This document shows, piece by piece, positions 1 through 64,000 of a stretch of 64,000 nt of DNA. Below the pieces are notes generated by a model, which did not search any database, was not told where the DNA came from, and saw nothing but the letters and a program-made list of their open reading frames with translations. The stretch is from Alphaproteobacteria bacterium (lineage in GTDB: Bacteria > Pseudomonadota > Alphaproteobacteria > CAAGCB01 > CAG-977). Both the position numbers and the translations under genes were made by a program. Location: NCBI GenBank assembly GCA_024413465.1, contig JAKSVU010000001.1:159820-223819 (forward strand). The letters run 5' to 3'. Position 1 is the stretch's first letter, and every line of letters starts with the position of its first letter.

Positions 1-354
1 TAACTCCTCTTGAGTTGGTTCAGATGCCTTCCATTTTAATAAATCATCTTCAGATAAATTTTGTGGAGGAACTCCCTTTACAAATTTTGATGGCATCATT
101 AAACAATGGTGTATTTGCAAAAATGCTTCACCAATAATAGATAATCCTGATTCTGGTAAAAGTTTATATACTTCCGCGACACGTCCTGCTGTTGAATTTT
201 CAACTGGTATAACTGCTATATCAGCTTCATCATTGCAAACAGCTCCCATTGCATCTGAAAAAGTTAAACAACTACGATGAATATCATCAGGGAAATACTG
301 ATCACAAACCATAGAAGAAAAACAACCTTTTACACCTTGATAAGTTATTCTCAT
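1..354 (-). CDS. pheA: Prephenate dehydratase, N-terminal part only (gene continues beyond the window's left edge)
   Basis: Minus-strand translation from the ATG at 354..352 reads MRITYQGVKGCFSSMVCDQYF...DIAVIPVENSTAGRV, the PDT-domain N-terminal pattern (AYQG..G.YSE...IPIENS..G). The start overlaps the tyrA stop by 4 nt (ATGA). It is absent from the ORF track because no stop falls inside the window. Confidence 0.6.
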   Translation of the reverse strand, partial: MRITYQGVKGCFSSMVCDQYFPDDIHRSCLTFSDAMGAVCNDEADIAVIPVENSTAGRVAEVYKLLPESGLSIIGEAFLQIHHCLMMPSKFVKGVPPQNLSEDDLLKWKASEPTQEEL

Positions 355-1268
355 ATTTTTTTTCCTTTCAACAACATTTTTTCGTTTTCAGGTTGAGCTT
401 GTCCAATTTCTTCAAGTTCTTTTCTAATGACTCTTGTCCGTTTAAACCAATCGACCAACGCTTCAGAATCTCTATGTCTAATGGCTCTTTGTAACGAAGT
501 AAGATCTTCTGTAAATCTTTGTAAACAATCCAGAACTGCATTTTGATTATTCAAAAAAATATCTCTCCACATAATAGGATCAGATCCAGCAATACGAGTA
601 AAATCTCTAAAACCACCTGCTGCATATTTCAAAACATCATATTGTTCTTGCTTTTCCAAATCAGAAGCTGTTCCAACAATTGTATATGCAATCAAATGCG
701 GCAAGTGAGACATTAAAGCCATTACGACATCGTGCCTTTCTGGCGTCATAATTTCCACCTTCATTCCGATCTGTGTCCAAAGAGTAGAAACTTTTTCTAC
801 AGCTCCACGATTCGTCAATTCTGTCGGTGTTAATATACACCACCTATTTTCAAATAATTCAGCAAAACCATTTTCAGGTCCAGATTTTTCAGTTCCAGCA
901 ACAGGATGAGCAGGAACAAATGAAACAGAATCCGGAACAATAATTTTCGAAATTTTTCCTTTTACAGATCCTACATCAGATATAATTGCTTTATTTTGAA
1001 CAAAGGGAAGTATTTCTTGAATAACTTTTTCAACACTTCCTACAGGAGTACATACAACAATCAAATCACTTTTTTGAACCGGAATTATTGGACTATTATA
1101 AGCTTCATCAACAATATTTAAATCTAAAAGTTTCTTACAATTTTCTTCACTTCTAGAAACACCATAAAGCTTATTCACAAGTCCTTTATTTCTCAATGCT
1201 CTTGCTAATGAAGAACCTATTAATCCTACCCCTATAATTGTTGCAGAATGAAAAAGATTGAATGACAT
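351..1268 (-). CDS. tyrA: Prephenate/arogenate dehydrogenase
   Basis: N-terminal Rossmann motif IIGVGLIGSSLARAL, plus family-level similarity to the TyrA PDH domain. 305 aa. Confidence 0.7.
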   Translation of the reverse strand: MSFNLFHSATIIGVGLIGSSLARALRNKGLVNKLYGVSRSEENCKKLLDLNIVDEAYNSPIIPVQKSDLIVVCTPVGSVEKVIQEILPFVQNKAIISDVGSVKGKISKIIVPDSVSFVPAHPVAGTEKSGPENGFAELFENRWCILTPTELTNRGAVEKVSTLWTQIGMKVEIMTPERHDVVMALMSHLPHLIAYTIVGTASDLEKQEQYDVLKYAAGGFRDFTRIAGSDPIMWRDIFLNNQNAVLDCLQRFTEDLTSLQRAIRHRDSEALVDWFKRTRVIRKELEEIGQAQPENEKMLLKGKKI

Positions 1269-1329
1269 CTCGACTCCTGTAAATTTTCAGTTATTATAGG
1301 AATAAATTTGTTTATACGAAAGAATAAAA

Positions 1330-2037
1330 ATGCTTTTATCACAGTTTATTTTAGTTTTTTTAGTTTTTTTTACAATTCCCCTTTTTGCAAGACGTTTTGG
1401 GAAATTTATGCCAGCAGATGCAGGAACTGCCTTATACTACTCATTTCATATCTATCATATTCATAAAAAATCTAAAAAAAGTAGATTAAAAACAAGAAAT
1501 AACTTATTGAAAAGATTATTAATATCTTCTTTATTGTATGCTTTTTTTGGTATTTTTATTGCGTGTTTTATAACAACATACAATCTACCAAATTCATACA
1601 TAATTTTAGTATTTTTATGCTCTTTAATGTCCAATATTGATAATCGTTATTTTATACTACCTGATATTTTGACAATTCCACTACTAATTCTTGGTTTTTT
1701 TTATTCAACCATCAATTATATTGATATTCCGCCTACTGAATCCGCAATTGGAGCAATTTTAGGATATTTACTTCCAACTTTATCATCCTTTTTGATGTTT
1801 ATAATACATCCTTCAAAATTAGGTGGGGGTGATATTAAATTATTATCAGCTATAGGAGCTTGGTTAGGAATTGAAGGATTAATTATAACTATTTGTTTTT
1901 CTTTTATTTTCTTTTCTTTAAAAGTTCTTCTATATAAACAAAAAGAATGTGCCTACGGAAATTCCGCTCTTTTAGGAATTTTAGGTTATTTTGTCCTTAA
2001 ATATATTTTTGAAATAGAGCTGCTATTACTCATCTAA
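1330..2037 (+). CDS. A24-family prepilin peptidase-like membrane protease
   Basis: Polytopic membrane protein carrying the GGGDIKLLSAIGAWLG motif characteristic of type IV prepilin peptidases, with an upstream Asp in NIDNRYFILPD. Confidence 0.55.
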   Translation: MLLSQFILVFLVFFTIPLFARRFGKFMPADAGTALYYSFHIYHIHKKSKKSRLKTRNNLLKRLLISSLLYAFFGIFIACFITTYNLPNSYIILVFLCSLMSNIDNRYFILPDILTIPLLILGFFYSTINYIDIPPTESAIGAILGYLLPTLSSFLMFIIHPSKLGGGDIKLLSAIGAWLGIEGLIITICFSFIFFSLKVLLYKQKECAYGNSALLGILGYFVLKYIFEIELLLLI

Positions 2038-4011
2038 TTCTTCAAAAACAGCAATTCTTTCAAAAGTAAGAGGTTCTTCTTCATTTTTTTCCGCTGATTT
2101 ATCTTCATTGTAATCATTTTGAACAATATCATCTAACCAATTTTTATTTTCCTCGAATTCTTTTTCAGTCCTTTTCAGAATAAACTCAGCTTTTTTTAAG
2201 TTTTTTTGAGCAACTTCAGCCATTTTAGGTTGTCCGAGATTATCATAAACAGCAAGTGCTTCAGAAAAAACATCTACAGCTCTTCTTAAAATTGAAATAT
2301 CATGGTTTTCTTTTTCAAATAATGCAAACAATGCTGAAGCTAAATTGTTTGCTGTCCTAGCCCAAAGAATGGAATTTGCTTCCTTGTTTAAAGCAGATAA
2401 TTCTCGTTCATAAATTTCAATAGATTTCGATAAAAGTGTCGTTTTGGTACTATATGATGAAAATATCTGTAAAGTTTTCGCCAATCCATTCATAGCATCA
2501 GCCCACTTTTCAAGATTTTTTTGAGGAGTAAATGTTCCTAAAGCGTCTTTATATGATTTTATTGCATTTGCAAAATCTTGCCCATTTCCAGATTGAATTG
2601 CAATATTTTGTCGAACATTTCCAACTCTTAAATTCAAATCAGCAAAAACATCTGGTTGCATTTTTCCAGAGATAACAGAAAGAGCCTTTAAAAAAGTATT
2701 TTCTGCATCTTTTAAAGAACTTAAATCTCTATTTTTTTCACCTTCAATTTGCTGTAGCAATCCTACTTGTCTTGTAACAAAAACATATTCGGGAGCGTAT
2801 ATTGGCAATAACTTGATTGCCTCTTTATATATTTCAAATGCTATTGAAGTTTTGCTTTCCATATACCCCGACAAACCAATCAAAGATAATGCATTTGCAA
2901 AACATACCAAGTTAACCCCCTGCTCTTCAGATGACAATCCTATCATTGGCTTTTGTGCATATGGAATTAAAGAATTAAGTAAATTTGGCAAAAACAATCT
3001 TAAAATTTGTTCTTGTTCTAATCGACGTGGTACCATTGTACTCACGCAAAAAGCTTGAAACAGTTTTTGTTGTGTTTCATCCATAGAAATAGGCATAAAA
3101 AAACGCGTTCCTATGTTGTATGTTTGTTTCTGGACACCTGTATTTACAATATGGAATTCTAGGGTCCTTCCTGCGTTATCAGGTTGTGCATATAAACCAA
3201 AATCCGCTTCATATTGATCTATCCAAGAAAGCATCTGTAATCTAGCTCTTTCATAACCAACATCCAAAATAGGTTTGTCAATTAAATGAACTTGCAAATT
3301 TGGAATTGTTTTTAAAATTTCATATAACGATAAAACTATTTTATTATCAGTATCTCCATCAATTTGGGCAAGCAATAAAATTGGACCAAAAGCTACAGGT
3401 ATTTTATTTTGATTTTCTTGAAACCATTGTGTTAAAGACGATTTTTTAGCATCAGCAGATAGTATGATTGGAGAATTTTTTAACGGTTGAACTGTTCTAT
3501 GTAACGGCTCTACCTTTACCAAAGCCTGATTATCGCTATGCTTAACCTGAACTTCATTTTTCGATTCGTTTTTAGATAATTGTTTCCTTTTATTTTTAAC
3601 AGGAGAAACACTTTCCTCCGTAAAATCATTTAAATCAAAATCTCCATCATTTGAATCAAAATTGAGATTAAATTCATCATCAAACGTCGGAGCTAATGCC
3701 CCTTTTTTTTGTTTATTTAAAATAAACTCTTCTCTACTTTGAACCTCAACAATAACATCCGTCAATGCTTTAGCTGTCTTCGAATAAAATCCTTCATTAA
3801 GTAAATCATCTTCTCCCAAAATTTGATTTACAGTTTTCGATCCTATTCTTCTTCCTGTACCAGTTGGAGAATCAAATAAATCAACTTTACCTTCTTCTAT
3901 GGTAAAAATATTCTCACAGGTTTCACCTTTTTTAAAAAGAATCTCACCTTTTGAAAATTTTTTTTCTTTTTTTGACATTTTTTTCCTCAAACGTGGTAAA
4001 AGTAACGACAA
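2026..4011 (-). CDS. Cyclic-nucleotide-binding-domain protein with a long alpha-helical, TPR-like C-terminal region
   Basis: N-terminal GEILFKKGETCENIFTIEEGKVDL resembles the cNMP-binding fold signature (GE.lf.qGd.....y.i..G.v.l). The rest is helical repeat-like sequence with no recognisable catalytic motif. Confidence 0.4.
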   Translation of the reverse strand: MSLLLPRLRKKMSKKEKKFSKGEILFKKGETCENIFTIEEGKVDLFDSPTGTGRRIGSKTVNQILGEDDLLNEGFYSKTAKALTDVIVEVQSREEFILNKQKKGALAPTFDDEFNLNFDSNDGDFDLNDFTEESVSPVKNKRKQLSKNESKNEVQVKHSDNQALVKVEPLHRTVQPLKNSPIILSADAKKSSLTQWFQENQNKIPVAFGPILLLAQIDGDTDNKIVLSLYEILKTIPNLQVHLIDKPILDVGYERARLQMLSWIDQYEADFGLYAQPDNAGRTLEFHIVNTGVQKQTYNIGTRFFMPISMDETQQKLFQAFCVSTMVPRRLEQEQILRLFLPNLLNSLIPYAQKPMIGLSSEEQGVNLVCFANALSLIGLSGYMESKTSIAFEIYKEAIKLLPIYAPEYVFVTRQVGLLQQIEGEKNRDLSSLKDAENTFLKALSVISGKMQPDVFADLNLRVGNVRQNIAIQSGNGQDFANAIKSYKDALGTFTPQKNLEKWADAMNGLAKTLQIFSSYSTKTTLLSKSIEIYERELSALNKEANSILWARTANNLASALFALFEKENHDISILRRAVDVFSEALAVYDNLGQPKMAEVAQKNLKKAEFILKRTEKEFEENKNWLDDIVQNDYNEDKSAEKNEEEPLTFERIAVFEELDE

Positions 4012-4044
4012 AAAATATATTAAACAAGCTTAAAAGGAAACGCT

Positions 4045-5238
4045 ATGAAAAATTTTAATTTTCCAGAAATAAAATTAAAACCAGGAAATAATCGTCGAAT
4101 AAAACAAGGATGTCCTTGGGCTTTTTCAAATGAAATTGAAATTACACCTGAAACAAAACAAATTCCTTCTGGTTCAATTGTTTGTCTAAAAGATTCCTGT
4201 GATAAATTTGTTGGATTAGGATCTTTTAATGTTCATTCTTTAATTTCTTTTAGAAAATTTGCATCTGATATCCAAACAGAAATAAATACAGATTTTTTTA
4301 TAAAAAGAATAAAGCGTGCAGTTACACTTCGCGATTTAACGATAAATTCTCCTTTTTATAGACTTATTCATTCCGAAGCAGACGGTTTACCTGGTTTGAT
4401 TGTAGATCGTTTTGATGACATAATTGCTTGCCAGATAAATACAGCAGGAATGGATAATTTAAAAAATGAAATCATATCTGCTTTAGATCAAGTACTTTCT
4501 CCCAAATGTATTGTTTTACGTTCTGAAAACAGTGCAAGAAGTTTAGAAGACTTAGAACCTCTTTTTGAAGTAGTCAAAGGAAATTTGCCAGAAGTAGTTC
4601 CAGTATGTGAAAATGGTATATATTTTTATGCAGATTTAAAAGATGGTCAAAAAACAGGATGGTTTTATGATCAAAGAAATAACAGAGCCTTTATTGGTAG
4701 ATTAGCTTCCAAAAGACGTTGTATTGATTTTTATACGTACGCTGGCGGTTTTGCTTTACATATGGGAATTGGACATGCAACTCATGTTATTGGTGTTGAT
4801 CGATCAGATATAGCCCTTAATCTAGCACAAAAAGCTGCATTAAAAAATAATTTAGCAGAAACAACCTCTTGGATAAAAGATAACGCATTTGATGTGTTGG
4901 AGGAAATGAATCAAGACAAAGAAAAATTTGGTATTGTTGTTTGCGATCCACCTGCTTTTGCTAAAAATAAAAAAGATATTGCAGCCGGATTAAGAGGTTA
5001 TAGAAAAATGTCCAAGTTAGCAGCTGGTATTGTAGAAAAAGACGGTTTCTTAGCCCTAGGTTCTTGTTCACATCACGTAAATCCTGAACAATTTTTAAAT
5101 GAATGTACAAAAGGAATTTTTGAAGCAGGAAAAACAGGAAGATTAATCTATCAAGCAGGGGCTGGCCCTGATCACCCTATTCATCCTCAACTTCCAGAAA
5201 CTGCTTATTTAAAAATGCTTGTATTTCAATTGGATTAA
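4045..5238 (+). CDS. rlmI: 23S rRNA m5C1962 methyltransferase RlmI-like (PUA domain plus class I SAM-dependent methyltransferase)
   Basis: RRIKQGCPWAFSNEIE, YRLIHSEADGLPGLIVDRF, GQKTGWFYDQRNNR and VVCDPPAF match the conserved blocks of E. coli RlmI/YccW. Length is 397 aa. Confidence 0.7.
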   Translation: MKNFNFPEIKLKPGNNRRIKQGCPWAFSNEIEITPETKQIPSGSIVCLKDSCDKFVGLGSFNVHSLISFRKFASDIQTEINTDFFIKRIKRAVTLRDLTINSPFYRLIHSEADGLPGLIVDRFDDIIACQINTAGMDNLKNEIISALDQVLSPKCIVLRSENSARSLEDLEPLFEVVKGNLPEVVPVCENGIYFYADLKDGQKTGWFYDQRNNRAFIGRLASKRRCIDFYTYAGGFALHMGIGHATHVIGVDRSDIALNLAQKAALKNNLAETTSWIKDNAFDVLEEMNQDKEKFGIVVCDPPAFAKNKKDIAAGLRGYRKMSKLAAGIVEKDGFLALGSCSHHVNPEQFLNECTKGIFEAGKTGRLIYQAGAGPDHPIHPQLPETAYLKMLVFQLD

Positions 5239-6670
5239 TCAAATGAATAATTATGATTTAGTTGACAAATTTATATTTAATAACATTGATAGATTAGAAG
5301 CGAAAAAAATCGTATCAAAAGCTTTATCTTCTTTTGAGGATGGTGAACTGTTTAGTGAATACTCTCTTTTTGAAAATATTACTCTTGATGAAAGTAAAAT
5401 AAAATATTCAACATATAATGTTCAATCTGGATTTTGTTTAAGGGCAATTTTGGGAGATACTTTTGCAAACTGCATTTCTGATGATATTTCTAGAAAATCA
5501 TTAAATTTTGCTATTTCAAATTTATCACCATTAAAGTGCAATCCAACACAAAGAAGCACCTACACAAAAGTTTTAAATAAAATTGAAAAATTTTATACAA
5601 CTGAAAACCCTTTATCACAGATTTCATATAAAGAAAAAATACACTTACTAAATGAAATAGATAAATATATTCGAAACAAGGAATCAAAAATTACCCAAGT
5701 TAATTCTTCTTTAGTTGGTTCTTGGAAAATTGTTCATATTATTCAATCAGATGGTAGTGAACAGATTGATATTCGTCCTCAAGTTCAATTTCGAATAGGT
5801 GTTGTCGCAAAAGATAAAGATAAAACAGAAGCAGGCTCCTGTGGAAACGGTGGACGTTTTCTCTATTCAAATATTATAAATGAAGAAAATTGGAAACAGA
5901 TGGCAGACGAAGCAATTCGCATGGCATTAGTAAATTTAGAGGCCAATATTTCTCCTACAGGAGAAATGCCTGTCATACTAGGATGTGGATGGAGTGGCGT
6001 TCTTCTTCATGAGGCTGTTGGACATGGATTAGAAGGAGATTTTAATAGAAAAAAAACTTCTGTTTATTCCGGGAAAATTGGAGAACAAGTTACTGCTAAA
6101 AATATAACAATAGTTGATGATGGAACTATTTTAAATAGAAGAGGTTCTATAAATATTGATGATGAAGGAACTCCTACCCAAAGGACAATTTTGGTAGAAG
6201 ATGGTATTTTAAAAAATTACATGACTGATAAGATTAATGCAAAATTATTAGGCGTTCAATCAACAGGGAATGGTCGCAGAGAATCTTACTTGTACGCTCC
6301 TCAAGTTCGCATGACGAATACTTTTATGCTAGGTGGAGAAAAAACGCATGATGAATTAATTTCATCAGTTCAAAAGGGTATCTATGCAAAATCTTTTACA
6401 GGTGGACAAGTTGATATTTCCTCTGGAAAATTCGTTTTTACAACAAATGAAGCATACGTAATACAAAATGGAAAAATTGATACTCCAATAAAAAATGCAA
6501 CATTAATTGGAAGTGGTTTTGAGGTAATGAATAATATTGACCTAATTGCAAATAATTCATGCCTTGATGATGGAATTGGTTCTTGTGGAAAAGGTGGTCA
6601 AATGGTTCCTGTTGGTGTCGGTATGCCATCTGTTAGGATAAAAAATATAACTGTTGGTGGTAAAGATTAA
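5219..6670 (+). CDS. tldD: Metalloprotease TldD
   Basis: HEAVGHGLEGDFN metal-binding signature and GSCGKGGQ C-terminal block. The true start is probably the ATG at 5243 (MNNYDLV...), 4 nt after the rlmI stop. Confidence 0.85.
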   Translation: MYFNWINQMNNYDLVDKFIFNNIDRLEAKKIVSKALSSFEDGELFSEYSLFENITLDESKIKYSTYNVQSGFCLRAILGDTFANCISDDISRKSLNFAISNLSPLKCNPTQRSTYTKVLNKIEKFYTTENPLSQISYKEKIHLLNEIDKYIRNKESKITQVNSSLVGSWKIVHIIQSDGSEQIDIRPQVQFRIGVVAKDKDKTEAGSCGNGGRFLYSNIINEENWKQMADEAIRMALVNLEANISPTGEMPVILGCGWSGVLLHEAVGHGLEGDFNRKKTSVYSGKIGEQVTAKNITIVDDGTILNRRGSINIDDEGTPTQRTILVEDGILKNYMTDKINAKLLGVQSTGNGRRESYLYAPQVRMTNTFMLGGEKTHDELISSVQKGIYAKSFTGGQVDISSGKFVFTTNEAYVIQNGKIDTPIKNATLIGSGFEVMNNIDLIANNSCLDDGIGSCGKGGQMVPVGVGMPSVRIKNITVGGKD

Positions 6671-8463
6671 TGAATTTTTACAGTAAATATGAAAAATATT
6701 TCATTTTGTTATTATTTTTATGCGTAGAACTACCTATTTTTACGCAATTAATACCTCGTTATCAAGATACCGATAATTATACCCACGCTATTAGAATTAT
6801 TGATTTAATTACTTCTAAGCAATGGGCTGAAACTCCATACATGCACACAAATTATCCTTTTGGTGAAATTTTGCATTTTACTAGAATTACAGATATTTGT
6901 TGGATTATTTGCTCACTTTTTCTCTTTCCATTTTTTACTCTAAAAAATGCTGTTTTTTTTGGTGGAATAAGCTATCAGGCAATATTTTTATTAGGATGCT
7001 TATATGCAATTGTATGGTCTTTAAAAAAATTTTTTTCACCTTTTTGTAGATTGCTGGCAGTCATCCTATTTTTAGTACAACCTCAAGTTGTCGATGTCTT
7101 TATGTTAACAAGACCTGACCATCATATTCTTACTGCTTTTTTTTCAATACTAACTTTTGGTGGTATTATTCGCATTATAAATCACGAAAAAAAATATATT
7201 TGGAGAACTGCTTTATATGCTGCGTTAGGAATTTGGGTATCATTTGAAGGTTTAGCTATAATTTCCCTTTTATCTTTTTGCTTAGCAAGTTTGTGGCTAT
7301 TATCATACCACCCTGTTTCTGATTTAAAAAATTTATTTTTATATCTTACTATTTTTTGTTTAATATTTTTAACAATCAACCCTCCTTATGAAGGTTTCTT
7401 TTTTCCAGATAACGCTCGTTTTTCTTGGTTATTTGTCGTATCTTTTTCTTTTGCCACGATTTCGTTTTACATCTGCGAAAAAACATCTCCAAATAATTTT
7501 TTTTCAAAAATTTTTTTATTATCAAATTGTTCTATTTTCTCATTTTTTATACTAATTTTGTGTTTTTCTTTTAACGCTGTTTTTGCTTGTTGGTTTCCAC
7601 CTTTTATAAAATTAAATTGGGCAAATTTTATTTCAGAATTACAACCAGCAACATCTTCTTCAATATCTTTAAAGTTATGTTTAATTTCTCCGATACTAAG
7701 CATTATAGCTTTCTGTCTATGTATAAAAAAAATCACATTATTTGAAAGAAAAATTATAATACATGCTATTTTCCCAACAATTATCTTTACAATTTTAAGT
7801 TGTTTATCTGTTCGTTATGCAAGATTGGCTTCACCTTTTTTAATTTATCCAATTATTATCTTTATAAAAAAACATTTTGAAAATATACAATTACCTAAGA
7901 AATTCAATTATTCAAAAGCTTTTTATTCTTTTTTATTTTTCTCAATATTACTTATTTTATATAATAATTTTACCACTTACAAATTAATAAAAATGAATAT
8001 TCATACATCTATTTCTGTGATTACACCCTATCTTTCCGAAAAAAAAGAAGCTTTACTTATGGAAAATTCTTTTGGTCCTGAAGCTATTTGGGAAACAGGA
8101 TTACCTGTAATTTCAGCACCATACCACAGAAACATAGAGGGAATCGCTGACAATATTTATATTCTCGAAGATGAAAATATGAACAACGTAGTATTCTTAT
8201 TAAAAAAACATAGAGTTTCTGATATTGCTATATACATGGGATCACAAAATAATCCAAATATTTTAATGTTTGACTGGAGAGAAAGAGAACTTTTTGGTTT
8301 ATTTAATAAAAAGAAAGATACCCTATTCCCCAGATTAATCAGAGGAATAGATGTTCCCTGTGGCTTTAAACAAGTAAAAGAAATACCTTTTCCTTGGCTT
8401 ATCTATCATGTTGATTTTTCAGAATGTTCTTCTGATGATTTTTCAATCAAACCTAAAAATTGA
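6670..8463 (+). CDS. Polytopic integral membrane protein, possibly a GT-C-type glycosyltransferase (ArnT/PMT-like)
   Basis: About 12 predicted TM helices. A periplasmic loop (YQDTDNY) sits near the N-terminus and a ~150-aa soluble C-terminal domain follows. The start overlaps the tldD stop (TAATG). Confidence 0.3.
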   Translation: MNFYSKYEKYFILLLFLCVELPIFTQLIPRYQDTDNYTHAIRIIDLITSKQWAETPYMHTNYPFGEILHFTRITDICWIICSLFLFPFFTLKNAVFFGGISYQAIFLLGCLYAIVWSLKKFFSPFCRLLAVILFLVQPQVVDVFMLTRPDHHILTAFFSILTFGGIIRIINHEKKYIWRTALYAALGIWVSFEGLAIISLLSFCLASLWLLSYHPVSDLKNLFLYLTIFCLIFLTINPPYEGFFFPDNARFSWLFVVSFSFATISFYICEKTSPNNFFSKIFLLSNCSIFSFFILILCFSFNAVFACWFPPFIKLNWANFISELQPATSSSISLKLCLISPILSIIAFCLCIKKITLFERKIIIHAIFPTIIFTILSCLSVRYARLASPFLIYPIIIFIKKHFENIQLPKKFNYSKAFYSFLFFSILLILYNNFTTYKLIKMNIHTSISVITPYLSEKKEALLMENSFGPEAIWETGLPVISAPYHRNIEGIADNIYILEDENMNNVVFLLKKHRVSDIAIYMGSQNNPNILMFDWRERELFGLFNKKKDTLFPRLIRGIDVPCGFKQVKEIPFPWLIYHVDFSECSSDDFSIKPKN

Positions 8464-9623
8464 GCCAATTCTGCCAAAGTTTTTCCTTGAAATAAAAGTG
8501 AAATCAAAACAATAAAGAAAATTCTATTGAATATTCCTTGTGCACCTTCAATACCCTTCATTGATGGTAATGTTGCTAATATAATTGGAACAGCACCTTT
8601 TAATCCAGCCCAACTGATGAATATTTTTTCACAAAAATTATACGAACTTCCTATTAAACAAATAAAAACAGCTATCGGTCTTGAAATAAAAATTAAACAA
8701 ACAGTTAAATCCAAACTATTTAAAAATACACTGGATAATTCATTTGGATTAACTAATAAGCCTAATGTCAAAAACATTACAATTTGCCAAATCCAAGACA
8801 ACGATGACTGAAATTGAACAAATGGATTATGATATGGGAATGACGAATTTCCGATTATCATTCCTGATATATAAAGCGCCAAATATCCATTACCATGAAT
8901 CATCTGTGTACAACTATATGTTAAACATATAACAGAAACTCCAAAAACAGGATACAAACCTTGATATACGAAATTCCATTTTTTTAAAATTAATACTGCA
9001 ATTTTTCCAAAAAAAACACCGCTAGCAATTCCTAATCCTAATTGTAATAGTAAGGAACCTATAATTTCCGATGTTCCCATTGAAGTCCCTGTTAACATAG
9101 AAAGAACACAAACTGATAATATAACAGCCATGGGATCATTTGAACCTGATTCATATTCTAGCAAAGATTTCATTTTTTCATTTTTTAAATCTAATTTATT
9201 TTGACGCAATAATGTAAAAACTGCAGGAGCATCTGTTGATGATAAAATAACACTAATCAGTAACGACATTGTTTTATCCATTTTTAAAATATAAAAACAA
9301 CACCCATACATAACAAAAGCCGTTAAAGCCACGCCTATTGTTGATAAAACACTTCCTCTGAATAAAACAGATTTAACAGATTTCCATTCTGTTTCTAGAC
9401 CACCGGAAAACAAAATAAAAGCCAATGCTAATGTTCCAATATTGTTTGTTGCTTCCGCTGAATCAAATTTGAACCCAGCACCATCAACGCCTGCTAGCAT
9501 TCCTAAAATTAAAAATATTAATAATGATGGAAGACCTGTATTTATTGAAATTTTATTTGCAAAAACGCTTAATAAAAGTAAGGCTCCGGCAACAGCCATT
9601 AATAACTCTAGACTCATAGACAA
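8406..9623 (-). CDS. Monovalent cation:proton antiporter (CPA1/NhaP-type Na+/H+ exchanger)
   Basis: 10-11 TM helices with the Na_H_Exchanger-like blocks SGSNDPMAVILS and TDAPAVFTLL. The convergent 3' end overlaps the previous gene by ~58 nt. Confidence 0.65.
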   Translation of the reverse strand: MSMSLELLMAVAGALLLLSVFANKISINTGLPSLLIFLILGMLAGVDGAGFKFDSAEATNNIGTLALAFILFSGGLETEWKSVKSVLFRGSVLSTIGVALTAFVMYGCCFYILKMDKTMSLLISVILSSTDAPAVFTLLRQNKLDLKNEKMKSLLEYESGSNDPMAVILSVCVLSMLTGTSMGTSEIIGSLLLQLGLGIASGVFFGKIAVLILKKWNFVYQGLYPVFGVSVICLTYSCTQMIHGNGYLALYISGMIIGNSSFPYHNPFVQFQSSLSWIWQIVMFLTLGLLVNPNELSSVFLNSLDLTVCLIFISRPIAVFICLIGSSYNFCEKIFISWAGLKGAVPIILATLPSMKGIEGAQGIFNRIFFIVLISLLFQGKTLAELAQFLGLIEKSSEEHSEKST

Positions 9624-9702
9624 ACCTCCTATTTTTTTATAAATAATCTACATGAGCTGAAATTAGAGTAACAAAGAAAAAAAATTATTTCAATAAATTT
9701 AT

Positions 9703-9741
9703 AAAAAAAAATCAAAGACTTCCTTGTCTTTGATTTTTTTA
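9703..9741. terminator. Rho-independent terminator downstream of gltX
   Basis: Hairpin atcaaagac-ttcctt-gtctttgat flanked by A and T runs. Confidence 0.5.
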
Positions 9742-9750
9742 TAATTAATT

Positions 9751-11196
9751 CTATCCTAATTTATTTATTCCAATTTGAATTCGGGATAAACATTCCTCCT
9801 TACCTAATAAATATGCGATTTCTATTGCTCCTGTTGGTGTACATTGCTTGCCTGTTAAAGCTGTTCTAATCGGCCACAAAAACTGACCATTTTTTAATCC
9901 TAATTTTTCAGGCATAACCATAAAAGCATCATGTATCGCTTCAATAGACGACCAATCTGTCATATTTTTAATTAAATTTTCAGCCTCTAACAATGCAGTT
10001 CTTGATATTTCTACTGTTGTTTTCATTTTTTTATGAATATACATTTCCGTATCATATTCAGGTAATATTTCAATAAAATCTATCGCCTCTGGTATTTCAT
10101 TTAAAACATTTACTCTTGGTTGAATACATTTTGCTAATGTTTCAAAATCTATATCCTTATGAATTACCTGTTTCATCCAAGGTTCTGATAATTTATAAAA
10201 TTTTTCGCAAGGTAACTCTCTAATATATACACCATTCATCCATTTTAATTTTTCTATATCAAAAATCGCTGGTGATTTATTTATTCCTTCAACATTAAAA
10301 ACTTTTTCTAATTCTTCCATAGAAAATATTTCTTGATCGTTTTTAGCACTCCATCCCAATAAAACGATATAATTCACTATTGCTTCTGGTAAATAACCTT
10401 TTTGAACCAAATCTTGGAAAGAAGCATCACCGTTTCTTTTTGACAATTTATTATGTTCATCTTTCATAATAGGTGGCAAATGAACATACGTTGGAATATC
10501 CCATCCAAAAGCTTGGTACATTAAATTATATTTAGGAGTTGATGATAAATACTCATTTCCACGTAAAACATGTGTAATGTTCATTAAATGATCATCAACG
10601 ACGTTTGCAAAATTATATGTAGGCAAACCATCTGATTTTAATAAAATTCCTTCATCTAAGGTTTTTGTTTCTACACTAACATGTCCATAAACAACATCGT
10701 CAAAAGAAACCTCTCCATCAGGATTAATTGTTTGACGAACTGTATATTTTTCACCATTGGATATTCTTTTTTTTGCCTCTTCTATTGAAATATTTTTACA
10801 TGGATCATCAAACTTAAAGGGCACACCAGTTTCTTCACATTTTTTTCTTTGATTTTCAAGTTCTTCTTCAGAACAGAAACAATAATGTGCTCCGCCTAAT
10901 TCAACTAATATATCCGCATATTTTTTATAAATAGCTTTTCTTTCAGATTGAACATATGGACCAAAATTTCCACCAATATCAGGACCTTCATCATGTTTTA
11001 ACCCAACCATTTTCATCGTTTTATAAATGATATCGACAGCCCCTTCAACATAACGTTCCTGATCTGTATCCTCAATACGTAAGATAAATTTTCCTCCTGC
11101 ACTTTTGGCAACAAGGTATTCATACAATGCTGTTCTTAAATTTCCAATATGCATATAGCCTGTTGGAGATGGAGCAAATCTACTTCTTACTTCCAT
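9751..11196 (-). CDS. gltX: Glutamyl-tRNA synthetase
   Basis: RFAPSPTGYMHIGNLRTALY (HIGH region) and KLSKR (KMSKS variant). Length is 481 aa. Confidence 0.85.
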   Translation of the reverse strand: MEVRSRFAPSPTGYMHIGNLRTALYEYLVAKSAGGKFILRIEDTDQERYVEGAVDIIYKTMKMVGLKHDEGPDIGGNFGPYVQSERKAIYKKYADILVELGGAHYCFCSEEELENQRKKCEETGVPFKFDDPCKNISIEEAKKRISNGEKYTVRQTINPDGEVSFDDVVYGHVSVETKTLDEGILLKSDGLPTYNFANVVDDHLMNITHVLRGNEYLSSTPKYNLMYQAFGWDIPTYVHLPPIMKDEHNKLSKRNGDASFQDLVQKGYLPEAIVNYIVLLGWSAKNDQEIFSMEELEKVFNVEGINKSPAIFDIEKLKWMNGVYIRELPCEKFYKLSEPWMKQVIHKDIDFETLAKCIQPRVNVLNEIPEAIDFIEILPEYDTEMYIHKKMKTTVEISRTALLEAENLIKNMTDWSSIEAIHDAFMVMPEKLGLKNGQFLWPIRTALTGKQCTPTGAIEIAYLLGKEECLSRIQIGINKLG

Positions 11197-11267
11197 AATA
11201 AAATCCTTTCAGTACAAAATATCTGTGTCAATTTCATCCGTTTATATTCAAATGTCAAGTTTTATGA

Positions 11268-14012
11268 TTATACTGAAAAAAAATCTCTAACTTTTTCTAT
11301 TGTTTCCTTAAAACTAATTTTTTCGACATTTACATCAGATGGAAATGCTGTTAACACTTCAGAAGGTACAGCTCTATCTAAAATTACAAAAATACCTCTA
11401 TCTGTAGCTTTTCTAATTAATCTTCCATATGCTTGACTCAACTTCATTCTAATGGAAATGTAGTCATATGTATTTCCATAAAGTTCTTTTCTAGCCTTAT
11501 TTAAAATATTACTTCTGTTCCATGGTACTTTATCAAAGACTATCATTTTTAATGATTCTCCAGGTACATCAATACCATCTCTAACAGCATCCGTACCTAA
11601 CAAACATGATTTTTTATCAGCTTTAAAAATATCTATTAACGTTTGAATATTTATCCTATCAATATGTTGAGAAAATAAAGATATATCATTGTCCCCCAAT
11701 GGAGATTTTATTCTTTTATAAATTTCTTTTAACCTACTAATAGCTGTAAAAATACCTAATCCACCACCTTGTGATGCTAAGAAAAGTTCTCTGTATGCAG
11801 CTGATACTTGTACTATATCATTTTTATCTATATCATTCACAATAAATACTCGACTATTCGTTTTATAGTCAAATGGAGACTTATAATCTACAGTTAATAA
11901 GTTTTGCGGTTTTTCTGTATCACAATAATGAATTATTCCGGTTCTTTTTAATGCAAAATCCCAATTTAAATTATCATCTTTTGTTTTATCTTTTAATGTT
12001 GCAGAGGTTATCAATACACCATGAGCCACTTGACTTAATAATGATGAAAATGGAATTGTTGGATCCACATAATGTCTATGATAACCGACATCAACTTCAA
12101 AACCTTCACTTCTTGTAATTTCGAACCAATCTACAAAATCCTTTGGAGTTTCTGTTTCTAATTGTCCTAACATTATTCTCCAATTTCCAAGAACATTTAA
12201 AACATTTTGTTTTATCGACTTTGAAACAGAAATATACCTCTGTTTATCTTTAGAATCGAGTTCTGCAAAGTGATCATCAACAAATTTTTCTATCAGCTTT
12301 AGAAGATAATCCACTTTTTTTTCAAGTTCTACAATCTCATAATACAATATCTGCCCTTTTTCATGAACTTTTTCATCCAAAGGTCGAGGGAAACATTCCA
12401 AAGAATAGTACATATCATTGCTTTCTGATCTTGCCAAAACTTGCCTGTATATTTCTGTCAAAAAATCCTCAAATGCCCCAGATGGTGTTCTATTTTTTAT
12501 TCTTTTTAAAGCATTAACTTGTGGTAAAAAGGAAGATTTTTCATATATGTTAAATATAACTTCAGATATTTTTTCATTTACTAAAATTAAATCTTCAAAA
12601 CGTTTTTTTAAACCTTTCATCCTCGAAATTTTTGCATCTTCTGAGCCTAATAATATTCTTCTTACCTCAAAACCTTGTAGAGTAGATAATTCAATAGAAA
12701 ATACATCATCTGCAGCTTCAAATATTTGATGTCCTTCATCAAATATATATCTTGTTGGTAATGGAACATCTTCTTTTGCATCTGCAAATTGATGCATAAT
12801 CAAAGCATGATTTTCAATAATTATTTTTGCTAATTTTGACTTTTGTAAAACTTTTTCTATAAAACATTTTTTAAAATGTGGACATTGAGAGTATAAACAT
12901 TCACCTCTTTTGTAAAATAAATTTTCTATTTTACCATTTTCAATTAAATCGACTAACCATCCTGGAAAATCTCCTCCATTCATATCTCCAGTTTTTGTTT
13001 TAGAAAGCCATCTTGCTATTAACCCTAAAAAAACAGCATCTCCTTTTGAATTTGAAATCTTACCAACAGCTTCAGCATAATTAAGCAAACAAATATAATT
13101 TTCTCGACCTTTTCTTACGACTACATTTCTTTGTTTTACTTGTGGATTATCATATACTTTGTTTAACTCTTCATCTAATTGCTTTTGCAAATTTTTTGTA
13201 TATGTACTTATAAAAATACTACCAGAATTAATATTTCCCCAAACATTAACTGGCGACAAATACCCTAATGTCTTTCCAATTCCAGTTCCTGCTTGAGCTA
13301 ACACTGTATTTGGAAAACCTTTTTCTTCTCTTGGATTAAAAATTTTAGAAACAGATTTTGCATATTCTATTTGTTCTGTTCTATTTTCTGCATTTTTTGT
13401 TTTTGATATAAATTCTTTTAAACTTTCAAGAACATCATTTTCATCTATTTGTTGAGTTCCGGAAATAGATGTGGGGACTGTTTCTTCCCACTCTGGTAAT
13501 CTTTCCCAAACAGCATATCCCTTTGGAGCAACTAATCCAATCTTATTTATATCTACACCTAATCTTTGAAGAATATCTATTCCCCACTCCCATCTAGAAT
13601 TCCTAACCATTGTTATTAACAAAGAAATAACATGATAACGTTCTGTTCCTGAAATAGTGGAAATATCATCTAATAGTTTTTTAATAACATTATAATATGT
13701 CTTTACTTCTTCCGTGATATTATTTTCGAAATCACATGATAGATTGAGAAATTCTGCAATGTGCTGGATAGCCGGAATTATAGGTTCTGCTGGTTTTACA
13801 AAGGCAAACAACTCTAAAATATCAAATACTTTATAGAATCTATAACCATCTAATTTATCCAAGATAAAAACTTTGTTACAAACAACAATAGGAACATCTT
13901 TCACATAAGAATAAACTTCTTTTGCAGATTTAAAGGAATGAAACTCACCAGATTGATCACCAATAATAAAATTATTTGATTTAAACAACAAAATAAGTGG
14001 ATATTTATTCAA
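11268..14012 (-). CDS. dinG: DinG/Rad3(XPD)-family Fe-S ATP-dependent DNA helicase, long form
   Basis: Walker A AQAGTGIGKTLGYL, DEGH box (IFDEGHQIF), and a Cys cluster CLYSQCPHFKKC typical of the Fe-S domain in this family. 914 aa with a ~220-aa N-terminal extension. Confidence 0.65.
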   Translation of the reverse strand: MNKYPLILLFKSNNFIIGDQSGEFHSFKSAKEVYSYVKDVPIVVCNKVFILDKLDGYRFYKVFDILELFAFVKPAEPIIPAIQHIAEFLNLSCDFENNITEEVKTYYNVIKKLLDDISTISGTERYHVISLLITMVRNSRWEWGIDILQRLGVDINKIGLVAPKGYAVWERLPEWEETVPTSISGTQQIDENDVLESLKEFISKTKNAENRTEQIEYAKSVSKIFNPREEKGFPNTVLAQAGTGIGKTLGYLSPVNVWGNINSGSIFISTYTKNLQKQLDEELNKVYDNPQVKQRNVVVRKGRENYICLLNYAEAVGKISNSKGDAVFLGLIARWLSKTKTGDMNGGDFPGWLVDLIENGKIENLFYKRGECLYSQCPHFKKCFIEKVLQKSKLAKIIIENHALIMHQFADAKEDVPLPTRYIFDEGHQIFEAADDVFSIELSTLQGFEVRRILLGSEDAKISRMKGLKKRFEDLILVNEKISEVIFNIYEKSSFLPQVNALKRIKNRTPSGAFEDFLTEIYRQVLARSESNDMYYSLECFPRPLDEKVHEKGQILYYEIVELEKKVDYLLKLIEKFVDDHFAELDSKDKQRYISVSKSIKQNVLNVLGNWRIMLGQLETETPKDFVDWFEITRSEGFEVDVGYHRHYVDPTIPFSSLLSQVAHGVLITSATLKDKTKDDNLNWDFALKRTGIIHYCDTEKPQNLLTVDYKSPFDYKTNSRVFIVNDIDKNDIVQVSAAYRELFLASQGGGLGIFTAISRLKEIYKRIKSPLGDNDISLFSQHIDRINIQTLIDIFKADKKSCLLGTDAVRDGIDVPGESLKMIVFDKVPWNRSNILNKARKELYGNTYDYISIRMKLSQAYGRLIRKATDRGIFVILDRAVPSEVLTAFPSDVNVEKISFKETIEKVRDFFSV

Positions 14013-14473
14013 AATCCTTCACCTTTTACATATCGAAGTCTATTTGGAAAATAACTTACTATATTTTATTTTTTTTTCAAAATTATTATCGAAACTTTAT
14101 AAAAAATTTCATCATAATTTTAACACGTTTTTTCTTCTTGCTACCTTATTAACCCTGTTTGTGATATTATTATGAAAAAAATTATATAGCCATCTTAATT
14201 TTAACAAAATTAATTCTAGATAAAAAAATCTACGATTCAGATTACCCCTCAAAAACTTTTTAATGAAATTTTTAATTATCTAAAAACTCAGTAAATTTGC
14301 AATTACTTGGTAATTTCATAGTATAAAAATGATCAAATTGATTAAATTACTTTCAATTCATGACGATATCTCTTTATTATACTGTTAATATAACAAACAT
14401 ATCATCAAAAATAGTCGTGTTTTATTTGGTTACAATTTTTACATAGTCACCTATGAAACTTGTAAATTTCCTA

Positions 14474-14508
14474 ATAAAAAAACACCCTAAATAAAGGGTG
14501 TTTTTTTC
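14474..14508. terminator. Bidirectional rho-independent terminator
   Basis: aaaaaa-acaccct-aaataa-agggtgt-ttttttt, immediately downstream of the minus-strand GGGtGRT gene. Confidence 0.55.
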
Positions 14509-14530
14509 ATGTATTGTAATTATATAAGGT

Positions 14531-15526
14531 TTACATTGCTTGAGAAACAGCAACTGCTACTGCAACACTAGCTCCAACCATTGGGTTATTACCCATACCG
14601 ATCAAGCCCATCATTTCGACGTGTGCTGGAACGGAAGAAGAACCCGCAAATTGAGCATCACCATGCATACGCCCCATTGTATCGGTCATACCATAAGAAG
14701 CAGGACCTGCTGCTACGTTATCTGGGTGCAATGTACGACCTGTACCACCACCACTAGCAACTGAGAAGTACTTCTTACCATGTTCTATAGCCCATTTCTT
14801 GTATGTACCTGCAACTGGATGTTGAAAACGTGTTGGGTTGGTTGAGTTACCTGTAATAGAAACATCAACACCTTCTTTAATCATAATAGCCACACCTTCA
14901 GAAACATCGTCTGCACCGTAGCAACGAACTTTTGCACGATCACCTTTAGAAAAAGCTTTTTCAGAAACAATTTTCAAACTACCTGTTTTATAATCATATT
15001 CTGTTTCGACAGATGTAAATCCGTTAATACGAGAAATGATATAAGCAGCATCTTTTCCCAAACCGTTTAAAATAACCTGTAAGGGTTGTTTACGTACTTT
15101 ATTAGCTGTTAAAGCAATACCAATAGCACCTTCGGCAGCAGCAAAAGATTCATGACCTGCTAAGAAGCAGAAACATTTTGTTTCTTCGCTCAACAACATA
15201 GCTGCCAAGTTTCCATGACCTAAACCAACAGCACGTTGATCAGCAACAGATCCTGGAATGCAGAATGCCTGTAAACCAACACCAATCTTTTCAGCAGCTT
15301 CAGCAGCTGATTTTACGTTTGATTTAATCGCAACTGCAGCACCTAAAGTATATGCCCAGCAAGCATTTTCAAAGCAAATCGGCTGAATATCTTTTACAAT
15401 TTTAGCAACATCAATACCTTTATCTTTACAGATTTTATCTGCTTCTTCGATATTCTTAATACCATATTTTTTGCAGCATTCATCAATCTGCGCAATACGA
15501 CGTTCATAACTTTCAAAAAGACTCAT
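14531..15526 (-). CDS. GGGtGRT-family protein (conserved protein family of unknown function)
   Basis: Contains the family-defining SGGGTGRTLHPDNV motif. Gly/Ala-rich, 331 aa. Visibly more GC-rich than its neighbours. Confidence 0.7.
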   Translation of the reverse strand: MSLFESYERRIAQIDECCKKYGIKNIEEADKICKDKGIDVAKIVKDIQPICFENACWAYTLGAAVAIKSNVKSAAEAAEKIGVGLQAFCIPGSVADQRAVGLGHGNLAAMLLSEETKCFCFLAGHESFAAAEGAIGIALTANKVRKQPLQVILNGLGKDAAYIISRINGFTSVETEYDYKTGSLKIVSEKAFSKGDRAKVRCYGADDVSEGVAIMIKEGVDVSITGNSTNPTRFQHPVAGTYKKWAIEHGKKYFSVASGGGTGRTLHPDNVAAGPASYGMTDTMGRMHGDAQFAGSSSVPAHVEMMGLIGMGNNPMVGASVAVAVAVSQAM

Positions 15527-15537
15527 TTTTGTTCTCC

Positions 15538-16242
15538 TTATTCTTTGCGCGGATCAATTACTTTTACAGCATCAGCAAAACGACCTTTTGTAGCAACGTT
15601 CTTTTCGAATGCTTCTTTAGGATCAACACCTTTTTTTATAGCTTCCATCATCTTGCCCAAGTTTACTGTCTTATAACCAATAACTTCGTTATTTTCATCT
15701 AAACCTTCAGCCAATACGTAACCTTCAGCCATTTCCAAATAACGGACGCCCTTTGGTTCTGTAGAATACATTGTACCTACTTGAGAACGTAAACCTTTAC
15801 CTAAATCTTCTAAGCCAGCACCTACTGGTAAACCATCATCAGAAAATGCTGATTGTGTTCTACCATAAACGATTTGTAAGAACAATTCACGCATAGCAAC
15901 GTTAATTGCATCACAAACTAAATCTGTATTTAAGGCTTCTAAAATCGTTTTACCTGGTAATACTTCTGCAGCCATAGCAGCTGAGTGTGTCATACCTGAG
16001 CAACCAATTGTTTCAACTAAAGCTTCACGAATTATACCTTTTTTAACATTTAATGTTAATTTGCACGTACCTTGTTGTGGTGCACAAGCGCCAACACCGT
16101 GAGTTAACCCTGAAATATCCGTTACTTCTTTTGATTTTACCCATTTACCTTCTTCAGGAATTGGGGCTGGTTCATGACGTGCACCTTTAGCAACTGTGCA
16201 CATTTCTTGAACTTCTTTTGAACATTGATAAGAACAAGTCAT
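15538..16242 (-). CDS. IscU/NifU-like Fe-S cluster scaffold-domain protein
   Basis: ETIGCSGMTHSAAMAAEVLPGKTI resembles the IscU C-terminal Cys block (GCGSAIASSS...GKTL). Adjacent to, and on the same strand as, the GGGtGRT gene (11-nt gap). Confidence 0.55.
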   Translation of the reverse strand: MTCSYQCSKEVQEMCTVAKGARHEPAPIPEEGKWVKSKEVTDISGLTHGVGACAPQQGTCKLTLNVKKGIIREALVETIGCSGMTHSAAMAAEVLPGKTILEALNTDLVCDAINVAMRELFLQIVYGRTQSAFSDDGLPVGAGLEDLGKGLRSQVGTMYSTEPKGVRYLEMAEGYVLAEGLDENNEVIGYKTVNLGKMMEAIKKGVDPKEAFEKNVATKGRFADAVKVIDPRKE

Positions 16243-16341
16243 TTAATGCTTACTCCATAAAAATTAAAAACAATTTACTTATAAACGTTTTTTTTTATTT
16301 TTACACATTTTTTTTATTTTTTTGATAAAATATTTAGAATA

Positions 16342-17097
16342 TTGGTGATGTTATGGAGACTTGAAATTATGGATAAATTTTCAAAACTTTATGAAGTGAA
16401 AAATTTTCAATGTGGAACTGACGCGAAACTTCGCTTTGGAATAATCTTTAATATACTTCAAGATATCGCTGACTTAAATGCTAATTCTTTGGGGTTCGGT
16501 TATGATTTTTGTTTACAAAATAATTTGGGATGGGTAGGTGCAAACTATCACCTTAAAATCAATGAATTTCCTAATAAAAATGAAGAATTTACTCTAACAA
16601 CCTGGATTTCTGGAACTACCCTTGTAAGTAGTATTCGTGAATTCCAAGCAAAAAACAAGCTGGGTAAAGAATTATTTAGAGCTTCTAGTCAATGGGCTTT
16701 AGTTGACTTAAGAACAAAACGTCCTGTAAAAATATCAGACAATCTTCCAAAATGTGCTCCTATTCCTGAAAAAATGATTCAAACTTCATTTCCTGCAATT
16801 GCAATTCCAGATAATTATCAACATGAATATAATTTTTTTGTAAAATATGATGAAATTGATTTATATCAACATGTTAATAATTCATTTTATCCTTTATGGG
16901 CTTCTGAAGCTGTTCCTTTTGACTTTAGAGAAAGCCATACAATTTCCGAAATTGAAATTTCATACAAAAAGCCTGCTGTATATAAAGATGAAATAAAAAT
17001 AAAAACATATTTACAAGAAAATGAATCGCTACATCTAATATGTAACAAAAATGATGAAAAAAATATTTTTTCAAAAGTCAAAATAATTTGGAAATGA
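16342..17097 (+). CDS. Acyl-ACP thioesterase (FatA/FatB-type, tandem hot-dog fold)
   Basis: Blocks FGIIFNILQDIADLNANSLG, LGWVGANYHLKI and YQHVNNSFYPLWASEAVP match the Acyl-ACP_TE family. 251 aa. Confidence 0.65.
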   Translation: MVMLWRLEIMDKFSKLYEVKNFQCGTDAKLRFGIIFNILQDIADLNANSLGFGYDFCLQNNLGWVGANYHLKINEFPNKNEEFTLTTWISGTTLVSSIREFQAKNKLGKELFRASSQWALVDLRTKRPVKISDNLPKCAPIPEKMIQTSFPAIAIPDNYQHEYNFFVKYDEIDLYQHVNNSFYPLWASEAVPFDFRESHTISEIEISYKKPAVYKDEIKIKTYLQENESLHLICNKNDEKNIFSKVKIIWK

Positions 17098-17128
17098 AAA
17101 AAGGCGGTTTAAAACCGCCTTTTTTTTA
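17097..17128. terminator. Bidirectional terminator between the thioesterase gene and hppA
   Basis: aaaaaa-ggcggttt-aaaaccgcc-tttttttt. Confidence 0.55.
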
Positions 17129-19597
17129 TTTATCTTCTTTTAAAACAGGAATTCTCATTCCATAGAAAGATTTTACAATAAAATACAATCCTATTAAGAA
17201 GAATACTCCACCAATCCACAATGCTGTATGTTCTGCTTCAACAGCAATTTCTACTGCTAACAAACCAAACAATGTTGTGAATTTGATAATTGGATTCAAT
17301 GCAACGGATGATGTATCTTTAAACGGATCACCAACTGTATCACCAACAACTGTTGCTGCATGCAAGTCTGTTCCCTTTTCATGCATATCTACTTCAACTA
17401 ATTTTTTAGCATTATCCCAAGCACCACCAGCATTAGCCATGAAGATTGCTTGATATAAGCCAAAAATAGCAATTGAAATCAAATAACTTGCAAAAAAAGT
17501 TGGATCAAAACAAGCGTAGGCTAATGTAAAACAGAACAATGCACCAAAAATATTCATCATACCGTTTTGAGCATATGTTGTACAAATACGAACAACTGCT
17601 GTAGAATCCTCAACAGAAGCTTTTTCTGCTGTAGAATCTAACTTAATGTTGTCCTTGATAAACATAACTGCTCTATAAGCCCCTGTAGTAACAGCTTGAA
17701 TACTTGCACCACAGAACCAATAAATAATTGCACCACCAGCCATAAAACCAATTAAAACTCGCGGATCTAGCAAACTCAACTGTAATTTTAACAATAATAT
17801 AATTGAAAAAATCATTGTTGTTGCTCCCATGACAGCTGTACCTATTAAAACTGGTTTAGCTGTAGCTTTAAACGTATTTCCAGCAGAATCATTTTCTTCT
17901 AAATAGTACTTACCTTTTTCAAAATCAGGTTCGAAACCGAAATCTCTTTTTATTTCTTCTTTAATATTTGGAAGAGTCTCTATCTGTGATAATTCAAAAA
18001 CAGATTGAGCATTATCTGTCACTGGACCATAACTATCAACAGCTATCGTTACTGGCCCCATACTTAGCATACCAAAAGCAACCAATCCAAATGCAAAAAC
18101 CGTTGGATAAATCATGATTTGGTTCAATCCATTTGCAGATGCAAAGTATGCAACAAGCATCAATAATGTCAATGTCATGCCTTTCCAAAAAGCACTAAAA
18201 TTACCAGCTACAATACCTGATAAAATTGATAATGATGCTCCACCTTCACGTCCAGCATTAACAACTTCACGAACGTGCTTTGAAGAAGATGATGTAAATG
18301 CCTTTGTTAACTCTGGAATTAATGCTGCAGAAAGCGTTCCACAACTAATAATTGTTGCTAACCTAAACCAAATGCAACCAAAATCCTTCAACAAAGTATA
18401 ACTTACAGCATATGTCACACAAATCGCTAAGGATGAACTCAACCAAACTAAAGTTGTTAAAGGAAGTTCAAAATTAAATTTCTTTCCCATAAAAAACTTA
18501 TATGTTTTACCGTTTATTGCATATGCTAAAACAGATGTCATGATCATTAAGATACGCATTACAAAAATCCAAACAATCAATTTTGCCTGAATTTCTTGGC
18601 CATTTGATGATAACGCTATACTTCCATCAGGACGAACAATCATTCCTACAGCCAAAATAATAAATGTAATTAATGCTACGCCTGTAACCCCATACGTTTC
18701 AAAACCATCCGCTGTTGGTCCCACAGAATCCCCTGCATTATCTCCAGTGCAATCTGCAGTAACACCTGGATTTCTTGCATCATCTTCTTTAATGTTAAAG
18801 AAAATTTTCATTAAATCAGCACCAATATCTGCGATTTTAGTAAAAATACCACCACAAATACGTAAAACAGAAGCCCCTAAAGATTCTCCAATTGCAAATC
18901 CAATAAAACAAGAACCAGCATCTTCAGCAGGAACAAACAACAAAATACTTAACATCATTACTAATTCGACACATATTAGTAATACGCCTATAGACATTCC
19001 TGACCTTAATGGAATTCTTAAAACAGGTTCTGGATTTCCTTTTAATGCTTCAAAAGCAGTTCTACAATTTGCCCAGTTATTAATTGCAATGCCAAACCAA
19101 GCAACACCGACAGATCCCATAATTCCAAGTATAGACCATAAGAATATAATCATTACTCTTGATAAATTAAAATCACGCAAGAAGTAGAAATAGTAGAATA
19201 AACAAATACCAATCAAAACTTCAAGTTTCATCAAAAGTTTTATTTGCTGAATCAAGTATGTATTACATGTTTTGTGAATAAGTATTGATGTATTTTCCAT
19301 TGAGGAATGTAATTTCATTTTTCTAATTCTATGAAATTCCCACAATCCAAAAATCATACCTAAAACACAAATAACAAGACCTATAGCTAACAAACAATTT
19401 CCAGAACATGCCATTCCAAAAACATTAAAAGACTGATTTAAATTAGGTAAAATTAAATCAGCTTCACTTGCAAACAAAGGCTTTGTAAAAAATGAAATAA
19501 TCAAAAAAAACAAAGCGTATAAACGCATATTAAAACCTCTTAAATAATATGTATACAAAACATATTCTGCTTTTTTGCAGAACATATTGTCCCGCAT
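17126..19597 (-). CDS. hppA: Membrane-bound H+-translocating pyrophosphatase
   Basis: GGIFTKIADIGADLMKI, DNAGDSVGP and DTVGDPFKDTSS are H+-PPase signatures. The ORF has ~23 extra N-terminal codons. Met24 (MRLYALFFL..., ATG near 19528) is the more likely start. Confidence 0.9.
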   Translation of the reverse strand: MRDNMFCKKAEYVLYTYYLRGFNMRLYALFFLIISFFTKPLFASEADLILPNLNQSFNVFGMACSGNCLLAIGLVICVLGMIFGLWEFHRIRKMKLHSSMENTSILIHKTCNTYLIQQIKLLMKLEVLIGICLFYYFYFLRDFNLSRVMIIFLWSILGIMGSVGVAWFGIAINNWANCRTAFEALKGNPEPVLRIPLRSGMSIGVLLICVELVMMLSILLFVPAEDAGSCFIGFAIGESLGASVLRICGGIFTKIADIGADLMKIFFNIKEDDARNPGVTADCTGDNAGDSVGPTADGFETYGVTGVALITFIILAVGMIVRPDGSIALSSNGQEIQAKLIVWIFVMRILMIMTSVLAYAINGKTYKFFMGKKFNFELPLTTLVWLSSSLAICVTYAVSYTLLKDFGCIWFRLATIISCGTLSAALIPELTKAFTSSSSKHVREVVNAGREGGASLSILSGIVAGNFSAFWKGMTLTLLMLVAYFASANGLNQIMIYPTVFAFGLVAFGMLSMGPVTIAVDSYGPVTDNAQSVFELSQIETLPNIKEEIKRDFGFEPDFEKGKYYLEENDSAGNTFKATAKPVLIGTAVMGATTMIFSIILLLKLQLSLLDPRVLIGFMAGGAIIYWFCGASIQAVTTGAYRAVMFIKDNIKLDSTAEKASVEDSTAVVRICTTYAQNGMMNIFGALFCFTLAYACFDPTFFASYLISIAIFGLYQAIFMANAGGAWDNAKKLVEVDMHEKGTDLHAATVVGDTVGDPFKDTSSVALNPIIKFTTLFGLLAVEIAVEAEHTALWIGGVFFLIGLYFIVKSFYGMRIPVLKEDK

Positions 19598-19715
19598 TTT
19601 ATCACATTTGTTTATTATTTCATCTAAAAAATGATTTAATCTCCTTCTTCCAATTTGTTTAAAAGTATGTTATTTAGAATTCAGTTTTTTTAGGATTTAA
19701 ATTTTAGGTAAAAAA

Positions 19716-20111
19716 ATGACCTTTGAAGAACTTTATGAAAATTTTTCTTTTTTAGATGATTGGGAATCAAAATATAGTTATTTGATTGATTTAGGAAATA
19801 ATTTGCCCTCTTTTGCTGAAATTGATAAAAATGATGAAAATAAAATCGATGGTTGCATGAGTCAAGTTTGGTTAAAAATGGAAATCATTGATGACATCAT
19901 CAATTTTCACGGAGAAAGTGATGCTCATATTGTTCGAGGATTAATTGCCGTTTTACAGATAATGCTTTCAGGAAAAACAAAGAAAGAAATACTTGAAGCA
20001 GATATTCCTGACCTTTTTAAAAAATTAGGATTAGATGCTCATCTTAGTCCTTCAAGAAGAAATGGTTTTTTTTCTATGGTAGAACGTATAAAAAAAGAAG
20101 CTAAAAAATGA
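19716..20111 (+). CDS. sufE: Cysteine desulfuration (sulfur acceptor) protein SufE-like
   Basis: Conserved Cys context DGCMSQVWL. 131 aa. Confidence 0.7.
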   Translation: MTFEELYENFSFLDDWESKYSYLIDLGNNLPSFAEIDKNDENKIDGCMSQVWLKMEIIDDIINFHGESDAHIVRGLIAVLQIMLSGKTKKEILEADIPDLFKKLGLDAHLSPSRRNGFFSMVERIKKEAKK

Positions 20112-21937
20112 TTCAAAAAAAATACTTTGTATTATTACTCTTTTTTACCTTACTTTTAAATTCAATTGAAACTTTTTCCACTGAAATGGATGAAGAAGGA
20201 CTTGAGTGTAAAAGCAACGCTTCTTGTGAGATAGGGTGGCAATGTCGTCAGGTAAATCTTGATCAATGGAAATGTGTAAAATTATGTCAAAAACCAGAAG
20301 ATTCTGACGGGAATTTGTGCGATAAAATCCATCCGGAATGTTTTATTTCAGATGAAGGACATTCTTCCTATTGCGGATGTATTGAAGGTAGTTGTAACAC
20401 TGGTAGTATTTGCGTGGGGACAAAATGTATCCCCTGTCCAAAGGGACACACTCATGTAGATGGACAAAGTTGTAATTGTCCTCCTGGTACAGCATCTAAT
20501 GGTAAAGAAGGTTGTTTAGCATGCCAAAAAGGACAAAATTGTTCCTGTAAAAATAATTTTATCTCTAATGGTCAAGGTGATTGTGTCGAATGTAACACTG
20601 TCGAAGATTGTGGTGATTTTGGAAAAAAGTGTTTATTTCCAGGCCAATTGAATTCTCAATGTATTGATTTGGAATGTGAAAAAGGAGAATACATCGTTGG
20701 CAACCATTGTGAAAAGTGTCCTGATGGTTGTGAAACTTGCCAAGGAATCAATTTATGTAAATCATGTGCAGCCGGACATTATCTTGCTGGAGGGAAATGT
20801 ATCTCCTGTGCTAAAAAATTTGGTATAGGTTGTGGAAAATGTTCAATACAAAGTTCAAAATGTGAAGTATGTAAACTCGGATACATAAAAAATAAAAAGG
20901 ATTTTTGCGTACCAATAACATGTTTAAATGATGAATTTTTGAGTGGAGATATTTGCACAAAGTGTTCTAGATCTTTGAAAAACTGTTTATCTTGTTCAAA
21001 TGAAGAAGAATGTACAAAATGTACTTCTCCAAGAATGGTATTAAATTCAAATAAGAAATGTATTTGCCCTTTAGGTTGGAAATTTACAAAAAACAAGAAT
21101 GATTGCGAAAAAATTCCGTGTAAAAAAGGAGAATTTCACACCGGATCAGGATGTGCTCCATGTCCAGAGGAATGTACAGATTGTTCCTCAACAGAATTAT
21201 GTTATGCGTGTAATAACGAGAACGGTTTTATTCTTTCAGAAAATAAATGTACAAAAATTCAATGTAATTTCGGAGAATATCGCAATAAAATATCTTGTTT
21301 AAAATGTTCTGACAAAATAAATGATTGTATTTCTTGTTCAGAAGATGGAAATAAATGTTTAGAATGTAAAACTGGATTTCGTATAGAAAATGGAAAATGT
21401 CTTCCTATAATTTGTGAAAAAGATGAATTTCTTAAGGGAAATTCCTGCTTAAAATGTGCACAAAAATTTGAACATTGTGCTTCCTGCAATGAAGGGATGT
21501 GCTTGACTTGTGAAAAACTTCATGAATTAAAAAATGGAACATGTCAATACAAAAAATGTACCGGAAATACGTTTTTAAATAAAATTTCTGATTCTTGTGA
21601 AGAATGTCCTATCGGAACAAAATCAAATGGGAGTGATTGTGAAAAAATTATATGCCCACAAGGACAATACCTAGATGGAAATGATTGTAAAAAGTGTAAT
21701 GAATCCTGTTTAACTTGTTCAAATAAATCTTTTTGTGATACATGTCCCGAAGGGAAAGGTATCTATGATAAAGGTTTTTGCTCTAACAGGGAAATAGGAT
21801 ATTTTTATAAACAACACCATTATATTCCTTGCAATCAAAAAATCCCAGGATGCACAGAATGTACAAATGATGGATCTATTTGTTTGGATTGTGGAAGATA
21901 TAAAATGGATATTTTACAAAAATGCATTGTAAAATAA
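20108..21937 (+). CDS. Secreted cysteine-rich repeat protein (furin-like/EGF-like CxxC repeats, eukaryotic surface-antigen-like)
   Basis: Signal peptide MIQKKYFVLLLFFTLLLNSIETFS. More than 90 Cys arranged as reiterated C-x2-C-x(5-12)-C-x2-C units with a ~35-40-aa period. The ATG overlaps the sufE stop (ATGA). Confidence 0.6.
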   Translation: MIQKKYFVLLLFFTLLLNSIETFSTEMDEEGLECKSNASCEIGWQCRQVNLDQWKCVKLCQKPEDSDGNLCDKIHPECFISDEGHSSYCGCIEGSCNTGSICVGTKCIPCPKGHTHVDGQSCNCPPGTASNGKEGCLACQKGQNCSCKNNFISNGQGDCVECNTVEDCGDFGKKCLFPGQLNSQCIDLECEKGEYIVGNHCEKCPDGCETCQGINLCKSCAAGHYLAGGKCISCAKKFGIGCGKCSIQSSKCEVCKLGYIKNKKDFCVPITCLNDEFLSGDICTKCSRSLKNCLSCSNEEECTKCTSPRMVLNSNKKCICPLGWKFTKNKNDCEKIPCKKGEFHTGSGCAPCPEECTDCSSTELCYACNNENGFILSENKCTKIQCNFGEYRNKISCLKCSDKINDCISCSEDGNKCLECKTGFRIENGKCLPIICEKDEFLKGNSCLKCAQKFEHCASCNEGMCLTCEKLHELKNGTCQYKKCTGNTFLNKISDSCEECPIGTKSNGSDCEKIICPQGQYLDGNDCKKCNESCLTCSNKSFCDTCPEGKGIYDKGFCSNREIGYFYKQHHYIPCNQKIPGCTECTNDGSICLDCGRYKMDILQKCIVK

Positions 21938-21939
21938 TC

Positions 21940-22392
21940 TTAAGCTAAACTTTCTCTAAGTTTCTGAATCTCGTTTGTTGCCAGTTGATCACACTTTTCA
22001 TTTTCTGGGTGTCCTGCATGTCCTTTTATCCAATACCAGTGAATAGTGTGAACTTTACTGAATCTATAAATTTCTTGCCACAAACCACTATTTTTGACTG
22101 AATGAGATTTAGAAATTCTCCATGAATTTTTAGCCCACTTATACATCCATTCACTAGCCCCTTTCACGACATATTGGCTATCTGATGTTAAATCTATTTC
22201 ACATGGTTCTTTTAATAAACTTAAAGCAGAAACAACAGCTTGTAATTCCATTTCGTTATTTGTTGTTAAATTTTTTGATCCACTAATCTCTTTTGTATGA
22301 GAATTATAAATCAGCAGAGCTCCCCACCCCCCCATACCAGGATTACCACTACAAGCCCCATCTGTATAAATTTTTATTTTTTTCATTAACAA
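21940..22392 (-). CDS. rnhA: Ribonuclease HI
   Basis: KIYTDGACSGNPGMGGWGALL plus the catalytic D/E/D/H pattern. 150 aa. Confidence 0.85.
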   Translation of the reverse strand: MLMKKIKIYTDGACSGNPGMGGWGALLIYNSHTKEISGSKNLTTNNEMELQAVVSALSLLKEPCEIDLTSDSQYVVKGASEWMYKWAKNSWRISKSHSVKNSGLWQEIYRFSKVHTIHWYWIKGHAGHPENEKCDQLATNEIQKLRESLA

Positions 22393-22451
22393 AATCCAAA
22401 ATAATTTTCTTTCTTGCTTTTATCATCAAGTAAATTAAAATCAATACAAAT

Positions 22452-23345
22452 ATGAAAGGATTAAAAATGCATATATCTTTTTTTACCTGTGGTGGAATAT
22501 TTTGGTGGATTGATAAATTTTGTTGGAATGGTTGGAGAATTCAACAAAATATGTGGACTAGGCGTCACAGACTTTTAGATCCTTATCAAATATGCAGAAA
22601 ATGGGGATCTTTTGAAAAATGTTATGATGCTTTAAATCTGTATAAAATGGATTGGGAAATCCCAATACCGCATAATAAAGCTGTAGTTTTTCTTCACGGT
22701 TTATATCAACCTCCTTGGATTTTTTCAAAAATTGCTTTCAGAATGAAAAAGAATTTTGAGCCAATTTTTTTTAGCACCCCTCTACTAAGATTTGACATAG
22801 AAAAAAATGCTCAGATTTTAAATGAATACTTAGATAAAAGAGATAGCATTGAACAATTTAATTTTATTGCTACTGGAATTGGAGCTTTATTACTTCGGAC
22901 TGCCTATTCAAAAAATCCACGATGGGCAAAAAAAATGGGACGCTGTGTCTTTTTATCAGTTGCAAACAAAGGGTACTCTTATTTAAGAGGTAAAGAAAAT
23001 AAATTTTGGTTCAAACTTTTATTTTCAAAAATAGGAAAATACCTTTTACCATCATATATGGAAAACCTTTTACCTTTTACAGCCGATTACTCTATTATTT
23101 ATGGTGGAAAAGAAAATGATACTGGATTTTTCTCATTTTTAAAATCTGATAATGATGGATTTTTGCGTGTATGTGATGCTCTTGATGATAATGCAAAAGA
23201 AAGTTTTTGCGCAATAAACAGACATCATTTTAAACTTTTTCATGACAATCAAATAAAAGATTTAATTTTTAATTTTATTTCCACTGGACACTTTGGAAAA
23301 GGACAGCGACTGAAAAAAGATTCTGCACAAATTTGGAATATTTAA
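22452..23345 (+). CDS. Hypothetical protein with alpha/beta-hydrolase-like motifs
   Basis: VVFLHGL (HG oxyanion-type motif), and ATGIGALL at the position where a GxSxG nucleophile elbow is expected, but with no Ser. Function unknown. Confidence 0.35.
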   Translation: MKGLKMHISFFTCGGIFWWIDKFCWNGWRIQQNMWTRRHRLLDPYQICRKWGSFEKCYDALNLYKMDWEIPIPHNKAVVFLHGLYQPPWIFSKIAFRMKKNFEPIFFSTPLLRFDIEKNAQILNEYLDKRDSIEQFNFIATGIGALLLRTAYSKNPRWAKKMGRCVFLSVANKGYSYLRGKENKFWFKLLFSKIGKYLLPSYMENLLPFTADYSIIYGGKENDTGFFSFLKSDNDGFLRVCDALDDNAKESFCAINRHHFKLFHDNQIKDLIFNFISTGHFGKGQRLKKDSAQIWNI

Positions 23346-23740
23346 TATATCGGTTTATCATAAACACCAATTAAAACATCTGTTTTATTAGGACTTGGTT
23401 CATAATAACATGTTGATGTTGCCAATGATCGATAACAATAGACCTTTCTAACATTATACCTGGAATGTTCTGCTTCGAAAAGTTCAAATTCAGTCATGCA
23501 ATATTTCCCTTCTCCTGATAATTTTCTTTCTATAGAACAATTTTTTCCTGTAATTATTGAACTTACATGATCTCCAACAAACTTATCTGTCGCTGCATAT
23601 GAAACCACCTCAGCCGCACCAAAGGCTGTCAATGGTGCAAGATTCCACGGCATAGATTCTACAGGAGTTGTCAACCAACATCCTTGTAGGAAAAGAACAA
23701 AAAACAATGTACCTAAAATTTTCATTATAAAAAAATCCAA
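23342..23740 (-). CDS. Putative lipoprotein, function unknown
   Basis: Signal peptide with lipobox LFLQGC. 132 aa. Stop codon overlaps convergently with the previous gene. Confidence 0.4.
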   Translation of the reverse strand: MDFFIMKILGTLFFVLFLQGCWLTTPVESMPWNLAPLTAFGAAEVVSYAATDKFVGDHVSSIITGKNCSIERKLSGEGKYCMTEFELFEAEHSRYNVRKVYCYRSLATSTCYYEPSPNKTDVLIGVYDKPIY

Positions 23741-23869
23741 ATACCCTTCGAGTTGTATATATTAAATCAAAAAAAAAATCATCTATTTTTTAGAAATCTC
23801 TTGTTTTTGTCTTATTTTAATTATAGCTTACTAAAAAAATGTAAAAAAAACATCTATGGAGATATTTAA

Positions 23870-24577
23870 GTGAAAAAAGAACAAATAAATCAATCTGAAA
23901 TGACAACAGATTCCCCTTTACAAGCTGAAATATTACGCGAAGTAACTGAAGAAATAAAAGAAGAACAGTTGAAAAAAATCTTCAAAAAATTTTCACCAAT
24001 TTTTATTTCATTAGCTTTGTTAGCTCTTTTAACAACTGCTGGAATAGAGTATTCAAAATATTATCACAAACAGAAATCCTTAAAAGAAGCTTCTCAACTT
24101 TACACTGCAATTGAAATGATGCAACAGGGGAAAAGAGAGATTTCTACAAACCTATTAAATGCGTTAGCTCAAAAAGGAGATGTTGGTTATAAATCTTTGG
24201 CTTTAATGTATTCGATACAAAATTTGATACAACAGGGAAAAAATGATGAGGCTATTCAAGAATTTGACAATTTGTCATCAAACTCTTCAATTCCTGAAGC
24301 ATTAAAAAATTACGCTACAATCGAGAAAACATATCTTCTTTTAGAGAAAAATGAGGCTGATTACGATCAACTAAAGAATAATATTGAGCATCTTACAAAA
24401 GACAATAATGTTTGGTCTGCAGATGCACTAGAACTATATGCTCTTATTTCATTACGTCAAAATGATTATGTCACAGCTCAAAGATATTTTGAAAAAATTT
24501 TAACCTTAACAAAGGTTTCCGAATCAAAAAGAATGAGAGCTTCTGAATTTTTAGCTAGTATCAAAGAAAAACTTTAA
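23870..24577 (+). CDS. yfgM: YfgM-like membrane-anchored TPR protein (ancillary SecYEG/Bam-associated)
   Basis: Single N-terminal TM then a TPR-like helical domain. Its position immediately upstream of bamB-der is the conserved yfgM locus. Confidence 0.55.
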   Translation: MKKEQINQSEMTTDSPLQAEILREVTEEIKEEQLKKIFKKFSPIFISLALLALLTTAGIEYSKYYHKQKSLKEASQLYTAIEMMQQGKREISTNLLNALAQKGDVGYKSLALMYSIQNLIQQGKNDEAIQEFDNLSSNSSIPEALKNYATIEKTYLLLEKNEADYDQLKNNIEHLTKDNNVWSADALELYALISLRQNDYVTAQRYFEKILTLTKVSESKRMRASEFLASIKEKL

Positions 24578-24590
24578 ATAGACTATTTTT

Positions 24591-25910
24591 ATGAATAAAT
24601 ACGCATTTTTATTTTGTTTTATTTTGCTTTCTTGTTCTGCTGAACAGACTACTGTTTCTGGAATTCGAAAATCAGTCCTTAATCATGACGCTACATTAAT
24701 TGCAGATGTGGAATTAAAAGAGAAAATACTCCCGCCCAAACCTGAAAAAGTTACACGTTGGAATCAAAATGGTGGTTTTTCTCATCATGTTATGCAAAAT
24801 CCTAATTTACCAGCAATAATAACACCAATTTGGAAAACAAGAATTGGTGAAGGAATTGATAAAAAGAGCTTTACGAATGCTGATCCTGTTGGACTAGATG
24901 ATAAAATATATGTAATTGATGCAAAAGGAAAAGTTTCATCTTTATATGCTAAGAATGGAAAAGGATGGTGGAGTAAGAAGGTTATTGATGATCATACTGC
25001 TGAAAAACTTAGTATTGTATCTTCCGGACTTGCCATTGACAATGGAATATTATTTGTAACTTTAGGAACAGGTGAAGTAGTAGCTCTCAATTCTCAAAAT
25101 GGTAATGAAATTTGGAGAACAAATGTTGGATCTCCTGTTCGTTCAGCTCCAACTGTTTACGGGGGACGGTTATTTATTTTAACTGCTGACAATAATTTAA
25201 AGGCTCTTTCTCAGCAAACTGGTGAAGAATTATGGAAACTACCTTCATTTATTAATAACATTTCAATTTTAGGAAAAGCTTCTCCTGCTATTGATAATGG
25301 TATCGGTATTTCTGTTTTTTCATCTGGTGATATTATTGCTTTTAGACCTGATACAGGTAGTATTCTCTGGACATCTTCCTTAGTTTTGAATAAATTTAAT
25401 CCAACATCTAATGAAATAACTGATATAAAAGCTCGTCCTATTATTTGGAAAAACAGAGCTTATGCGATTTCTGTTGCAGGAAAACTTGTCTGCTTAGATA
25501 TGGAAAAAGATGGTGAAGAAAATTGGCATTTAGAAATAGCTGGCGTTCATCAACCTTGGCTTGCTGGTGATGTACTATACGTTTTAACTTTAAATTCCGA
25601 ACTTATAGCAATAAATGCTGAGAAAGGAAACATTTTGTGGATTAACGAACTTGAAAAATTCAATGATCCTGTAGAAAAAAAAGAGCCTATATTTTGGAAT
25701 GGACCGATTATGGCTGGCAGCCGATTATTTTTAACAAATTCAAATGGGAAAATATTTAGTTTTAACATTCAAACTGGCGAGTTGTTTGGTAAAATTGATT
25801 TAAATACAAAATTTGGAACACTCTCCCCCATAGTTTTGAATGACATTCTTTATGTTCAAACTCTTGATGGATATTTAATTGCTTTTTCAGATTTAAGTGA
25901 GAAAAAATGA
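24591..25910 (+). CDS. bamB: Outer membrane protein assembly factor BamB (PQQ-repeat beta-propeller lipoprotein)
   Basis: Lipobox LLSCS, repeated PQQ-like blades, conserved position upstream of der. Its stop overlaps the der start. Confidence 0.8.
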   Translation: MNKYAFLFCFILLSCSAEQTTVSGIRKSVLNHDATLIADVELKEKILPPKPEKVTRWNQNGGFSHHVMQNPNLPAIITPIWKTRIGEGIDKKSFTNADPVGLDDKIYVIDAKGKVSSLYAKNGKGWWSKKVIDDHTAEKLSIVSSGLAIDNGILFVTLGTGEVVALNSQNGNEIWRTNVGSPVRSAPTVYGGRLFILTADNNLKALSQQTGEELWKLPSFINNISILGKASPAIDNGIGISVFSSGDIIAFRPDTGSILWTSSLVLNKFNPTSNEITDIKARPIIWKNRAYAISVAGKLVCLDMEKDGEENWHLEIAGVHQPWLAGDVLYVLTLNSELIAINAEKGNILWINELEKFNDPVEKKEPIFWNGPIMAGSRLFLTNSNGKIFSFNIQTGELFGKIDLNTKFGTLSPIVLNDILYVQTLDGYLIAFSDLSEKK

Positions 25911-27262
25911 CAGCTACTATTACGATAGTCGGAAGAACAAATGTTGGAAAATCAACACTTTTTAATCGATTAACAGGGAAAAAAAGAGCATTAGTAAATG
26001 ATAGACCTGGTGTCACTCGAGATCGACGTGAGGGAGATGCTACTTTATACACATACCCTTTTAAATTAATTGATACTGCTGGATTAGAGCAAAATGATGC
26101 TTTGCAAGATTTAATGTGGAAACAAACAGAAAAAGCAATTCAACAAGCCGATGTTATTCTGTTTTTGGTTGATGTTCGTACCGGAATAACTCCATTAGAT
26201 AAAGAAGCTGGTAAAAAACTTAGAAAAGCAAATAAAACTGTTATCTTAGTTGCAAACAAGTCAGAAGGTTTTCTAGAACCTCCTCAGGAACTATATGCTT
26301 TAGGTTTTGGAACTCCAGTTCTAATTTCTGCAGAACATGGTCTTGGTATGGGAGACTTATTTGAAGTTTTAAAAGAATATATTGTTCCTGAAGAAACAGA
26401 TAAATCTGATGAAAAAAAAGAAGTTGTATTCTCGGATGAATTAATTGATATAGCAATTGTTGGCAGACCTAATGTTGGAAAATCAACATTAATAAATAGA
26501 ATTATTGGTGAAAACCGTTTATTGGCAGGTCCAATGGCCGGTCTAACACGAGATGCAATATCCATCAATTGGGAATACCACGGAAAAAAAATACGACTAA
26601 CTGACACTGCTGGTTTACGTCGTCATGCTAAAATTACAGACGATTTAGAGAAATTGTCTGCAGCTGATACAAGAAGATCAATTTTACTTTCTCATGTTGT
26701 TGTATTGCTATTAGATGCCGATGGAATATTGGATAAACAGGATTTAACAATAGCTAGACAAGTCATTGAAGAAGGACGGGCTTTAATTATTGCAGTTAAT
26801 AAATGGGATATAGTTTCAAATAAAAAAGAACGAATTTCATTACTTAATGAAAGAATTGAATCTTCATTAACACAAATAAAAGATATAAAAACCCTTACTA
26901 TTTCTGCGAGAACTGGTGAAGGTTTAGATTTGTTGATGAAAGCAATTTTAGATATTTATGCAATTTGGAACACTCGAATTTCAACAGGAAAATTGAATCG
27001 TTGGCTTGCTGAAATGATTGCAACAAATCCCCCCCCACTTTCTGCAACAAAAAGGCCAATACCTTTGAAATATATTACACAAATAAAAACAAGACCTCCA
27101 ACGTTTGCTTTATTTTCGAGTAATCCGGAAAAATTACCTGAATCTTATTTAAGATACTTAATCAAGGGATTATCTTCCTACCTAAAAATAGGAAGTGTTC
27201 CTATCCGAATCTTGATGAAAAAAGCTAACAATCCATATGAAAATAAAAAAAAGAGAAGATAA
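25907..27262 (+). CDS. der: Ribosome-biogenesis GTPase Der (EngA), double GTPase domain
   Basis: Two G1 motifs, GRTNVGKSTLFN and GRPNVGKSTLIN, plus a KH-like C-terminus. Confidence 0.9.
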   Translation: MTATITIVGRTNVGKSTLFNRLTGKKRALVNDRPGVTRDRREGDATLYTYPFKLIDTAGLEQNDALQDLMWKQTEKAIQQADVILFLVDVRTGITPLDKEAGKKLRKANKTVILVANKSEGFLEPPQELYALGFGTPVLISAEHGLGMGDLFEVLKEYIVPEETDKSDEKKEVVFSDELIDIAIVGRPNVGKSTLINRIIGENRLLAGPMAGLTRDAISINWEYHGKKIRLTDTAGLRRHAKITDDLEKLSAADTRRSILLSHVVVLLLDADGILDKQDLTIARQVIEEGRALIIAVNKWDIVSNKKERISLLNERIESSLTQIKDIKTLTISARTGEGLDLLMKAILDIYAIWNTRISTGKLNRWLAEMIATNPPPLSATKRPIPLKYITQIKTRPPTFALFSSNPEKLPESYLRYLIKGLSSYLKIGSVPIRILMKKANNPYENKKKRR

Positions 27263-27283
27263 ACTTATCTTCTCTTTTCTTTT
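27250..27283. terminator. Bidirectional terminator between der and ruvB
   Basis: agagaagat-aaac-ttatcttctct followed by a T-rich run. Confidence 0.45.
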
Positions 27284-28304
27284 ACTCATCAAAAAGTGTC
27301 TTTTCTTTTTTATTTTCTAACAAATTCAAATGACTATATGCTAAATTGGTTAATTTTCTTCCTTGTGGAGTTCTTTGTATAAAACCTTTTTGTAACAAAT
27401 AAGGTTCAACAACATACTCTATAGTATCTTTTTCTTCTCCTAATGCCGCAGCTAATGTACTGACACCAACAGGACCTCCATTATAGGATTTAGAAATACA
27501 ATTTAAATATCTTTGATCTATTGCATCCAAACCTGCATTATCTATATCTAATTGAGATAAAGCTTCATCTGCAACAAGTTTATCAATTTCATCTACTCCC
27601 GAATACAAAGCAAAATCACGAACTCTTTTCAAAAGTCTTCCTGCAATTCTTGGTGTGCCTCTAGATCTTTTAGCTATTTCAAAAGAACCTTCTGATGAAA
27701 TTTTTATCTCTAATACTTTAGCCCCTCTTTCAATTATTTTTTGCAAATCATTTGGCTCATAAAAATCCAACTTAGCTTGAATACCAAAACGATCGATTAA
27801 CGGTTTTGTTAATAAGCCCGTCCTTGTTGTTGCCCCAACAAGTGTAAATGGTGGTAAATCGATACGAACAGATCTAGCAGCAGGACCTTCTCCTATGATT
27901 AAATCTAACTGAAAATCTTCCATAGCCGAATATAAAACTTCTTCAATAGCAGGATTTAAGCGATGAATTTCATCAATAAATAACACATCATTTTTTTCTA
28001 GATTTGTTAGAATTGCAGCTAAATCTCCTGCTTTTGAAATCATAGGTGCAGAAGTTGCTCTGAAGCCAACATTTAATTCATGAGATACAATTTGTGCTAA
28101 CGTTGTTTTTCCAAGGCCTGGAGGTCCAGAAAAAAGAACATGATCCAAAACATCACCACGTAGTAATGCCGCTTTTATAGAAATTTTTAAATTCTCACAT
28201 ACTTTTTTTTGCCCAGTAAAATCATCTAAAGTTTGTGGCCTCAATTTTACGAGGTCATCATCACTTTCTCGTCTTTCAGAATCTATTAAACGATCTTCTG
28301 TCAT
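27282..28304 (-). CDS. ruvB: Holliday junction branch-migration ATPase RuvB
   Basis: [11 protein letters not shown] Walker A, plus AAA+ blocks and the RuvB C-terminal domain. Confidence 0.95.
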
Positions 28305-28900
28305 TTAGATAATTCCCTTAAAGCCTCTCTCACAATTTTATCAAACGTCAAATCCTCAGATGAATTTTTAATAATTTTTGAAACAACCACCGAAGCATCC
28401 ATTTTTGCATATCCTAAATTAATTAAGGCAGAAATGGCATCATTTGATACTGAATTACTACAAAAACTACACTCTGTACTTGCATTTTCAATAGGAACAC
28501 TTCCAACTTTATCTTTTAATTCTGTAATAATTCTTAAAGCAGTTTTTGCTCCAATACCATTCGCTTTTGAAATAGTTTTACTATCACTACAAGCAATTGC
28601 CATTGATAAATCTTGCTGTGAAAAGGTCGATAACAGGGAAAAAGCTCCTTTTGATCCAACACCTTGAACACTTGTTAATAACAAAAAAAATTCTTTTTCT
28701 GCAGAATCTATAAAACCAAACAATTTTATAGAGTCCTCCCTCACCTGCATTTCTGTATGTAATGTAGCCACTTTTCCAATTGGAGGAAGTTTTGATAAAG
28801 TTGTATTTGAACAGAATAATCGATATCCAACGCCTTGAACATCTAGTATAACAAAACCATTTCCAATAAAATCAATTAGTCCTTTTAATTTTGCAATCAT
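28301..28900 (-). CDS. ruvA: Holliday junction DNA-binding protein RuvA
   Basis: [26 protein letters not shown], the RuvA N-terminal OB fold. 4-nt overlaps with ruvB and ruvC. Confidence 0.85.
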
Positions 28901-29418
28901 TTTGACATCATTTCTGTAATTTTATTCATACGAAAATTTGTTGTTCTCATATACGAATGACAGATTGCCATTGCTAAAGCATCTGATGCATCTGCCTTTA
29001 ATCTACCAACAGTAGGAACTAACGCATGAACCATCATATCTACCTGTTTTTTTTCAGCATGTCCAACACCGACAACTGCTTTTTTTATTTGATTTGGCGT
29101 ATATGTTGACACCTTTACATTTTTTATAGTCGGAACCAACAACACAATTCCTCTAGCTTGCCCTAATTTTAAAGTAGATTGGGGATTTTTATTTACAAAA
29201 ACCTCTTCGATAGCAGCTTCATCTGGATGATACTGATCCATTATTTGAATCAAGCCCTGATAAAGTTCAAGCAATCTCTCTTCTAGTTTCAAACTATCCG
29301 TTGAACTTATAACCCCGGCGGCTACAAAGCTAAACTTATAATTTTGACAATCCAAAACAGCCCAACCTGTATGCCTTAATCCGGGGTCAAGACCTATAAT
29401 TCTCACATTACTAGGCAC
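28897..29418 (-). CDS. ruvC: Holliday junction resolvase RuvC
   Basis: IIGLDPGLRHTGWAVL, the RNase H-like N-terminus with catalytic Asp. Confidence 0.85.
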   Translation of the reverse strand: MPSNVRIIGLDPGLRHTGWAVLDCQNYKFSFVAAGVISSTDSLKLEERLLELYQGLIQIMDQYHPDEAAIEEVFVNKNPQSTLKLGQARGIVLLVPTIKNVKVSTYTPNQIKKAVVGVGHAEKKQVDMMVHALVPTVGRLKADASDALAMAICHSYMRTTNFRMNKITEMMSK

Positions 29419-29425
29419 TTTATTG

Positions 29426-30175
29426 TTATTCTTCTATTTTTTCCATAATCTCATCAGAAACAGATACATTCGTTGCGACACGTTGAATATCTTCTTCATC
29501 ATTCAACATTTCAACAAAATCAAAAAATTTTTTAGCAACATCAACATCTGTAATTTCTGTTTCAACCAGTGGTTTCCAATCAAAACGGCAAACTGTTGGT
29601 GTATCAAATTTTGCTTCTAATGCTTCACGTACCGCACCCAAATCATCTGGAACGCATATAATTCTATGATTTGTCTCATCAGATTCTACATCATCTGCCC
29701 CAGCTTCTAATGCTGCTTCAAACATAGCATCTGCTTCTGCAACACTCGATGGATACTCAATCAAGCCAATTTTTTGGAAATTAAAAGCAACTGAGCCTGT
29801 TTCACCCATAACACAACCGGCTTTTCCAAAAATCGAACGTACGATTGGAGCCGTTCTTTTAGGATTATCCGTTAAAGCTTCTACAATGACAGCAACATTT
29901 CCTGGTCCAAATCCTTCATAACGAATTTCTGAATAATTTGTATCATCGCCAGCTTCTGCTTTTTCGATAGCACGTTTAATATTATCCTTTGGCATATTTT
30001 CAGCTCTCGCAGCTGCTATCGCTGCTCTTAATCTAGGATTATAAGCAGGATCTGGCAAACCACTTTTTGCTGCAACTGTAATTTCACGACCTAATTTTGA
30101 AAAGGTACGTGCTCTCACTTTATCTTGAGCACCTTTACGATGCATAATATTTTTAAATTGTGAATGTCCTGACAT
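29426..30175 (-). CDS. yebC: YebC/PmpR-family transcriptional regulator
   Basis: MSGHSQFKNIMHRKGAQDKVRARTFSKLGREITVAAK matches the E. coli YebC N-terminus nearly collinearly. Confidence 0.85.
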   Translation of the reverse strand: MSGHSQFKNIMHRKGAQDKVRARTFSKLGREITVAAKSGLPDPAYNPRLRAAIAAARAENMPKDNIKRAIEKAEAGDDTNYSEIRYEGFGPGNVAVIVEALTDNPKRTAPIVRSIFGKAGCVMGETGSVAFNFQKIGLIEYPSSVAEADAMFEAALEAGADDVESDETNHRIICVPDDLGAVREALEAKFDTPTVCRFDWKPLVETEITDVDVAKKFFDFVEMLNDEEDIQRVATNVSVSDEIMEKIEE

Positions 30176-30252
30176 CTAATTTTCCTTAAAAAATTTAATT
30201 AAATACAAAGTCGTTTTTTTTTATCATTTATTTCTGAATCATACAATCAAAA

Positions 30253-31071
30253 TTATGGTAAATTTGGTAAAGATTCTTGTAATCGTCCACCATATCTAAT
30301 CATAAATATTTTTTCTGCTAATCCTGTTTTATCATCAGTATCTACTAAAACACCACAAACAGTAGCATCTCCTTTTGCAGGCTCATATTTTCCCTTTCTC
30401 CTATTAGTTAAATATCTATAAATAGGTTCTTCTTTCTGCATACCAATCACCGAATCGAAACAACCGCACATTCCTGAGTCTGTTTGATAAGCTGTTCCAT
30501 TCGGCAATATTTGCACATCAGCAGTCGGAATATGTGTATGTGTTCCTACAACCAAACTAACCTTTCCATCAATAAATTGAGCCAATGCCATTTTTTCACT
30601 AGTTGCTTCACCATGAATGTCAACAACCAATGCATCAACATTTTTTCCCAATATTAATCTTTTAGTCCAATTTTCTGCACATCTAAAAGGATCATCACTA
30701 GCCCCCATAAACACACGCCCTTGCAAATGTAATACCCCAATCGTCTTTCCTGAACATGTTCTATAAAATCCACATCCTGATCCTGGTACTCCTTCTGGAA
30801 AATTTGCTGGTCTTAATACTTTGGAATTAGTATTAAACACTTCTTCCATTTCTTGAGCTTCCCATCCATGATTTCCACTTGTTATGACATCAGCTCCTAC
30901 AGAAAATAAATCAGCACACACTCCCTTTGTCAAACCAAAGCCATGCGCAGCATTGTCACCATTTATTATTGTAAAATCAACCTTATACTTTTTTTTAAAA
31001 GACGGCAGTGTTTGTTGAATTAAATTTCTTCCTGCTTGTCCGACAACATCACCTAAAAATAATATTCTCAT
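30253..31071 (-). CDS. YmdB-family metallophosphoesterase (2',3'-cNMP phosphodiesterase-like)
   Basis: MRILFLGDVVGQAGR...GNHGWE, and the GDN/GNH metal-binding blocks of the TIGR00282 family. Confidence 0.6.
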   Translation of the reverse strand: MRILFLGDVVGQAGRNLIQQTLPSFKKKYKVDFTIINGDNAAHGFGLTKGVCADLFSVGADVITSGNHGWEAQEMEEVFNTNSKVLRPANFPEGVPGSGCGFYRTCSGKTIGVLHLQGRVFMGASDDPFRCAENWTKRLILGKNVDALVVDIHGEATSEKMALAQFIDGKVSLVVGTHTHIPTADVQILPNGTAYQTDSGMCGCFDSVIGMQKEEPIYRYLTNRRKGKYEPAKGDATVCGVLVDTDDKTGLAEKIFMIRYGGRLQESLPNLP

Positions 31072-31652
31072 TTTTGTATTTCAAAATATCCTTTTTCAGT
31101 AAGAATTCCATCCATTTTTTCATCAAATTTTTGAAATGGAACTGCCTCAATCATCTGTGAAAAATAACCGATTCCTACTACTTTTAAAACTTTTTTTTCT
31201 ATTTTTTTTATGTAATTGATTGTTATATCATAGTATCCGCCACCATATCCCAAACGATACCCTTTTAAATCAAAAGCAAGAAATGGAACAAACAAAACAT
31301 CTGGTACAACTTCTTTTTTATTTTTTTTAGGTTCAAAAATATTAAACTTTCCCATTTTTAAATCATCCGTAGTATCGAACATCCGAAATATAAGTTTTTT
31401 ATCTTCTTTTTCTTCACTGACAACTGGTAATGATATTTTAAACCCCTCCATATGTAATTTCTCAATTACGAATTTTACATTAAATTCATCATTTTTAGGC
31501 CAATAAAAACCTAAGATTTGATGTTCTAACAAATGAAGTTTTGGAATGTATTCTAAAACTTTTCTTTCGGAGGATAATCTGTATTCATCTGTAAAAGAAG
31601 CTCGAAGATTTCGAGCTTTGTTTCTACATAATTTTTTTTCAAATTCAATCAT
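31068..31652 (-). CDS. ygfA: 5-formyltetrahydrofolate cyclo-ligase (MTHFS)
   Basis: GYRLGYGGGYYD signature. The start is trimmed to the ATG at 31652..31650 (MIEFEKKLCRNKARNLR). The longer start in the ORF track would read through the conserved ncRNA just upstream. Confidence 0.65.
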   Translation of the reverse strand: MIEFEKKLCRNKARNLRASFTDEYRLSSERKVLEYIPKLHLLEHQILGFYWPKNDEFNVKFVIEKLHMEGFKISLPVVSEEKEDKKLIFRMFDTTDDLKMGKFNIFEPKKNKKEVVPDVLFVPFLAFDLKGYRLGYGGGYYDITINYIKKIEKKVLKVVGIGYFSQMIEAVPFQKFDEKMDGILTEKGYFEIQK

Positions 31653-31671
31653 AGTTATTTTAATAACAAAA

Positions 31672-31868
31672 AAAGTGAAGACTGCATAGACCGTAAATAA
31701 ACAACGCTTCGCGTGGGCCGCAATGTTATAAAATGGGAAAAGCATTAAGGCAAATCAGAACTAAATAAAAAATAAAGCTCATCAAATACCCCTAGAGGAT
31801 TCTCCCTATAAAAAAGGTGTTGACCCCGACTACCTGCGGAAAACTACAAATCAAGAAGTCTTCGTATT
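31672..31868 (-). ncRNA. ssrS: Candidate 6S RNA (SsrS)
   Basis: The ~190-nt GC-richer non-coding stretch between zapA and ygfA is the canonical gammaproteobacterial ssrS locus. Its 5' end (GAAGACU, + coords 31857-31863) pairs perfectly with its 3' end (AGUCUUC, 31677-31683), enclosing ~187 nt. Internal complementary blocks (UUUCCGCAGG / UUGCGGCCC) are consistent with a long irregular hairpin with a central bubble. Confidence 0.55.
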
Positions 31869-31872
31869 AATT

Positions 31873-32205
31873 TTATGCATTTTCGATTATAAGTGCAAGA
31901 TTAGAAATTTGATTTGACGCTTTTTCTATTGAATTTACTGTATTTTCAACATCTTCTTGAGATAGCATGTTTTTTTCTTGATTTAATATTAACTCATCAC
32001 ATTTATCAGATAATTCTCCAATAGCAATTAAAGCTCCCATAACCAATGCCATAGAATCATTCATCAAATGACCATTCTTGATCATTAAAACCTTTTCATT
32101 CAATAGTGAAGCTATTTTTTGTAATTTTACTTCTTGACCATCCCCACAAGCAAATGTATATGACTGTCCACCTATTATTATATTTACTTTAGCCATCAGA
32201 ATCAT
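31873..32205 (-). CDS. zapA: Cell division protein ZapA
   Basis: VNIIIGGQSYTFACGDGQE...ALVMGALIAIGEL follows the ZapA pattern (V.I.i.G..Y.l.c...E...l...A.). Confidence 0.65.
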   Translation of the reverse strand: MILMAKVNIIIGGQSYTFACGDGQEVKLQKIASLLNEKVLMIKNGHLMNDSMALVMGALIAIGELSDKCDELILNQEKNMLSQEDVENTVNSIEKASNQISNLALIIENA

Positions 32206-32824
32206 CCCCCCTTAAAATTTTTAATTCATCAAGAAGTGCATCAATTCGACTCTGTGCTGTTTGTGATGCTTCTTTCAAAAGAGTGTATTCTCTAAATGTT
32301 GCTTCTTGTTCAACGGATATTGCTTCTTTTTCTTGTTCTAACTGTTTTTTCTGATTATTTAAATTTTCTATTTCTTTTTCTAATTCTACCTTTTCTGCTT
32401 TTACCTTTTCAATTTCTAAATTTGAATCCATATTTTGGACCTGATTTTTTAATTCTTCTAATTTAGTTTCAGCATCAATTTTAGCTTGAACGAGTTGCGG
32501 TCTTTCTTGAGCCCAAGAATCCCTAAATTTATGGAATTGATCTCTTTCTCCTAACAGCTGATTTTTCTCAGCTATCAATCTATTTCTAGCATTTGTAAGT
32601 TCTTGTTTCTGCTGTTTTAATCGTTCTATTTCATCTATACTTGAAATAGCTTCTTTATTCTGCAAATTCATCTCTTCTATTTTTTTATTAGCAACAATTA
32701 AATTTTCTCTCAATACAAAAGTATTTTGACGCTCTTCTTTTAATTTTTCAGACAAATCTTCCAATTTTTGAACTGCAACCGACAGTTTTTCTAGAGCAGA
32801 AGCTAATTGTTTTTTTAATTCCAC
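32189..32824 (-). CDS. Coiled-coil protein (possibly cell-division associated)
   Basis: Almost entirely heptad-repeat and E/K/Q-rich sequence. Overlaps the zapA start. Confidence 0.35.
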   Translation of the reverse strand: MELKKQLASALEKLSVAVQKLEDLSEKLKEERQNTFVLRENLIVANKKIEEMNLQNKEAISSIDEIERLKQQKQELTNARNRLIAEKNQLLGERDQFHKFRDSWAQERPQLVQAKIDAETKLEELKNQVQNMDSNLEIEKVKAEKVELEKEIENLNNQKKQLEQEKEAISVEQEATFREYTLLKEASQTAQSRIDALLDELKILRGDDSDG

Positions 32825-32907
32825 GATTTTTGTTCCTATCTAATAATTACTTGTTGATTTTAGAATAAAATTTCAATTAGATTAAAGCAATACTTTTAAT
32901 AGAATAA

Positions 32908-33366
32908 TTGAGGATTTTTATGCAACAATTTAAATTTTATATTCTAGATACAGAAAATTTTGAGGAAATAAAAAACAAACTAAATGAATTAAAAAATGCC
33001 GATGTACTTTATTACACAAGAAGTGCGCATATAAACCAAATTAAAAAAATTGTCCAAGAAAAAAATATTGCATTTCTAACAAACAATGAAACCTATGCCT
33101 ACAAATTTGATGTTGATGGCTTGATACTTCCCTTTCAAAAAAAAATAAAAAACATTAAACAAAAACTTAAAGACAAGGCTCTCGGAATCTTATGTCAAAA
33201 TAGAGATGAAGCTATGCATGCTGGAGAAGATGGTGCAGATTTTATTATATTTTACGGAGATAAAGTTCAAGAACTAATTCCATGGTGGACTGAATTATTC
33301 ACTCTACCATGTTTATCATTAGATCATACTAATAATTTGGCTGATTTTTTTGTTTACAAAGTTTAA
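32908..33366 (+). CDS. Hypothetical protein, weak ThiE/TMP-synthase-like fold signal
   Basis: GEDGADFIIFYGD loosely resembles the GADYIG block of thiamine-phosphate synthase-like TIM barrels. Low confidence. Confidence 0.25.
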   Translation: MRIFMQQFKFYILDTENFEEIKNKLNELKNADVLYYTRSAHINQIKKIVQEKNIAFLTNNETYAYKFDVDGLILPFQKKIKNIKQKLKDKALGILCQNRDEAMHAGEDGADFIIFYGDKVQELIPWWTELFTLPCLSLDHTNNLADFFVYKV

Positions 33367-33372
33367 AAGAAT

Positions 33373-34422
33373 TTACTGAACTGGAGCCCATAAAACATCA
33401 TCTATTTTTTCTGCTCCTGTTATCAACATAACCAACCGATCAACACCGATTGCAATGCCTGTAGCTTTTGGCATTTTGGAAACAGCAGCAATAAAATCAT
33501 CATCTATTGGATATCTTTCTCCATATAATTTCTCCTTTAAATCCATATCATGAATAAAACGCTGTCTTTGCTCATCAGCATCTGTTAATTCTGAAAAAGC
33601 ATTAGCTAGTTCTATTCCCGCAGCATAGACTTCGAATCTTTCTGCCAATCTAGGATCTGATGATTTTTTTCTAGATAAAGCGGCCATACAAACTGGATAA
33701 TCATACAAAATTGTTGGAACTTTTTTTCCAAGATTTGGTTCAACAAATTCGTACGCAATTCTAAAATAAATATCATCCCATCTATCTTCTGAATTAATAC
33801 GAATACCTAAATTTTCAGCTTCTATCGCTAATTTTTCTGGAGATGGTTCCAATGATGGTTCCTTTGGCAAAGTATCAAGTAGATCAAAACCAGCATATTT
33901 TTTTATAGCTTCAACAACGGAAATTTTTTCCCAATTCTCAAAGGGATTACAAAATCTATCTCCACTTTTTAAAAATTCTTTTTTGCAAACTTTGGTACAA
34001 GATCTAACAAGATTAATTGTATCTTCCATAAGTATTCTATAATCATCATTTGCCCTATACCATTCAAGCATGTCAAATTCAGGATGATGATATTTCGACC
34101 GTTCCTCATTTCTGAAAACTCTCGCAATCTGAAAAATTTTCGGTAATCCCGCTGCTAATAATTTTTTCATAGTAAATTCTGGAGATGTATGTAAATACAA
34201 ATCTCTATTACCTGTTTCAAAAGGTTCATAAATTTCTGTTTTAAATGCTTTTAAATGAGGTTCCAATCCTGGTGAAATCTGTAAAATAGGAGTCTCAACT
34301 TCCAAAAAATCATTTCTTGAAAAAAAATTTCTAATTTCAGAAATAATAAGCATTCGTTGTTTTAAGAACACCATTTTATTTTGATAATCACTCGGATACC
34401 AAAAAGGAATTTTACCTTTCAT
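33373..34422 (-). CDS. epmA: EF-P-(R)-beta-lysine ligase EpmA (truncated class II LysRS paralogue PoxA/GenX)
   Basis: Class II aaRS motifs (FLEVETPIL; motif 2/3 region GIAIGVDRLVML) without an anticodon-binding domain. 349 aa. Confidence 0.8.
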   Translation of the reverse strand: MKGKIPFWYPSDYQNKMVFLKQRMLIISEIRNFFSRNDFLEVETPILQISPGLEPHLKAFKTEIYEPFETGNRDLYLHTSPEFTMKKLLAAGLPKIFQIARVFRNEERSKYHHPEFDMLEWYRANDDYRILMEDTINLVRSCTKVCKKEFLKSGDRFCNPFENWEKISVVEAIKKYAGFDLLDTLPKEPSLEPSPEKLAIEAENLGIRINSEDRWDDIYFRIAYEFVEPNLGKKVPTILYDYPVCMAALSRKKSSDPRLAERFEVYAAGIELANAFSELTDADEQRQRFIHDMDLKEKLYGERYPIDDDFIAAVSKMPKATGIAIGVDRLVMLITGAEKIDDVLWAPVQ

Positions 34423-34520
34423 AAAAAGCTCCTCTAAAAATTCTTGCTTAAAAAAAATGAATCTGTTATTTATTGCGTAAATATATCTTTTTTTACTTTT
34501 TATACAAGGAAAATAACGTC

Positions 34521-35084
34521 ATGAAAATGCAAGCAAATCAAATTCGTCCAGGTTGGGTTATCGACTACAATGGTAAACAATGTTTGGTTACCCATATTGA
34601 CTTAGTAATTCCTGGCAAGGGAAATGCAACAATTCAAGTAGAAATGCGCGATGTTGCAACTGGAGTAAAGACAGAACAACGTTGGAGAACTGCTGATACA
34701 GTCGAAAAATTAATGAGTGAAGATCGTGATTGTACATTTTTATTCTCAGATGGGACAGATTTAACATTTATGATGGTTGACACTTACGATCAGTTTACTG
34801 TTTCAAAAGAATTGTTAGGAGATCGTGCTGCTTATTTACAAGACAATATGGAAGTTGTTGTTCAATTCATTGAAGGTCGTCCTGTTAGTGTAGAATTACC
34901 AGCAAAGGTTGTTCAAACTGTTGTTGAAACAGAACCTGTAATTAAAGGTCAAACAGTATCATCTTCTTACAAACCAGCTGTTTTAGACAATGGTTTACGT
35001 ATTGGAGTTCCTCCATTTGTTGATACTGGTGATAAGATTGTTGTCTCCACAATTGATAACACTTATGTAGAAAGAGCAAAATAG
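34521..35084 (+). CDS. efp: Elongation factor P
   Basis: MKMQANQIRPGWVIDYNGK...VIPGKGNATIQVEMRDV, with the modifiable Lys in the PGKGNA loop. Start placed at the ATG at 34521, which has an aagga SD. The ORF track's 34473 start adds 16 atypical codons. Confidence 0.9.
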   Translation: MKMQANQIRPGWVIDYNGKQCLVTHIDLVIPGKGNATIQVEMRDVATGVKTEQRWRTADTVEKLMSEDRDCTFLFSDGTDLTFMMVDTYDQFTVSKELLGDRAAYLQDNMEVVVQFIEGRPVSVELPAKVVQTVVETEPVIKGQTVSSSYKPAVLDNGLRIGVPPFVDTGDKIVVSTIDNTYVERAK

Positions 35085-35095
35085 GATTTTCTTTA

Positions 35096-36175
35096 ATGCC
35101 GAAAATTTCATCAAGACCTTCAAGCCCAACAATGCGTAGGTCAACTGCGAGAAAAGTCATTGGCGAAGGATTATCCTCTGAACGGAAAATTCAAGATCAG
35201 ATTAGACAAGAGCAGGAAGATACGAAGAATCGTATGGTAGCAGCTTTACAGAGAAAACAATCGGAATTGAATTCATCAAAAGATGAAATACGGCCGAGGT
35301 CTACTTTCTTGAAAAAAGATCCTGTTGTTGCTTTTAGAGAAAATAGACAGGACAGATTCATATCGTCTCTTTCTGCTAATCTAAATGTCATGATTCAAGC
35401 TGTTCAAAAAGCTGGACGAAATTTAATTAGAGATTTTGGAGAATTAGAAAATCTACAAGTTTCACAAAAAGGAGCTGCTGATTTTGCTTCTTCTGCTGAT
35501 ATCAATACAGAAAAGACTTTACGAGAGTATCTGTTAAAAGTTCGACCACGTTATGGATTTTTACAGGAAGAAAGTGGTGAAATTGCCGGGTTAGACACAT
35601 CACACAGATGGATAATAGATCCTCTAGATGGAACAACGAACTTTCTTCATGCTATTCCTCATTTTGCAATTTCTCTAGCATTACAAGAAGATCAAGAGAT
35701 TATTGCTGGAGTTATTTACAACCCAATAACTAATGATTTATATTATGCAGAAAAAGGAAATGGAGCTTGGGCTTTGACTCCATCTGGGTCAACGAGACTT
35801 CATGTTTCTGGTCGTACAAACTTAAATGAAGCCCTTGTAGCAACTGGAATTCCTTATTTAGGACATGGAGATACAACCTTATTTAAAAGGCAACTTGATA
35901 TCATGATGAAATCAACCTGTGGAGTTCGTCGCATGGGAGCTGCTTCTTTGGATTTGGCATATCTTGCTGCCGGAAAATTTGAATGTTATTGGGAAAAAGA
36001 CATAAAACCATGGGACATTGCTGCTGGTTTGTTACTTGTAAAGGAAGCTGGTGGTAGAATTTGTGATTTTGATGGTGAAGAAAGTTTCAAACATATATTA
36101 AATTCTAACACTGTTATTGCAACAAATTCATACCAGTATGATTCATTTAGGAAAATACTTCTTGAAACATTGTAA
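35096..36175 (+). CDS. suhB: Inositol monophosphatase family protein (SuhB-like)
   Basis: Catalytic blocks WIIDPLDGTTNFLH and DIAAGLLLVKEAGG. The ORF carries a ~98-codon R/S/K-rich N-terminal extension. The homology-supported start is the ATG at 35390. Confidence 0.8.
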   Translation: MPKISSRPSSPTMRRSTARKVIGEGLSSERKIQDQIRQEQEDTKNRMVAALQRKQSELNSSKDEIRPRSTFLKKDPVVAFRENRQDRFISSLSANLNVMIQAVQKAGRNLIRDFGELENLQVSQKGAADFASSADINTEKTLREYLLKVRPRYGFLQEESGEIAGLDTSHRWIIDPLDGTTNFLHAIPHFAISLALQEDQEIIAGVIYNPITNDLYYAEKGNGAWALTPSGSTRLHVSGRTNLNEALVATGIPYLGHGDTTLFKRQLDIMMKSTCGVRRMGAASLDLAYLAAGKFECYWEKDIKPWDIAAGLLLVKEAGGRICDFDGEESFKHILNSNTVIATNSYQYDSFRKILLETL

Positions 36176-36190
36176 TTAGGAGTTATTGAC

Positions 36191-37204
36191 TTGAGAGTCA
36201 TTTATTTTCTATTAGCATCATTTTTGATATCATTAAAAGTAAATGCTCAAGTAACATTAAACTTTGATGATTTGTCAGAAGATTTTATATCTGAAAAAAA
36301 AGTGGAGCATTCTCAAAAAATACAATTAACTCCAATTTCTCATGAAGAAACAGGAAAAAAACATGAGAAGAGTAAAGTTGTTGTAAAGAAAAGTAATGTA
36401 AAGAAAGAGAGTGTACAACCTTCTCAGAAACAGCAATCTCAAAAAAAGAATTACATTGTAAAAGAACAAGAGAAAGAAGATGCTCATGATAAATTGAAAC
36501 CTCGTTCAGAACCAGTTCCTGTTGTAAAAGTTCAAGAAATTGAAAAACAGGTTGAAGAGATTTTATCTACAAAAAAATTAAATAGTTCTGAAAATGTGGT
36601 GCAAAAAGAAAATCAAGAAAAAACTATACTAGAACTGAAAACTTCAGAAAAACATGATGACGTTTCAGAAACGAAATTTTCTGTGAAAAAGGATGATAAT
36701 TCAGTAATACTGGAAAAAAAAGAACACCTTGCGTTTAAAGAGAAAGAACAAAGGGTTAATTCTTTTTATCCGGATAAGAAGTCATCTATTTTATCTGTGA
36801 ATGAGAATAATCTTCAAAAAAGATCTGATGCCTTAAAAAAGTTTATTCCGACAGATTCAAAAACTTTTTTTGATATACAAAAAGAAAAGTATCTTTATTT
36901 GGTATTTGTATTTGAAAAAAAATCTTCACATTTAACAGAGGATATGGAATCTTGGATAGATAAAATTTCACTTGAATTACAAAAAAATAAGAAACTTAAT
37001 TTAATAATCTATTCTTACAGTGGCCCAACAGATCCAGAATATGGAAGGGAACATCACTTATCACTTCAAAGAGCCCTTCGAGTTCGTTCAGGTTTTTCAA
37101 GGAGAGGTATTACAATTCATCGTATTTCATACCGTTCTTGGGGAAAAATTGGTGCAGGAAATGAATATCCTGACCGTGTGGATCTTCTAATTCATGCAAA
37201 ATAA
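36191..37204 (+). CDS. Secreted K/E-rich protein with a degenerate C-terminal OmpA-like peptidoglycan-binding domain
   Basis: TTG start with an aggag SD. Signal peptide ends ...KVNA/QV. C-terminal IIYSYSGPTDPEYGREHHLSLQRALRVRSGFSRRGI...RVDLLI parallels the OmpA_C pattern (GHTD..G...N..LS..RA..V...L...G). Confidence 0.5.
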   Translation: MRVIYFLLASFLISLKVNAQVTLNFDDLSEDFISEKKVEHSQKIQLTPISHEETGKKHEKSKVVVKKSNVKKESVQPSQKQQSQKKNYIVKEQEKEDAHDKLKPRSEPVPVVKVQEIEKQVEEILSTKKLNSSENVVQKENQEKTILELKTSEKHDDVSETKFSVKKDDNSVILEKKEHLAFKEKEQRVNSFYPDKKSSILSVNENNLQKRSDALKKFIPTDSKTFFDIQKEKYLYLVFVFEKKSSHLTEDMESWIDKISLELQKNKKLNLIIYSYSGPTDPEYGREHHLSLQRALRVRSGFSRRGITIHRISYRSWGKIGAGNEYPDRVDLLIHAK

Positions 37205-37219
37205 TCTTTAGGTAATAAA

Positions 37220-38209
37220 ATGATTTTATCCAATAGATATATCTTCAGAATGTTTTTATTTTTGGCTATAATCATTCCTTTTATCGTTATTTTTTTTCCA
37301 ACAATAAATAGTATCTTTTGTACAAATCTAATTTTAAATGGACTTATCATTTTAGCTCTGCTAATTGGGATATTTATTAATTTTAAAACAGTTATTAGTC
37401 TTCGAAAAGAGATTCGATGGGCAAACACCACCCCCTTAGATTTATCTGATTTATCAATCAAACCTTTAAAATTATTGTCACCACTGGCTTTTTTATTAAG
37501 AAACAACAAAGCAAAAGGGAATGCTGTTATTTCACCAACGATAGCCAGAACAGTGCTAGATTCTGTTTCGATGAGGATGGATGAAATTAGAGATATTTCG
37601 AGATATTTGACAGGATTGACAACTTTTTTAGGATTGTTAGGAACATTTTGGGGATTGATGGGAACTGTTAGCTCTGTTGGAGATGTTATAACATCACTAA
37701 GTGTCGCAGGAGAAACTGCAATTGAAGCTTTTGATACAATAAAAAAAGGTTTGTCTGCTCCCCTATCAAATATGGGCATTGCTTTTTCATCATCATTATT
37801 AGGGTTAGCCAGTGCTTTGATACTCGGTTTTTTAGACTTACAAGCAAATGGAGCTCAGAATCATTTTTATAATGAACTCGATGAATATCTAGCAAAATTA
37901 ACTAGATATTCCTCATCTATTGGAAATGCTGATGATCAAATTTCTTCAAATGGAGCTTATACAAATGCTTTGTTAGAGCAAATTGTGGAATGTTTATCAG
38001 ACGTCAGGACTCAAATAAACAAAGAAACAACTTTAGAAGAAAGTCAAATTCAAACAGATTTAGATTTTATAAAATACATAAGTAGAATTGACAGAAATTT
38101 GGCACAACTAGATAAAAATGCAGAAAAAAGACAGGAAAATGCTATAAAAGAAATGCGAGACTCCTTCAGAATTTTATCTAGGACGATATCTTCTGGTGAA
38201 GAAAAATAA
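37220..38209 (+). CDS. MotA/TolQ/ExbB-family proton-channel protein
   Basis: N-terminal TM pair, then the MotA_ExbB core (LTTFLGLLGTFWGLMGT...MGIAFSSSLLGLASALILGFLDL), then a ~120-aa cytoplasmic tail. Its stop overlaps the next gene's start (TAATG). Confidence 0.7.
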   Translation: MILSNRYIFRMFLFLAIIIPFIVIFFPTINSIFCTNLILNGLIILALLIGIFINFKTVISLRKEIRWANTTPLDLSDLSIKPLKLLSPLAFLLRNNKAKGNAVISPTIARTVLDSVSMRMDEIRDISRYLTGLTTFLGLLGTFWGLMGTVSSVGDVITSLSVAGETAIEAFDTIKKGLSAPLSNMGIAFSSSLLGLASALILGFLDLQANGAQNHFYNELDEYLAKLTRYSSSIGNADDQISSNGAYTNALLEQIVECLSDVRTQINKETTLEESQIQTDLDFIKYISRIDRNLAQLDKNAEKRQENAIKEMRDSFRILSRTISSGEEK

Positions 38210-39192
38210 TGGATGGAAAATTTTCTAAAAAAAAACAAGTTTTTAACTTTTGGCCAAGTTTTGTTGATGCTTTGTCAAATTTGTTGATAGTTGTTTTATT
38301 TTTTCTTCTTTTATTTGTGATGGCTCATTTTTTTTTAGGAACAAATTTAAATTCTAAAAATAATGAAATAGTAATCTTAAACAATCAAATGGATAATCTT
38401 ATTCAAGAACTTAATTTAGAAAAAAAAGAAAATATAAATCTAAAAAATGATGTAAAAAATTTAAATGAAATCTCTTTAAATCTAAAAAATGATTTAGAAA
38501 ATAAGATTAAGGAAAATGAGCAAATATATACAGAACTTTCAAAGCAAATCAAATCAAATGAAAATTTTCAAAAGGATATTTTGTTTTTAACAAATAAGAC
38601 AACACATTTAAATTCAGAAATTGAAAAATTAAATGATTTACTAAAAAAATCTGAAGAAGACGATAAAAAACAAAAAGCTCAAATTGCTGATTTAGGAAAA
38701 CAATTAAATAAAGCTTTGGCCAAAAAAGCATCTGAATTAGCATATTATCGCTCTAATTTTTTTGGCACATTACGAAAAATATTAAAAGATAGAGAAGATA
38801 TCATTGAAGCTGGTGATCGTTTTATTTTTCAATCTGAACTTTTTTTTAAAAGTGGATCAGATGATTTAGAAGATACTGGCAAAGAAAATTTAAAAATTCT
38901 TGCAAAATCTATTCTCGAATTAGAAAAGCAAATACCCAATAAAATAAATTGGGTTCTGCGCGTTGATGGACATACCGATAACATACCAATTTCCAATGAA
39001 AAATTTGCGTCAAATTGGCATTTATCTGTAGCCAGATCAATTTCAGTTATACAATATTTAATTGAACTTGGAGTGAATCCAAGAAGACTTGTTGCTACTG
39101 GATTTGGAGAATATCAACCTGTTGATAAAAAGAATACTCAAAACGCACGTAAAAAAAATAGAAGAATTGAATTTAAGTTAACAGAAAAATAA
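38209..39192 (+). CDS. MotB-like stator subunit with a long coiled coil and a C-terminal OmpA/MotB peptidoglycan-binding domain
   Basis: N-terminal TM FWPSFVDALSNLLIVVLFF resembles the MotB plug/TM with its conserved Asp (FVD). A ~200-aa heptad-repeat region follows. C-terminus VDGHTDNIPI...NWHLSVARSISV...GFGEYQPV...NRRIEF is the OmpA_C signature. Confidence 0.7.
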   Translation: MDGKFSKKKQVFNFWPSFVDALSNLLIVVLFFLLLFVMAHFFLGTNLNSKNNEIVILNNQMDNLIQELNLEKKENINLKNDVKNLNEISLNLKNDLENKIKENEQIYTELSKQIKSNENFQKDILFLTNKTTHLNSEIEKLNDLLKKSEEDDKKQKAQIADLGKQLNKALAKKASELAYYRSNFFGTLRKILKDREDIIEAGDRFIFQSELFFKSGSDDLEDTGKENLKILAKSILELEKQIPNKINWVLRVDGHTDNIPISNEKFASNWHLSVARSISVIQYLIELGVNPRRLVATGFGEYQPVDKKNTQNARKKNRRIEFKLTEK

Positions 39193-39271
39193 AAAAATTA
39201 ATGTTTATACCTTGAAAATCATTTTTTATTGAGTTATAAGGAGAGTACTTTTTTTTAGTTGGAGCAAAGTT

Positions 39272-39496
39272 ATGAAAAAGAATATTCATCCAGATTATCA
39301 TGAAGTAAAAGTAATCATGACTGATGGCACAGAATTTAAGACTCGTACAACCATGGGAAAAGAAGGTGATTCTATTCGCTTGGATATTGATCCTTTATCA
39401 CATCCAGCATGGACAGGTATTTATCGTTTGATTGATTCTGGTGGTCAGTTGGCAAAATTCAATAAACGTTTTGCTGCTTTTACAGGAAAAAAATAA
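39272..39496 (+). CDS. rpmE: 50S ribosomal protein L31 (Cys-less, zinc-independent type)
   Basis: [14 protein letters not shown]...FNKRF matches the L31 N- and C-terminal blocks. No CxxC zinc ribbon is present. Confidence 0.85.
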
Positions 39497-39505
39497 ACAA
39501 ATTTG

Positions 39506-39541
39506 CAACGGCTTGACATACAAGCCGTTGATTTTTTTTTA
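39506..39541. terminator. Rho-independent terminator after rpmE
   Basis: aacggcttg-acata-caagccgtt followed by a T9 run. Confidence 0.6.
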
Positions 39542-39588
39542 ACTATCTTTATAATGACTAAAGTATTTTTTGATAAGGATATTTTAAA

Positions 39589-41541
39589 TTGTCAGAAATT
39601 GTTACTTATGAAGTATACATCTATGAGACGACATCTTGGGAACTTGTCGCAAGGTATCCTGTTGAAAAAAAATCAGCTGCAATGGAACATGCAAGATCTC
39701 TTGAATACTCACAGCAGAGACCTACAAAAGTTGTAAAAGAAATATATACACCTGAAGATCAAACTTTTAATGAAAAAATGGTTTATTTGAGTGATATACC
39801 GAAGCCTGTTCCACAAAAAAGAACTCGTACAAAGTCTGATGGATTTAGCCTTCCGACGAAGAATGAAAAAAAGAAGAAAAAACAATCTTTTGCCGAAGCA
39901 ATGATGCTACTTGGGGCAACTTTAGTTTTTTCAATATTAATTTCTAGTGCTCTAACTTATGGAATCATGAGAGCCTTGATTGTTGGAGAATTAATTTCTG
40001 AAGAAGTGGCATCAAAATTTTCTTTATCAATATTTATTTTAACATTCCTTTGTATCTCTATTCCATTATCAGTCAATTGGGTGGATTGGAGCGTTTTATT
40101 TGATGATGAAGATAAAAATGAAAATAAAATAAAAAAAGTATTAGCTGAACAAGATGCTACTAAGAAAAAAGAAAATTTAATTAGTTCTTATAGAAATGAT
40201 CAAGCATCTTGGCTCACAAAAGCCTTTATAAATTTCTTTGCAAAAATACATAATGAAAAAACACTTGAAGAGTTAATTGAAGAAGAAAATAACAGAAAAA
40301 AAAGCTTACAAACAACTGCTCAAAAAGAAGATTTTGAAAAGGCAATTGTTGGTGAAAATACTGATGAAGATTCTCTTAATGAAACTACAGATAATGACGA
40401 AGTTTTTACAGATGAGAATGATGCTTTTGAACAAGATAATTTAGAAGAAAATCCAAAAGAAGATAATTCCCAAAATCAGCAAAAAAATGAAGTGAAACAA
40501 GAAGAAAACACTTTACCTTCAGAATTAGAACAAGAATTTTTAAAATTAACCACTTTTCTATCCTTAATTTTAAAAATTCTTCAAAAACAGAATATTCTTC
40601 TAAATTCATTTGCTAGATTTGGTATTGAATTATTTTTAGCAGGCTCTTGTGAAACTTTATGTAAAAGGCATCACTTAAGTAAGCAGAATAATAAGCAGCT
40701 TGTCATTTCCTTATTAGAACTTTTAGGAAGAACTAAAAATCTTGCTGAAATCTTCTATAACAGATTAGAGGAATACGTACTAGATAAACAATACCTAAAC
40801 ATGATACAGAGTGGCTCACAAGCACTTAGTTTTTATTTAGATAATCCAACATCTCCTGAAGTATTGACGCTTATTCAAAATGCAATGCAAAACTGGACTA
40901 ACCCTGAGGAGAAAGATGGGGACTCTGACAAACAACAATCAAGAGATTCTGGTATTGTTACTGTAATGTTTACAGATATGGTCGGTTCAACCCACATGAC
41001 ACAAAAATATGGTGATGTAGCTGCGCAACAAATTGTTAGGGCTCATAATTCAATTGTTAGACAAGCTTTAAATGCTTGTAGTGGAAAAGAAATCAAACAA
41101 ACTGGAGATGGGATAATGGCATCTTTTGCGTGGGCTTCAAATGCAATTGATGCTGCAATTTCAATTCAAAAGGCAACTACAGCTTACAATAATAAAAATC
41201 CAACAATTCCATTAAAGATTAGAATTGGATTAAACGCTGGTGAACCGATACTTGAAGACAATGATTTATTTGGATTAACGGTTCAATTAGCAGCTAGAAC
41301 TTGTGCTCAAGCTGAAGCTGGACAGATTTTTATTTCTAACGTTGTTCGAGAACTTGCTTCTGGTAAAAATTATCAAATTGAAAATAAAGGTTTTTTCAGC
41401 TTAAAGGGTATAGAAGCTGAGCAAAATTTACATGAAGTTATTTGGCAGAGTAAAAATCTTGATAATACAAAAAGAGATAACCTTGAAAGTCCAACAGAAG
41501 AAAGCAAGCAAAAATTATCACAGGTTTTACCTGAATTATAA
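39589..41541 (+). CDS. Membrane-anchored class III adenylate/guanylate cyclase
   Basis: TTG start with a taagga SD. Two TM helices, an acidic low-complexity linker, then a C-terminal CHD catalytic domain (VMFTDMVGSTHM, GDGIMASF, IGLNAGEP, TVQLAART). Confidence 0.75.
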   Translation: MSEIVTYEVYIYETTSWELVARYPVEKKSAAMEHARSLEYSQQRPTKVVKEIYTPEDQTFNEKMVYLSDIPKPVPQKRTRTKSDGFSLPTKNEKKKKKQSFAEAMMLLGATLVFSILISSALTYGIMRALIVGELISEEVASKFSLSIFILTFLCISIPLSVNWVDWSVLFDDEDKNENKIKKVLAEQDATKKKENLISSYRNDQASWLTKAFINFFAKIHNEKTLEELIEEENNRKKSLQTTAQKEDFEKAIVGENTDEDSLNETTDNDEVFTDENDAFEQDNLEENPKEDNSQNQQKNEVKQEENTLPSELEQEFLKLTTFLSLILKILQKQNILLNSFARFGIELFLAGSCETLCKRHHLSKQNNKQLVISLLELLGRTKNLAEIFYNRLEEYVLDKQYLNMIQSGSQALSFYLDNPTSPEVLTLIQNAMQNWTNPEEKDGDSDKQQSRDSGIVTVMFTDMVGSTHMTQKYGDVAAQQIVRAHNSIVRQALNACSGKEIKQTGDGIMASFAWASNAIDAAISIQKATTAYNNKNPTIPLKIRIGLNAGEPILEDNDLFGLTVQLAARTCAQAEAGQIFISNVVRELASGKNYQIENKGFFSLKGIEAEQNLHEVIWQSKNLDNTKRDNLESPTEESKQKLSQVLPEL

Positions 41542-41625
41542 GTATTTACTTATCGTATTTATTGTGTTATCCTATGGTAAAGGAAGGGTCTCAGAATGAG
41601 ACTTAATTAGTGAGGAGTATCTATC

Positions 41626-42411
41626 ATGTCAACGAATTCAATTGAACTTACAGCCACACAAGTCAAAGCGTTTGGCAAGTCATCTTCCGATATTTATAGC
41701 GAATCTATTGATAATGCACGAGATATAGGAAATCTTCGGGTAAATAAGACTCGTTTAAATTTAATTACAACTTTAAATAAAAAAGAGAATGAAGATTGGT
41801 TTTCGTTTAAGAGTTTTAATGATGGAAAATTACGTTTCTCTGCAATAAATGTTTCAGAAATAGATGATGAAAACAAGAAAAAAGATGTAAATGCTCTTCT
41901 AGATTCTAACAACGAAGATGCTGGTGAAGATATTAAAGCTATGTTCTATGGGAAAGGTCTTCGTGTAGAAATTTATACAAAACAGGGAAATAGAAGTAAT
42001 TTAATAGCATCAAATGATGAAAAAAATGAAAAAGCATTTGATGCTTTTAAGAGTATGTTAGATGGTGAATTCAAAGCGTCAAAGGGACAAACGTACTATG
42101 TTCATGTAACAACAACTGATGGGAAACCTTCTAAAGAAGATACATTATACGCTTTGCAAGTTCAACTAGGAAATAAATATACAGAGAATTATACTGTAAA
42201 GGAACAAGCTGTAGATTATGAAAATTTATCATCTGCAGAAATTGCACAAAGGCAAGCTGAAGAACAACAATCTTCACTTTTGACTGGGTATACAGGAGGT
42301 CTCTTATCACAACAAGGTGCTGATGATATTTTATCCGACGGATATAACAATATGGCGACAATTAATTCAAATAAAAAGGGCGGTTCGACCATATTCGATA
42401 TATTAATTTAA
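41626..42411 (+). CDS. Hypothetical hydrophilic protein
   Basis: 261 aa with no signal peptide and no recognisable motif. Its stop overlaps cysK convergently. Confidence 0.4.
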   Translation: MSTNSIELTATQVKAFGKSSSDIYSESIDNARDIGNLRVNKTRLNLITTLNKKENEDWFSFKSFNDGKLRFSAINVSEIDDENKKKDVNALLDSNNEDAGEDIKAMFYGKGLRVEIYTKQGNRSNLIASNDEKNEKAFDAFKSMLDGEFKASKGQTYYVHVTTTDGKPSKEDTLYALQVQLGNKYTENYTVKEQAVDYENLSSAEIAQRQAEEQQSSLLTGYTGGLLSQQGADDILSDGYNNMATINSNKKGGSTIFDILI

Positions 42412-43343
42412 TCGATTGAAAACATTTTTGTAGACAGATATCTATCTCCTGTATCTGGTAGTATGACTACGATATTTTTCCCTTGATTCTCTTTTTTTGA
42501 TGCTACTTCTATAGCTGCATACAAAGCAGCACCTGATGATATTCCAACAAGAATTCCCTCTTTTTGAGCAATTAAACGACCTGTCTTAAAGGCATCATTT
42601 TCAGATACAGTCATAACATCATCATAAATATTTTTATCCAATGTTTGTGGAATAAAATTAGCACCAATTCCCTGAATACCATGTTCACCAGATTTTCCTG
42701 TTGACAACAATGGAGAATTATTAGGTTCTACTGCAATAACTTTTATCGATTTATTTTTTTCTTTTAAAAACTTTCCTACACCTGACAATGTTCCACCAGT
42801 ACCAACGCCTGCAATAAAATAATCTACATTACCATCTAAATCATTCCAAATTTCAGGCCCTGTTGTACAATAATGAGCTAATGGATTAACTGGATTTTTA
42901 AATTGTCCAGGAATAAAGCTATTTGAAATACTTTTTGACAACTCTTCCGCCTTTCTTACAGCCCCAGCCATACCTTCATTACCATCTGTCAAGACAATCT
43001 CAGCACCATATGCTTTCAACAATTGGATTCTTTCCTTACTCATAGTATCAGGCATTGTTAGAATAATTTTGTAACCTCTGCTGGCAGCAATAGATGCTAA
43101 ACCTATACCAGTATTTCCACTTGTTGGTTCAATTATAGTTGCTCCCGGCTTTATTTTATTTTCCTTTTCAGCAAAGTCTATCATATACTTAGCAACTCTA
43201 TCTTTTGCACTTCCTGCTGGATTTAAGTTTTCTAATTTTACTAATACATGAGATAAAAGTTTTAACTCTTTTTCAATTCGACAAACTTCCATTAAGGGGG
43301 TGTGACCAATTATTTCATCTACAGATCTAAAAAACTTACTCAT
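42408..43343 (-). CDS. cysK: Cysteine synthase A (O-acetylserine sulfhydrylase, PLP-dependent)
   Basis: GSAKDR PLP-lysine region, TSGNTGIGLA, GTGGT. Confidence 0.85.
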   Translation of the reverse strand: MSKFFRSVDEIIGHTPLMEVCRIEKELKLLSHVLVKLENLNPAGSAKDRVAKYMIDFAEKENKIKPGATIIEPTSGNTGIGLASIAASRGYKIILTMPDTMSKERIQLLKAYGAEIVLTDGNEGMAGAVRKAEELSKSISNSFIPGQFKNPVNPLAHYCTTGPEIWNDLDGNVDYFIAGVGTGGTLSGVGKFLKEKNKSIKVIAVEPNNSPLLSTGKSGEHGIQGIGANFIPQTLDKNIYDDVMTVSENDAFKTGRLIAQKEGILVGISSGAALYAAIEVASKKENQGKNIVVILPDTGDRYLSTKMFSID

Positions 43344-43367
43344 TTTATAAAAATTCCTAAAATAATT

Positions 43368-44864
43368 TTACTTTTTTCTAACAGTAAAAACTCTTTCAAT
43401 TTCCGTTAACAAAACCATAATATTTTTATTATGTTGCTTGTTTAGAATTGAAGTTTCTTTAAAATTCCATTCACTGTTAATAGAAATTAATGCATCTTGC
43501 AATTCCCAATGATAATTAAATTGTCGCCCCATTAACTCCTTTAATTGACTTATTTGATCATCTGTAAAAAGTTGTGCATCTATCAAATCAAATTTATTTC
43601 CATCAATTAACACATTAATTAGTTCTGCAGAATTTAATATATCTTGCTGCACAGAACTTGATAATTTACCAACTCTTGACTGAATAGCATTAACAAATTC
43701 AGTTCCAGATTTATATTTATTCCCCTTAAGAATTCCCAATTGTTTCGGAGAGATATTCTTTTGATGATCAATTATTCTATTATAAACAGGCGTTGATAAA
43801 AAATACGTTTTCTGAGTATAAACATTTTGATTAAAAACATTCTGCATAAAAAACAATGCAAAAAAACAAATAGCTGCTGCAATTACTGGGGTAATCACCC
43901 AACCACAAATGATTCTGCCAACAACACTCCACTTTATTGTTTTTGCAGCCCCTTTGCATAGTCCAACTCCAATAACTGCACCAACAACTGCCTGCGTAGA
44001 TGAAACTGGAACCAACGGTATTGTGGGTAAATCATGAGAAGCTAAAAAATATTCTAAACCTTCTGATGCAAAAATAAACAAAACAAATGATTGAGCAACA
44101 ACAACAACCCATGCTGCAAATGGAGAAAGTGGCATTAACCCTTTTCCAACAGTCCCCATTACTTTGTGTGAATATGTAAATACTCCTACTGCCGTAGCAA
44201 TAGACCCAATAAAGAACAACTGCTGAACTGCTGATATATGTATACCATTTATATCTAAATCAAAAAAAGGAGCTACTGGAACAAAGACACCCACAACGTT
44301 TGCCATATTATTAGCCCCTAATGAATATGCACCAAAAGCTCCTGTAACTATCATGGCTATTCTTGTATAATAATCTCTTTTAAGTAAATGTATCTTTGCA
44401 CTTCTTAAAAGTTTATTTAATGATAAATAAATTATTGCAGAAAATAACGCTGATAAAAGCGGACATGCAACCCAGGTTGATGCAATTTTCACAACAGAAT
44501 TAACATCTGTAACCGAATCTGTAAACCAGTTCCATCCTATAATCGCACCTACAACAGCTTGAGATACGGAAACTGGCAAACCACATTTTATCATTGAATA
44601 TACGGTAAAAGCTGCTGCAAAAGCTGTGGTAAAAGCACCCGCTATAGCACTAACCGTACCCAAACTTCCTAAAGTATGAGCTGCCCCCACACCACTTATA
44701 ACAGCCCCCAACGTAATAAATATACTACAAACTATCGCTGCTATTTTAAAGCGAACCATTCTCGTACTTACAGCTGTACCAAAAATATTTGCGGCATCGT
44801 TCGCTCCCAAGGACCATCCTAAGAACAAACCACTACTTAAAAAAATAAGTCCTGTAATCCCCAT
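43368..44864 (-). CDS. PiT-family inorganic phosphate transporter (PHO4 domains) with a large central hydrophilic insertion
   Basis: LGANDAAN and GANNMAN PHO4 repeats. 498 aa. Confidence 0.75.
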   Translation of the reverse strand: MGITGLIFLSSGLFLGWSLGANDAANIFGTAVSTRMVRFKIAAIVCSIFITLGAVISGVGAAHTLGSLGTVSAIAGAFTTAFAAAFTVYSMIKCGLPVSVSQAVVGAIIGWNWFTDSVTDVNSVVKIASTWVACPLLSALFSAIIYLSLNKLLRSAKIHLLKRDYYTRIAMIVTGAFGAYSLGANNMANVVGVFVPVAPFFDLDINGIHISAVQQLFFIGSIATAVGVFTYSHKVMGTVGKGLMPLSPFAAWVVVVAQSFVLFIFASEGLEYFLASHDLPTIPLVPVSSTQAVVGAVIGVGLCKGAAKTIKWSVVGRIICGWVITPVIAAAICFFALFFMQNVFNQNVYTQKTYFLSTPVYNRIIDHQKNISPKQLGILKGNKYKSGTEFVNAIQSRVGKLSSSVQQDILNSAELINVLIDGNKFDLIDAQLFTDDQISQLKELMGRQFNYHWELQDALISINSEWNFKETSILNKQHNKNIMVLLTEIERVFTVRKK

Positions 44865-44875
44865 AGTAAACTCAA

Positions 44876-45538
44876 TTAATTATCACGTTTGATTACATAT
44901 ATAGCTAATTTATCTGTTATATCCTCAGCCATATCAGCTAAGTTATCAATCATCTCTATAAAACTACATAGATGCATCTTATTTGCTAACGGCAAATCTG
45001 ATGAAAAAATAGCTTTTTTTATCTTTGTACTTATTCTATCTGCTTCACTTTCATAAAAACGAACTTTGTGAATATAATCACGACAGGAATTAAAATCACG
45101 AAAAAAAGTTCTCGCTGCAATGGTTATTTGTTCAACAGAATTTGTAACTGATTCCACAATAGCACTTACATCTGAATGTAGCATAGATGGGAAAACTGGT
45201 TGTTCTATCAAAAAACTATATCCATTTGTTTCATAAGCATCAATTATGGCATCTAAGTCTTCAACCAAACTGAGAACATCACCTCGCAAATCTGGAATTA
45301 AATTTTGTTCATACAACCCCGTTTCGATTTCACGTCTCAATTCATCAGCTCGACTTTCAATATGACCTACTTGTTCTGTATGAGCTGTAAAATCATCAGT
45401 TGCCCCGTATTCTAAATAAACACTTAAAGCTTTTTTATAAATTAAACCAGCTTCCGAAATTCTATCTAAAAACTCATCAATTTTATTTTCTAAGGCACGA
45501 CTGCCGTAAAACATTGAAAGACCTTTTGCTAAATTCAT
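44876..45538 (-). CDS. DUF47 (TIGR00153, PhoU-like) Pit accessory protein
   Basis: Position directly downstream of pit, helical-bundle composition, and the family-typical N-terminal GSRALENKIDEFLD. Confidence 0.65.
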   Translation of the reverse strand: MNLAKGLSMFYGSRALENKIDEFLDRISEAGLIYKKALSVYLEYGATDDFTAHTEQVGHIESRADELRREIETGLYEQNLIPDLRGDVLSLVEDLDAIIDAYETNGYSFLIEQPVFPSMLHSDVSAIVESVTNSVEQITIAARTFFRDFNSCRDYIHKVRFYESEADRISTKIKKAIFSSDLPLANKMHLCSFIEMIDNLADMAEDITDKLAIYVIKRDN

Positions 45539-45599
45539 TTTTCCCTCTTCTCTTAATAAACTTTTACAATCCTACCAAGCTACATTTTAAAAATCAAAT

Positions 45600-46370
45600 C
45601 TATTTCTTAATTTTTAATAGCTTATACGACAAAATCACAGCAAAGAATGTTACAAAAAACAAGACTGCACATAGTGCATTTACATCAGGTTTTATTCCCG
45701 TTTGAACCATTGAATAAATTTTTAGTGGTAAAATTTCAAAACTTTTATCTCCTACAAAATAACTTATAACAACATCATCTATAGACAATGTAAAACTCAT
45801 AAGCCATCCTGCAAAAACTGCTGGAATGATTAATGGTATCAATATTTTTCGAACGATATCAACATCTGTCGCTCCAAGATCGGAAGCTGCTTCTATCAAT
45901 TGTTTATCAAATCCCTTTAATCTAGCTAGTACCGTCATAGTCACATATGGAAAACAAAAAACCGTATGCGATAAAAGTAACGTCGTAAAGCCTAATGGTA
46001 CCCCCAACACAATAAACATTACCACTAAAGAAATTCCCTGAACAATTTCAGGTGACATCATTATCACGGACAACGAACTATATACAACTTTTTGCCCTAT
46101 AAATTTATATCTATGTAAAGCTATTGCAGTTATGGTTCCTACAACTGTAGACAGACACGCTGACATTGTTGCTAAAATAATTGATCTAATTGCTGCTTGA
46201 AGTAAATCACTATTGCTGAATAAATTTGAATACCATTTAGTTGTAAATCCATTCCATGTATCTGATATTTCACTATTACTAAAAGATAAAACGATAGCAA
46301 CTATCAATGGTATATACAAGACCAAATAGACCGTCAATATATACAGAAATTTTAAAAATTTTCTTACCAT
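45600..46370 (-). CDS. potC: Spermidine/putrescine ABC transporter permease PotC
   Basis: ABC permease EAA-like loop (IEAASDLGAT). 4-7-nt overlaps in the potA-potB-potC order. Confidence 0.75.
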   Translation of the reverse strand: MVRKFLKFLYILTVYLVLYIPLIVAIVLSFSNSEISDTWNGFTTKWYSNLFSNSDLLQAAIRSIILATMSACLSTVVGTITAIALHRYKFIGQKVVYSSLSVIMMSPEIVQGISLVVMFIVLGVPLGFTTLLLSHTVFCFPYVTMTVLARLKGFDKQLIEAASDLGATDVDIVRKILIPLIIPAVFAGWLMSFTLSIDDVVISYFVGDKSFEILPLKIYSMVQTGIKPDVNALCAVLFFVTFFAVILSYKLLKIKK

Positions 46371-47227
46371 AATTGACGTTCCTCTTCTACGGTATTTCCA
46401 CTCTTAAAATATAACTTTAAAAGTAACAACATAAAAACTGTTAATGAAACACTAATTGCAGCACCTATTGGCCAATCTTTATCAACCGTAAATTTATTAC
46501 GAATAATTGTTCCTAAAACACTAATATCCGCTCCACCTAAAATATCTGAAACATAAAATAAAGTTAACGCTGGTAAGAAAACCATTATACACCCAGCAAC
46601 AATACCTGAAAAACTTAATGGAATTGTGATTTTAAAAAAGACCTCAGCACTTCCTGCTCCTAAATCCCTTGCTGCCTCAATTACACTTCTGTCAATTTTT
46701 TCTAAGACTGCATACAATGGTAAAATCATAAATGGAAGTAACGTATAGCACATTCCAACAAAAACCGCAAAATTTGTATTTAACAGAACTAATGGACTTT
46801 TAATCAAACCAATTTTTAAAAGGATTGTATTGATAAAACCATCTTTACTTAAAATCGATATCAATGCATAATTTCTAACCAAGGAATTTGTCCAAAAAGG
46901 AACTATGATAAGCATCAGAAATAAGATTCTGTAATCTTTTGAGATTCTAGCAATGATACAGGTAAAGGGATAACCAACTAATAAACAGAATACCGTCGTA
47001 GCAATAGATAAACTAAATGATTTTACTATTATTTCCAACAAAGCCGTATCTGTTAAGGCAACATAATTCTGCAGATTAAGTGGCAATCTCAAATACCACT
47101 CTGCATCCTTTGTTAAAAAACTAGCCAATAAAACCAAAAGATTTGGAGCAAAAACCATCACTCCTAACCAGATAAAAATAAAATACAATACTGCTGTGCG
47201 ACAAAAAGAATCAGGCGTTTTATGCAT
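46364..47227 (-). CDS. potB: Spermidine/putrescine ABC transporter permease PotB
   Basis: ABC permease with EAARDLGAG loop. 287 aa. Confidence 0.75.
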   Translation of the reverse strand: MHKTPDSFCRTAVLYFIFIWLGVMVFAPNLLVLLASFLTKDAEWYLRLPLNLQNYVALTDTALLEIIVKSFSLSIATTVFCLLVGYPFTCIIARISKDYRILFLMLIIVPFWTNSLVRNYALISILSKDGFINTILLKIGLIKSPLVLLNTNFAVFVGMCYTLLPFMILPLYAVLEKIDRSVIEAARDLGAGSAEVFFKITIPLSFSGIVAGCIMVFLPALTLFYVSDILGGADISVLGTIIRNKFTVDKDWPIGAAISVSLTVFMLLLLKLYFKSGNTVEEERQLW

Positions 47228-48329
47228 CAGGCAAAATTACCTCCCAATCTTTAATCCAAGATACATTAACAACATCATCAACAGCATAAATAATATCCGG
47301 ATCATCTTCATTGAAAAATTGCGTAGCCATAATCATGTTTCCACCTGCAGTTTGAATCCATAAATCTATAGTTCTTCCCTTATAAACCAAATGATTTATT
47401 ACCCCCCTTAAGGCATTTTCCGGAGCATCCATTTCAGCAGAATTAACTTTACTTACGACCATATCTTCAGGTCTTAATAAAACTTTAATTTTACTTCCAC
47501 GACTAACTTCAAAAGCTTTTGGTTTTCTTAATTGGTAAAACATTCCCTCTACGACAGTGTCAAAATTAGAATCATCTACTTTCAAGACCATTCCATCAAA
47601 AACATTAATTTCCCCAACAAACTTTGCAACGAACATATTTTTTGGTTCTTCATAAATCTGAATCGGAGATCCTACCTGTTCAATCATACCTTCATTTAAA
47701 ACAACAACTCTATCTGACATAGATAAAGCTTCTTCTTGATCATGAGTAACATACACAAACGTCAACCCCAAATCTTTTTGTAACTCTTTTAATTCTATTT
47801 GCATTTCCTGACGAAGCTTATAATCCAAAGCAGATAGAGGTTCATCCAATAATAAAATTTTTGGATTATTAATAAATGCACGAGCCATTGCTACACGTTG
47901 TTGTTGCCCACTAGATAATTCCGAAGGAAAACGAGCATAAAATTGGCTCATTTTTACTTTTTCAAGAGCCTTAAAAACTTCTTGCTCAATAACTTCATCT
48001 TCAATGCCCTTCATCACAAGACCAAAAGCAACGTTATCAAAAACATTCATATGCGGAAACAAGGCATATTGTTGAAAAATTGTATTCACAAACCTTCGAT
48101 TTGGAGGCAAATGAGAAATTTCTTTTCCATTCATTAAAATTTTCCCACTTGTAGGTCTTTCAAAACCAGCTATTAATCTTAACAATGTCGTTTTTCCACA
48201 CCCTGAAGGTCCAAGTAATGTCAAAAACTCACCGTCATTGATCACTAAATCAACATCATCTAAAACCTTATTTACACCAAAAAATTTTGTTAAACCTTTT
48301 AGCTCTAACAAAGAATGTTGTTCGTTCAC
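47220..48329 (-). CDS. potA: Spermidine/putrescine import ATP-binding protein PotA
   Basis: GPSGCGKTT Walker A, LSGGQQQRVAMARA signature, and a C-terminal TOBE-like domain. 369 aa. Confidence 0.8.
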   Translation of the reverse strand: MNEQHSLLELKGLTKFFGVNKVLDDVDLVINDGEFLTLLGPSGCGKTTLLRLIAGFERPTSGKILMNGKEISHLPPNRRFVNTIFQQYALFPHMNVFDNVAFGLVMKGIEDEVIEQEVFKALEKVKMSQFYARFPSELSSGQQQRVAMARAFINNPKILLLDEPLSALDYKLRQEMQIELKELQKDLGLTFVYVTHDQEEALSMSDRVVVLNEGMIEQVGSPIQIYEEPKNMFVAKFVGEINVFDGMVLKVDDSNFDTVVEGMFYQLRKPKAFEVSRGSKIKVLLRPEDMVVSKVNSAEMDAPENALRGVINHLVYKGRTIDLWIQTAGGNMIMATQFFNEDDPDIIYAVDDVVNVSWIKDWEVILPDA

Positions 48330-48451
48330 TATTTTTTTCCTTTATCAAAATTATTCTAAGATTTATTTTATACAATTTATTTCAATAAAATAAATAAAAA
48401 TTTCCCTTCAAAATTATAAAAATTTGAATAAACTCCTTAAATGATTGGAGA

Positions 48452-49021
48452 TTGTCTTTGAATAAAAAAAATCGTTTTATTAAAATGTTAAAAAAAGTTT
48501 TTAGCAAGAAAGCAAAAACTTTAAATAAAAATAATGTATTTCCCGTTAAAGGTTGCATCGTTCGATGTAACCTTGGAGTTCTACTTGACCATTCCGGAAT
48601 TTATGTAGGAAATGGGAAAATTGTCAATTTAACACGAAATGGTGAAATAAAACTTGAAAACTTTCAATCTTTTTTTCCACCAGGAACAGATCCAAATTCT
48701 AATAAAATTTATACAGCATGTCTTGATGGAACAAATATTGTACTTCATTCAAAAGAAGCATATAAACGTGCATTACAAAAAGTTAATCATTCTTCGAAAT
48801 ACAATATTCTTTTTAATAATTGCCACAGATTTACATGTGGCTGTATAAATGGAAATTTTGAGAATGAAACTGTATCTTTTTCAATGCTTGAAGAAAATAT
48901 TTTAAGAAACATTAATAAGTTAATTCCTCAAAAAAATTTTTTAATCCGTTTTTTTCTAAATCTTTTTACAAAAAAGAAGAAGATATTAAATAAAATTATT
49001 TGGAAACCTATTGAATTTTAA
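48452..49021 (+). CDS. LRAT/PLAAT (H-rev107)-like NlpC/P60-superfamily protein
   Basis: HSGIYVGNGKIVNL parallels HWALYIGDGYVIHL, and KYNILFNNCHRF parallels KYSIVSRNCEHF (catalytic Cys block) of PLAAT/LRAT enzymes. The start codon is uncertain (a TTG with a poorly spaced SD). Confidence 0.5.
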   Translation: MSLNKKNRFIKMLKKVFSKKAKTLNKNNVFPVKGCIVRCNLGVLLDHSGIYVGNGKIVNLTRNGEIKLENFQSFFPPGTDPNSNKIYTACLDGTNIVLHSKEAYKRALQKVNHSSKYNILFNNCHRFTCGCINGNFENETVSFSMLEENILRNINKLIPQKNFLIRFFLNLFTKKKKILNKIIWKPIEF

Positions 49022-49060
49022 TTTGCTAAACAAACCATAACGGGGTATCCTTATCTAGTT

Positions 49061-50086
49061 TTGTTAAAAAAGGGAATTAAAATGGGATATTTATCAAAAA
49101 GAAAATTTATAGAACGTGAACGTTCTTTAACGCTATTATTACTCATGTTGATTCCATTAATAACCTTAATTGGAACCTTAGGAAGAAGTTTTAACTGGTA
49201 TTTGGACTATATTGGTGAATTTAAGTTACAAGCTGCTGTTATCAGTGGAATTTTATCTTTATGGTGTATCATAAAACAACGTTGGCTAGAAATGTTGATT
49301 TATATTGTTTTTTTAATCGTAAATCTTTTATTGATAGCCACTCATTACCATTTATCTTCTTCAGAAAGTATTCTTCCCGAAGACAGTTATGAGTTTAAAT
49401 TTTTATACCAAGATTTAAAAAATACATCAAAAAATGACCTTGATAACATACGTTTACAACTATCCTATTCTCAAGCAAATTTAATTTTATGGACAAATGT
49501 TCCAGCCGATATTTATAGAAATTTAAATAAAATTAAAAACAATTTTATTCTTCTAAATCAAACCCCCAATAAAGAGGGAAAGATGATGTTAATTTTAGCA
49601 GATGCCCCAGCTCTTAATCGTGGTTTAATTAAAGGTGATTCTGGAGCTTGGGTTTCATTAAAAATTGGTGAAAGAAAAGCTACTATTGCTCTGACTCATC
49701 TTGACAATCCTTGGAATCAAAAAAATTACAATTTAGCAAAGAGCAAAATCTCTGAAATTTCACAATTTGCAAATTCTAGAGATGAACCTATCATTTTATT
49801 TGGAGGTTTTGGAGCTTCAGGATGGAGTTACTTACTTCGAGATTTAGAGAAATCAGCATCTCTAAGAACAGAAGGTAAAATTTTATTAACAGTAAATGCA
49901 AAACTTCCACGCCTTTTCAGGAAACCAACAGATTCCATTTATGCCCATCCAGGCATAGAAATAGATGATTTAGAAGAAGATGCTTCCTTAAAAACAAATC
50001 ATCTAGGCATTAGTGGAACTATCCGTATTGCTCCAATTGTAAAAGAAATAGAATTTTATGATTTAGAACCAACAATTTCTGAATAA
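49061..50086 (+). CDS. Membrane-anchored hypothetical protein with weak endonuclease/exonuclease/phosphatase-like motifs
   Basis: Two N-terminal TM helices. Blocks ILWTNVP, ALTHLDNP, ILFGGFGAS and C-terminal TNHLGI loosely parallel EEP motifs, but the Asp of GDFN and of SDH are not conserved. Confidence 0.3.
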   Translation: MLKKGIKMGYLSKRKFIERERSLTLLLLMLIPLITLIGTLGRSFNWYLDYIGEFKLQAAVISGILSLWCIIKQRWLEMLIYIVFLIVNLLLIATHYHLSSSESILPEDSYEFKFLYQDLKNTSKNDLDNIRLQLSYSQANLILWTNVPADIYRNLNKIKNNFILLNQTPNKEGKMMLILADAPALNRGLIKGDSGAWVSLKIGERKATIALTHLDNPWNQKNYNLAKSKISEISQFANSRDEPIILFGGFGASGWSYLLRDLEKSASLRTEGKILLTVNAKLPRLFRKPTDSIYAHPGIEIDDLEEDASLKTNHLGISGTIRIAPIVKEIEFYDLEPTISE

Positions 50087-50102
50087 GGAGATTTATACAA
50101 AA

Positions 50103-50441
50103 ATGTACAGAAAAAAAACCGATGAAGAAAAAAAAATCACAGCTCAGAAAAGAAGAATTGTAGACATTGACAATATTAAGAATGAACTAAATCGAGGAAT
50201 TATAACTCGATTAAACAAAGTTTCTGGACAAATCGAGGGAGTAAAACGAATGATTGATGACAATCGCTATTTTATGGAAACAATCATTCAATTACGAGCT
50301 GTACGAAGTTCTTTAAAAAGCATTGAAAATAACATGTTAAAAGATATTTTTTCTTCATTACTTTCATCAACAACTCTATCCGAAAATGAAATTGATAAGA
50401 AAATTGAAGAATTAAGAATTATTCTAAATGATAAATGTTAA
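50103..50441 (+). CDS. CsoR/RcnR/FrmR-family (DUF156) transcriptional regulator-like protein
   Basis: RLNKVSGQIEGVKRMIDDNRYFMETIIQLRAVRSSL aligns with the CsoR core RLKRIEGQVRGI.KMIEED.YCIDVLTQISAV, but the W-X-Y-Z metal ligands are replaced (C to F, H to D, C to S). Confidence 0.5.
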   Translation: MYRKKTDEEKKITAQKRRIVDIDNIKNELNRGIITRLNKVSGQIEGVKRMIDDNRYFMETIIQLRAVRSSLKSIENNMLKDIFSSLLSSTTLSENEIDKKIEELRIILNDKC

Positions 50442-50478
50442 AAAAATCTTCCCCCCAAAAAAGTGAAGTAAAAAAAAA

Positions 50479-50517
50479 TCCCCTTTGGAAAAAATTTTTT
50501 CAAAGGGGAATTTTTTT
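50479..50517. terminator. Bidirectional terminator between the regulator gene and htpG
   Basis: tcccctttgg-aaaaaatttttt-caaagggga followed by a T7 run. Confidence 0.6.
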
Positions 50518-50559
50518 ACTGTCCTATAAAAAAGGGCAATCCCAAAATAAACTTTTAAG

Positions 50560-52419
50560 TTATAAATTCAAAACCTTGAGCATCAAATCCGTTACTTTAT
50601 TTGAAAAACCAGCAGGATTTGAAACTGCTTCACCTTCAATAATTTTCGCTTGATCATACAAAATTTGAATCATTGATTTTATATCATCCCCTTTTTCCCC
50701 TAATTTTATTTTCTTTGCCAAAAGTTTAATTAACGGATGATATGGGTTTATATCAAAATAATGCGTTGATGAATACAAAATAGGTTGATTATGCTGTCGC
50801 ATCATTCTTTCTAAATGTATTGAACATTCTCCATCTCCAGAAGATAATGCTACTGGACTTTTAGTTAAACGTTCCGTTGTCCGAACTTCTTTTATTTCAT
50901 CACCAATTACTTCTTTTGCTAGTTCCTTTAATAACGTTAAATCATCTTCTAAACATTTTTCTTCCTTTGTTTCATTTAAAAGAGAAAAATCTTTTAAATC
51001 TAACGCCCCCATTTGAATTGATTTTATTGTTTTTTCCTTATATTGAGTCAAACTTTGAGGCCAAAACTCATCAATTGGATCTGTCAACAATAAAACTTCT
51101 ATCCCTCTAGCTGCAAAACCTTCCAACTGTGGATTATTTCTTAAAACAGAAAGATTATCTCCTGTAATATAATATATGCTTTTTTGATCAGGTTTCATTC
51201 TTGATATGTATTCAGATAAAGAAATAACACCTTCACTTTCCGTTGAATTAAAACGGCACAAATCTGCAATTTCATCGCGATTTACAGAATCTTCAAACAA
51301 ACCTTCTTTTAACACAGTTCCAAAAGCATTCCAAAATTTCAAATAATCTTCCGTATTTTCTGTTTTTTTCTTTAATTCTCCTAAAATACGGCGAACAACC
51401 CCGGATTTTATTTTTGTTAGAACTGGAGTTTTTTGTAACATTTCACGACTAACATTTAGCGGAAGTTCTTTTGTATCAATAATTCCTTGAACAAAACGCA
51501 AATAATTTGGCATCATATCTGGAGTTTGATCCGTAATAAAAACTCTATTTACATAAAGCTGAATTTTTGCATTTCGATCTGGCTGAAAAATATCAAATGG
51601 TGTTTTTGACGGAATAAACATTAACGCTGTATATTCAATTGTTCCTTCTGCTTTATAATGTAATGTATCCCAAGGTTCATCAAATGCATTTGATATATGT
51701 CTATAAAAATCACTATATTCTTTTTCTGTAATTTCAGCTTTATTTCTAGTCCATAAAGCTGTTGCCTGATTTATAGTTTCTGTTTCACCCAAATAATTCA
51801 TAACTACAGGGAAAGAAATATGATCTGAGAATTGACGAACTATTGTTCTAACATCTCCTGCTTCTGCAAACTTTTCAAAATCCTTTTTCAAAAAAAGTTT
51901 AACTTGTGTACCTCTAGAAACATTTTCTTCCTCTGAGATGGTAAATATTCCTCTTCCAGTTGAAGACCACAACCACCCTTGATCTTCTCCAGCTTTTCTA
52001 GAACGTACTTCAACTTTTTCTGCAACCATAAAAGCAGAATAAAAACCTACCCCAAATTGTCCAATTATTGTTGCATCCTTTTGTTTATCGCCCGTTAAAT
52101 TATTCAAAAATTCAGCAGAACCTGATTTTCCAATACTCCCCAAATCTTTTATTAGATCTTCACGATTCATTCCAATTCCGTTATCACTTATTGTAAGTGT
52201 TTTTGCTTCTTTATCTGGAATAATATTTATTTTAAATTCACCATCACCTTTTGCAATATCTGGTTTTACAATAGCTGCATAACGTAATTTATCACAAGCA
52301 TCAGATGCATTTGATATCAATTCTCGAAGAAAGACATCTGTATTGGAATATAATGCATTAACAACGATATCTAAAACTTTACCAACTTCTGCTTGAAATT
52401 CCATTTTTTCTTCAGACAT
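50560..52419 (-). CDS. htpG: Molecular chaperone HtpG (Hsp90)
   Basis: FQAEVGKVLDIV, ELISNASDA and IGQFGVGFYSAFMVA are HATPase/Hsp90 signatures. 619 aa. Confidence 0.9.
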   Translation of the reverse strand: MSEEKMEFQAEVGKVLDIVVNALYSNTDVFLRELISNASDACDKLRYAAIVKPDIAKGDGEFKINIIPDKEAKTLTISDNGIGMNREDLIKDLGSIGKSGSAEFLNNLTGDKQKDATIIGQFGVGFYSAFMVAEKVEVRSRKAGEDQGWLWSSTGRGIFTISEEENVSRGTQVKLFLKKDFEKFAEAGDVRTIVRQFSDHISFPVVMNYLGETETINQATALWTRNKAEITEKEYSDFYRHISNAFDEPWDTLHYKAEGTIEYTALMFIPSKTPFDIFQPDRNAKIQLYVNRVFITDQTPDMMPNYLRFVQGIIDTKELPLNVSREMLQKTPVLTKIKSGVVRRILGELKKKTENTEDYLKFWNAFGTVLKEGLFEDSVNRDEIADLCRFNSTESEGVISLSEYISRMKPDQKSIYYITGDNLSVLRNNPQLEGFAARGIEVLLLTDPIDEFWPQSLTQYKEKTIKSIQMGALDLKDFSLLNETKEEKCLEDDLTLLKELAKEVIGDEIKEVRTTERLTKSPVALSSGDGECSIHLERMMRQHNQPILYSSTHYFDINPYHPLIKLLAKKIKLGEKGDDIKSMIQILYDQAKIIEGEAVSNPAGFSNKVTDLMLKVLNL

Positions 52420-52509
52420 ACTTATTTCCTTTCATAAAAATTCCTATCTTAATAAGTAAGTATAAAAAATTTTTTTTCAAGGACTCAATATATTAAAAAA
52501 CAAAATTCT

Positions 52510-53652
52510 TTGTTATTGCAGTCGATAAAAAATAGACTTATAGTAAATCAAACTTTCACATACAATATTAAGGTATTCACATCGATGACAAATTCGTTTA
52601 ACTTTTACAAAGATGAAGAAAATAACGTTATTTTAACTACGGATAATACTGTAGTTGGACAAATTTCAGGTTTATGCTTTAAATCATCAACAACACTTAA
52701 TTTAAGTCGTCCAAATGAAAAAGATTTTTTCGAAAATTTAAACAATTTTCTTTTTTTTGAATTTCAAAAGAAAATCAACGATATATACCTATCAACACAA
52801 GAAAACTTTTCAATATCTGATGATGGGGCTATACTTTTTAAAAATGAATCTATTGGAAATATTTGTAAAGGTCAGGATAATCTTCATCCACAAATTATGA
52901 TAAAAACACACAACTCCATTTCAACACTATCAATTAATAAGATTTCAAAAGTTATTGATCGTTGGTTAGAATATTATCTTAATGAAAAGTTATTTCCTTT
53001 GTACAATGCCTTAAAAGCTACAAAAGAAAATGAAATCTCTGCTTATGGTCGAGGTATTTTATTTCAACTTACAGAACATTTTGGAACAATGCCTAGAAAT
53101 ATAGTTCAAGATATGATTGAAAAAATCAAGGATGAAGATCGAAAAAGAATTGCCAAAATTGGAATTCGTTTTGGATATAACTATTTATTTTTTCCATTAT
53201 TGTTGAAGCCATCTGCACAAAGAATTTGTACAATTTTATGGAAAGTATGGAATGAAAAACTATCTTCATCACCTGAATTAAAATTTGATGGGAAAATGTC
53301 AATTGATATTGATAAAAAAATTCATAAACAAATATATAATGTTCAAGGTTATATTCTCGCGGGAAGGAAAGCAATCAGAGTTGATATTATGGAAAGATTT
53401 TCTGCAAAGCTTCGCGAGGTAACGAGAATAAATAAAAATGAACTTGTTCCATTACCACCTGAGTTATTGTCATTAGCAGGATTAAAAAAAGATGAAATTA
53501 GCGATATTCTGTTGTTTTTAGGTTTCAAAGCTATTATTGAAAATGATCAAATTATGATTCGAGTCAAATATAAAAATTCTTTCAAAAAAAATGAGCATAT
53601 TGTTTTGAATGAAGACTCTCCTTTTGCAGCTCTTGCTAATTTGAAAAAATGA
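52510..53652 (+). CDS. Hypothetical protein
   Basis: 380 aa, soluble, no motif recognised. Its stop overlaps the folKP start. Confidence 0.35.
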   Translation: MLLQSIKNRLIVNQTFTYNIKVFTSMTNSFNFYKDEENNVILTTDNTVVGQISGLCFKSSTTLNLSRPNEKDFFENLNNFLFFEFQKKINDIYLSTQENFSISDDGAILFKNESIGNICKGQDNLHPQIMIKTHNSISTLSINKISKVIDRWLEYYLNEKLFPLYNALKATKENEISAYGRGILFQLTEHFGTMPRNIVQDMIEKIKDEDRKRIAKIGIRFGYNYLFFPLLLKPSAQRICTILWKVWNEKLSSSPELKFDGKMSIDIDKKIHKQIYNVQGYILAGRKAIRVDIMERFSAKLREVTRINKNELVPLPPELLSLAGLKKDEISDILLFLGFKAIIENDQIMIRVKYKNSFKKNEHIVLNEDSPFAALANLKK

Positions 53653-54878
53653 CCTCTTATATAGCTGTTGGTTCTAATTTAGGAAACCGTAAAAGTAATA
53701 TAATAAACGCATACAAACTCCTTCAAAAAAAAGGGTATAGTATTTTAGAGGTTTCGCCTCTTTATGAAACTCCAGCAGCCTTATTATATAAAAATGCACA
53801 AGATGATTGGAATAAACCTTATTTAAATTGCATTTTTAAATTAGAAACGAAAAATTCACCATTTAAAATTTTAAGTGATTTAAAGGATATTGAATTCACT
53901 TTAAAGAGAAGTGCTCACGAAAAATGGTCACCAAGAACCATTGATTTAGATATAATCGAACATAATGATGTCCAAATAAGAACTTCTAACTTGACTATTC
54001 CACATTCTTTATATTTAGAAAGAAGTTTTGTTCTTGACCCACTTTCATGGTTTAAGCAAATTTCAAAAAAATATTTATATAAAAAATCTCATCAACCTCT
54101 CATTATGGGAATCATAAATGCTACCCCAAATTCATTTTCTGAAAATGAATTTTCTATAAAAAAATGTAAACAAAAAATCTCGCATTGGATAAAAAATAGT
54201 ATTCAAATTATTGATATCGGAGCAGAAGCATCGAATCCTGATGTAAATCCCATTGATGAAGAAACTGAACAAAATAGACTAATCGAAATTTTTAAACATA
54301 TATCCAAACAAAAAAATATTTTATCTTTTACTAAATTTAGCATTGATACGTATCATTATAAAACAGCTGAATTAGCTCTTTATCATAATTTTGATATAAT
54401 AAATGACATTCATGGATTTAATGATAAAAATATGCTCTCTTTAGCAAAAGAGCACCCCAATAAAAATTTTATTTTTATGCATAATGAAGATATCCGACAA
54501 TTACCTCTAAAAGATACTCTCCCTAACATAGAAAATTGGCTCAAAAAAAAGTTAGATACTTTTTCAAAAACAAATCTCAATCTTAATCATTTTATTTTTG
54601 ATCCTGGAATTGGATTTGGAAAAACAAAAAACCAATCCTTATTAATTTTACAACATATTGAAGAATTTCAAAAATATGGATTACGAATACTGATTGGTCA
54701 TTCTAGAAAATCATTTATGGAAACATTTTCCTCAAAAAAACCTGAAAAGCGAGACTTAGAAACTATTGCAATTTCTCTCTCTATCTGTGATAAAATTGAC
54801 GTGCTTCGTGTACACTCGCCTATCGAACATCAACAAGCTCTAAAAGCTTCAAATCATATGTTTAATCAATTTTTTTAA
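53649..54878 (+). CDS. folKP: Bifunctional HPPK (FolK) / dihydropteroate synthase (FolP) fusion
   Basis: N-terminal YIAVGSNLGNR...RTIDLDII is HPPK. The C-terminal half has the IMGIINATPNSFS and FDPGIGFGKT DHPS signatures. Confidence 0.8.
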   Translation: MTSYIAVGSNLGNRKSNIINAYKLLQKKGYSILEVSPLYETPAALLYKNAQDDWNKPYLNCIFKLETKNSPFKILSDLKDIEFTLKRSAHEKWSPRTIDLDIIEHNDVQIRTSNLTIPHSLYLERSFVLDPLSWFKQISKKYLYKKSHQPLIMGIINATPNSFSENEFSIKKCKQKISHWIKNSIQIIDIGAEASNPDVNPIDEETEQNRLIEIFKHISKQKNILSFTKFSIDTYHYKTAELALYHNFDIINDIHGFNDKNMLSLAKEHPNKNFIFMHNEDIRQLPLKDTLPNIENWLKKKLDTFSKTNLNLNHFIFDPGIGFGKTKNQSLLILQHIEEFQKYGLRILIGHSRKSFMETFSSKKPEKRDLETIAISLSICDKIDVLRVHSPIEHQQALKASNHMFNQFF

Positions 54879-54890
54879 TTATATTTTTTG

Positions 54891-57311
54891 CTAGCAAAAA
54901 ATACTTTCATCATCCTTTTTATCTGAACAATTTTTCTGATCAAACTCTTTTTCATCCCATTCTATCGGAACCAACGGACGAACTAGAGCTCTTTTTAACA
55001 CATCTCTAGCATTAGAAACTGTAATTATATCTAGTCCTTTTTTTACATTCTCAGGAATTTCTTCTAAATCCTTTTTATTTTCCATTGGTATAAGAACCGT
55101 CTTAATACCAGCTCGTAAAGCTGCCAATAACTTTTCTTTTAATCCCCCTATTGGCAATACATTCCCTGTTAATGTTATTTCACCTGTCATTGCAATATCT
55201 TTAAAAACAGGAATACCTGTTAACGCAGAAACTAATGATGTACACATAGCCACACCTGCAGAAGGACCATCCTTTGGAGTTGCTCCCTCAGGAACATGAA
55301 TATGTATATCGCGTCTTTCAAATAAATCTGGACGTATACCAAATTCTATGCTGTGAGAACGTACAAAACTAAATGCTGCAGAAATTGATTCCTGCATCAC
55401 TTCACCCAATTTTCCCGTTTTAATTACACGACCTTTTCCTGGCATTAAAAGAGCTTCTATAGATAAAATATCTCCACCGACTTCTGTCCAAGCTAATCCT
55501 GTAGTAACACCAACTTGATTCCTTTTTTCAGCAATCCCGTATGTATATGGTGGAACTCCAGCATATTTTTTCAAATTTCTATCAGTTACCGTTATAGTTT
55601 TTTTCTTCCTAGATTTTAAAATTTCTCTAGTAGCTTTTCGTGTTAAATTTGCCAAAGCACGATCTAAATTTCTAACTCCAGCTTCTCTCGTATACAAACG
55701 TATTAATTTACGAATTGCTTCATCTGTAATAGACCACTCTTTTTCATTAAGACCTGCATTTTTCAATTGTTTTAGGATAAGATGTCTTTTGGCAATTTCA
55801 ATTTTTTCATCTTCTGTGTACCCTTCAATTCTAATTATTTCCATACGATCCAATAATGGTCTTGGCATATTTAATGAATTTGCCGTTGTAATAAACATCA
55901 CATCTGATAAATCGTAATCAACTTCAAGATAGTGATCATTAAATGCTTTATTCTGTGCAGGATCAAGAACTTCTAACAAAGCAGAAGCTGGATCGCCATG
56001 CCAATCTGTACTCAACTTATCAATTTCATCCAGTAAAAATAACGGATTTTTTACTTTAGACTTTTTTATATTTTGTATAATTTTCCCAGGCATAGCTCCA
56101 ACATATGTTCTACGATGACCTCGAATTTCAGCCTCATCACGAACTCCACCTAAGGATGTTCTAATAAATTTTCTTCCAGTAGCTCGAGCTATAGATTCTC
56201 CCAAAGAAGTTTTTCCAACACCAGGAGGTCCAACAAGACATATAATTGGTCCATTAACTGATTTCGTCTTTTTTTGGACTGCTAAATATTCCAATATTCG
56301 TTCTTTAACTTTTTTCAATCCATAATGATCTTCATTAAGAATCTTTTCTGCATTATCCATATCGGTATTGATTTCTGATTTTTCTCCCCAAGGTAAATCA
56401 ACCAACCAATCCAAATAATTATGAACAACTGTTGCCTCTGAAGACATTGGATTCATATGACGCAATTTTTTTAATTCAGAATTTGCCTTTTCTCTAGCCT
56501 CATCTGACATTTTAGATTTTGCTATTTTTTGCTCAATTTCATTATATTCAGCAACCTCATCCTCATCACCTAATTCTTTTTGAATTGCTTTTATTTGCTC
56601 ATTCAAATAATAGTCCCTTTGAGATTTTTCTACCTGTTTTTTTACTCTCTTTCTTATTTTTTTTTCTACATGTAAAAGATCTATTTCTGCGTCAATCAAA
56701 ACATACAACTTTTCTAATCTTTTATGTACATTTTGAATTTCAAGTAACTCTTGTCTATCTTGAATTTTAAAAGATAAATTTGAAGAAATAATATCTGATA
56801 ATTTTGATGGTTCTGTTATTTGAGAAACCGCAGACACAATTTCTGGTGGAATTTTTTCGTATAACCGAGCATATTCTTCAAATTGGCCAATAACAGACCT
56901 CATTACTCCGTCTATATCAATTTTTTTTGTTAATTTATCAGGATATTTTTCAACATTTGCTTCATAATATGTCGGATTATCTAAAAAATTTATTATTTTT
57001 ACCCGCTCATTTCCCTCCACGAGTGCTTTTACAGTTCCATCTGGTAATTTTAACATCTGAATAACTGTACATAATGTACCAATTGTATATAATTCATCTG
57101 GAGTAGGATTTTCAACAACAGCATCACGTTGCGTTAAAAGAACAATTCTTTTTGTATCTTTCATTACAAGATCCAAAGCATTTACAGATTTTTCTCTTCC
57201 GACAAATAATGGCAAAACCATATTTGGATAGATAACAATATCCCTCAGCAAAAGAAGGGGATACTTTTCTATTTTTTTATCCTTAGAATTTGACATCAAA
57301 GAGTCCTCCAA
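54891..57311 (-). CDS. lon: ATP-dependent protease Lon
   Basis: LON N-domain, GPPGVGKTSLG Walker A, and the protease Ser in DGPSAGVAMCT. 806 aa. Confidence 0.95.
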   Translation of the reverse strand: MEDSLMSNSKDKKIEKYPLLLLRDIVIYPNMVLPLFVGREKSVNALDLVMKDTKRIVLLTQRDAVVENPTPDELYTIGTLCTVIQMLKLPDGTVKALVEGNERVKIINFLDNPTYYEANVEKYPDKLTKKIDIDGVMRSVIGQFEEYARLYEKIPPEIVSAVSQITEPSKLSDIISSNLSFKIQDRQELLEIQNVHKRLEKLYVLIDAEIDLLHVEKKIRKRVKKQVEKSQRDYYLNEQIKAIQKELGDEDEVAEYNEIEQKIAKSKMSDEAREKANSELKKLRHMNPMSSEATVVHNYLDWLVDLPWGEKSEINTDMDNAEKILNEDHYGLKKVKERILEYLAVQKKTKSVNGPIICLVGPPGVGKTSLGESIARATGRKFIRTSLGGVRDEAEIRGHRRTYVGAMPGKIIQNIKKSKVKNPLFLLDEIDKLSTDWHGDPASALLEVLDPAQNKAFNDHYLEVDYDLSDVMFITTANSLNMPRPLLDRMEIIRIEGYTEDEKIEIAKRHLILKQLKNAGLNEKEWSITDEAIRKLIRLYTREAGVRNLDRALANLTRKATREILKSRKKKTITVTDRNLKKYAGVPPYTYGIAEKRNQVGVTTGLAWTEVGGDILSIEALLMPGKGRVIKTGKLGEVMQESISAAFSFVRSHSIEFGIRPDLFERRDIHIHVPEGATPKDGPSAGVAMCTSLVSALTGIPVFKDIAMTGEITLTGNVLPIGGLKEKLLAALRAGIKTVLIPMENKKDLEEIPENVKKGLDIITVSNARDVLKRALVRPLVPIEWDEKEFDQKNCSDKKDDESIFC

Positions 57312-57315
57312 AAAA

Positions 57316-58575
57316 TTATGAAGCTATTTCCTTTTTATTACTTTTTTTCTTTACAAATATTCTTTGTGGCTTTGCTTCCTTTAACACACATTTTTCATCC
57401 ACAATAATTTCTGAAACATCTAATAAGGAAGGAAGTTCAAACATTTCATCCAACAATAAAGTTTCAACTATTGATCTCAAACCTCTCGCTCCAGTTTTTC
57501 TATCAATAGCCTTTTTAGCAATTGCCTTCAATGCATCATCTGTAAACGTTAATTTAACATTTTCCATTTCAAATAATGCTTGATATTGTTTAATGAGAGC
57601 ATTTTTGGGCTGAGTTAATATATCTATCAATGCTTCTTCAGATAAATCATCTAATGTAGAAATAACAGGTACCCTTCCTGCAAATTCTGGAATTAATCCA
57701 AATTTCAATAAATCATCAGGTTCAATTTCTTTAAGCAACTCCCCAACTTTTTTATCATCTGGAGCAAAAACGTTAGCCCCAAATCCAATTGATGATCTTG
57801 TCAATCTTTGTTGAATTATTTTCTCAATTCCCGCAAAAGCTCCCCCACAAATAAATAATATATCCTTTGTATTTACCTGTAGCAATTCTTGTTGTGGATG
57901 TTTTCTTCCACCTTGAGGTGGAACTGATGCAACTGTTCCTTCAATAATTTTCAATAGAGCCTGTTGAACCCCTTCTCCTGATACATCTCTTGTTATTGAC
58001 ATGCTCTCAGATTTTCTAGCAATTTTATCAATTTCATCAATATAGATTATACCATGCTCTGCTTTTGAAATATCTCCATCTGCTGCTTGAACTAATTTCA
58101 ATATGACATTTTCTACATCATCACCGACATAACCAGCCTCTGTTAATGTTGTCGCATCAGCAATTGCGAAAGGAACATCTAAAATACGAGCGAGAGTTTG
58201 TGCTAACAATGTTTTACCTGACCCAGTTGGCCCAATCAGTAAAATATTCGACTTTGTTATTTCAACATCTTTAGAATGAATACTATTTGCATGCAATCTT
58301 TTATAATGATTATAAACACTTACGGCTAAAACCTTTTTGGCATTATCTTGACCTATCACATAGTCATCAAGAAATTCCTTTATCTTTTGCGGAGCTGGTA
58401 TTTTACCATCAGTCTTAAAAGTAGGAGCTTTTTCAATTAATTTAGTACAAGCCTCTAAACATTCATTACAAATATACCCATCTTGTCCACAAATTAATTT
58501 TTTAACTTCAAGTTGCGTTTTCCCACAAAAGGAGCAATGCAGTAATTCTTCTTTTTCATTAGATGTCTTTTTCAT
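57316..58575 (-). CDS. clpX: ATP-dependent Clp protease ATP-binding subunit ClpX
   Basis: Zn-binding CSFCGK...C..C N-domain, [20 protein letters not shown]. Confidence 0.95.
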
Positions 58576-58589
58576 TATATTTCCTTCAA

Positions 58590-59207
58590 TTAAACTCTTG
58601 AAGTAATAACTTCATCTATTAACCCAAAATCTCTAGCTTCAGTAGCACTCATAAAATTATCACGATCCATTGCTTTCTCAATAATTTCTAGAGATTGACC
58701 TGTTTGTTGAACATAAATATCATTTAAATGTTTTCTCAAATTTAAAATCTCACGTGCATGAATTTCGATATCAGCAGCCTGACCTCTAAAACCACCCGAC
58801 GGTTGATGAATCATCACACGAGCATTAGGCAAACAAAATCTTTTACCTTTTTTTCCAGCTGTTAACAGTAATGATCCCATTGAAGCTGCCTGCCCTATAC
58901 ATACAGTTGAAACATCACATTTTATATAATTCATCGTATCAAAAATTGCCATACCAGATGTTACTACTCCACCTGGAGAATTTATATAAAAACAGATATC
59001 TTTATTAGGATTTTCAGACTCTAGAAATAACAACTGTGCACAAATCAAACTAGAAACATCATCTTGAACTTCTCCAGTCAAAAAAACAATTCGTTCCTTT
59101 AATAATCTGGAATAAATATCAAAAGATCTTTCACCATGGCTTGTTTGCTCCACAACCATCGGAACTAAGGTATCTTTAAATACATCAATTGGATCTCTTT
59201 CAATCAT
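58590..59207 (-). CDS. clpP: ATP-dependent Clp protease proteolytic subunit ClpP
   Basis: GQAASMGS (active Ser), MIHQPSGG (His), and the [10 protein letters not shown]-terminal block. Confidence 0.95.
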
Positions 59208-59283
59208 CTTTTTTTCCTTTTCTATAAAGCTGAAAAAGAACCAACAAGCTTCATACTTGCTGGTTCTTTCCTCGTGTTATTCT

Positions 59284-60717
59284 TTAACCTTCGACTTTTT
59301 TCTTCTTTGTTGAAGATTTTTTACTTTCACCATCAGTTTTTGTTTCTTTTTTTTGTTTTGAATTCTTTTTAGTATCCTTTTTATCTGATTTTTCAGCAGA
59401 CATTCCCACTTTATATAAGTCTTCAGGAGATACTTTCTTTTCTATCAAAGAAACACCCTTTAAAATAAAATCAACAACTTTATCTTCAAATAATGGTGCT
59501 CTTAAACGATCTAACATTTCTGGATGTTTTGCATAAAAATCAAAAACAGCTTTTTCTTGACCAGGAAATTGACGAGCCTCCATCATGATTGCTCTATTTA
59601 AATCTGCATCCGTAACAGAAATATTATTCTTTGCCCCAATTTCAGCCAACAACAACCCTAAACGAACTCGTCTTTCTGCAATAGATTTATATTCTATTTT
59701 CAATTCATCATCAGTTTTTCCAACATCTTCAGCATCTAAGCTATTTTTAGACTTAGCCGTTTCAATTTGCTTCCAAATTGCATCAAATTCTTCATTGGCC
59801 ATTATTTCAGGAACAGGGAAATCATGAGCATCAGCTAACTTATCCAACAAAGTTTTCTTCAAATTATCCATTGAAACACTTTCATATTCATGAGACAACT
59901 CCATGCGAACCATTTCACGAACTTCATCTAATTTCTCTTTTCCAAAAAATTTAGCAAATTCGTCATTCAATTCAACAGTTTTCTTTTCACGCAATTCCTT
60001 AATTTCAACTGCAAAAACTGCATTTTTTCCAGCCAAATCTTTTGCACCATAATTTTCTGGAAATTTCACATTAACATCAAATTTATCACCAACTTTATGC
60101 CCAATTATTTGATCTTCATAACCAGGAATAAATGAATTTGACCCCAATTCTAACGGATAAGCATTACCTTTTCCACCTTGGAATTCAACTCCATCAACTG
60201 ATCCAACAAAATCTATCACTGCAATATCACCCTTAACGGCAGCTCGATTTTCTTCAACTTTCTTAGAATCCTTGCGTGATTCAGCCAAACGCTGTAAGGT
60301 TTTCTCAATCTCTTTTTCGTCTACATCTGCAATCATTTTTTCCAATGAGATCTTTGAAAAATCAATTGGTGTAATTTCAGGTATAGCCTCAAAATCCATC
60401 GTAAACACCAAATCTTTACCTTTATCAAAAGAGATGACATTTACGTTTGGTCTGTGTGCTGGACGTAACTTATTATCAGAAAGAACTTTTGTCGATTCGG
60501 ATTGAATTAATTCTTCAACGACTTCCCCCATTGCGGCGCCTTCATAACGCTGACGTAAAAAACTCTCTGGAGCCTTTCCTTTTCTAAAGCCTGGAATCGT
60601 TGCTGTTTCACCAATTTCTTTTATTTTCTTTGTTAAATTTTCAGCGATTTCATCAGCTAAAACAACTATCTCAAAGGAATGTTTTAATCCTTCAACTTTT
60701 GTTTCTTTTACATTCAT
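59284..60717 (-). CDS. tig: Trigger factor
   Basis: N-terminal ribosome-binding TIPGFRKGKAP motif, central PPIase domain, and a K-rich C-terminal tail. 477 aa. Confidence 0.9.
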   Translation of the reverse strand: MNVKETKVEGLKHSFEIVVLADEIAENLTKKIKEIGETATIPGFRKGKAPESFLRQRYEGAAMGEVVEELIQSESTKVLSDNKLRPAHRPNVNVISFDKGKDLVFTMDFEAIPEITPIDFSKISLEKMIADVDEKEIEKTLQRLAESRKDSKKVEENRAAVKGDIAVIDFVGSVDGVEFQGGKGNAYPLELGSNSFIPGYEDQIIGHKVGDKFDVNVKFPENYGAKDLAGKNAVFAVEIKELREKKTVELNDEFAKFFGKEKLDEVREMVRMELSHEYESVSMDNLKKTLLDKLADAHDFPVPEIMANEEFDAIWKQIETAKSKNSLDAEDVGKTDDELKIEYKSIAERRVRLGLLLAEIGAKNNISVTDADLNRAIMMEARQFPGQEKAVFDFYAKHPEMLDRLRAPLFEDKVVDFILKGVSLIEKKVSPEDLYKVGMSAEKSDKKDTKKNSKQKKETKTDGESKKSSTKKKKVEG

Positions 60718-60779
60718 TGGAATCCAATCCTATTCTAAAAAAATCTACAACAAAAACCCTATTCACTTTATCTTATTAT

Positions 60780-60864
<85 letters not shown>

Positions 60865-60944
60865 AAAAACAAGTGCATAGAATAACTTTCGTTCTCCTTT
60901 TATATCATAAATTAAAGAAAAACAATCATTAATTTAAAATCAAA

Positions 60945-60973
60945 TAAAAAAAGCCCCTAAATGGGGCCTTTTC
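60945..60973. terminator. Rho-independent terminator downstream of secF
   Basis: aaaaaaa-gcccc-taaat-ggggc-cttttc. Confidence 0.5.
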
Positions 60974-60991
60974 TACGAATAAAATAAAAAT

Positions 60992-61942
60992 TTATTCAAC
61001 ATTTCCAAAAGGATTTACTACTTCATGACTTTCCATTGTCTTTCTAATATCTAAATACAATAGAACTGGCATTGCAATGTAGATAGAGGAATATGTTCCT
61101 ACTAAAATTCCCCACAACATCATTAAAGCAAAACCTTGTAAGACAGATCCCCCTAAGAACAACATAATTACCAACATGATAATTGTAGACATACCTGTTA
61201 ACAATGTTCTAGGTAGCATTTCATTTGTTGTCTTATTAATCATTTCTTCAATCGGCATTTTGCGATATTTACTCAAATTTTCACGCATACGATCATAAGA
61301 AACAATTGTATCATTTACAGAGAAACCCGCCAAAGTCATTATACCTGCAATAATTGTCATATCAAAATCTAATTGGAATACTGAAAAAAGACCTACAGCA
61401 ATAATGATATCGTGAATTAATGATAACATTGTTCCTAAAGCAAATTCCCATTCAAATCGTGTCCAAACATAAACAGTGATCATAACTCCTGCTAAAATAA
61501 CAGCAAGTACACAATTATGAATTAATTCTTCTCCAACACGAGGTCCTACCATTTCGACACGACGAAAAGAATATTCTTCACCCAGAATTGATCGAACATC
61601 TTTTGTGACCTTCATTTGTTCTTGTTCATTACTTCCTTTACCCAAAGCTGTAATGAGAACTTCAGTTCCATTTTCACCAACAGGTTGTAAATCAACATTC
61701 AAATGTTCTAATTTTGAACGCAATTCTTTCATATCTATTGTTTTATCGGCTTGAACTTCCATCAAGACCCCGCCTCTAAAGTCAATACCTAAGTTTAAGC
61801 CTTTGGTAGAAATAGAAACGATAGAGACAATGCACATTAACAAAGAAATTACAAAAGCTATTCTTCTAACACCTATAAAATTAATATGCGTTGGTTTTAT
61901 AAAAAAATGTATTAATCTTGGCATGTATAATCTCCTACACAT
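60992..61942 (-). CDS. secF: Protein translocase subunit SecF
   Basis: SecD/SecF family blocks (GLNLGIDFRGG; C-terminal 6-TM bundle). Overlaps the secD stop by 8 nt. Confidence 0.9.
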   Translation of the reverse strand: MCRRLYMPRLIHFFIKPTHINFIGVRRIAFVISLLMCIVSIVSISTKGLNLGIDFRGGVLMEVQADKTIDMKELRSKLEHLNVDLQPVGENGTEVLITALGKGSNEQEQMKVTKDVRSILGEEYSFRRVEMVGPRVGEELIHNCVLAVILAGVMITVYVWTRFEWEFALGTMLSLIHDIIIAVGLFSVFQLDFDMTIIAGIMTLAGFSVNDTIVSYDRMRENLSKYRKMPIEEMINKTTNEMLPRTLLTGMSTIIMLVIMLFLGGSVLQGFALMMLWGILVGTYSSIYIAMPVLLYLDIRKTMESHEVVNPFGNVE

Positions 61943-63497
61943 TTAATTTTGAAGGTTTGCAAATCTTAACCCAGGCAAGAATCAAAACCTTTGTTACATA
62001 TACTGCTGTAAATACTGATGTAATTAAACCTAAACATGTTGTTACACCAAAACCACGAACAGGTCCATTTCCCAACCAAATCAAAATTGCACCAGCAAAT
62101 AAACTTGTCAGGTTTGAATCGAAAATTGCAGACGAAGCATTACTAAATCCTGCATCTATCGTATCAAGAATTGATCTACCAGCTGATTGTTCCTCACGCA
62201 TACGTTCATAAATTAAAACATTCGCATCAACAGCCATTCCTAAGGTTAATGCCACACCAGCAATTCCAGGAAGTGTTAATGTTGCTCCTAACATACTCAT
62301 GACACCACATAGTAAACATAAATTTAAAAGCAAAGCTACATCAGCAAATAAACCAAACAAACCGTACGTTGCAAGAACAAAGACTAATACCAATACGAGA
62401 CCTATTACACATGATTTTTTACCTGCGTCTATAGAATCAGTTCCTAATCCTGGACCGACTATACGTTCTTCAACAACTTCTAAAGGAGCTGGCAAAGCAC
62501 CTGCTCTCAGCATTAATGCTAATTCATTTGCACTTTCAATTGTAAAACTTCCAGTAATAACGCCTGAACCACCTGTAATAGCTGATTTAACTTCTGGGGC
62601 AGTTAAAACCTTACCATCCAAAACAATAGCAAGTCTGCGTCCAACATTATCACGAGTAGCTTGAGCAAATTTTTTTGCACCAAATGAATTAAATCTGAAA
62701 GCAACAACAGCTTCTGCATCTTGAAAATCTGCACGAGCATCTGTTAAATGTTCACCACCAACAATTGATTTTCTTTCAATAATATAACTTCCTTGTGAAG
62801 CATCTTCCGCTCCTGGAACAACTTTTGCATCTAATGGCAATTTTCCTCTCTGAGCATCAGCCAAACTCACCTTATCATCTACAAAATGAAAAGTCATTTT
62901 TGCTGTTTTACCTAACAATTTTTTTACTTCATTAGGATCTTCAATACCCGGCAATTGAACTTGAATACGGTCATTTCCTTGTCTCATTATTGAAGGCTCT
63001 TTTGTTCCAAGTTGATCTATACGACGACGTACGATTTCAATAGATTGATTAACAGCCTGATTTTTCATTTTTAACACAGCTTGTTCATTAATCGTAACTG
63101 TTAATTCACCATTCAATTCAGAAACATCTATATTTCCTTTATCTATTTGATTACGCAATAAATTAACAGCTTTAGATACTTGATCAAACTTTGTTATTTT
63201 AAGCTTTAAGGCATTATCTTCTTCTCTTAAACCAGTAAAAAGCACATTATTTTTACGCAAAATATCTCTAGCTGCATCTTTATTGGCCATCATCTGTTCT
63301 TTTAAAACTTGATCCAAATCAACTTGCAATAACAACTGAGAACCACCTTGTAAATCAAGACCTAAAGTCATTGGAGCCCACCAACGTGGCAAATTAGCTT
63401 GTTTTTCTTGAGGTAGCATATTTGGAATACAGAAGAAAATTCCAACACAGGCTATAACAGAAATTAGAATCACTTTCCATTTTGGATAATTAAACAT
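61935..63497 (-). CDS. secD: Protein translocase subunit SecD
   Basis: LGLDLQGG, a large periplasmic domain, and the C-terminal SecD 6-TM domain. 520 aa. Confidence 0.9.
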   Translation of the reverse strand: MFNYPKWKVILISVIACVGIFFCIPNMLPQEKQANLPRWWAPMTLGLDLQGGSQLLLQVDLDQVLKEQMMANKDAARDILRKNNVLFTGLREEDNALKLKITKFDQVSKAVNLLRNQIDKGNIDVSELNGELTVTINEQAVLKMKNQAVNQSIEIVRRRIDQLGTKEPSIMRQGNDRIQVQLPGIEDPNEVKKLLGKTAKMTFHFVDDKVSLADAQRGKLPLDAKVVPGAEDASQGSYIIERKSIVGGEHLTDARADFQDAEAVVAFRFNSFGAKKFAQATRDNVGRRLAIVLDGKVLTAPEVKSAITGGSGVITGSFTIESANELALMLRAGALPAPLEVVEERIVGPGLGTDSIDAGKKSCVIGLVLVLVFVLATYGLFGLFADVALLLNLCLLCGVMSMLGATLTLPGIAGVALTLGMAVDANVLIYERMREEQSAGRSILDTIDAGFSNASSAIFDSNLTSLFAGAILIWLGNGPVRGFGVTTCLGLITSVFTAVYVTKVLILAWVKICKPSKLNV

Positions 63498-63914
63498 TTA
63501 CTTTCCCTTTTTTGTTAAAAGATCTTTTAAACCTTCACTATCTTTTTTTCCGTTGTCATTTGCAGAAGCATCTTCTTTTGATATTTCTACTGGTTCTTTT
63601 CTTTTTGCTAAAACATGATCACGAAGAACAACTACTCTCACACCATCAGCAATCTCAACCAACAAATCATCCATATTTGATCTAATCACTTTTCCAACAA
63701 TTCCGCCATTTGTAATGATCGTATCGCCTCTAGCAATAGTAGATTGCATATTTACATGTTCACGCATTTTTTTATTTTGTGGACGAATTAAAAAGAAATA
63801 GAAAACAATAAATATTATTAAAAATTGTAACAATATTCTCAAAGGATTCCCTGATACTGCGGCACTATTTACTGCAACAGAGGCATCCTGAGCCAATACT
63901 GGGCTTATAAACAT
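63498..63914 (-). CDS. yajC: Preprotein translocase accessory subunit YajC
   Basis: Single TM plus the conserved GD.ViT.GGi.G.V block. Position is immediately upstream of secD. Confidence 0.8.
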   Translation of the reverse strand: MFISPVLAQDASVAVNSAAVSGNPLRILLQFLIIFIVFYFFLIRPQNKKMREHVNMQSTIARGDTIITNGGIVGKVIRSNMDDLLVEIADGVRVVVLRDHVLAKRKEPVEISKEDASANDNGKKDSEGLKDLLTKKGK

Positions 63915-64000
63915 ATCTAAACTCCATAAAAAAATTAATATGCTGAAATATAACTCAGTTTATTTTTAATGCAACTTATTTTTATTTTTATAAAAAAACA

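What the first reader, a model, noticed from the sequence alone, without database searches (positions are those of the whole stretch)
14531..16242. GGGtGRT protein plus IscU/NifU-like scaffold gene pair in a proteobacterial core-gene neighbourhood
The GGGtGRT family (named for its invariant motif, present here as SGGGTGRTLHP) is an uncharacterised family mostly seen in anaerobic Firmicutes, Bacteroidetes and archaea. It is characteristically adjacent to an IscU/NifU-like gene, exactly as here (11-nt spacing, same strand). Finding the pair in an AT-rich gammaproteobacterial-type genome, next to a Firmicute/plant-type acyl-ACP thioesterase and the H+-PPase gene, suggests lateral acquisition of a small metabolic module. 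The two genes are visibly GC-richer than flanking DNA and are bounded by a 518-bp AT-rich spacer on one side and a divergent promoter region on the other. The conserved pairing implies an Fe-S-dependent function for the GGGtGRT protein that remains undescribed.
Basis: partly seen in the sequence, partly recalled or inferred. Interest (0 to 1): 0.6.

Follow-up and report, generated by a model that had tools for sequence, protein, structure and literature searches.

The report
Resident GGGtGRT / IscU-like gene pair
This is an ordinary, long-resident copy of a two-gene operon found in anaerobic bacteria of many phyla (a "GGGtGRT" protein plus an IscU-shaped iron-sulfur partner). It was not recently imported into this gut alphaproteobacterium, and what the pair does is still unknown.

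Summary
On the minus strand, a 234-aa IscU-like gene (16242..15538) is followed after 11 nt by a 331-aa GGGtGRT gene (15526..14531). The GGGtGRT gene matches Pfam PF14057 over its full length (645 bits). Each gene has a GGAG ribosome-binding site, and a hairpin terminator follows the second.

- **Host:** the window comes from a MAG labelled Alphaproteobacteria (GCA_024500545.1), not a gammaproteobacterium.
- **GC excess:** it sits in codon positions 1 and 2 (24% and 20% Gly+Ala). GC3 (0.22 and 0.19) matches the host. The pair is GC-richer than its flanks in 98% and 92% of 142 loci.
- **Descent:** both genes fall in a 100%-bootstrap clade with other gut alphaproteobacterial MAGs whose synonymous sites are saturated. 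This indicates long vertical residence.
- **Module:** the acyl-ACP thioesterase, PPase and SufE are next to the pair only in this window.

The pairing is universal: 156 of 156 testable loci. Both proteins are 67-94% identical across at least ten phyla. The partner fails the IscU model cut-offs. It keeps three invariant Cys and a fourth in 81 of 82 genomes, lacks the labile Asp, and carries an extra C-terminal domain.

My best reading is a stable two-subunit Fe-S protein, probably an enzyme. There is a weak link to glycolysis. The function remains undescribed.

The parts
16243..16341 (.). 99-bp, very AT-rich (GC 0.13) intergenic region between the pair and the divergently oriented acyl-ACP thioesterase ORF. 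It presumably holds the operon's promoter. A GGAG Shine-Dalgarno sequence lies at 16256..16253, 10 nt before the ATG.
   Evidence: Sequence read. Length and GC. The last ~50 nt before the ATG, including TGGAGTAAGCATTAA, are conserved in the congeneric MAG locus L088 although the upstream gene there is different. The promoter-pattern scan gave only weak matches, so no promoter is assigned.
15538..16242 (-). First gene of the operon: a 234-aa IscU-fold protein. GenBank calls it a 'hypothetical protein'; other genomes label its homologues NifU or 'Fe-S cluster assembly scaffold'. Residues ~45-125 form the IscU-like core. Residues ~126-234 are a conserved extra domain. The N-terminal Cys3/Cys7/Cys15 extension is lineage-specific.
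   Evidence: Across 82 genomes, C53, C81, C110 and H48 are invariant, and C60 and H86 are present in 81 of 82.
15913..16086 (-). Segment encoding the four conserved Cys of the partner: C53 (16086..16084), C60 (16065..16063), C81 (16002..16000) and C110 (15915..15913). This is the putative all-Cys cluster site at the position of the IscU cluster site.
   Evidence: Codons read; conservation. HMMER aligns C81 with the IscU 'GCG' Cys. It places Gln57 where the first IscU Cys lies and a gap where the IscU Asp lies. The equivalence of C110 to the third IscU Cys is my inference from the predicted secondary structure.
15527..15537 (-). 11-nt intercistronic spacer GGAGAACAAAA. The Shine-Dalgarno sequence of the second gene starts directly after the stop codon of the first, which suggests tight co-translation.
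   Evidence: The median gap in other loci is about 19 nt, with a range of -9 to 190.
14531..15526 (-). Second gene: the 331-aa GGGtGRT protein (PF14057). The model shows an N-terminal helical domain (~1-112), a Rossmann-like alpha/beta core (~118-257), a near-invariant Gly/His-rich segment (258-312) and a C-terminal Ala/Val-rich helix.
   Evidence: 136 of 331 residues are invariant in 82 genomes of at least ten phyla. Only C118 is invariant among the Cys. H104, H125, H236, H267, H288 and H302 are invariant.
14723..14755 (-). Codons for the name-giving motif S258-GGGTGRT-LHP268, which directly follows predicted strand 252-257.
   Evidence: All motif residues are invariant in 82 genomes. The model confidence here is very low (pLDDT 25-46).
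14476..14507 (-). Intrinsic-terminator-like hairpin 24 nt after the stop codon. It has a 13-bp stem that includes CACCC/GGGUG, flanked by an A-run and a U-run, so it could act in both directions.
   Evidence: pattern scan. (fold -17.2 kcal/mol, z = -3.4, 0 of 200 shuffles as stable).
14013..14530 (.). 518-bp AT-rich spacer (GC 0.218) between the operon and the next gene, a DinG/YoaA-like helicase. It holds the terminator and presumably the helicase promoter. No convincing ORF or RNA family lies within it.
   Evidence: The length depends on the helicase really starting at the TTG at 14012.

Best explanation
**What is shown**
- The locus is a self-contained two-gene operon with its own upstream region, two GGAG ribosome-binding sites, an 11-nt gap and a terminator.
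- It is a resident gene pair of a low-GC gut-type alphaproteobacterial MAG. It was inherited vertically within a clade of such MAGs, not recently acquired.
- It belongs to a pair of protein families that always occur together and are among the most conserved proteins of anaerobic bacteria.

**What is inferred**
- The two products form a stable heteromeric Fe-S protein.
- The small subunit has the IscU fold but is no longer a transient scaffold. The first IscU Cys and the labilising Asp are gone. Two new Cys (C53, C60) flank that loop and, with C81 and C110, give an all-Cys site. A conserved ~110-residue domain has been added. I therefore expect it to hold a permanent cluster, for electron transfer or catalysis.
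- The GGGtGRT subunit supplies the substrate site. It has a Rossmann-like core followed by the invariant Gly/His/Asp-rich segment, with a strand-then-GGGTGRT loop that looks like a phosphate-binding loop. It has only one invariant Cys, so it probably carries no cluster of its own.
- The complex is most likely a highly expressed, iron-dependent enzyme of fermentative core metabolism. It may act on phosphorylated glycolytic intermediates. That last step is only a lead.

**Rough probabilities**

| Claim | Probability |
|---|---|
| Identity of the genes and operon | >0.95 |
| Not a recent transfer | ~0.85 |
| Stable Fe-S heteromer, enzyme-like | ~0.5 |
| Link to glycolysis | ~0.25 |
For: **Identity and anatomy:**

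**Resident status**
- GC3 lies within the host range.
- GC3 tracks host GC across 142 loci, and the pair is GC-richer than its flanks almost everywhere.
- The alphaproteobacterial clade has 100/100 bootstrap support. Its sister group includes a sixth alphaproteobacterial MAG in 69% of replicates.
- Third codon positions are saturated against the GC 0.44-0.52 relatives. Against a congener with GC 0.31 they are 77-81% identical.
- The window holds no mobility genes.
- The only plasmid hits are large, non-mobilizable replicons.

**Obligate partnership**
- 156 of 156 testable loci are paired.
- The pairing also holds in a divergent subfamily only ~53% identical to this GGGtGRT.
- The two gene trees share their main groupings, and pairwise distances correlate (r = 0.58).

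**Extreme constraint:** in the same loci, GGGtGRT is 76-87% and the partner 67-87% identical to Clostridia and others, while GltX is 51-52% and RuvB 58%. At 50% clustering the family collapses into very few full-length clusters.

**Cluster site:** conservation of C53, C60, C81, C110 and H48, the IscU alignment and the IscU fold match. The divergent subfamily keeps all four partner Cys but none of the GGGtGRT Cys.

**Iron dependence and abundance (literature)**
- B. thetaiotaomicron BT0173-74 falls 11- to 12.8-fold in low iron (PMC10434189).
- The C. pasteurianum protein responds to iron supply (PMC5395762).

**Glycolysis lead**
- Transposon insertions in BT0173-4 were recovered in the same screen as pfkA insertions, with a 2-fold effect (bioRxiv 10.64898/2026.04.10.717545).
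- Phosphofructokinase is adjacent in 6 of 167 loci (5 independent lineages) and pyruvate kinase in 4.
- The divergent subfamily lies between an ApgM-type phosphoglycerate mutase (517 bits against a cut-off of 489) and a His_Phos_1 gene.
Against: - No experiment and no solved structure exists for either family.
- The models rest on a shallow alignment (Neff 1.2). GGGtGRT has pLDDT 71, dropping to 25-46 across the motif. The partner has pLDDT 59. The domain descriptions are therefore provisional.
- The fold search of PDB found nothing significant for GGGtGRT. The best E-value was 0.016, with TM <= 0.26 and only generic Rossmann cores.
- No natural fusion of the two proteins was found, so physical interaction is inferred only from the operon structure.
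- No third gene recurs in more than 3% of loci. The glycolysis adjacency is rare and could reflect a general clustering of highly expressed genes.
- The ApgM/His_Phos context rests on two fairly closely related genomes (ApgM 84% identical).
- B. thetaiotaomicron mutants grew normally in vitro, so the pair is not an essential step there.
- The trees are neighbour-joining only. Deep branches are unresolved, so where the pair came from before the alphaproteobacterial clade is unknown.
Confidence: 0.6

Rival explanations
1. One reading: the pair, perhaps with the acyl-ACP thioesterase and the PPase, is a recently acquired foreign metabolic module in a proteobacterial core-gene neighbourhood, revealed by its higher GC.
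For: - The pair's GC is 0.40 and 0.38, against 0.21-0.32 in the flanks.
- The flanking genes differ in every related locus. This includes the congeneric MAG L088, which has 99% amino-acid identity but a different upstream gene.
- Across phyla, the family tree does not follow the species tree.
Against: - GC3 equals the host's.
- The same GC excess appears in 98% and 92% of 142 loci and comes from Gly/Ala-rich composition.
- The alphaproteobacterial clade has 100/100 support with saturated synonymous sites.
- No thioesterase, PPase or SufE is linked to the pair elsewhere.
- No integrase, transposase or bordering tRNA is present. The only tRNA in the window is at 60780.
- No mobilizable plasmid carries the gene.
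Confidence: 0.06
2. Ancient transfer followed by vertical descent: an ancestor of the anaerobic gut alphaproteobacteria took the operon from another gut anaerobe (for example the Elusimicrobia or Melainabacteria lineages) and it has been inherited since. This is compatible with the best explanation for the present locus. It differs only on ultimate origin.
For: - The alphaproteobacterial clade lies next to Elusimicrobia, Melainabacteria and unclassified gut MAGs in both gene trees. Elusimicrobial proteins are 87-88% identical.
- The N-terminal Cys-rich extension of the partner is shared by this group and absent from most Firmicutes.
- From my own knowledge, not tested here: the aerobic alphaproteobacteria I know of lack the family.
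Against: - Support for the wider group is low (21/100).
- At >75% identity everywhere, the family carries little deep phylogenetic signal.
- The distribution within Alphaproteobacteria was not surveyed.
Confidence: 0.4
3. Dedicated Fe-S biogenesis: the partner is a working scaffold or carrier, as its annotation says. GGGtGRT is then either its helper (a donor of sulfur or iron, or a nucleotide-driven release factor) or its client.
For: - The partner has an IscU-type fold and weak IscU/NifU sequence similarity.
- Expression depends on iron.
- The GGGTGRT loop resembles a nucleotide- or phosphate-binding loop (direct reading of the sequence).
Against: - The partner fails all IscU/NifU curated cut-offs.
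- The first scaffold Cys and the labilising Asp are not conserved, and an all-Cys site is present instead. For IscU itself, replacing that Asp stabilises the cluster (established knowledge of D39A variants).
- No cysteine desulfurase recurs beside the pair in 167 loci.
- GGGtGRT has only one invariant Cys, and the divergent subfamily has none. It is therefore a poor cluster client and a poor persulfide donor.
- SufE is adjacent only in this window.
Confidence: 0.2
4. A non-enzymatic abundant protein: the complex stores or buffers iron or Fe-S clusters, or protects against oxygen or nitrosative stress, rather than catalysing a metabolic step.
For: - It is very abundant in vivo and is listed next to rubrerythrins.
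- It is strongly repressed in low iron.
- It is dispensable in vitro.
- It has no fixed metabolic gene neighbourhood.
Against: - 41% of GGGtGRT residues are invariant across phyla. These include six His and many Gly, Asp, Asn, Thr and Arg in loop motifs. That pattern is typical of an active site, not a storage shell.
- There is no ferritin-, Dps- or rubrerythrin-like sequence or fold signal.
Confidence: 0.12

Closest known systems
GGGtGRT protein family (Pfam PF14057), e.g. Bacteroides thetaiotaomicron BT0173 with its 'NifU' neighbour BT0174
   Same: It gives a full-length match at 645 bits, has the same length class and the same motif, and has the same upstream partner gene. GenBank already names this very protein 'GGGtGRT protein'.
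   Different: Nothing essential differs. The host lineage is a low-GC alphaproteobacterial MAG. The partner here carries an N-terminal Cys3/Cys7/Cys15 extension that most Firmicutes versions lack. The family itself has no known function.
IscU / NifU N-terminal domain Fe-S scaffold (PF01592, TIGR01999; e.g. E. coli IscU, human ISCU)
   Same: The three-stranded sheet plus helices of the IscU fold are predicted for residues ~45-125 and match solved IscU/ISCU structures. The central 'GC(G/S)' Cys is conserved as C81. A Cys at the start of the last core helix (C110) probably corresponds to the third scaffold Cys (my inference).
   Different: - Scores fall below all curated cut-offs.
- The first scaffold Cys is replaced by Gln, and the Asp has no counterpart.
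- There are two extra conserved Cys, C53 and C60.
- About 12 residues before the last Cys are missing.
- A conserved ~110-residue C-terminal domain is added.
- It is never next to a cysteine desulfurase and always next to GGGtGRT.
Two-subunit Fe-S enzymes of anaerobes, such as the alpha/beta L-serine dehydratases (analogy only)
   Same: It is a small (~25 kDa) plus larger (~35 kDa) subunit pair encoded by adjacent, tightly spaced genes. It is iron-dependent and typical of fermentative anaerobes. This comparison comes from my own knowledge.
   Different: No sequence or fold similarity was detected. It is an analogy of architecture, not a family assignment.

Membership tests
GGGtGRT (Pfam PF14057) | Full-length match to the family HMM above the gathering score | tested here: met
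   645.3 bits against a cut-off of 27. Residues 4-330 cover profile positions 1-327 of 327.
GGGtGRT (Pfam PF14057) | Invariant GGGTGRT motif and a length of about 330 aa | tested here: met
   SGGGTGRTLHP at residues 258-268. The protein is 331 aa. The motif is invariant in 82 genomes.
GGGtGRT (Pfam PF14057) | An IscU-like partner gene directly upstream on the same strand. This is an empirical hallmark, not part of the Pfam definition. | tested here: met
   The gap here is 11 nt. The partner is present in 156 of 156 testable loci.
IscU / NifU_N scaffold (PF01592, TIGR01999, TIGR03419) | Score at or above the curated cut-off of the family models | tested here: not met
   19.9 against 22 (Pfam). 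21.2 against 192.4 and 24.7 against 187.9 (NCBIfam)..
IscU / NifU_N scaffold (PF01592, TIGR01999, TIGR03419) | The three scaffold Cys, plus the Asp two residues after the first Cys | tested here: not met
   In the HMMER alignment, the first Cys aligns with Gln57 and the Asp with a gap. The second Cys is C81. The third was not aligned; C110 is a candidate by inference. C53 and C60 are new conserved Cys.
IscU / NifU_N scaffold (PF01592, TIGR01999, TIGR03419) | IscU fold | tested here: inconclusive
   Foldseek finds ISCU/IscU chains (E 9e-5, probability 1.0, TM about 0.5 on the target). The model has a mean pLDDT of only 59.
IscU / NifU_N scaffold (PF01592, TIGR01999, TIGR03419) | Genomic and functional association with a cysteine desulfurase (IscS, NifS or SufS) | tested here: not met
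   No recurrent desulfurase appears within 3 kb in 167 loci, and none is in the window. Only SufE lies 3.5 kb away, and that adjacency is not seen elsewhere.
Recently acquired genomic island | Synonymous-site composition foreign to the host | tested here: not met
   GC3 is 0.221 and 0.188, against a host value of 0.184 +/- 0.027. The cross-locus regression predicts 0.232 and 0.239 for a resident gene.
Recently acquired genomic island | Mobility genes, a tRNA or repeats at the borders | tested here: not met
   The Pfam survey of the window's ORFs found no integrase or transposase. The only tRNA is at 60780. Border repeats were not searched.
Recently acquired genomic island | Nearest relatives in a different lineage from the host | tested here: not met
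   The nearest relatives are other alphaproteobacterial MAGs, in a clade with 100/100 support. Deeper origin is inconclusive.
Tubulin/FtsZ GTPases (signature GGGTG[ST]G) | Homology of the nucleotide-binding domain | tested here: not met
   hhalign of the family profile against E. coli FtsZ gave probability 0.2%. No FtsZ or tubulin appears among the 50 best PDB fold matches listed.
P-loop NTPases (Walker A [AG]xxxxGK[ST]) | Canonical Walker A motif | tested here: not met
   SGGGTGRT has Ser in the first position and Arg in place of Lys (direct reading). No P-loop family was hit even at E <= 10.

The most novel reading that the evidence does not exclude
The GGGtGRT/IscU-like pair is an undiscovered two-subunit Fe-S enzyme that is nearly universal among anaerobes. 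It uses a scaffold fold turned into a permanent cluster subunit. It works in or next to lower or upper glycolysis on a phosphorylated intermediate, which would explain four things: its abundance; its iron control; its recovery alongside pfkA in a Bacteroides sugar-sensing screen; and its occasional adjacency to PFK, pyruvate kinase and phosphoglycerate-mutase genes.
Probability: 0.25. Interest if true: 0.8.

Novelty: new member of a known kind. Interest (0 to 1): 0.38.

Why it matters
For this window the result is a correction. The pair is a normal resident operon, and its higher GC is a trap: it reflects amino-acid composition, not foreign origin.

The families themselves deserve attention. 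The two always-paired proteins are 67-94% identical across at least ten phyla. That is more conserved than GltX or RuvB in the same genomes. They are highly expressed in gut and rumen communities and are iron-regulated, yet they have no assigned function.

The comparative results give concrete targets for experiments:
- Four conserved Cys sit in the IscU-fold subunit, and only one invariant Cys sits in GGGtGRT.
- The scaffold Asp has been lost.
- The pairing is universal.
- A divergent subfamily lies beside phosphoglycerate-mutase-like genes.
- PFK and pyruvate kinase are weakly enriched as neighbours.

Tried and rejected
2. **Sequence and profile searches of PDB** found no relative of GGGtGRT. 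Pfam at E <= 10 gave no second family.
3. **FtsZ/tubulin idea** (GGGTGRT against GGGTG[ST]G, and VGLGHGN against GGGGGN): hhalign probability 0.2%. Rejected.
4. **PFK-family idea** (TMGRMHGD against VMGRYCGD, plus weak Foldseek hits to trypanosome PFK): hhalign probability 0.7%. Rejected as homology.
5. **Natural partner-GGGtGRT fusions.** The long proteins in the hit lists are internal duplications or frameshift chimeras, not fusions.
6. **Wider synteny with the window.** None was found in 94 loci. The only trace is a 38-41% identical DinG-like gene about 9 kb away in one MAG lineage.
7. **Linked Fe-S theme with sufE.** No locus other than the window has SufE nearby. The window holds no SufS or SufBCD.
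8. **RNA elements.** There is no Rfam match at gathering score, and only two chance-level hits over the terminator.
9. **Mobile carriers.** The ten plasmid hits are all large, non-mobilizable replicons. The six 'Bacteriophage sp.' faecal contigs carry no annotation and may well be bacterial DNA.
10. **Metagenome scan for the divergent subfamily.** The ApgM/His_Phos context therefore rests on the lineages represented by L095 and L098.
11. **Promoter scan.** It gave only weak consensus matches, no more convincing than in shuffled sequence.
Full report
**1. What is there**

ORF listing shows two adjacent minus-strand genes. A 234-aa ORF at 16242..15538 comes first. After 11 nt (GGAGAACAAAA) comes a 331-aa ORF at 15526..14531.
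- The second ORF matches Pfam PF14057 (GGGtGRT) end to end at 645 bits, against a cut-off of 27. It carries SGGGTGRTLHP at residues 258-268.
- The first ORF matches IscU/NifU only weakly, in the stretch of residues 48-108. It scores 19.9 against 22 for NifU_N, 24.7 against 187.9 for TIGR03419 and 21.2 against 192.4 for TIGR01999. E-values against solved ISCU chains are about 0.003.
- Both genes have a GGAG ribosome-binding site.
- A 13-bp hairpin with a U-run lies 24 nt after the second stop codon (14476-14507). It folds at -17.2 kcal/mol, z = -3.4.
- The 518-bp spacer has GC 0.218 and the 99-bp divergent intergenic region has GC 0.131, as described.

The unit is a compact bicistronic operon.

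**2. Whose genome**

Exact look-up places the window's proteins in a MAG labelled 'Alphaproteobacteria bacterium'. The assembly is GCA_024500545.1, on a 331.8-kb contig. GGGtGRT is MCQ2965261.1, and the partner is MCQ2965262.1, annotated 'hypothetical protein'.

The rest of the window is housekeeping. It includes prephenate dehydrogenase, TldD, GltX, a DinG/YoaA-like helicase, RNase H, BamB, Der, RuvABC, YebC, EF-P with EpmA, a CysK-like enzyme, a PiT transporter, HtpG and FolKP. There is no integrase, no transposase and no SufS or SufBCD. The 'gammaproteobacterial' label is not supported.

**3. Is the pair foreign?**

*Composition.* The pair is GC-richer than the window average (0.398 and 0.376, against a mean of 0.317). 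The excess lies in codon positions 1 and 2.
- GC3 is 0.221 and 0.188, against 0.184 +/- 0.027 for the window (z = 1.4 and 0.2).
- Gly+Ala is 24% and 20%, against 12%.
- Across 142 loci with flank GC from 0.25 to 0.64, the pair's GC3 follows flank GC (r = 0.94 and 0.93).
- The pair is GC-richer than its flanks in 98% and 92% of loci. The mean excess is +5.7 and +5.0 points, rising to +7.7 and +7.1 in hosts below 36% GC.
- The regression predicts GC3 of 0.232 and 0.239 for a resident gene in this genome.

The visible GC step is therefore a property of the gene family, not a sign of transfer.

*Phylogeny.* In neighbour-joining trees of each protein, and of both concatenated, the window groups with four other alphaproteobacterial MAG lineages at 100/100 bootstrap. 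A sixth alphaproteobacterial MAG is in the sister group in 69% of replicates. Elusimicrobia are there in about 35%.

*Divergence within the clade.* Amino-acid identity is 91-94%, but third codon positions are only 36-48% identical, and host GC ranges from 0.31 to 0.52. That indicates old divergence with full amelioration in each host. A congeneric MAG (L088, GC 0.309) shows 99% amino-acid and 92-93% nucleotide identity.

*Flanks.* The flanking genes are not conserved, even in L088. The neighbourhood is rearranged, but the two genes always travel together. The thioesterase, PPase and SufE never accompany the pair elsewhere.

*Mobile carriers.* Plasmid hits are limited to ten large, non-mobilizable replicons.

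*Conclusion.* Recent lateral acquisition of a 'module' is not supported. An ancient transfer into the ancestor of these gut alphaproteobacteria stays possible but cannot be resolved, because the family is too conserved to carry deep signal.

**4. The families**

- GGGtGRT homologues are 76-94% identical to the window protein in alphaproteobacterial MAGs, Elusimicrobia, Clostridia, Bacilli, Melainabacteria, Planctomycetes, Lentisphaerae, Desulfobacterota, Spirochaetes, Bacteroidetes, Polyangiaceae and Photobacterium. Vibrio homologues are about 71% identical.
- At 50% clustering, the family collapses into a handful of full-length clusters plus fragments.
- The partner is 67-87% identical over residues 8-234 in the same genomes.
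- In the same loci, GltX is 51-52% and RuvB 58% identical to the window's. Both proteins are therefore under exceptional constraint.
- The partner lies directly upstream on the same strand in 78 of 80 genome loci and 78 of 80 metagenome loci. The four exceptions are cut by contig ends.

**5. Residues and folds**

*Partner.* Over 82 genomes, C53, C81, C110 and H48 are invariant, and C60 and H86 are present in 81 of 82. The N-terminal C3 and C7 occur in only 12 of 82, and C15 in 59 of 82.
- HMMER aligns C81 with the IscU 'GCG' Cys. It puts Gln57 at the first scaffold Cys and a gap at the Asp that follows it.
- The model has pLDDT 59 and is provisional. It gives three strands and helices that Foldseek matches to IscU/ISCU (E 9e-5, probability 1.0). 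A further ~110 residues follow.
- C53 and C60 flank the hairpin that carries the first Cys and the Asp in IscU. C110 sits at the start of the last core helix, where IscU has its third Cys. That last mapping is my inference.
- For IscU, removing the Asp stabilises the cluster (established knowledge of the D39A variants). An all-Cys site without that Asp therefore points to a permanently bound cluster.

*GGGtGRT.* 136 of 331 residues are invariant, but only one Cys (C118). Six His are invariant, and residues 220-320 are 95-100% conserved.
- The model has pLDDT 71 and pTM 0.79 from a shallow alignment. It shows a helical N-domain and a Rossmann-like core. Confidence is very low (25-46) across the motif segment.
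- No PDB structure matches significantly.

*Ideas tested and rejected.* Kinship with FtsZ/tubulin or with PFK found no support. No natural fusions exist among the long hits.

**6. Functional leads**

*Literature.*
- The B. thetaiotaomicron pair BT0173-74 falls 11- to 12.8-fold in low iron (PMC10434189).
- The C. pasteurianum protein changes with iron supply (PMC5395762).
- Transposon insertions in BT0173-4 were recovered with pfkA in a screen for loss of glucose-dependent silencing. The effect was 2-fold and growth in vitro was normal (bioRxiv 10.64898/2026.04.10.717545).

*Gene neighbourhood.* In 167 loci, no neighbour recurs in more than 5. Among the few that do recur are:

| Neighbour | Loci | Note |
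|---|---|---|
| Phosphofructokinase | 6 | 5 independent lineages, mostly divergent, 188-368 nt upstream |
| Pyruvate kinase | 4 | |
| PduL | 4 | |
| GltX | 5 | |
| DXS | 4 | |

My rough expectation for PFK or pyruvate kinase by chance is below one locus each. That estimate is not a formal test.

*Divergent subfamily.* One GGGtGRT subfamily is ~53% identical to the window protein and lacks all of the main family's conserved Cys. It still has the partner, which is 50% identical and keeps all four Cys. This pair sits between an ApgM-type phosphoglycerate mutase (NF003104, 517 bits against 489) and a His_Phos_1 gene. The evidence comes from only two fairly related lineages.

Together these results point, weakly, towards chemistry on phosphorylated glycolytic intermediates.

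**7. Verdict**

The finding is a correct identification of a known but uncharacterised gene pair, with a wrong evolutionary reading. The locus itself is ordinary.

The best mechanistic reading is a stable two-subunit Fe-S protein. An IscU-fold subunit has become a permanent cluster holder, and the GGGtGRT subunit provides the substrate site. The rivals, in order of weight, are a dedicated Fe-S biogenesis role, a storage or stress-protection role, and recent horizontal transfer.

Interest in this window is modest. The family as a whole remains a worthwhile target.

Noticed in passing
window 20108-21937 (+): A 609-aa ORF with an N-terminal signal-like segment. It has 90 Cys (14.8%), including 27 CxxC spacings, and no Pfam match. 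Its ATG overlaps the sufE stop codon (ATGA). Close copies occur only in a few short-read assemblies. It resembles eukaryote-style Cys-rich repeat surface proteins.
   Followed up: partly
L095 5997-10606 and L098 2572-8580: A divergent GGGtGRT subfamily (~53% identical, none of the main family's conserved Cys) still has the IscU-like partner. It lies in the order ApgM-type phosphoglycerate mutase, partner, GGGtGRT, an unknown 317-326-aa protein with a hydrophobic N-terminus, and His_Phos_1.
   Followed up: partly
window 17126-19597 (-): The membrane pyrophosphatase scores 1259 bits (cut-off 826) on NCBIfam NF001950, 'sodium-translocating pyrophosphatase'.
   Followed up: no
L088 9350-9868; L081 8520-9095: In related alphaproteobacterial MAGs the gene next to the pair is an FMN_red/flavodoxin-like protein with a CxxCxxC motif (iron-sulfur flavoprotein type). 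Such a neighbour occurs in 5 of the first 85 loci. The congener L088 has 99% identical proteins but a different upstream gene, so the flank was rearranged recently.
   Followed up: partly
window 16198-16236 (-), partner residues 3-15: The N-terminal Cys3/Cys7/Cys15 extension of the partner (MTCSYQCSKEVQEMC) occurs in the alphaproteobacterial, elusimicrobial and a few other lineages. Most Firmicutes versions lack it. It could be an extra metal site.
   Followed up: partly
window 14531-15526 (-), residues 258-303: The most conserved part of GGGtGRT, which is invariant in 82 genomes, is the part the structure model is least sure of (pLDDT 25-46). This may come from the shallow alignment. It may also mean the segment folds only against a cofactor or the partner.
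   Followed up: no
window 11268-14012 (-): The DinG/YoaA-like helicase ORF starts at a TTG and has about 190 N-terminal residues outside any Pfam match. Its true start, and hence the length of the 518-bp spacer, is uncertain.
   Followed up: no
GenBank MT835590.1, MT837192.1 and four more (hits H11-H16): Six unannotated 'Bacteriophage sp.' contigs from human faecal samples encode GGGtGRT at 73-95% identity. They are probably bacterial DNA in a virome data set rather than phage genes.
   Followed up: no
window 2026-4011 (-) and 39589-41541 (+): A 661-aa protein with a cyclic-nucleotide-binding domain and a 650-aa protein with an adenylate/guanylate cyclase domain both lie in this small, low-GC genome segment. 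This hints at cyclic-nucleotide signalling.
   Followed up: no

Follow-up and report, generated by a model that had tools for sequence, protein, structure and literature searches.

Within the 64,000-nucleotide stretch of alphaproteobacterial DNA that we analysed (the window), two genes on the plus strand form a tightly packed pair. The upstream gene, sufE (positions 19,716–20,111, 131 aa), was recognized by its match to Pfam SufE (154.5 bits, E = 1.3e-45) and by the motif DGCMSQVW; NCBI names its product 'SufE family protein' (MCQ2965265.1), and its SufE/CsdE matches in NCBIfam were under the equivalog cut-offs. SufE is a cytosolic sulfur-acceptor protein. The second gene (20,108–21,937, plus strand) is a 609-aa open reading frame for a cysteine-rich protein of ∼66 kDa (the Cys-rich protein). 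The junction reads ...AAAAAATGATTC..., so that the stop codon of sufE (TGA) and the ATG start of the Cys-rich gene share nucleotides (ATGA, 20,108–20,111, plus strand), and this bears out the stop/start overlap described in a first-pass annotation of this DNA. On the evidence of the sequence, such a layout would allow translational coupling. An intergenic region (19,598–19,715), which presumably contains the promoter of the gene pair, separates sufE from a divergent H+-pyrophosphatase gene (17,126–19,597, minus strand; Pfam H_PPase, E = 8.5e-177). A consensus scan for promoters and terminators did no better than on shuffles, and Rfam gave no match in the sufE/Cys-rich region. On the other side lies a conserved neighbour, the convergent rnhA (RNase H) gene (21,940–22,392, minus strand; Pfam RNase_H, E = 5.9e-46), whose stop codon is 2 nt from that of the Cys-rich gene.

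The 609-aa reading frame is a real gene and evolves under purifying selection. Its dN/dS relative to the 81%-identical orthologue in the related locus L002 was 0.089, similar to the values for its neighbours sufE, rnhA, bamB, der and ruvB (0.06–0.095), and 90 of 90 cysteines were invariant across seven orthologues with 37–81% identity. Together, these two results rule out a chance ORF. Three short antisense or out-of-frame ORFs inside the gene (20,779–21,096, 21,099–21,302 and 21,259–21,489) were judged spurious because selection acts on the long frame. Genomes of 32% and of 52–55% GC alike preserve the order of sufE, the Cys-rich gene and convergent rnhA, and the same rnhA arrangement was present in L002, L003 and L005–L009. 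The ATGA overlap with sufE recurs in L002 and is replaced by a 1-nt overlap (TGATG) in L005, while in L003, L006 and L008 the Cys-rich gene follows sufE after a 9–14-nt gap with a Shine-Dalgarno-like motif (AAGGA/AAGGGA) and has a GTG start. The gene upstream of sufE varies among the loci (H+-pyrophosphatase here, DUF6782 elsewhere), and the Cys-rich protein is ∼60% diverged among the seven orthologous loci, yet the adjacency to sufE is kept. The base composition of the Cys-rich gene is that of its genome: here its GC and GC3 (0.323 and 0.18) equal the genome values, and in the relatives with 52–56% GC the gene also has 52–56%.

Cysteine accounts for 14.8% of the 609-aa protein (90 residues), whereas no other ORF in the window exceeds 3.8%. 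The protein contains 27 CxxC motifs, compared to 13.6 ± 3.1 in shuffled sequences (maximum 24 in 2000 shuffles), and seven triple-CxxC cores, compared to 0.11. We also counted matches to an eight-cysteine furin-like motif, which we took to be the PC5/PACE4-type unit of ∼45–50 aa with the spacing Cx2Cx3Cx2Cx5-7Cx2Cx8-15Cx3-4C, and found one strict and six relaxed matches (0.004 and 0.034, respectively, in 2000 shuffles). Nine diverged furin-like (FU/VSP-type) repeats, delimited by cysteine spacing, unit alignment, predicted fold and profiles, fill residues 185–609 (20,660–21,934, plus strand), with units at 185–230, 231–266, 267–332, 333–380, 381–430, 431–478, 479–510, 511–557 and 558–609. The unit is ∼48–50 aa long with eight cysteines and three CxxC motifs, and truncated or expanded units span 32–66 aa; all nine could be aligned to the consensus C-x4-C-x10-C-x2-C-x3-6-C-x2-C-x4-6-C-x2-C-x10-12. 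Thus, the many C-x2-C units noted in the first-pass annotation are present above chance, but the period of ∼35–40 aa given there was too short. No tandem repeats were found at the DNA level within the gene, indicating that the repeat units are old. The repeats are preceded by a Cys-rich N-terminal head of ∼160 aa (residues 25–184; 20,180–20,659, plus strand) that carries the family-specific motifs PEC...GHSSYCGC.EGSC, GQSC.CP.G.A..GKGGC and NG.G.CV.C.T..DCG. Conservation is highest in the head, where non-cysteine identity to distant orthologues is 35–40%, as opposed to 24–30% in the repeats. In a word-indexed search, a head-only profile retrieved just one further protein (206 aa) among 5.8 billion; a similarity of the head to TNFR_ELAPOR1 was weak and sub-threshold. 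Pfam identified no enzymatic domain in the protein.

Residues 1–24 (20,108–20,179, plus strand) are predicted to be a Sec-type signal peptide (MIQKKYFVLLLFFTLLLNSIETFS, with TE following the cleavage site) that lacks a lipobox. Both the peptide and its cleavage site were deduced from the n/h/c-region layout and hydropathy. Residues 6–20 form the sole strongly hydrophobic segment of the protein (maximum Kyte-Doolittle windows at 5–20); a second membrane-spanning segment was not found, as no 19-aa window beyond the N-terminus had a mean hydropathy >1.6. An equivalent signal-like N-terminus was present in all nine family members analysed, in line with the signal peptide already suspected from this sequence, while a further relative, P0069, is without one as called. 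We infer that the Cys-rich protein is exported via Sec. No anchor, autotransporter or secretion-system signal was recognizable in it. The predicted mature part contains an even number of cysteines in nine of nine members (90, 100 or 86), and this parity, together with the predicted furin-like fold, suggests that all cysteines may be engaged in intramolecular disulfides. No Dsb oxidoreductase gene was found among the window ORFs scanned (all but about eight).

The type of repeat was assessed by structure prediction and by profile comparison. An AF2 model built from a seven-sequence alignment reached a mean pLDDT of 80.1 and contained only short β-hairpins, whereas the model from a single sequence (pLDDT 46) was unusable. 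When the alignment-based model was compared with the PDB by Foldseek, it matched a mastigoneme structure (8wa2, E = 4.6e-8) and the Fu1-Fu2 domains of R-spondin (probability 0.96–0.98), with further matches to ErbB3/4, EGFR, the insulin receptor and ELAPOR1; all fold matches were eukaryotic. The family profile retrieved only R-spondins from the PDB sequences (E = 7e-4 to 2e-2), where phmmer returned noise only, and a profile search matched PCSK5 at E = 7e-32. The hhalign probability for the family was 79% with RSPO1 and 99.0–99.8% (E 1e-18 to 1e-27) with Entamoeba, Tetrahymena, a Firmicute-like and another alphaproteobacterial protein, while controls with eight composition-preserving shuffles each reached at most 1.2%. 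The Pfam gathering thresholds, including those of Furin-like, Furin-like_2 and GF_recep_IV, were not reached by the whole protein, by fragments or by any of the nine members; fragment scans gave only sub-threshold VSP, ELAPOR and TNFR matches, and NCBIfam contained no family at E ≤ 1 for the Cys-rich protein. Taken together, the predicted fold and the profiles support assignment of the repeats to the furin-like/Giardia-VSP/Entamoeba CXXC type. The first-pass annotation had proposed furin-like or VSP-like repeats and had pointed to the corresponding Pfam families; the repeat type is borne out, including hhalign values of 99% to proteins that bear VSP or Furin-like_2 domains, but membership by Pfam threshold is not.

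Members of this small family came only from uncultured Alphaproteobacteria of the horse and human gut, and there were about seven representative clusters among 1.84 billion. The exact Cys-rich protein is present in a horse-gut gene catalogue, whose authors reported that ciliates make up to 18% of the biomass, and orthologues occur also in human-gut MAGs. The source is a gut bacterium, in line with the host association initially supposed. A word-indexed search with the single 609-aa protein returned only the query itself, and the search for related loci used a five-sequence alignment. Two paralogues are known in the source MAG. One of them, MJ250_07075, has an ATGA overlap with a PGM/PMM gene, and its orthologue starts 3 nt after a PMM gene; P0069, a third relative, stands alone. 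From the alignments we dropped the 455-aa phosphomannomutases (P0131), which share a 90%-identity cluster with P0009 but are not homologous. In the literature on bacterial furin-like or VSP-like proteins and on this gut alphaproteobacterial lineage we found nothing directly relevant.

In eukaryotes, furin-like and VSP-type Cys-rich repeats are classic building blocks of extracellular proteins, found in growth-factor receptors, R-spondins, proprotein convertases and the surface proteins of Giardia and Entamoeba. With the FU repeats of R-spondin, ErbB/EGFR, the insulin receptor and PCSK5/PACE4 (PF00757, PF15913), the Cys-rich protein shares a ∼48-aa, eight-cysteine unit, the spacing Cx2Cx3-7Cx2Cx4-7Cx2Cx8-15Cx1-4C and, by prediction, a β-hairpin ladder. 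Unlike the FU proteins, it is bacterial, has a predicted Sec signal peptide and a family-specific head, lacks a protease, kinase, L-domain or thrombospondin partner domain, and stays below the Pfam thresholds. It resembles the Giardia VSPs and the ectodomains of Entamoeba CXXC transmembrane kinases (PF03302) in dense CxxC periodicity and in GxY/F aromatic positions, and an Entamoeba protein carrying PF03302 aligned by hhalign at 99.1–99.2% over 370–395 columns. In contrast to a VSP, it has neither a transmembrane helix nor a CRGKA-type tail at its C-terminus (YKMDILQKCIVK, ending in LQKCIVK), is encoded at a single, syntenic locus with two known paralogues in the MAG rather than in a large variable gene family, and is under purifying selection; its best fragment scored 21.6 bits against the VSP cut-off of 31.4, and the whole protein gave no VSP score. 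Cys-rich repeat and leishmanolysin-associated proteins of Tetrahymena have the same repeat framework and were the top species-named matches in the exhaustive search (E 7e-27 to 1e-14), but they are multi-domain proteins of 800–3000 aa without the N-terminal head, and the similarity is confined to the repeats. The framework also occurs in two bacterial proteins, P0012 and P0180 (MBE6461648.1, from another Alphaproteobacteria MAG), with hhalign E values of about 1e-27 and 2e-18; these are 1017–1407 aa long, differ in architecture, lack the head, lie in an unrelated context and are not orthologous. Metagenome contigs or MAGs are the source of both, and P0012 shares a run of ENA assembly accessions with L005.

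Why does an exported Cys-rich protein stand next to sufE? The first-pass annotation had read the overlap as implying co-expression with a sulfur-trafficking gene, an odd pairing. In the window, however, coding sequence makes up a fraction of 0.95, and overlaps join 13 of the 36 neighbour pairs on the same strand, six of them by exactly 4 nt, including genes of differing function such as bamB and der. Since such overlaps are common and the paralogues sit elsewhere, after a PMM gene or alone, the link is best read as positional, reflecting tight operon packing rather than a shared function in sulfur trafficking. In agreement with this, the orthologues co-occur with sufE while the family as a whole does not. 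A functional pairing, in which the CxxC array would serve as an extracytoplasmic metal (Zn/Fe) or sulfur buffer co-regulated with Fe–S assembly, is highly improbable in our estimation, even though Giardia VSPs have been reported to bind metal (Zn/Fe) and the protein has its 27 CxxC motifs to offer. SufE is cytosolic, whereas the Cys-rich protein bears a predicted export signal; the mature cysteine count is even in every member, no metal-binding or Fe–S family was matched in Pfam or NCBIfam, and the closest solved folds, those of R-spondin and ErbB, are known as fully disulfide-bonded and are not known to bind metal. What speaks for a functional link is the adjacency itself (the genes overlap or lie ≤14 nt apart), which was found in seven of seven orthologous loci from 32% to 54% GC despite the changed upstream gene and the divergence of the protein. 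That the ORF is spurious, or that it encodes an ordinary bacterial zinc-finger protein of the cytosol with a DnaJ-like or other CxxC array, has next to no probability. The high density of CxxC is all that speaks for it, and the evidence is against it: each protein contains 0–1 CxxCxGxG motifs, no zinc-finger family was matched in Pfam or NCBIfam, the predicted signal peptide is conserved, and a dN/dS of 0.09 with all 90 cysteines kept is not that of a chance frame. Thus, the DnaJ-like array named beforehand as the finding that would speak against furin-like repeats was not what we found. Analogy with the chlamydial OmcB and OmcA, which are exported Cys-rich envelope proteins of about 60 kDa without enzymatic domains, suggests another role, that of a periplasmic or outer-membrane-associated protein whose intermolecular disulfides would stiffen the envelope. 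The size, predicted export, extreme cysteine content and lack of an enzymatic domain would fit, as would purifying selection as strong as in housekeeping genes and a position in what appears to be an expressed housekeeping operon. Nevertheless, we regard this role as very unlikely. The even cysteine parity and the furin-like fold suggest intramolecular disulfides throughout; no Pfam or NCBIfam family was matched, hence no likeness to a known envelope family was seen; and no special envelope need is evident, as the window retains OmpA-family, BamB and SecDF genes. OmcB has far fewer cysteines and a different repeat type, and the comparison is one of function only, with no relationship detected in sequence or fold.

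The remaining alternative concerns origin: a eukaryote, be it a gut ciliate, an amoeba or the host itself, may have donated the gene, which may encode a mimic of protist or host surface proteins used, for example, for attachment to protists or as an immune decoy. Several observations point in this direction. Every species-named match outside the family was eukaryotic (Tetrahymena, Entamoeba, vertebrate PCSK5 and leishmanolysin-domain proteins), among them the Tetrahymena thermophila-type UPI00006CE100, proteins of T. malaccensis and T. utriculariae and an Entamoeba histolytica kinase-like protein; the fold matches were likewise all eukaryotic, the protein occurs in the ciliate-rich horse gut, and the family is limited to a narrow bacterial clade. 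Even so, we consider such an acquisition unlikely. The gene matches its genome in GC and GC3 in lineages of both low and high GC, synteny in seven genomes shows long vertical inheritance, and a dN/dS of 0.09 indicates that there is no diversifying selection. Only two paralogues are known from the MAG, a membrane anchor is missing, the predicted signal peptide is bacterial, and orthologues are found in human-gut MAGs as well. Moreover, the closest protein by profile, ahead of Tetrahymena, was P0012 (E about 1e-27), which is encoded on a PolC-bearing, Firmicute-like contig, so no eukaryotic donor is indicated. The first-pass idea of a eukaryotic source is weakened by P0012 and P0180, which match the family by profile no less closely than the protist proteins do. 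Insofar as the suggestion of a laterally acquired eukaryotic gene implies a recent event, it is not supported: composition, synteny and selection give no sign of a recent transfer from a eukaryote.

We therefore favour, as the probable reading, an exported protein composed of a Sec signal, a head and a rod of nine furin-like repeats that would act as an extracytoplasmic stalk or binding protein, with a positional link to sufE. Its most likely role is that of an extracytoplasmic, disulfide-stabilized, rod-like scaffold or binding protein. According to this model, sufE and the Cys-rich gene would lie on a common two-gene mRNA, the Cys-rich protein would be made from its distal cistron with coupling through ATGA, and it would be exported through Sec in an unfolded state. 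In the periplasm it could then be oxidized to contain up to 45 disulfides, yielding an extended β-hairpin ladder folded like the furin repeats in R-spondin and ErbB, and presumably like the Giardia and Entamoeba CXXC proteins. In the gut, the product would most likely serve as a stalk or binding protein that withstands proteases outside the cytoplasm; interactions would be the task of the more conserved head, with the repeats acting as a rigid spacer.

No new mechanism emerges from the Cys-rich family, and for the striking link to sufE ordinary operon packing is the most likely explanation. A more far-reaching interpretation, which we consider quite unlikely, is that gut Alphaproteobacteria captured a eukaryote-type furin-like module in ancient times, or share it by descent, and now maintain it as a housekeeping-level exported rod that either binds gut protists or the host mucosa, or whose strictly conserved co-expression with SufE reflects a genuine link to redox, sulfur or metal processes. 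If true, either case would be the first functional role for bacterial furin-like repeats. What we describe is a compact bacterial family, almost wholly made of furin-like repeats and unseen by Pfam and NCBIfam, that is under strong purifying selection and syntenic over lineages >20 GC points apart. Its sequences could seed a new family model, and the protein could provide a tractable bacterial model for the export and folding of a 45-disulfide protein. For these poorly known, uncultured gut Alphaproteobacteria, it is a candidate surface or adhesion factor.

The 609-aa open reading frame at 20108-21937 (+), just after sufE, is a real gene. An identical protein is deposited as MCQ2965266.1 ('MAG: hypothetical protein MJ250_00815 [Alphaproteobacteria bacterium]'), and the protein also has an entry, JALNLV010455903.1, in the gene catalogue built from the horse gut (PMC9529974). 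Among 1.84 billion representatives, exhaustive scanning with HMMER returned the full-length orthologues P0007 and P0008 (39-43% identity), and a one-genome-per-species scan yielded four loci from MAGs of Alphaproteobacteria (HGM16787, HGM16788, UBA3864 and a record labelled Limosilactobacillus gorillae). When the gene was compared with its 81% identical orthologue at locus L002, dN/dS was 0.089; the neighbours sufE, rnhA, bamB, der and ruvB gave 0.06-0.095. All 90 Cys were invariant across seven orthologues (90/90), with non-Cys identity down to 24-40%. Genome GC of the orthologous loci is 32% (window, L002) or 52-55% (L003-L009), and the GC of the Cys-rich gene tracks that of its own genome (0.32 versus 0.52-0.56).

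The upstream gene, sufE (19716-20111, +), encodes 131 aa (Pfam 154.5 bits, E=1.3e-45; motif DGCMSQVW). The junction reads AAAAAATGATTC, in which the TGA of sufE is overlapped by the ATG of the second gene, as the first-pass annotation had noted. The order sufE, Cys-rich gene, convergent rnhA was kept in 7/7 independent orthologous loci; sufE and the Cys-rich gene overlap there by 4 nt or by 1 nt, or lie 9-14 nt apart with an AAGGA motif at the junction. The Cys-rich gene is likely to be co-transcribed and translationally coupled with sufE. The pairing had been called odd, but the window is densely coding (fraction ~0.95) and, among its same-strand gene pairs, 13/36 overlap, with exactly 4 nt shared in six cases. 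Functionally unlike genes, bamB and der for instance, are among them, so an ATGA overlap is nothing unusual in this genome. Support is lacking for a sulfur-trafficking role common to both products: SufE is cytosolic, whereas the Cys-rich protein bears an export signal. Operon packing best accounts for the pairing. A regulatory or functional link may nevertheless exist, as the adjacency has outlived both extensive divergence in sequence and replacement of the gene upstream of sufE (H+-PPase in the window, DUF6782 elsewhere).

The product contains 90 Cys (14.8% of 609 aa), compared to ≤3.8% in all other ORFs of the 64-kb window. It carries 27 CxxC motifs versus 13.6 ± 3.1 in composition-preserving shuffles, and seven CxxC-x(3-7)-CxxC-x(4-7)-CxxC cores versus 0.11 expected. 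The periodic CxxC repeats described earlier are present, but their unit is ~48-50 aa with 8 Cys (variant units 32-66 aa) and not 35-40 aa. The sole hydrophobic segment, residues 5-20, has KK before it and SIETFS|TE after it; judged from sequence, this N-terminus is organised like a Sec signal peptide, in line with the earlier prediction, and an equivalent signal-like segment is conserved in 9/9 family members analysed. Neither a lipobox nor a C-terminal anchor is present in the sequence. The Cys count of the predicted mature protein is even in every member (90, 100 or 86). Unit alignment divides residues 185-609 into nine diverged furin-like (FU/VSP-type) repeats, and the absence of DNA-level repetition within this array indicates that it is old. 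Residues 25-184 form a head that is particular to the family and better conserved than the repeats (non-Cys identity among orthologues 35-40% versus 24-30%). A head-only profile search returned one further protein alone, with a repeated C.CP.G..ANG.GGC...C..D.DCG motif.

Neither the whole protein nor any of nine family members matched a Pfam or NCBIfam model; in a fragment scan, VSP reached 21.6 bits (cut-off 31.4), and ELAPOR/TNFR-like matches were likewise sub-threshold. An AlphaFold2 model from a 7-sequence family alignment (mean pLDDT 80.1) showed a disordered signal peptide and then an unbroken run of short beta-hairpins. Foldseek against the PDB matched this model to a Chlamydomonas mastigoneme Cys-rich repeat protein (E=4.6e-8), R-spondin Fu1-Fu2 (probability 0.96-0.98), and ErbB3/4, EGFR, insulin receptor, ELAPOR1, laminin and TNFR-type modules. 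Among PDB sequences, the family profile found only R-spondins (E=7e-4 upward), with the Cys framework in register. In a 5.8-billion-protein collection, searching with a profile retrieved a kinase-like, CXXC-rich protein of Entamoeba histolytica (E=4.5e-34), vertebrate PCSK5 (E=7e-32) and proteins with a leishmanolysin domain, and a single-sequence exhaustive search found Tetrahymena proteins bearing Pfam VSP or Furin-like_2. Local hhalign of the family alignment with five repeat proteins gave probabilities of 99.0-99.8% (E 1e-18 to 1e-27), whereas eight composition-preserving shuffles per target stayed at ≤1.2% (E ≥0.045), indicating that the likeness resides in the pattern and not in mere Cys content. 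A furin-like fold is thus predicted, and the proposed kinship with furin-like and protist surface-antigen repeats holds at the level of these models and profiles.

Does this likeness mean that the gene came from a eukaryote, as the first-pass annotation suggested? Species-named matches to the repeat module are overwhelmingly eukaryotic, and ciliates are abundant in the horse hindgut (PMC9529974), which would favour such a transfer. However, the composition of the gene is not anomalous, its history within the clade is long and vertical, and purifying selection acts on it. Typical variant antigens have an anchor and an expanded gene family, both of which are missing here, and two bacterial proteins (P0012, from a PolC-bearing, Firmicute-like contig, and P0180, from another alphaproteobacterial MAG) are as close to the profile as the protist proteins. 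Recent acquisition from a eukaryote is therefore not supported; an ancient transfer of short Cys-dominated repeats, in either direction, may have occurred.

At least three branches make up the family: the orthologues linked to sufE (609-654 aa); a paralogue of 527-548 aa, represented in the same MAG by MJ250_07075 (MCQ2966479.1); and P0069 (680 aa; locus L015, 6001-8043), which stands alone. The paralogue lies right behind two tandem phosphoglucomutase/phosphomannomutase genes, with an ATGA overlap at L010 (4485-6068) and a 3-nt gap at L011 (4791-6437). In the 90%-identity cluster of P0009, 455-aa phosphomannomutases are mistakenly grouped with the 548-aa Cys-rich protein. P0069 has several head-motif copies at its C-terminus and, owing to an in-frame stop just upstream, is called without a signal peptide. 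On a 27.6% GC contig with a PolC-type polymerase (L013, 6001-10224), a 1407-aa protein with the same repeat type has a DUF285 protein of 1616 aa and a glucosaminidase as neighbours; such repeats thus also occur in unrelated gut bacteria. The record titled Limosilactobacillus gorillae (L003/L009; GCA_963604715.1, CAVCSV010000001.1) has a contig of 54% GC with nuo-type Proton_antipo_M genes and shares the sufE/Cys-rich/rnhA locus with MAGs of Alphaproteobacteria, so that a mislabelled bin is probable. The window and L002 lie >20 GC points from L003-L009, yet the order of sufE, the Cys-rich gene, rnhA and a number of genes further downstream is preserved, and SufE identity between these sister lineages is 64-70%, a strong compositional shift inside one gut alphaproteobacterial group.

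Elsewhere in the window, a GGGtGRT-family gene (E=2e-194) adjoins a 234-aa ORF beginning MTCSYQCSKEVQEMC that has no Pfam match (14531-16242, -; GC 0.38-0.40 versus ~0.31 around). The 597-aa ORF at 6670-8463 (+; 27% GC), hydrophobic in its N-terminal region, had no Pfam match at E≤1e-4. Three clustered genes at 36191-39192 (+) comprise one for an OmpA-domain protein whose N-terminus is signal-like, a 329-aa ORF without a match and one for a second, MotB-like OmpA-domain protein; an adenylate/guanylate-cyclase-domain protein follows (39589-41541), and a cNMP-binding protein is at 2026-4011. At 22452-23740, a 297-aa ORF without a Pfam match, conserved in L002, L005 and L014, is convergent with the gene of a small, probable lipoprotein (lipobox-like LFLQGC; weak DUF6726 match), and the two share 4 nt. 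The sole Rfam match is a single tRNA gene (60783-60864, -) between the trigger-factor and secF genes.

We propose that the Cys-rich protein would be exported by Sec and then folded oxidatively with up to 45 intramolecular disulfides, giving a rigid, protease-resistant rod that bears the conserved head; no Dsb-type oxidoreductase gene was seen among the Pfam-scanned ORFs of the window (all but about eight). Most likely it serves gut Alphaproteobacteria as an extracytoplasmic scaffold or as an adhesin-like binding protein. It belongs to an unannotated bacterial family, composed of furin-like repeats of eukaryotic type, that escapes Pfam detection.
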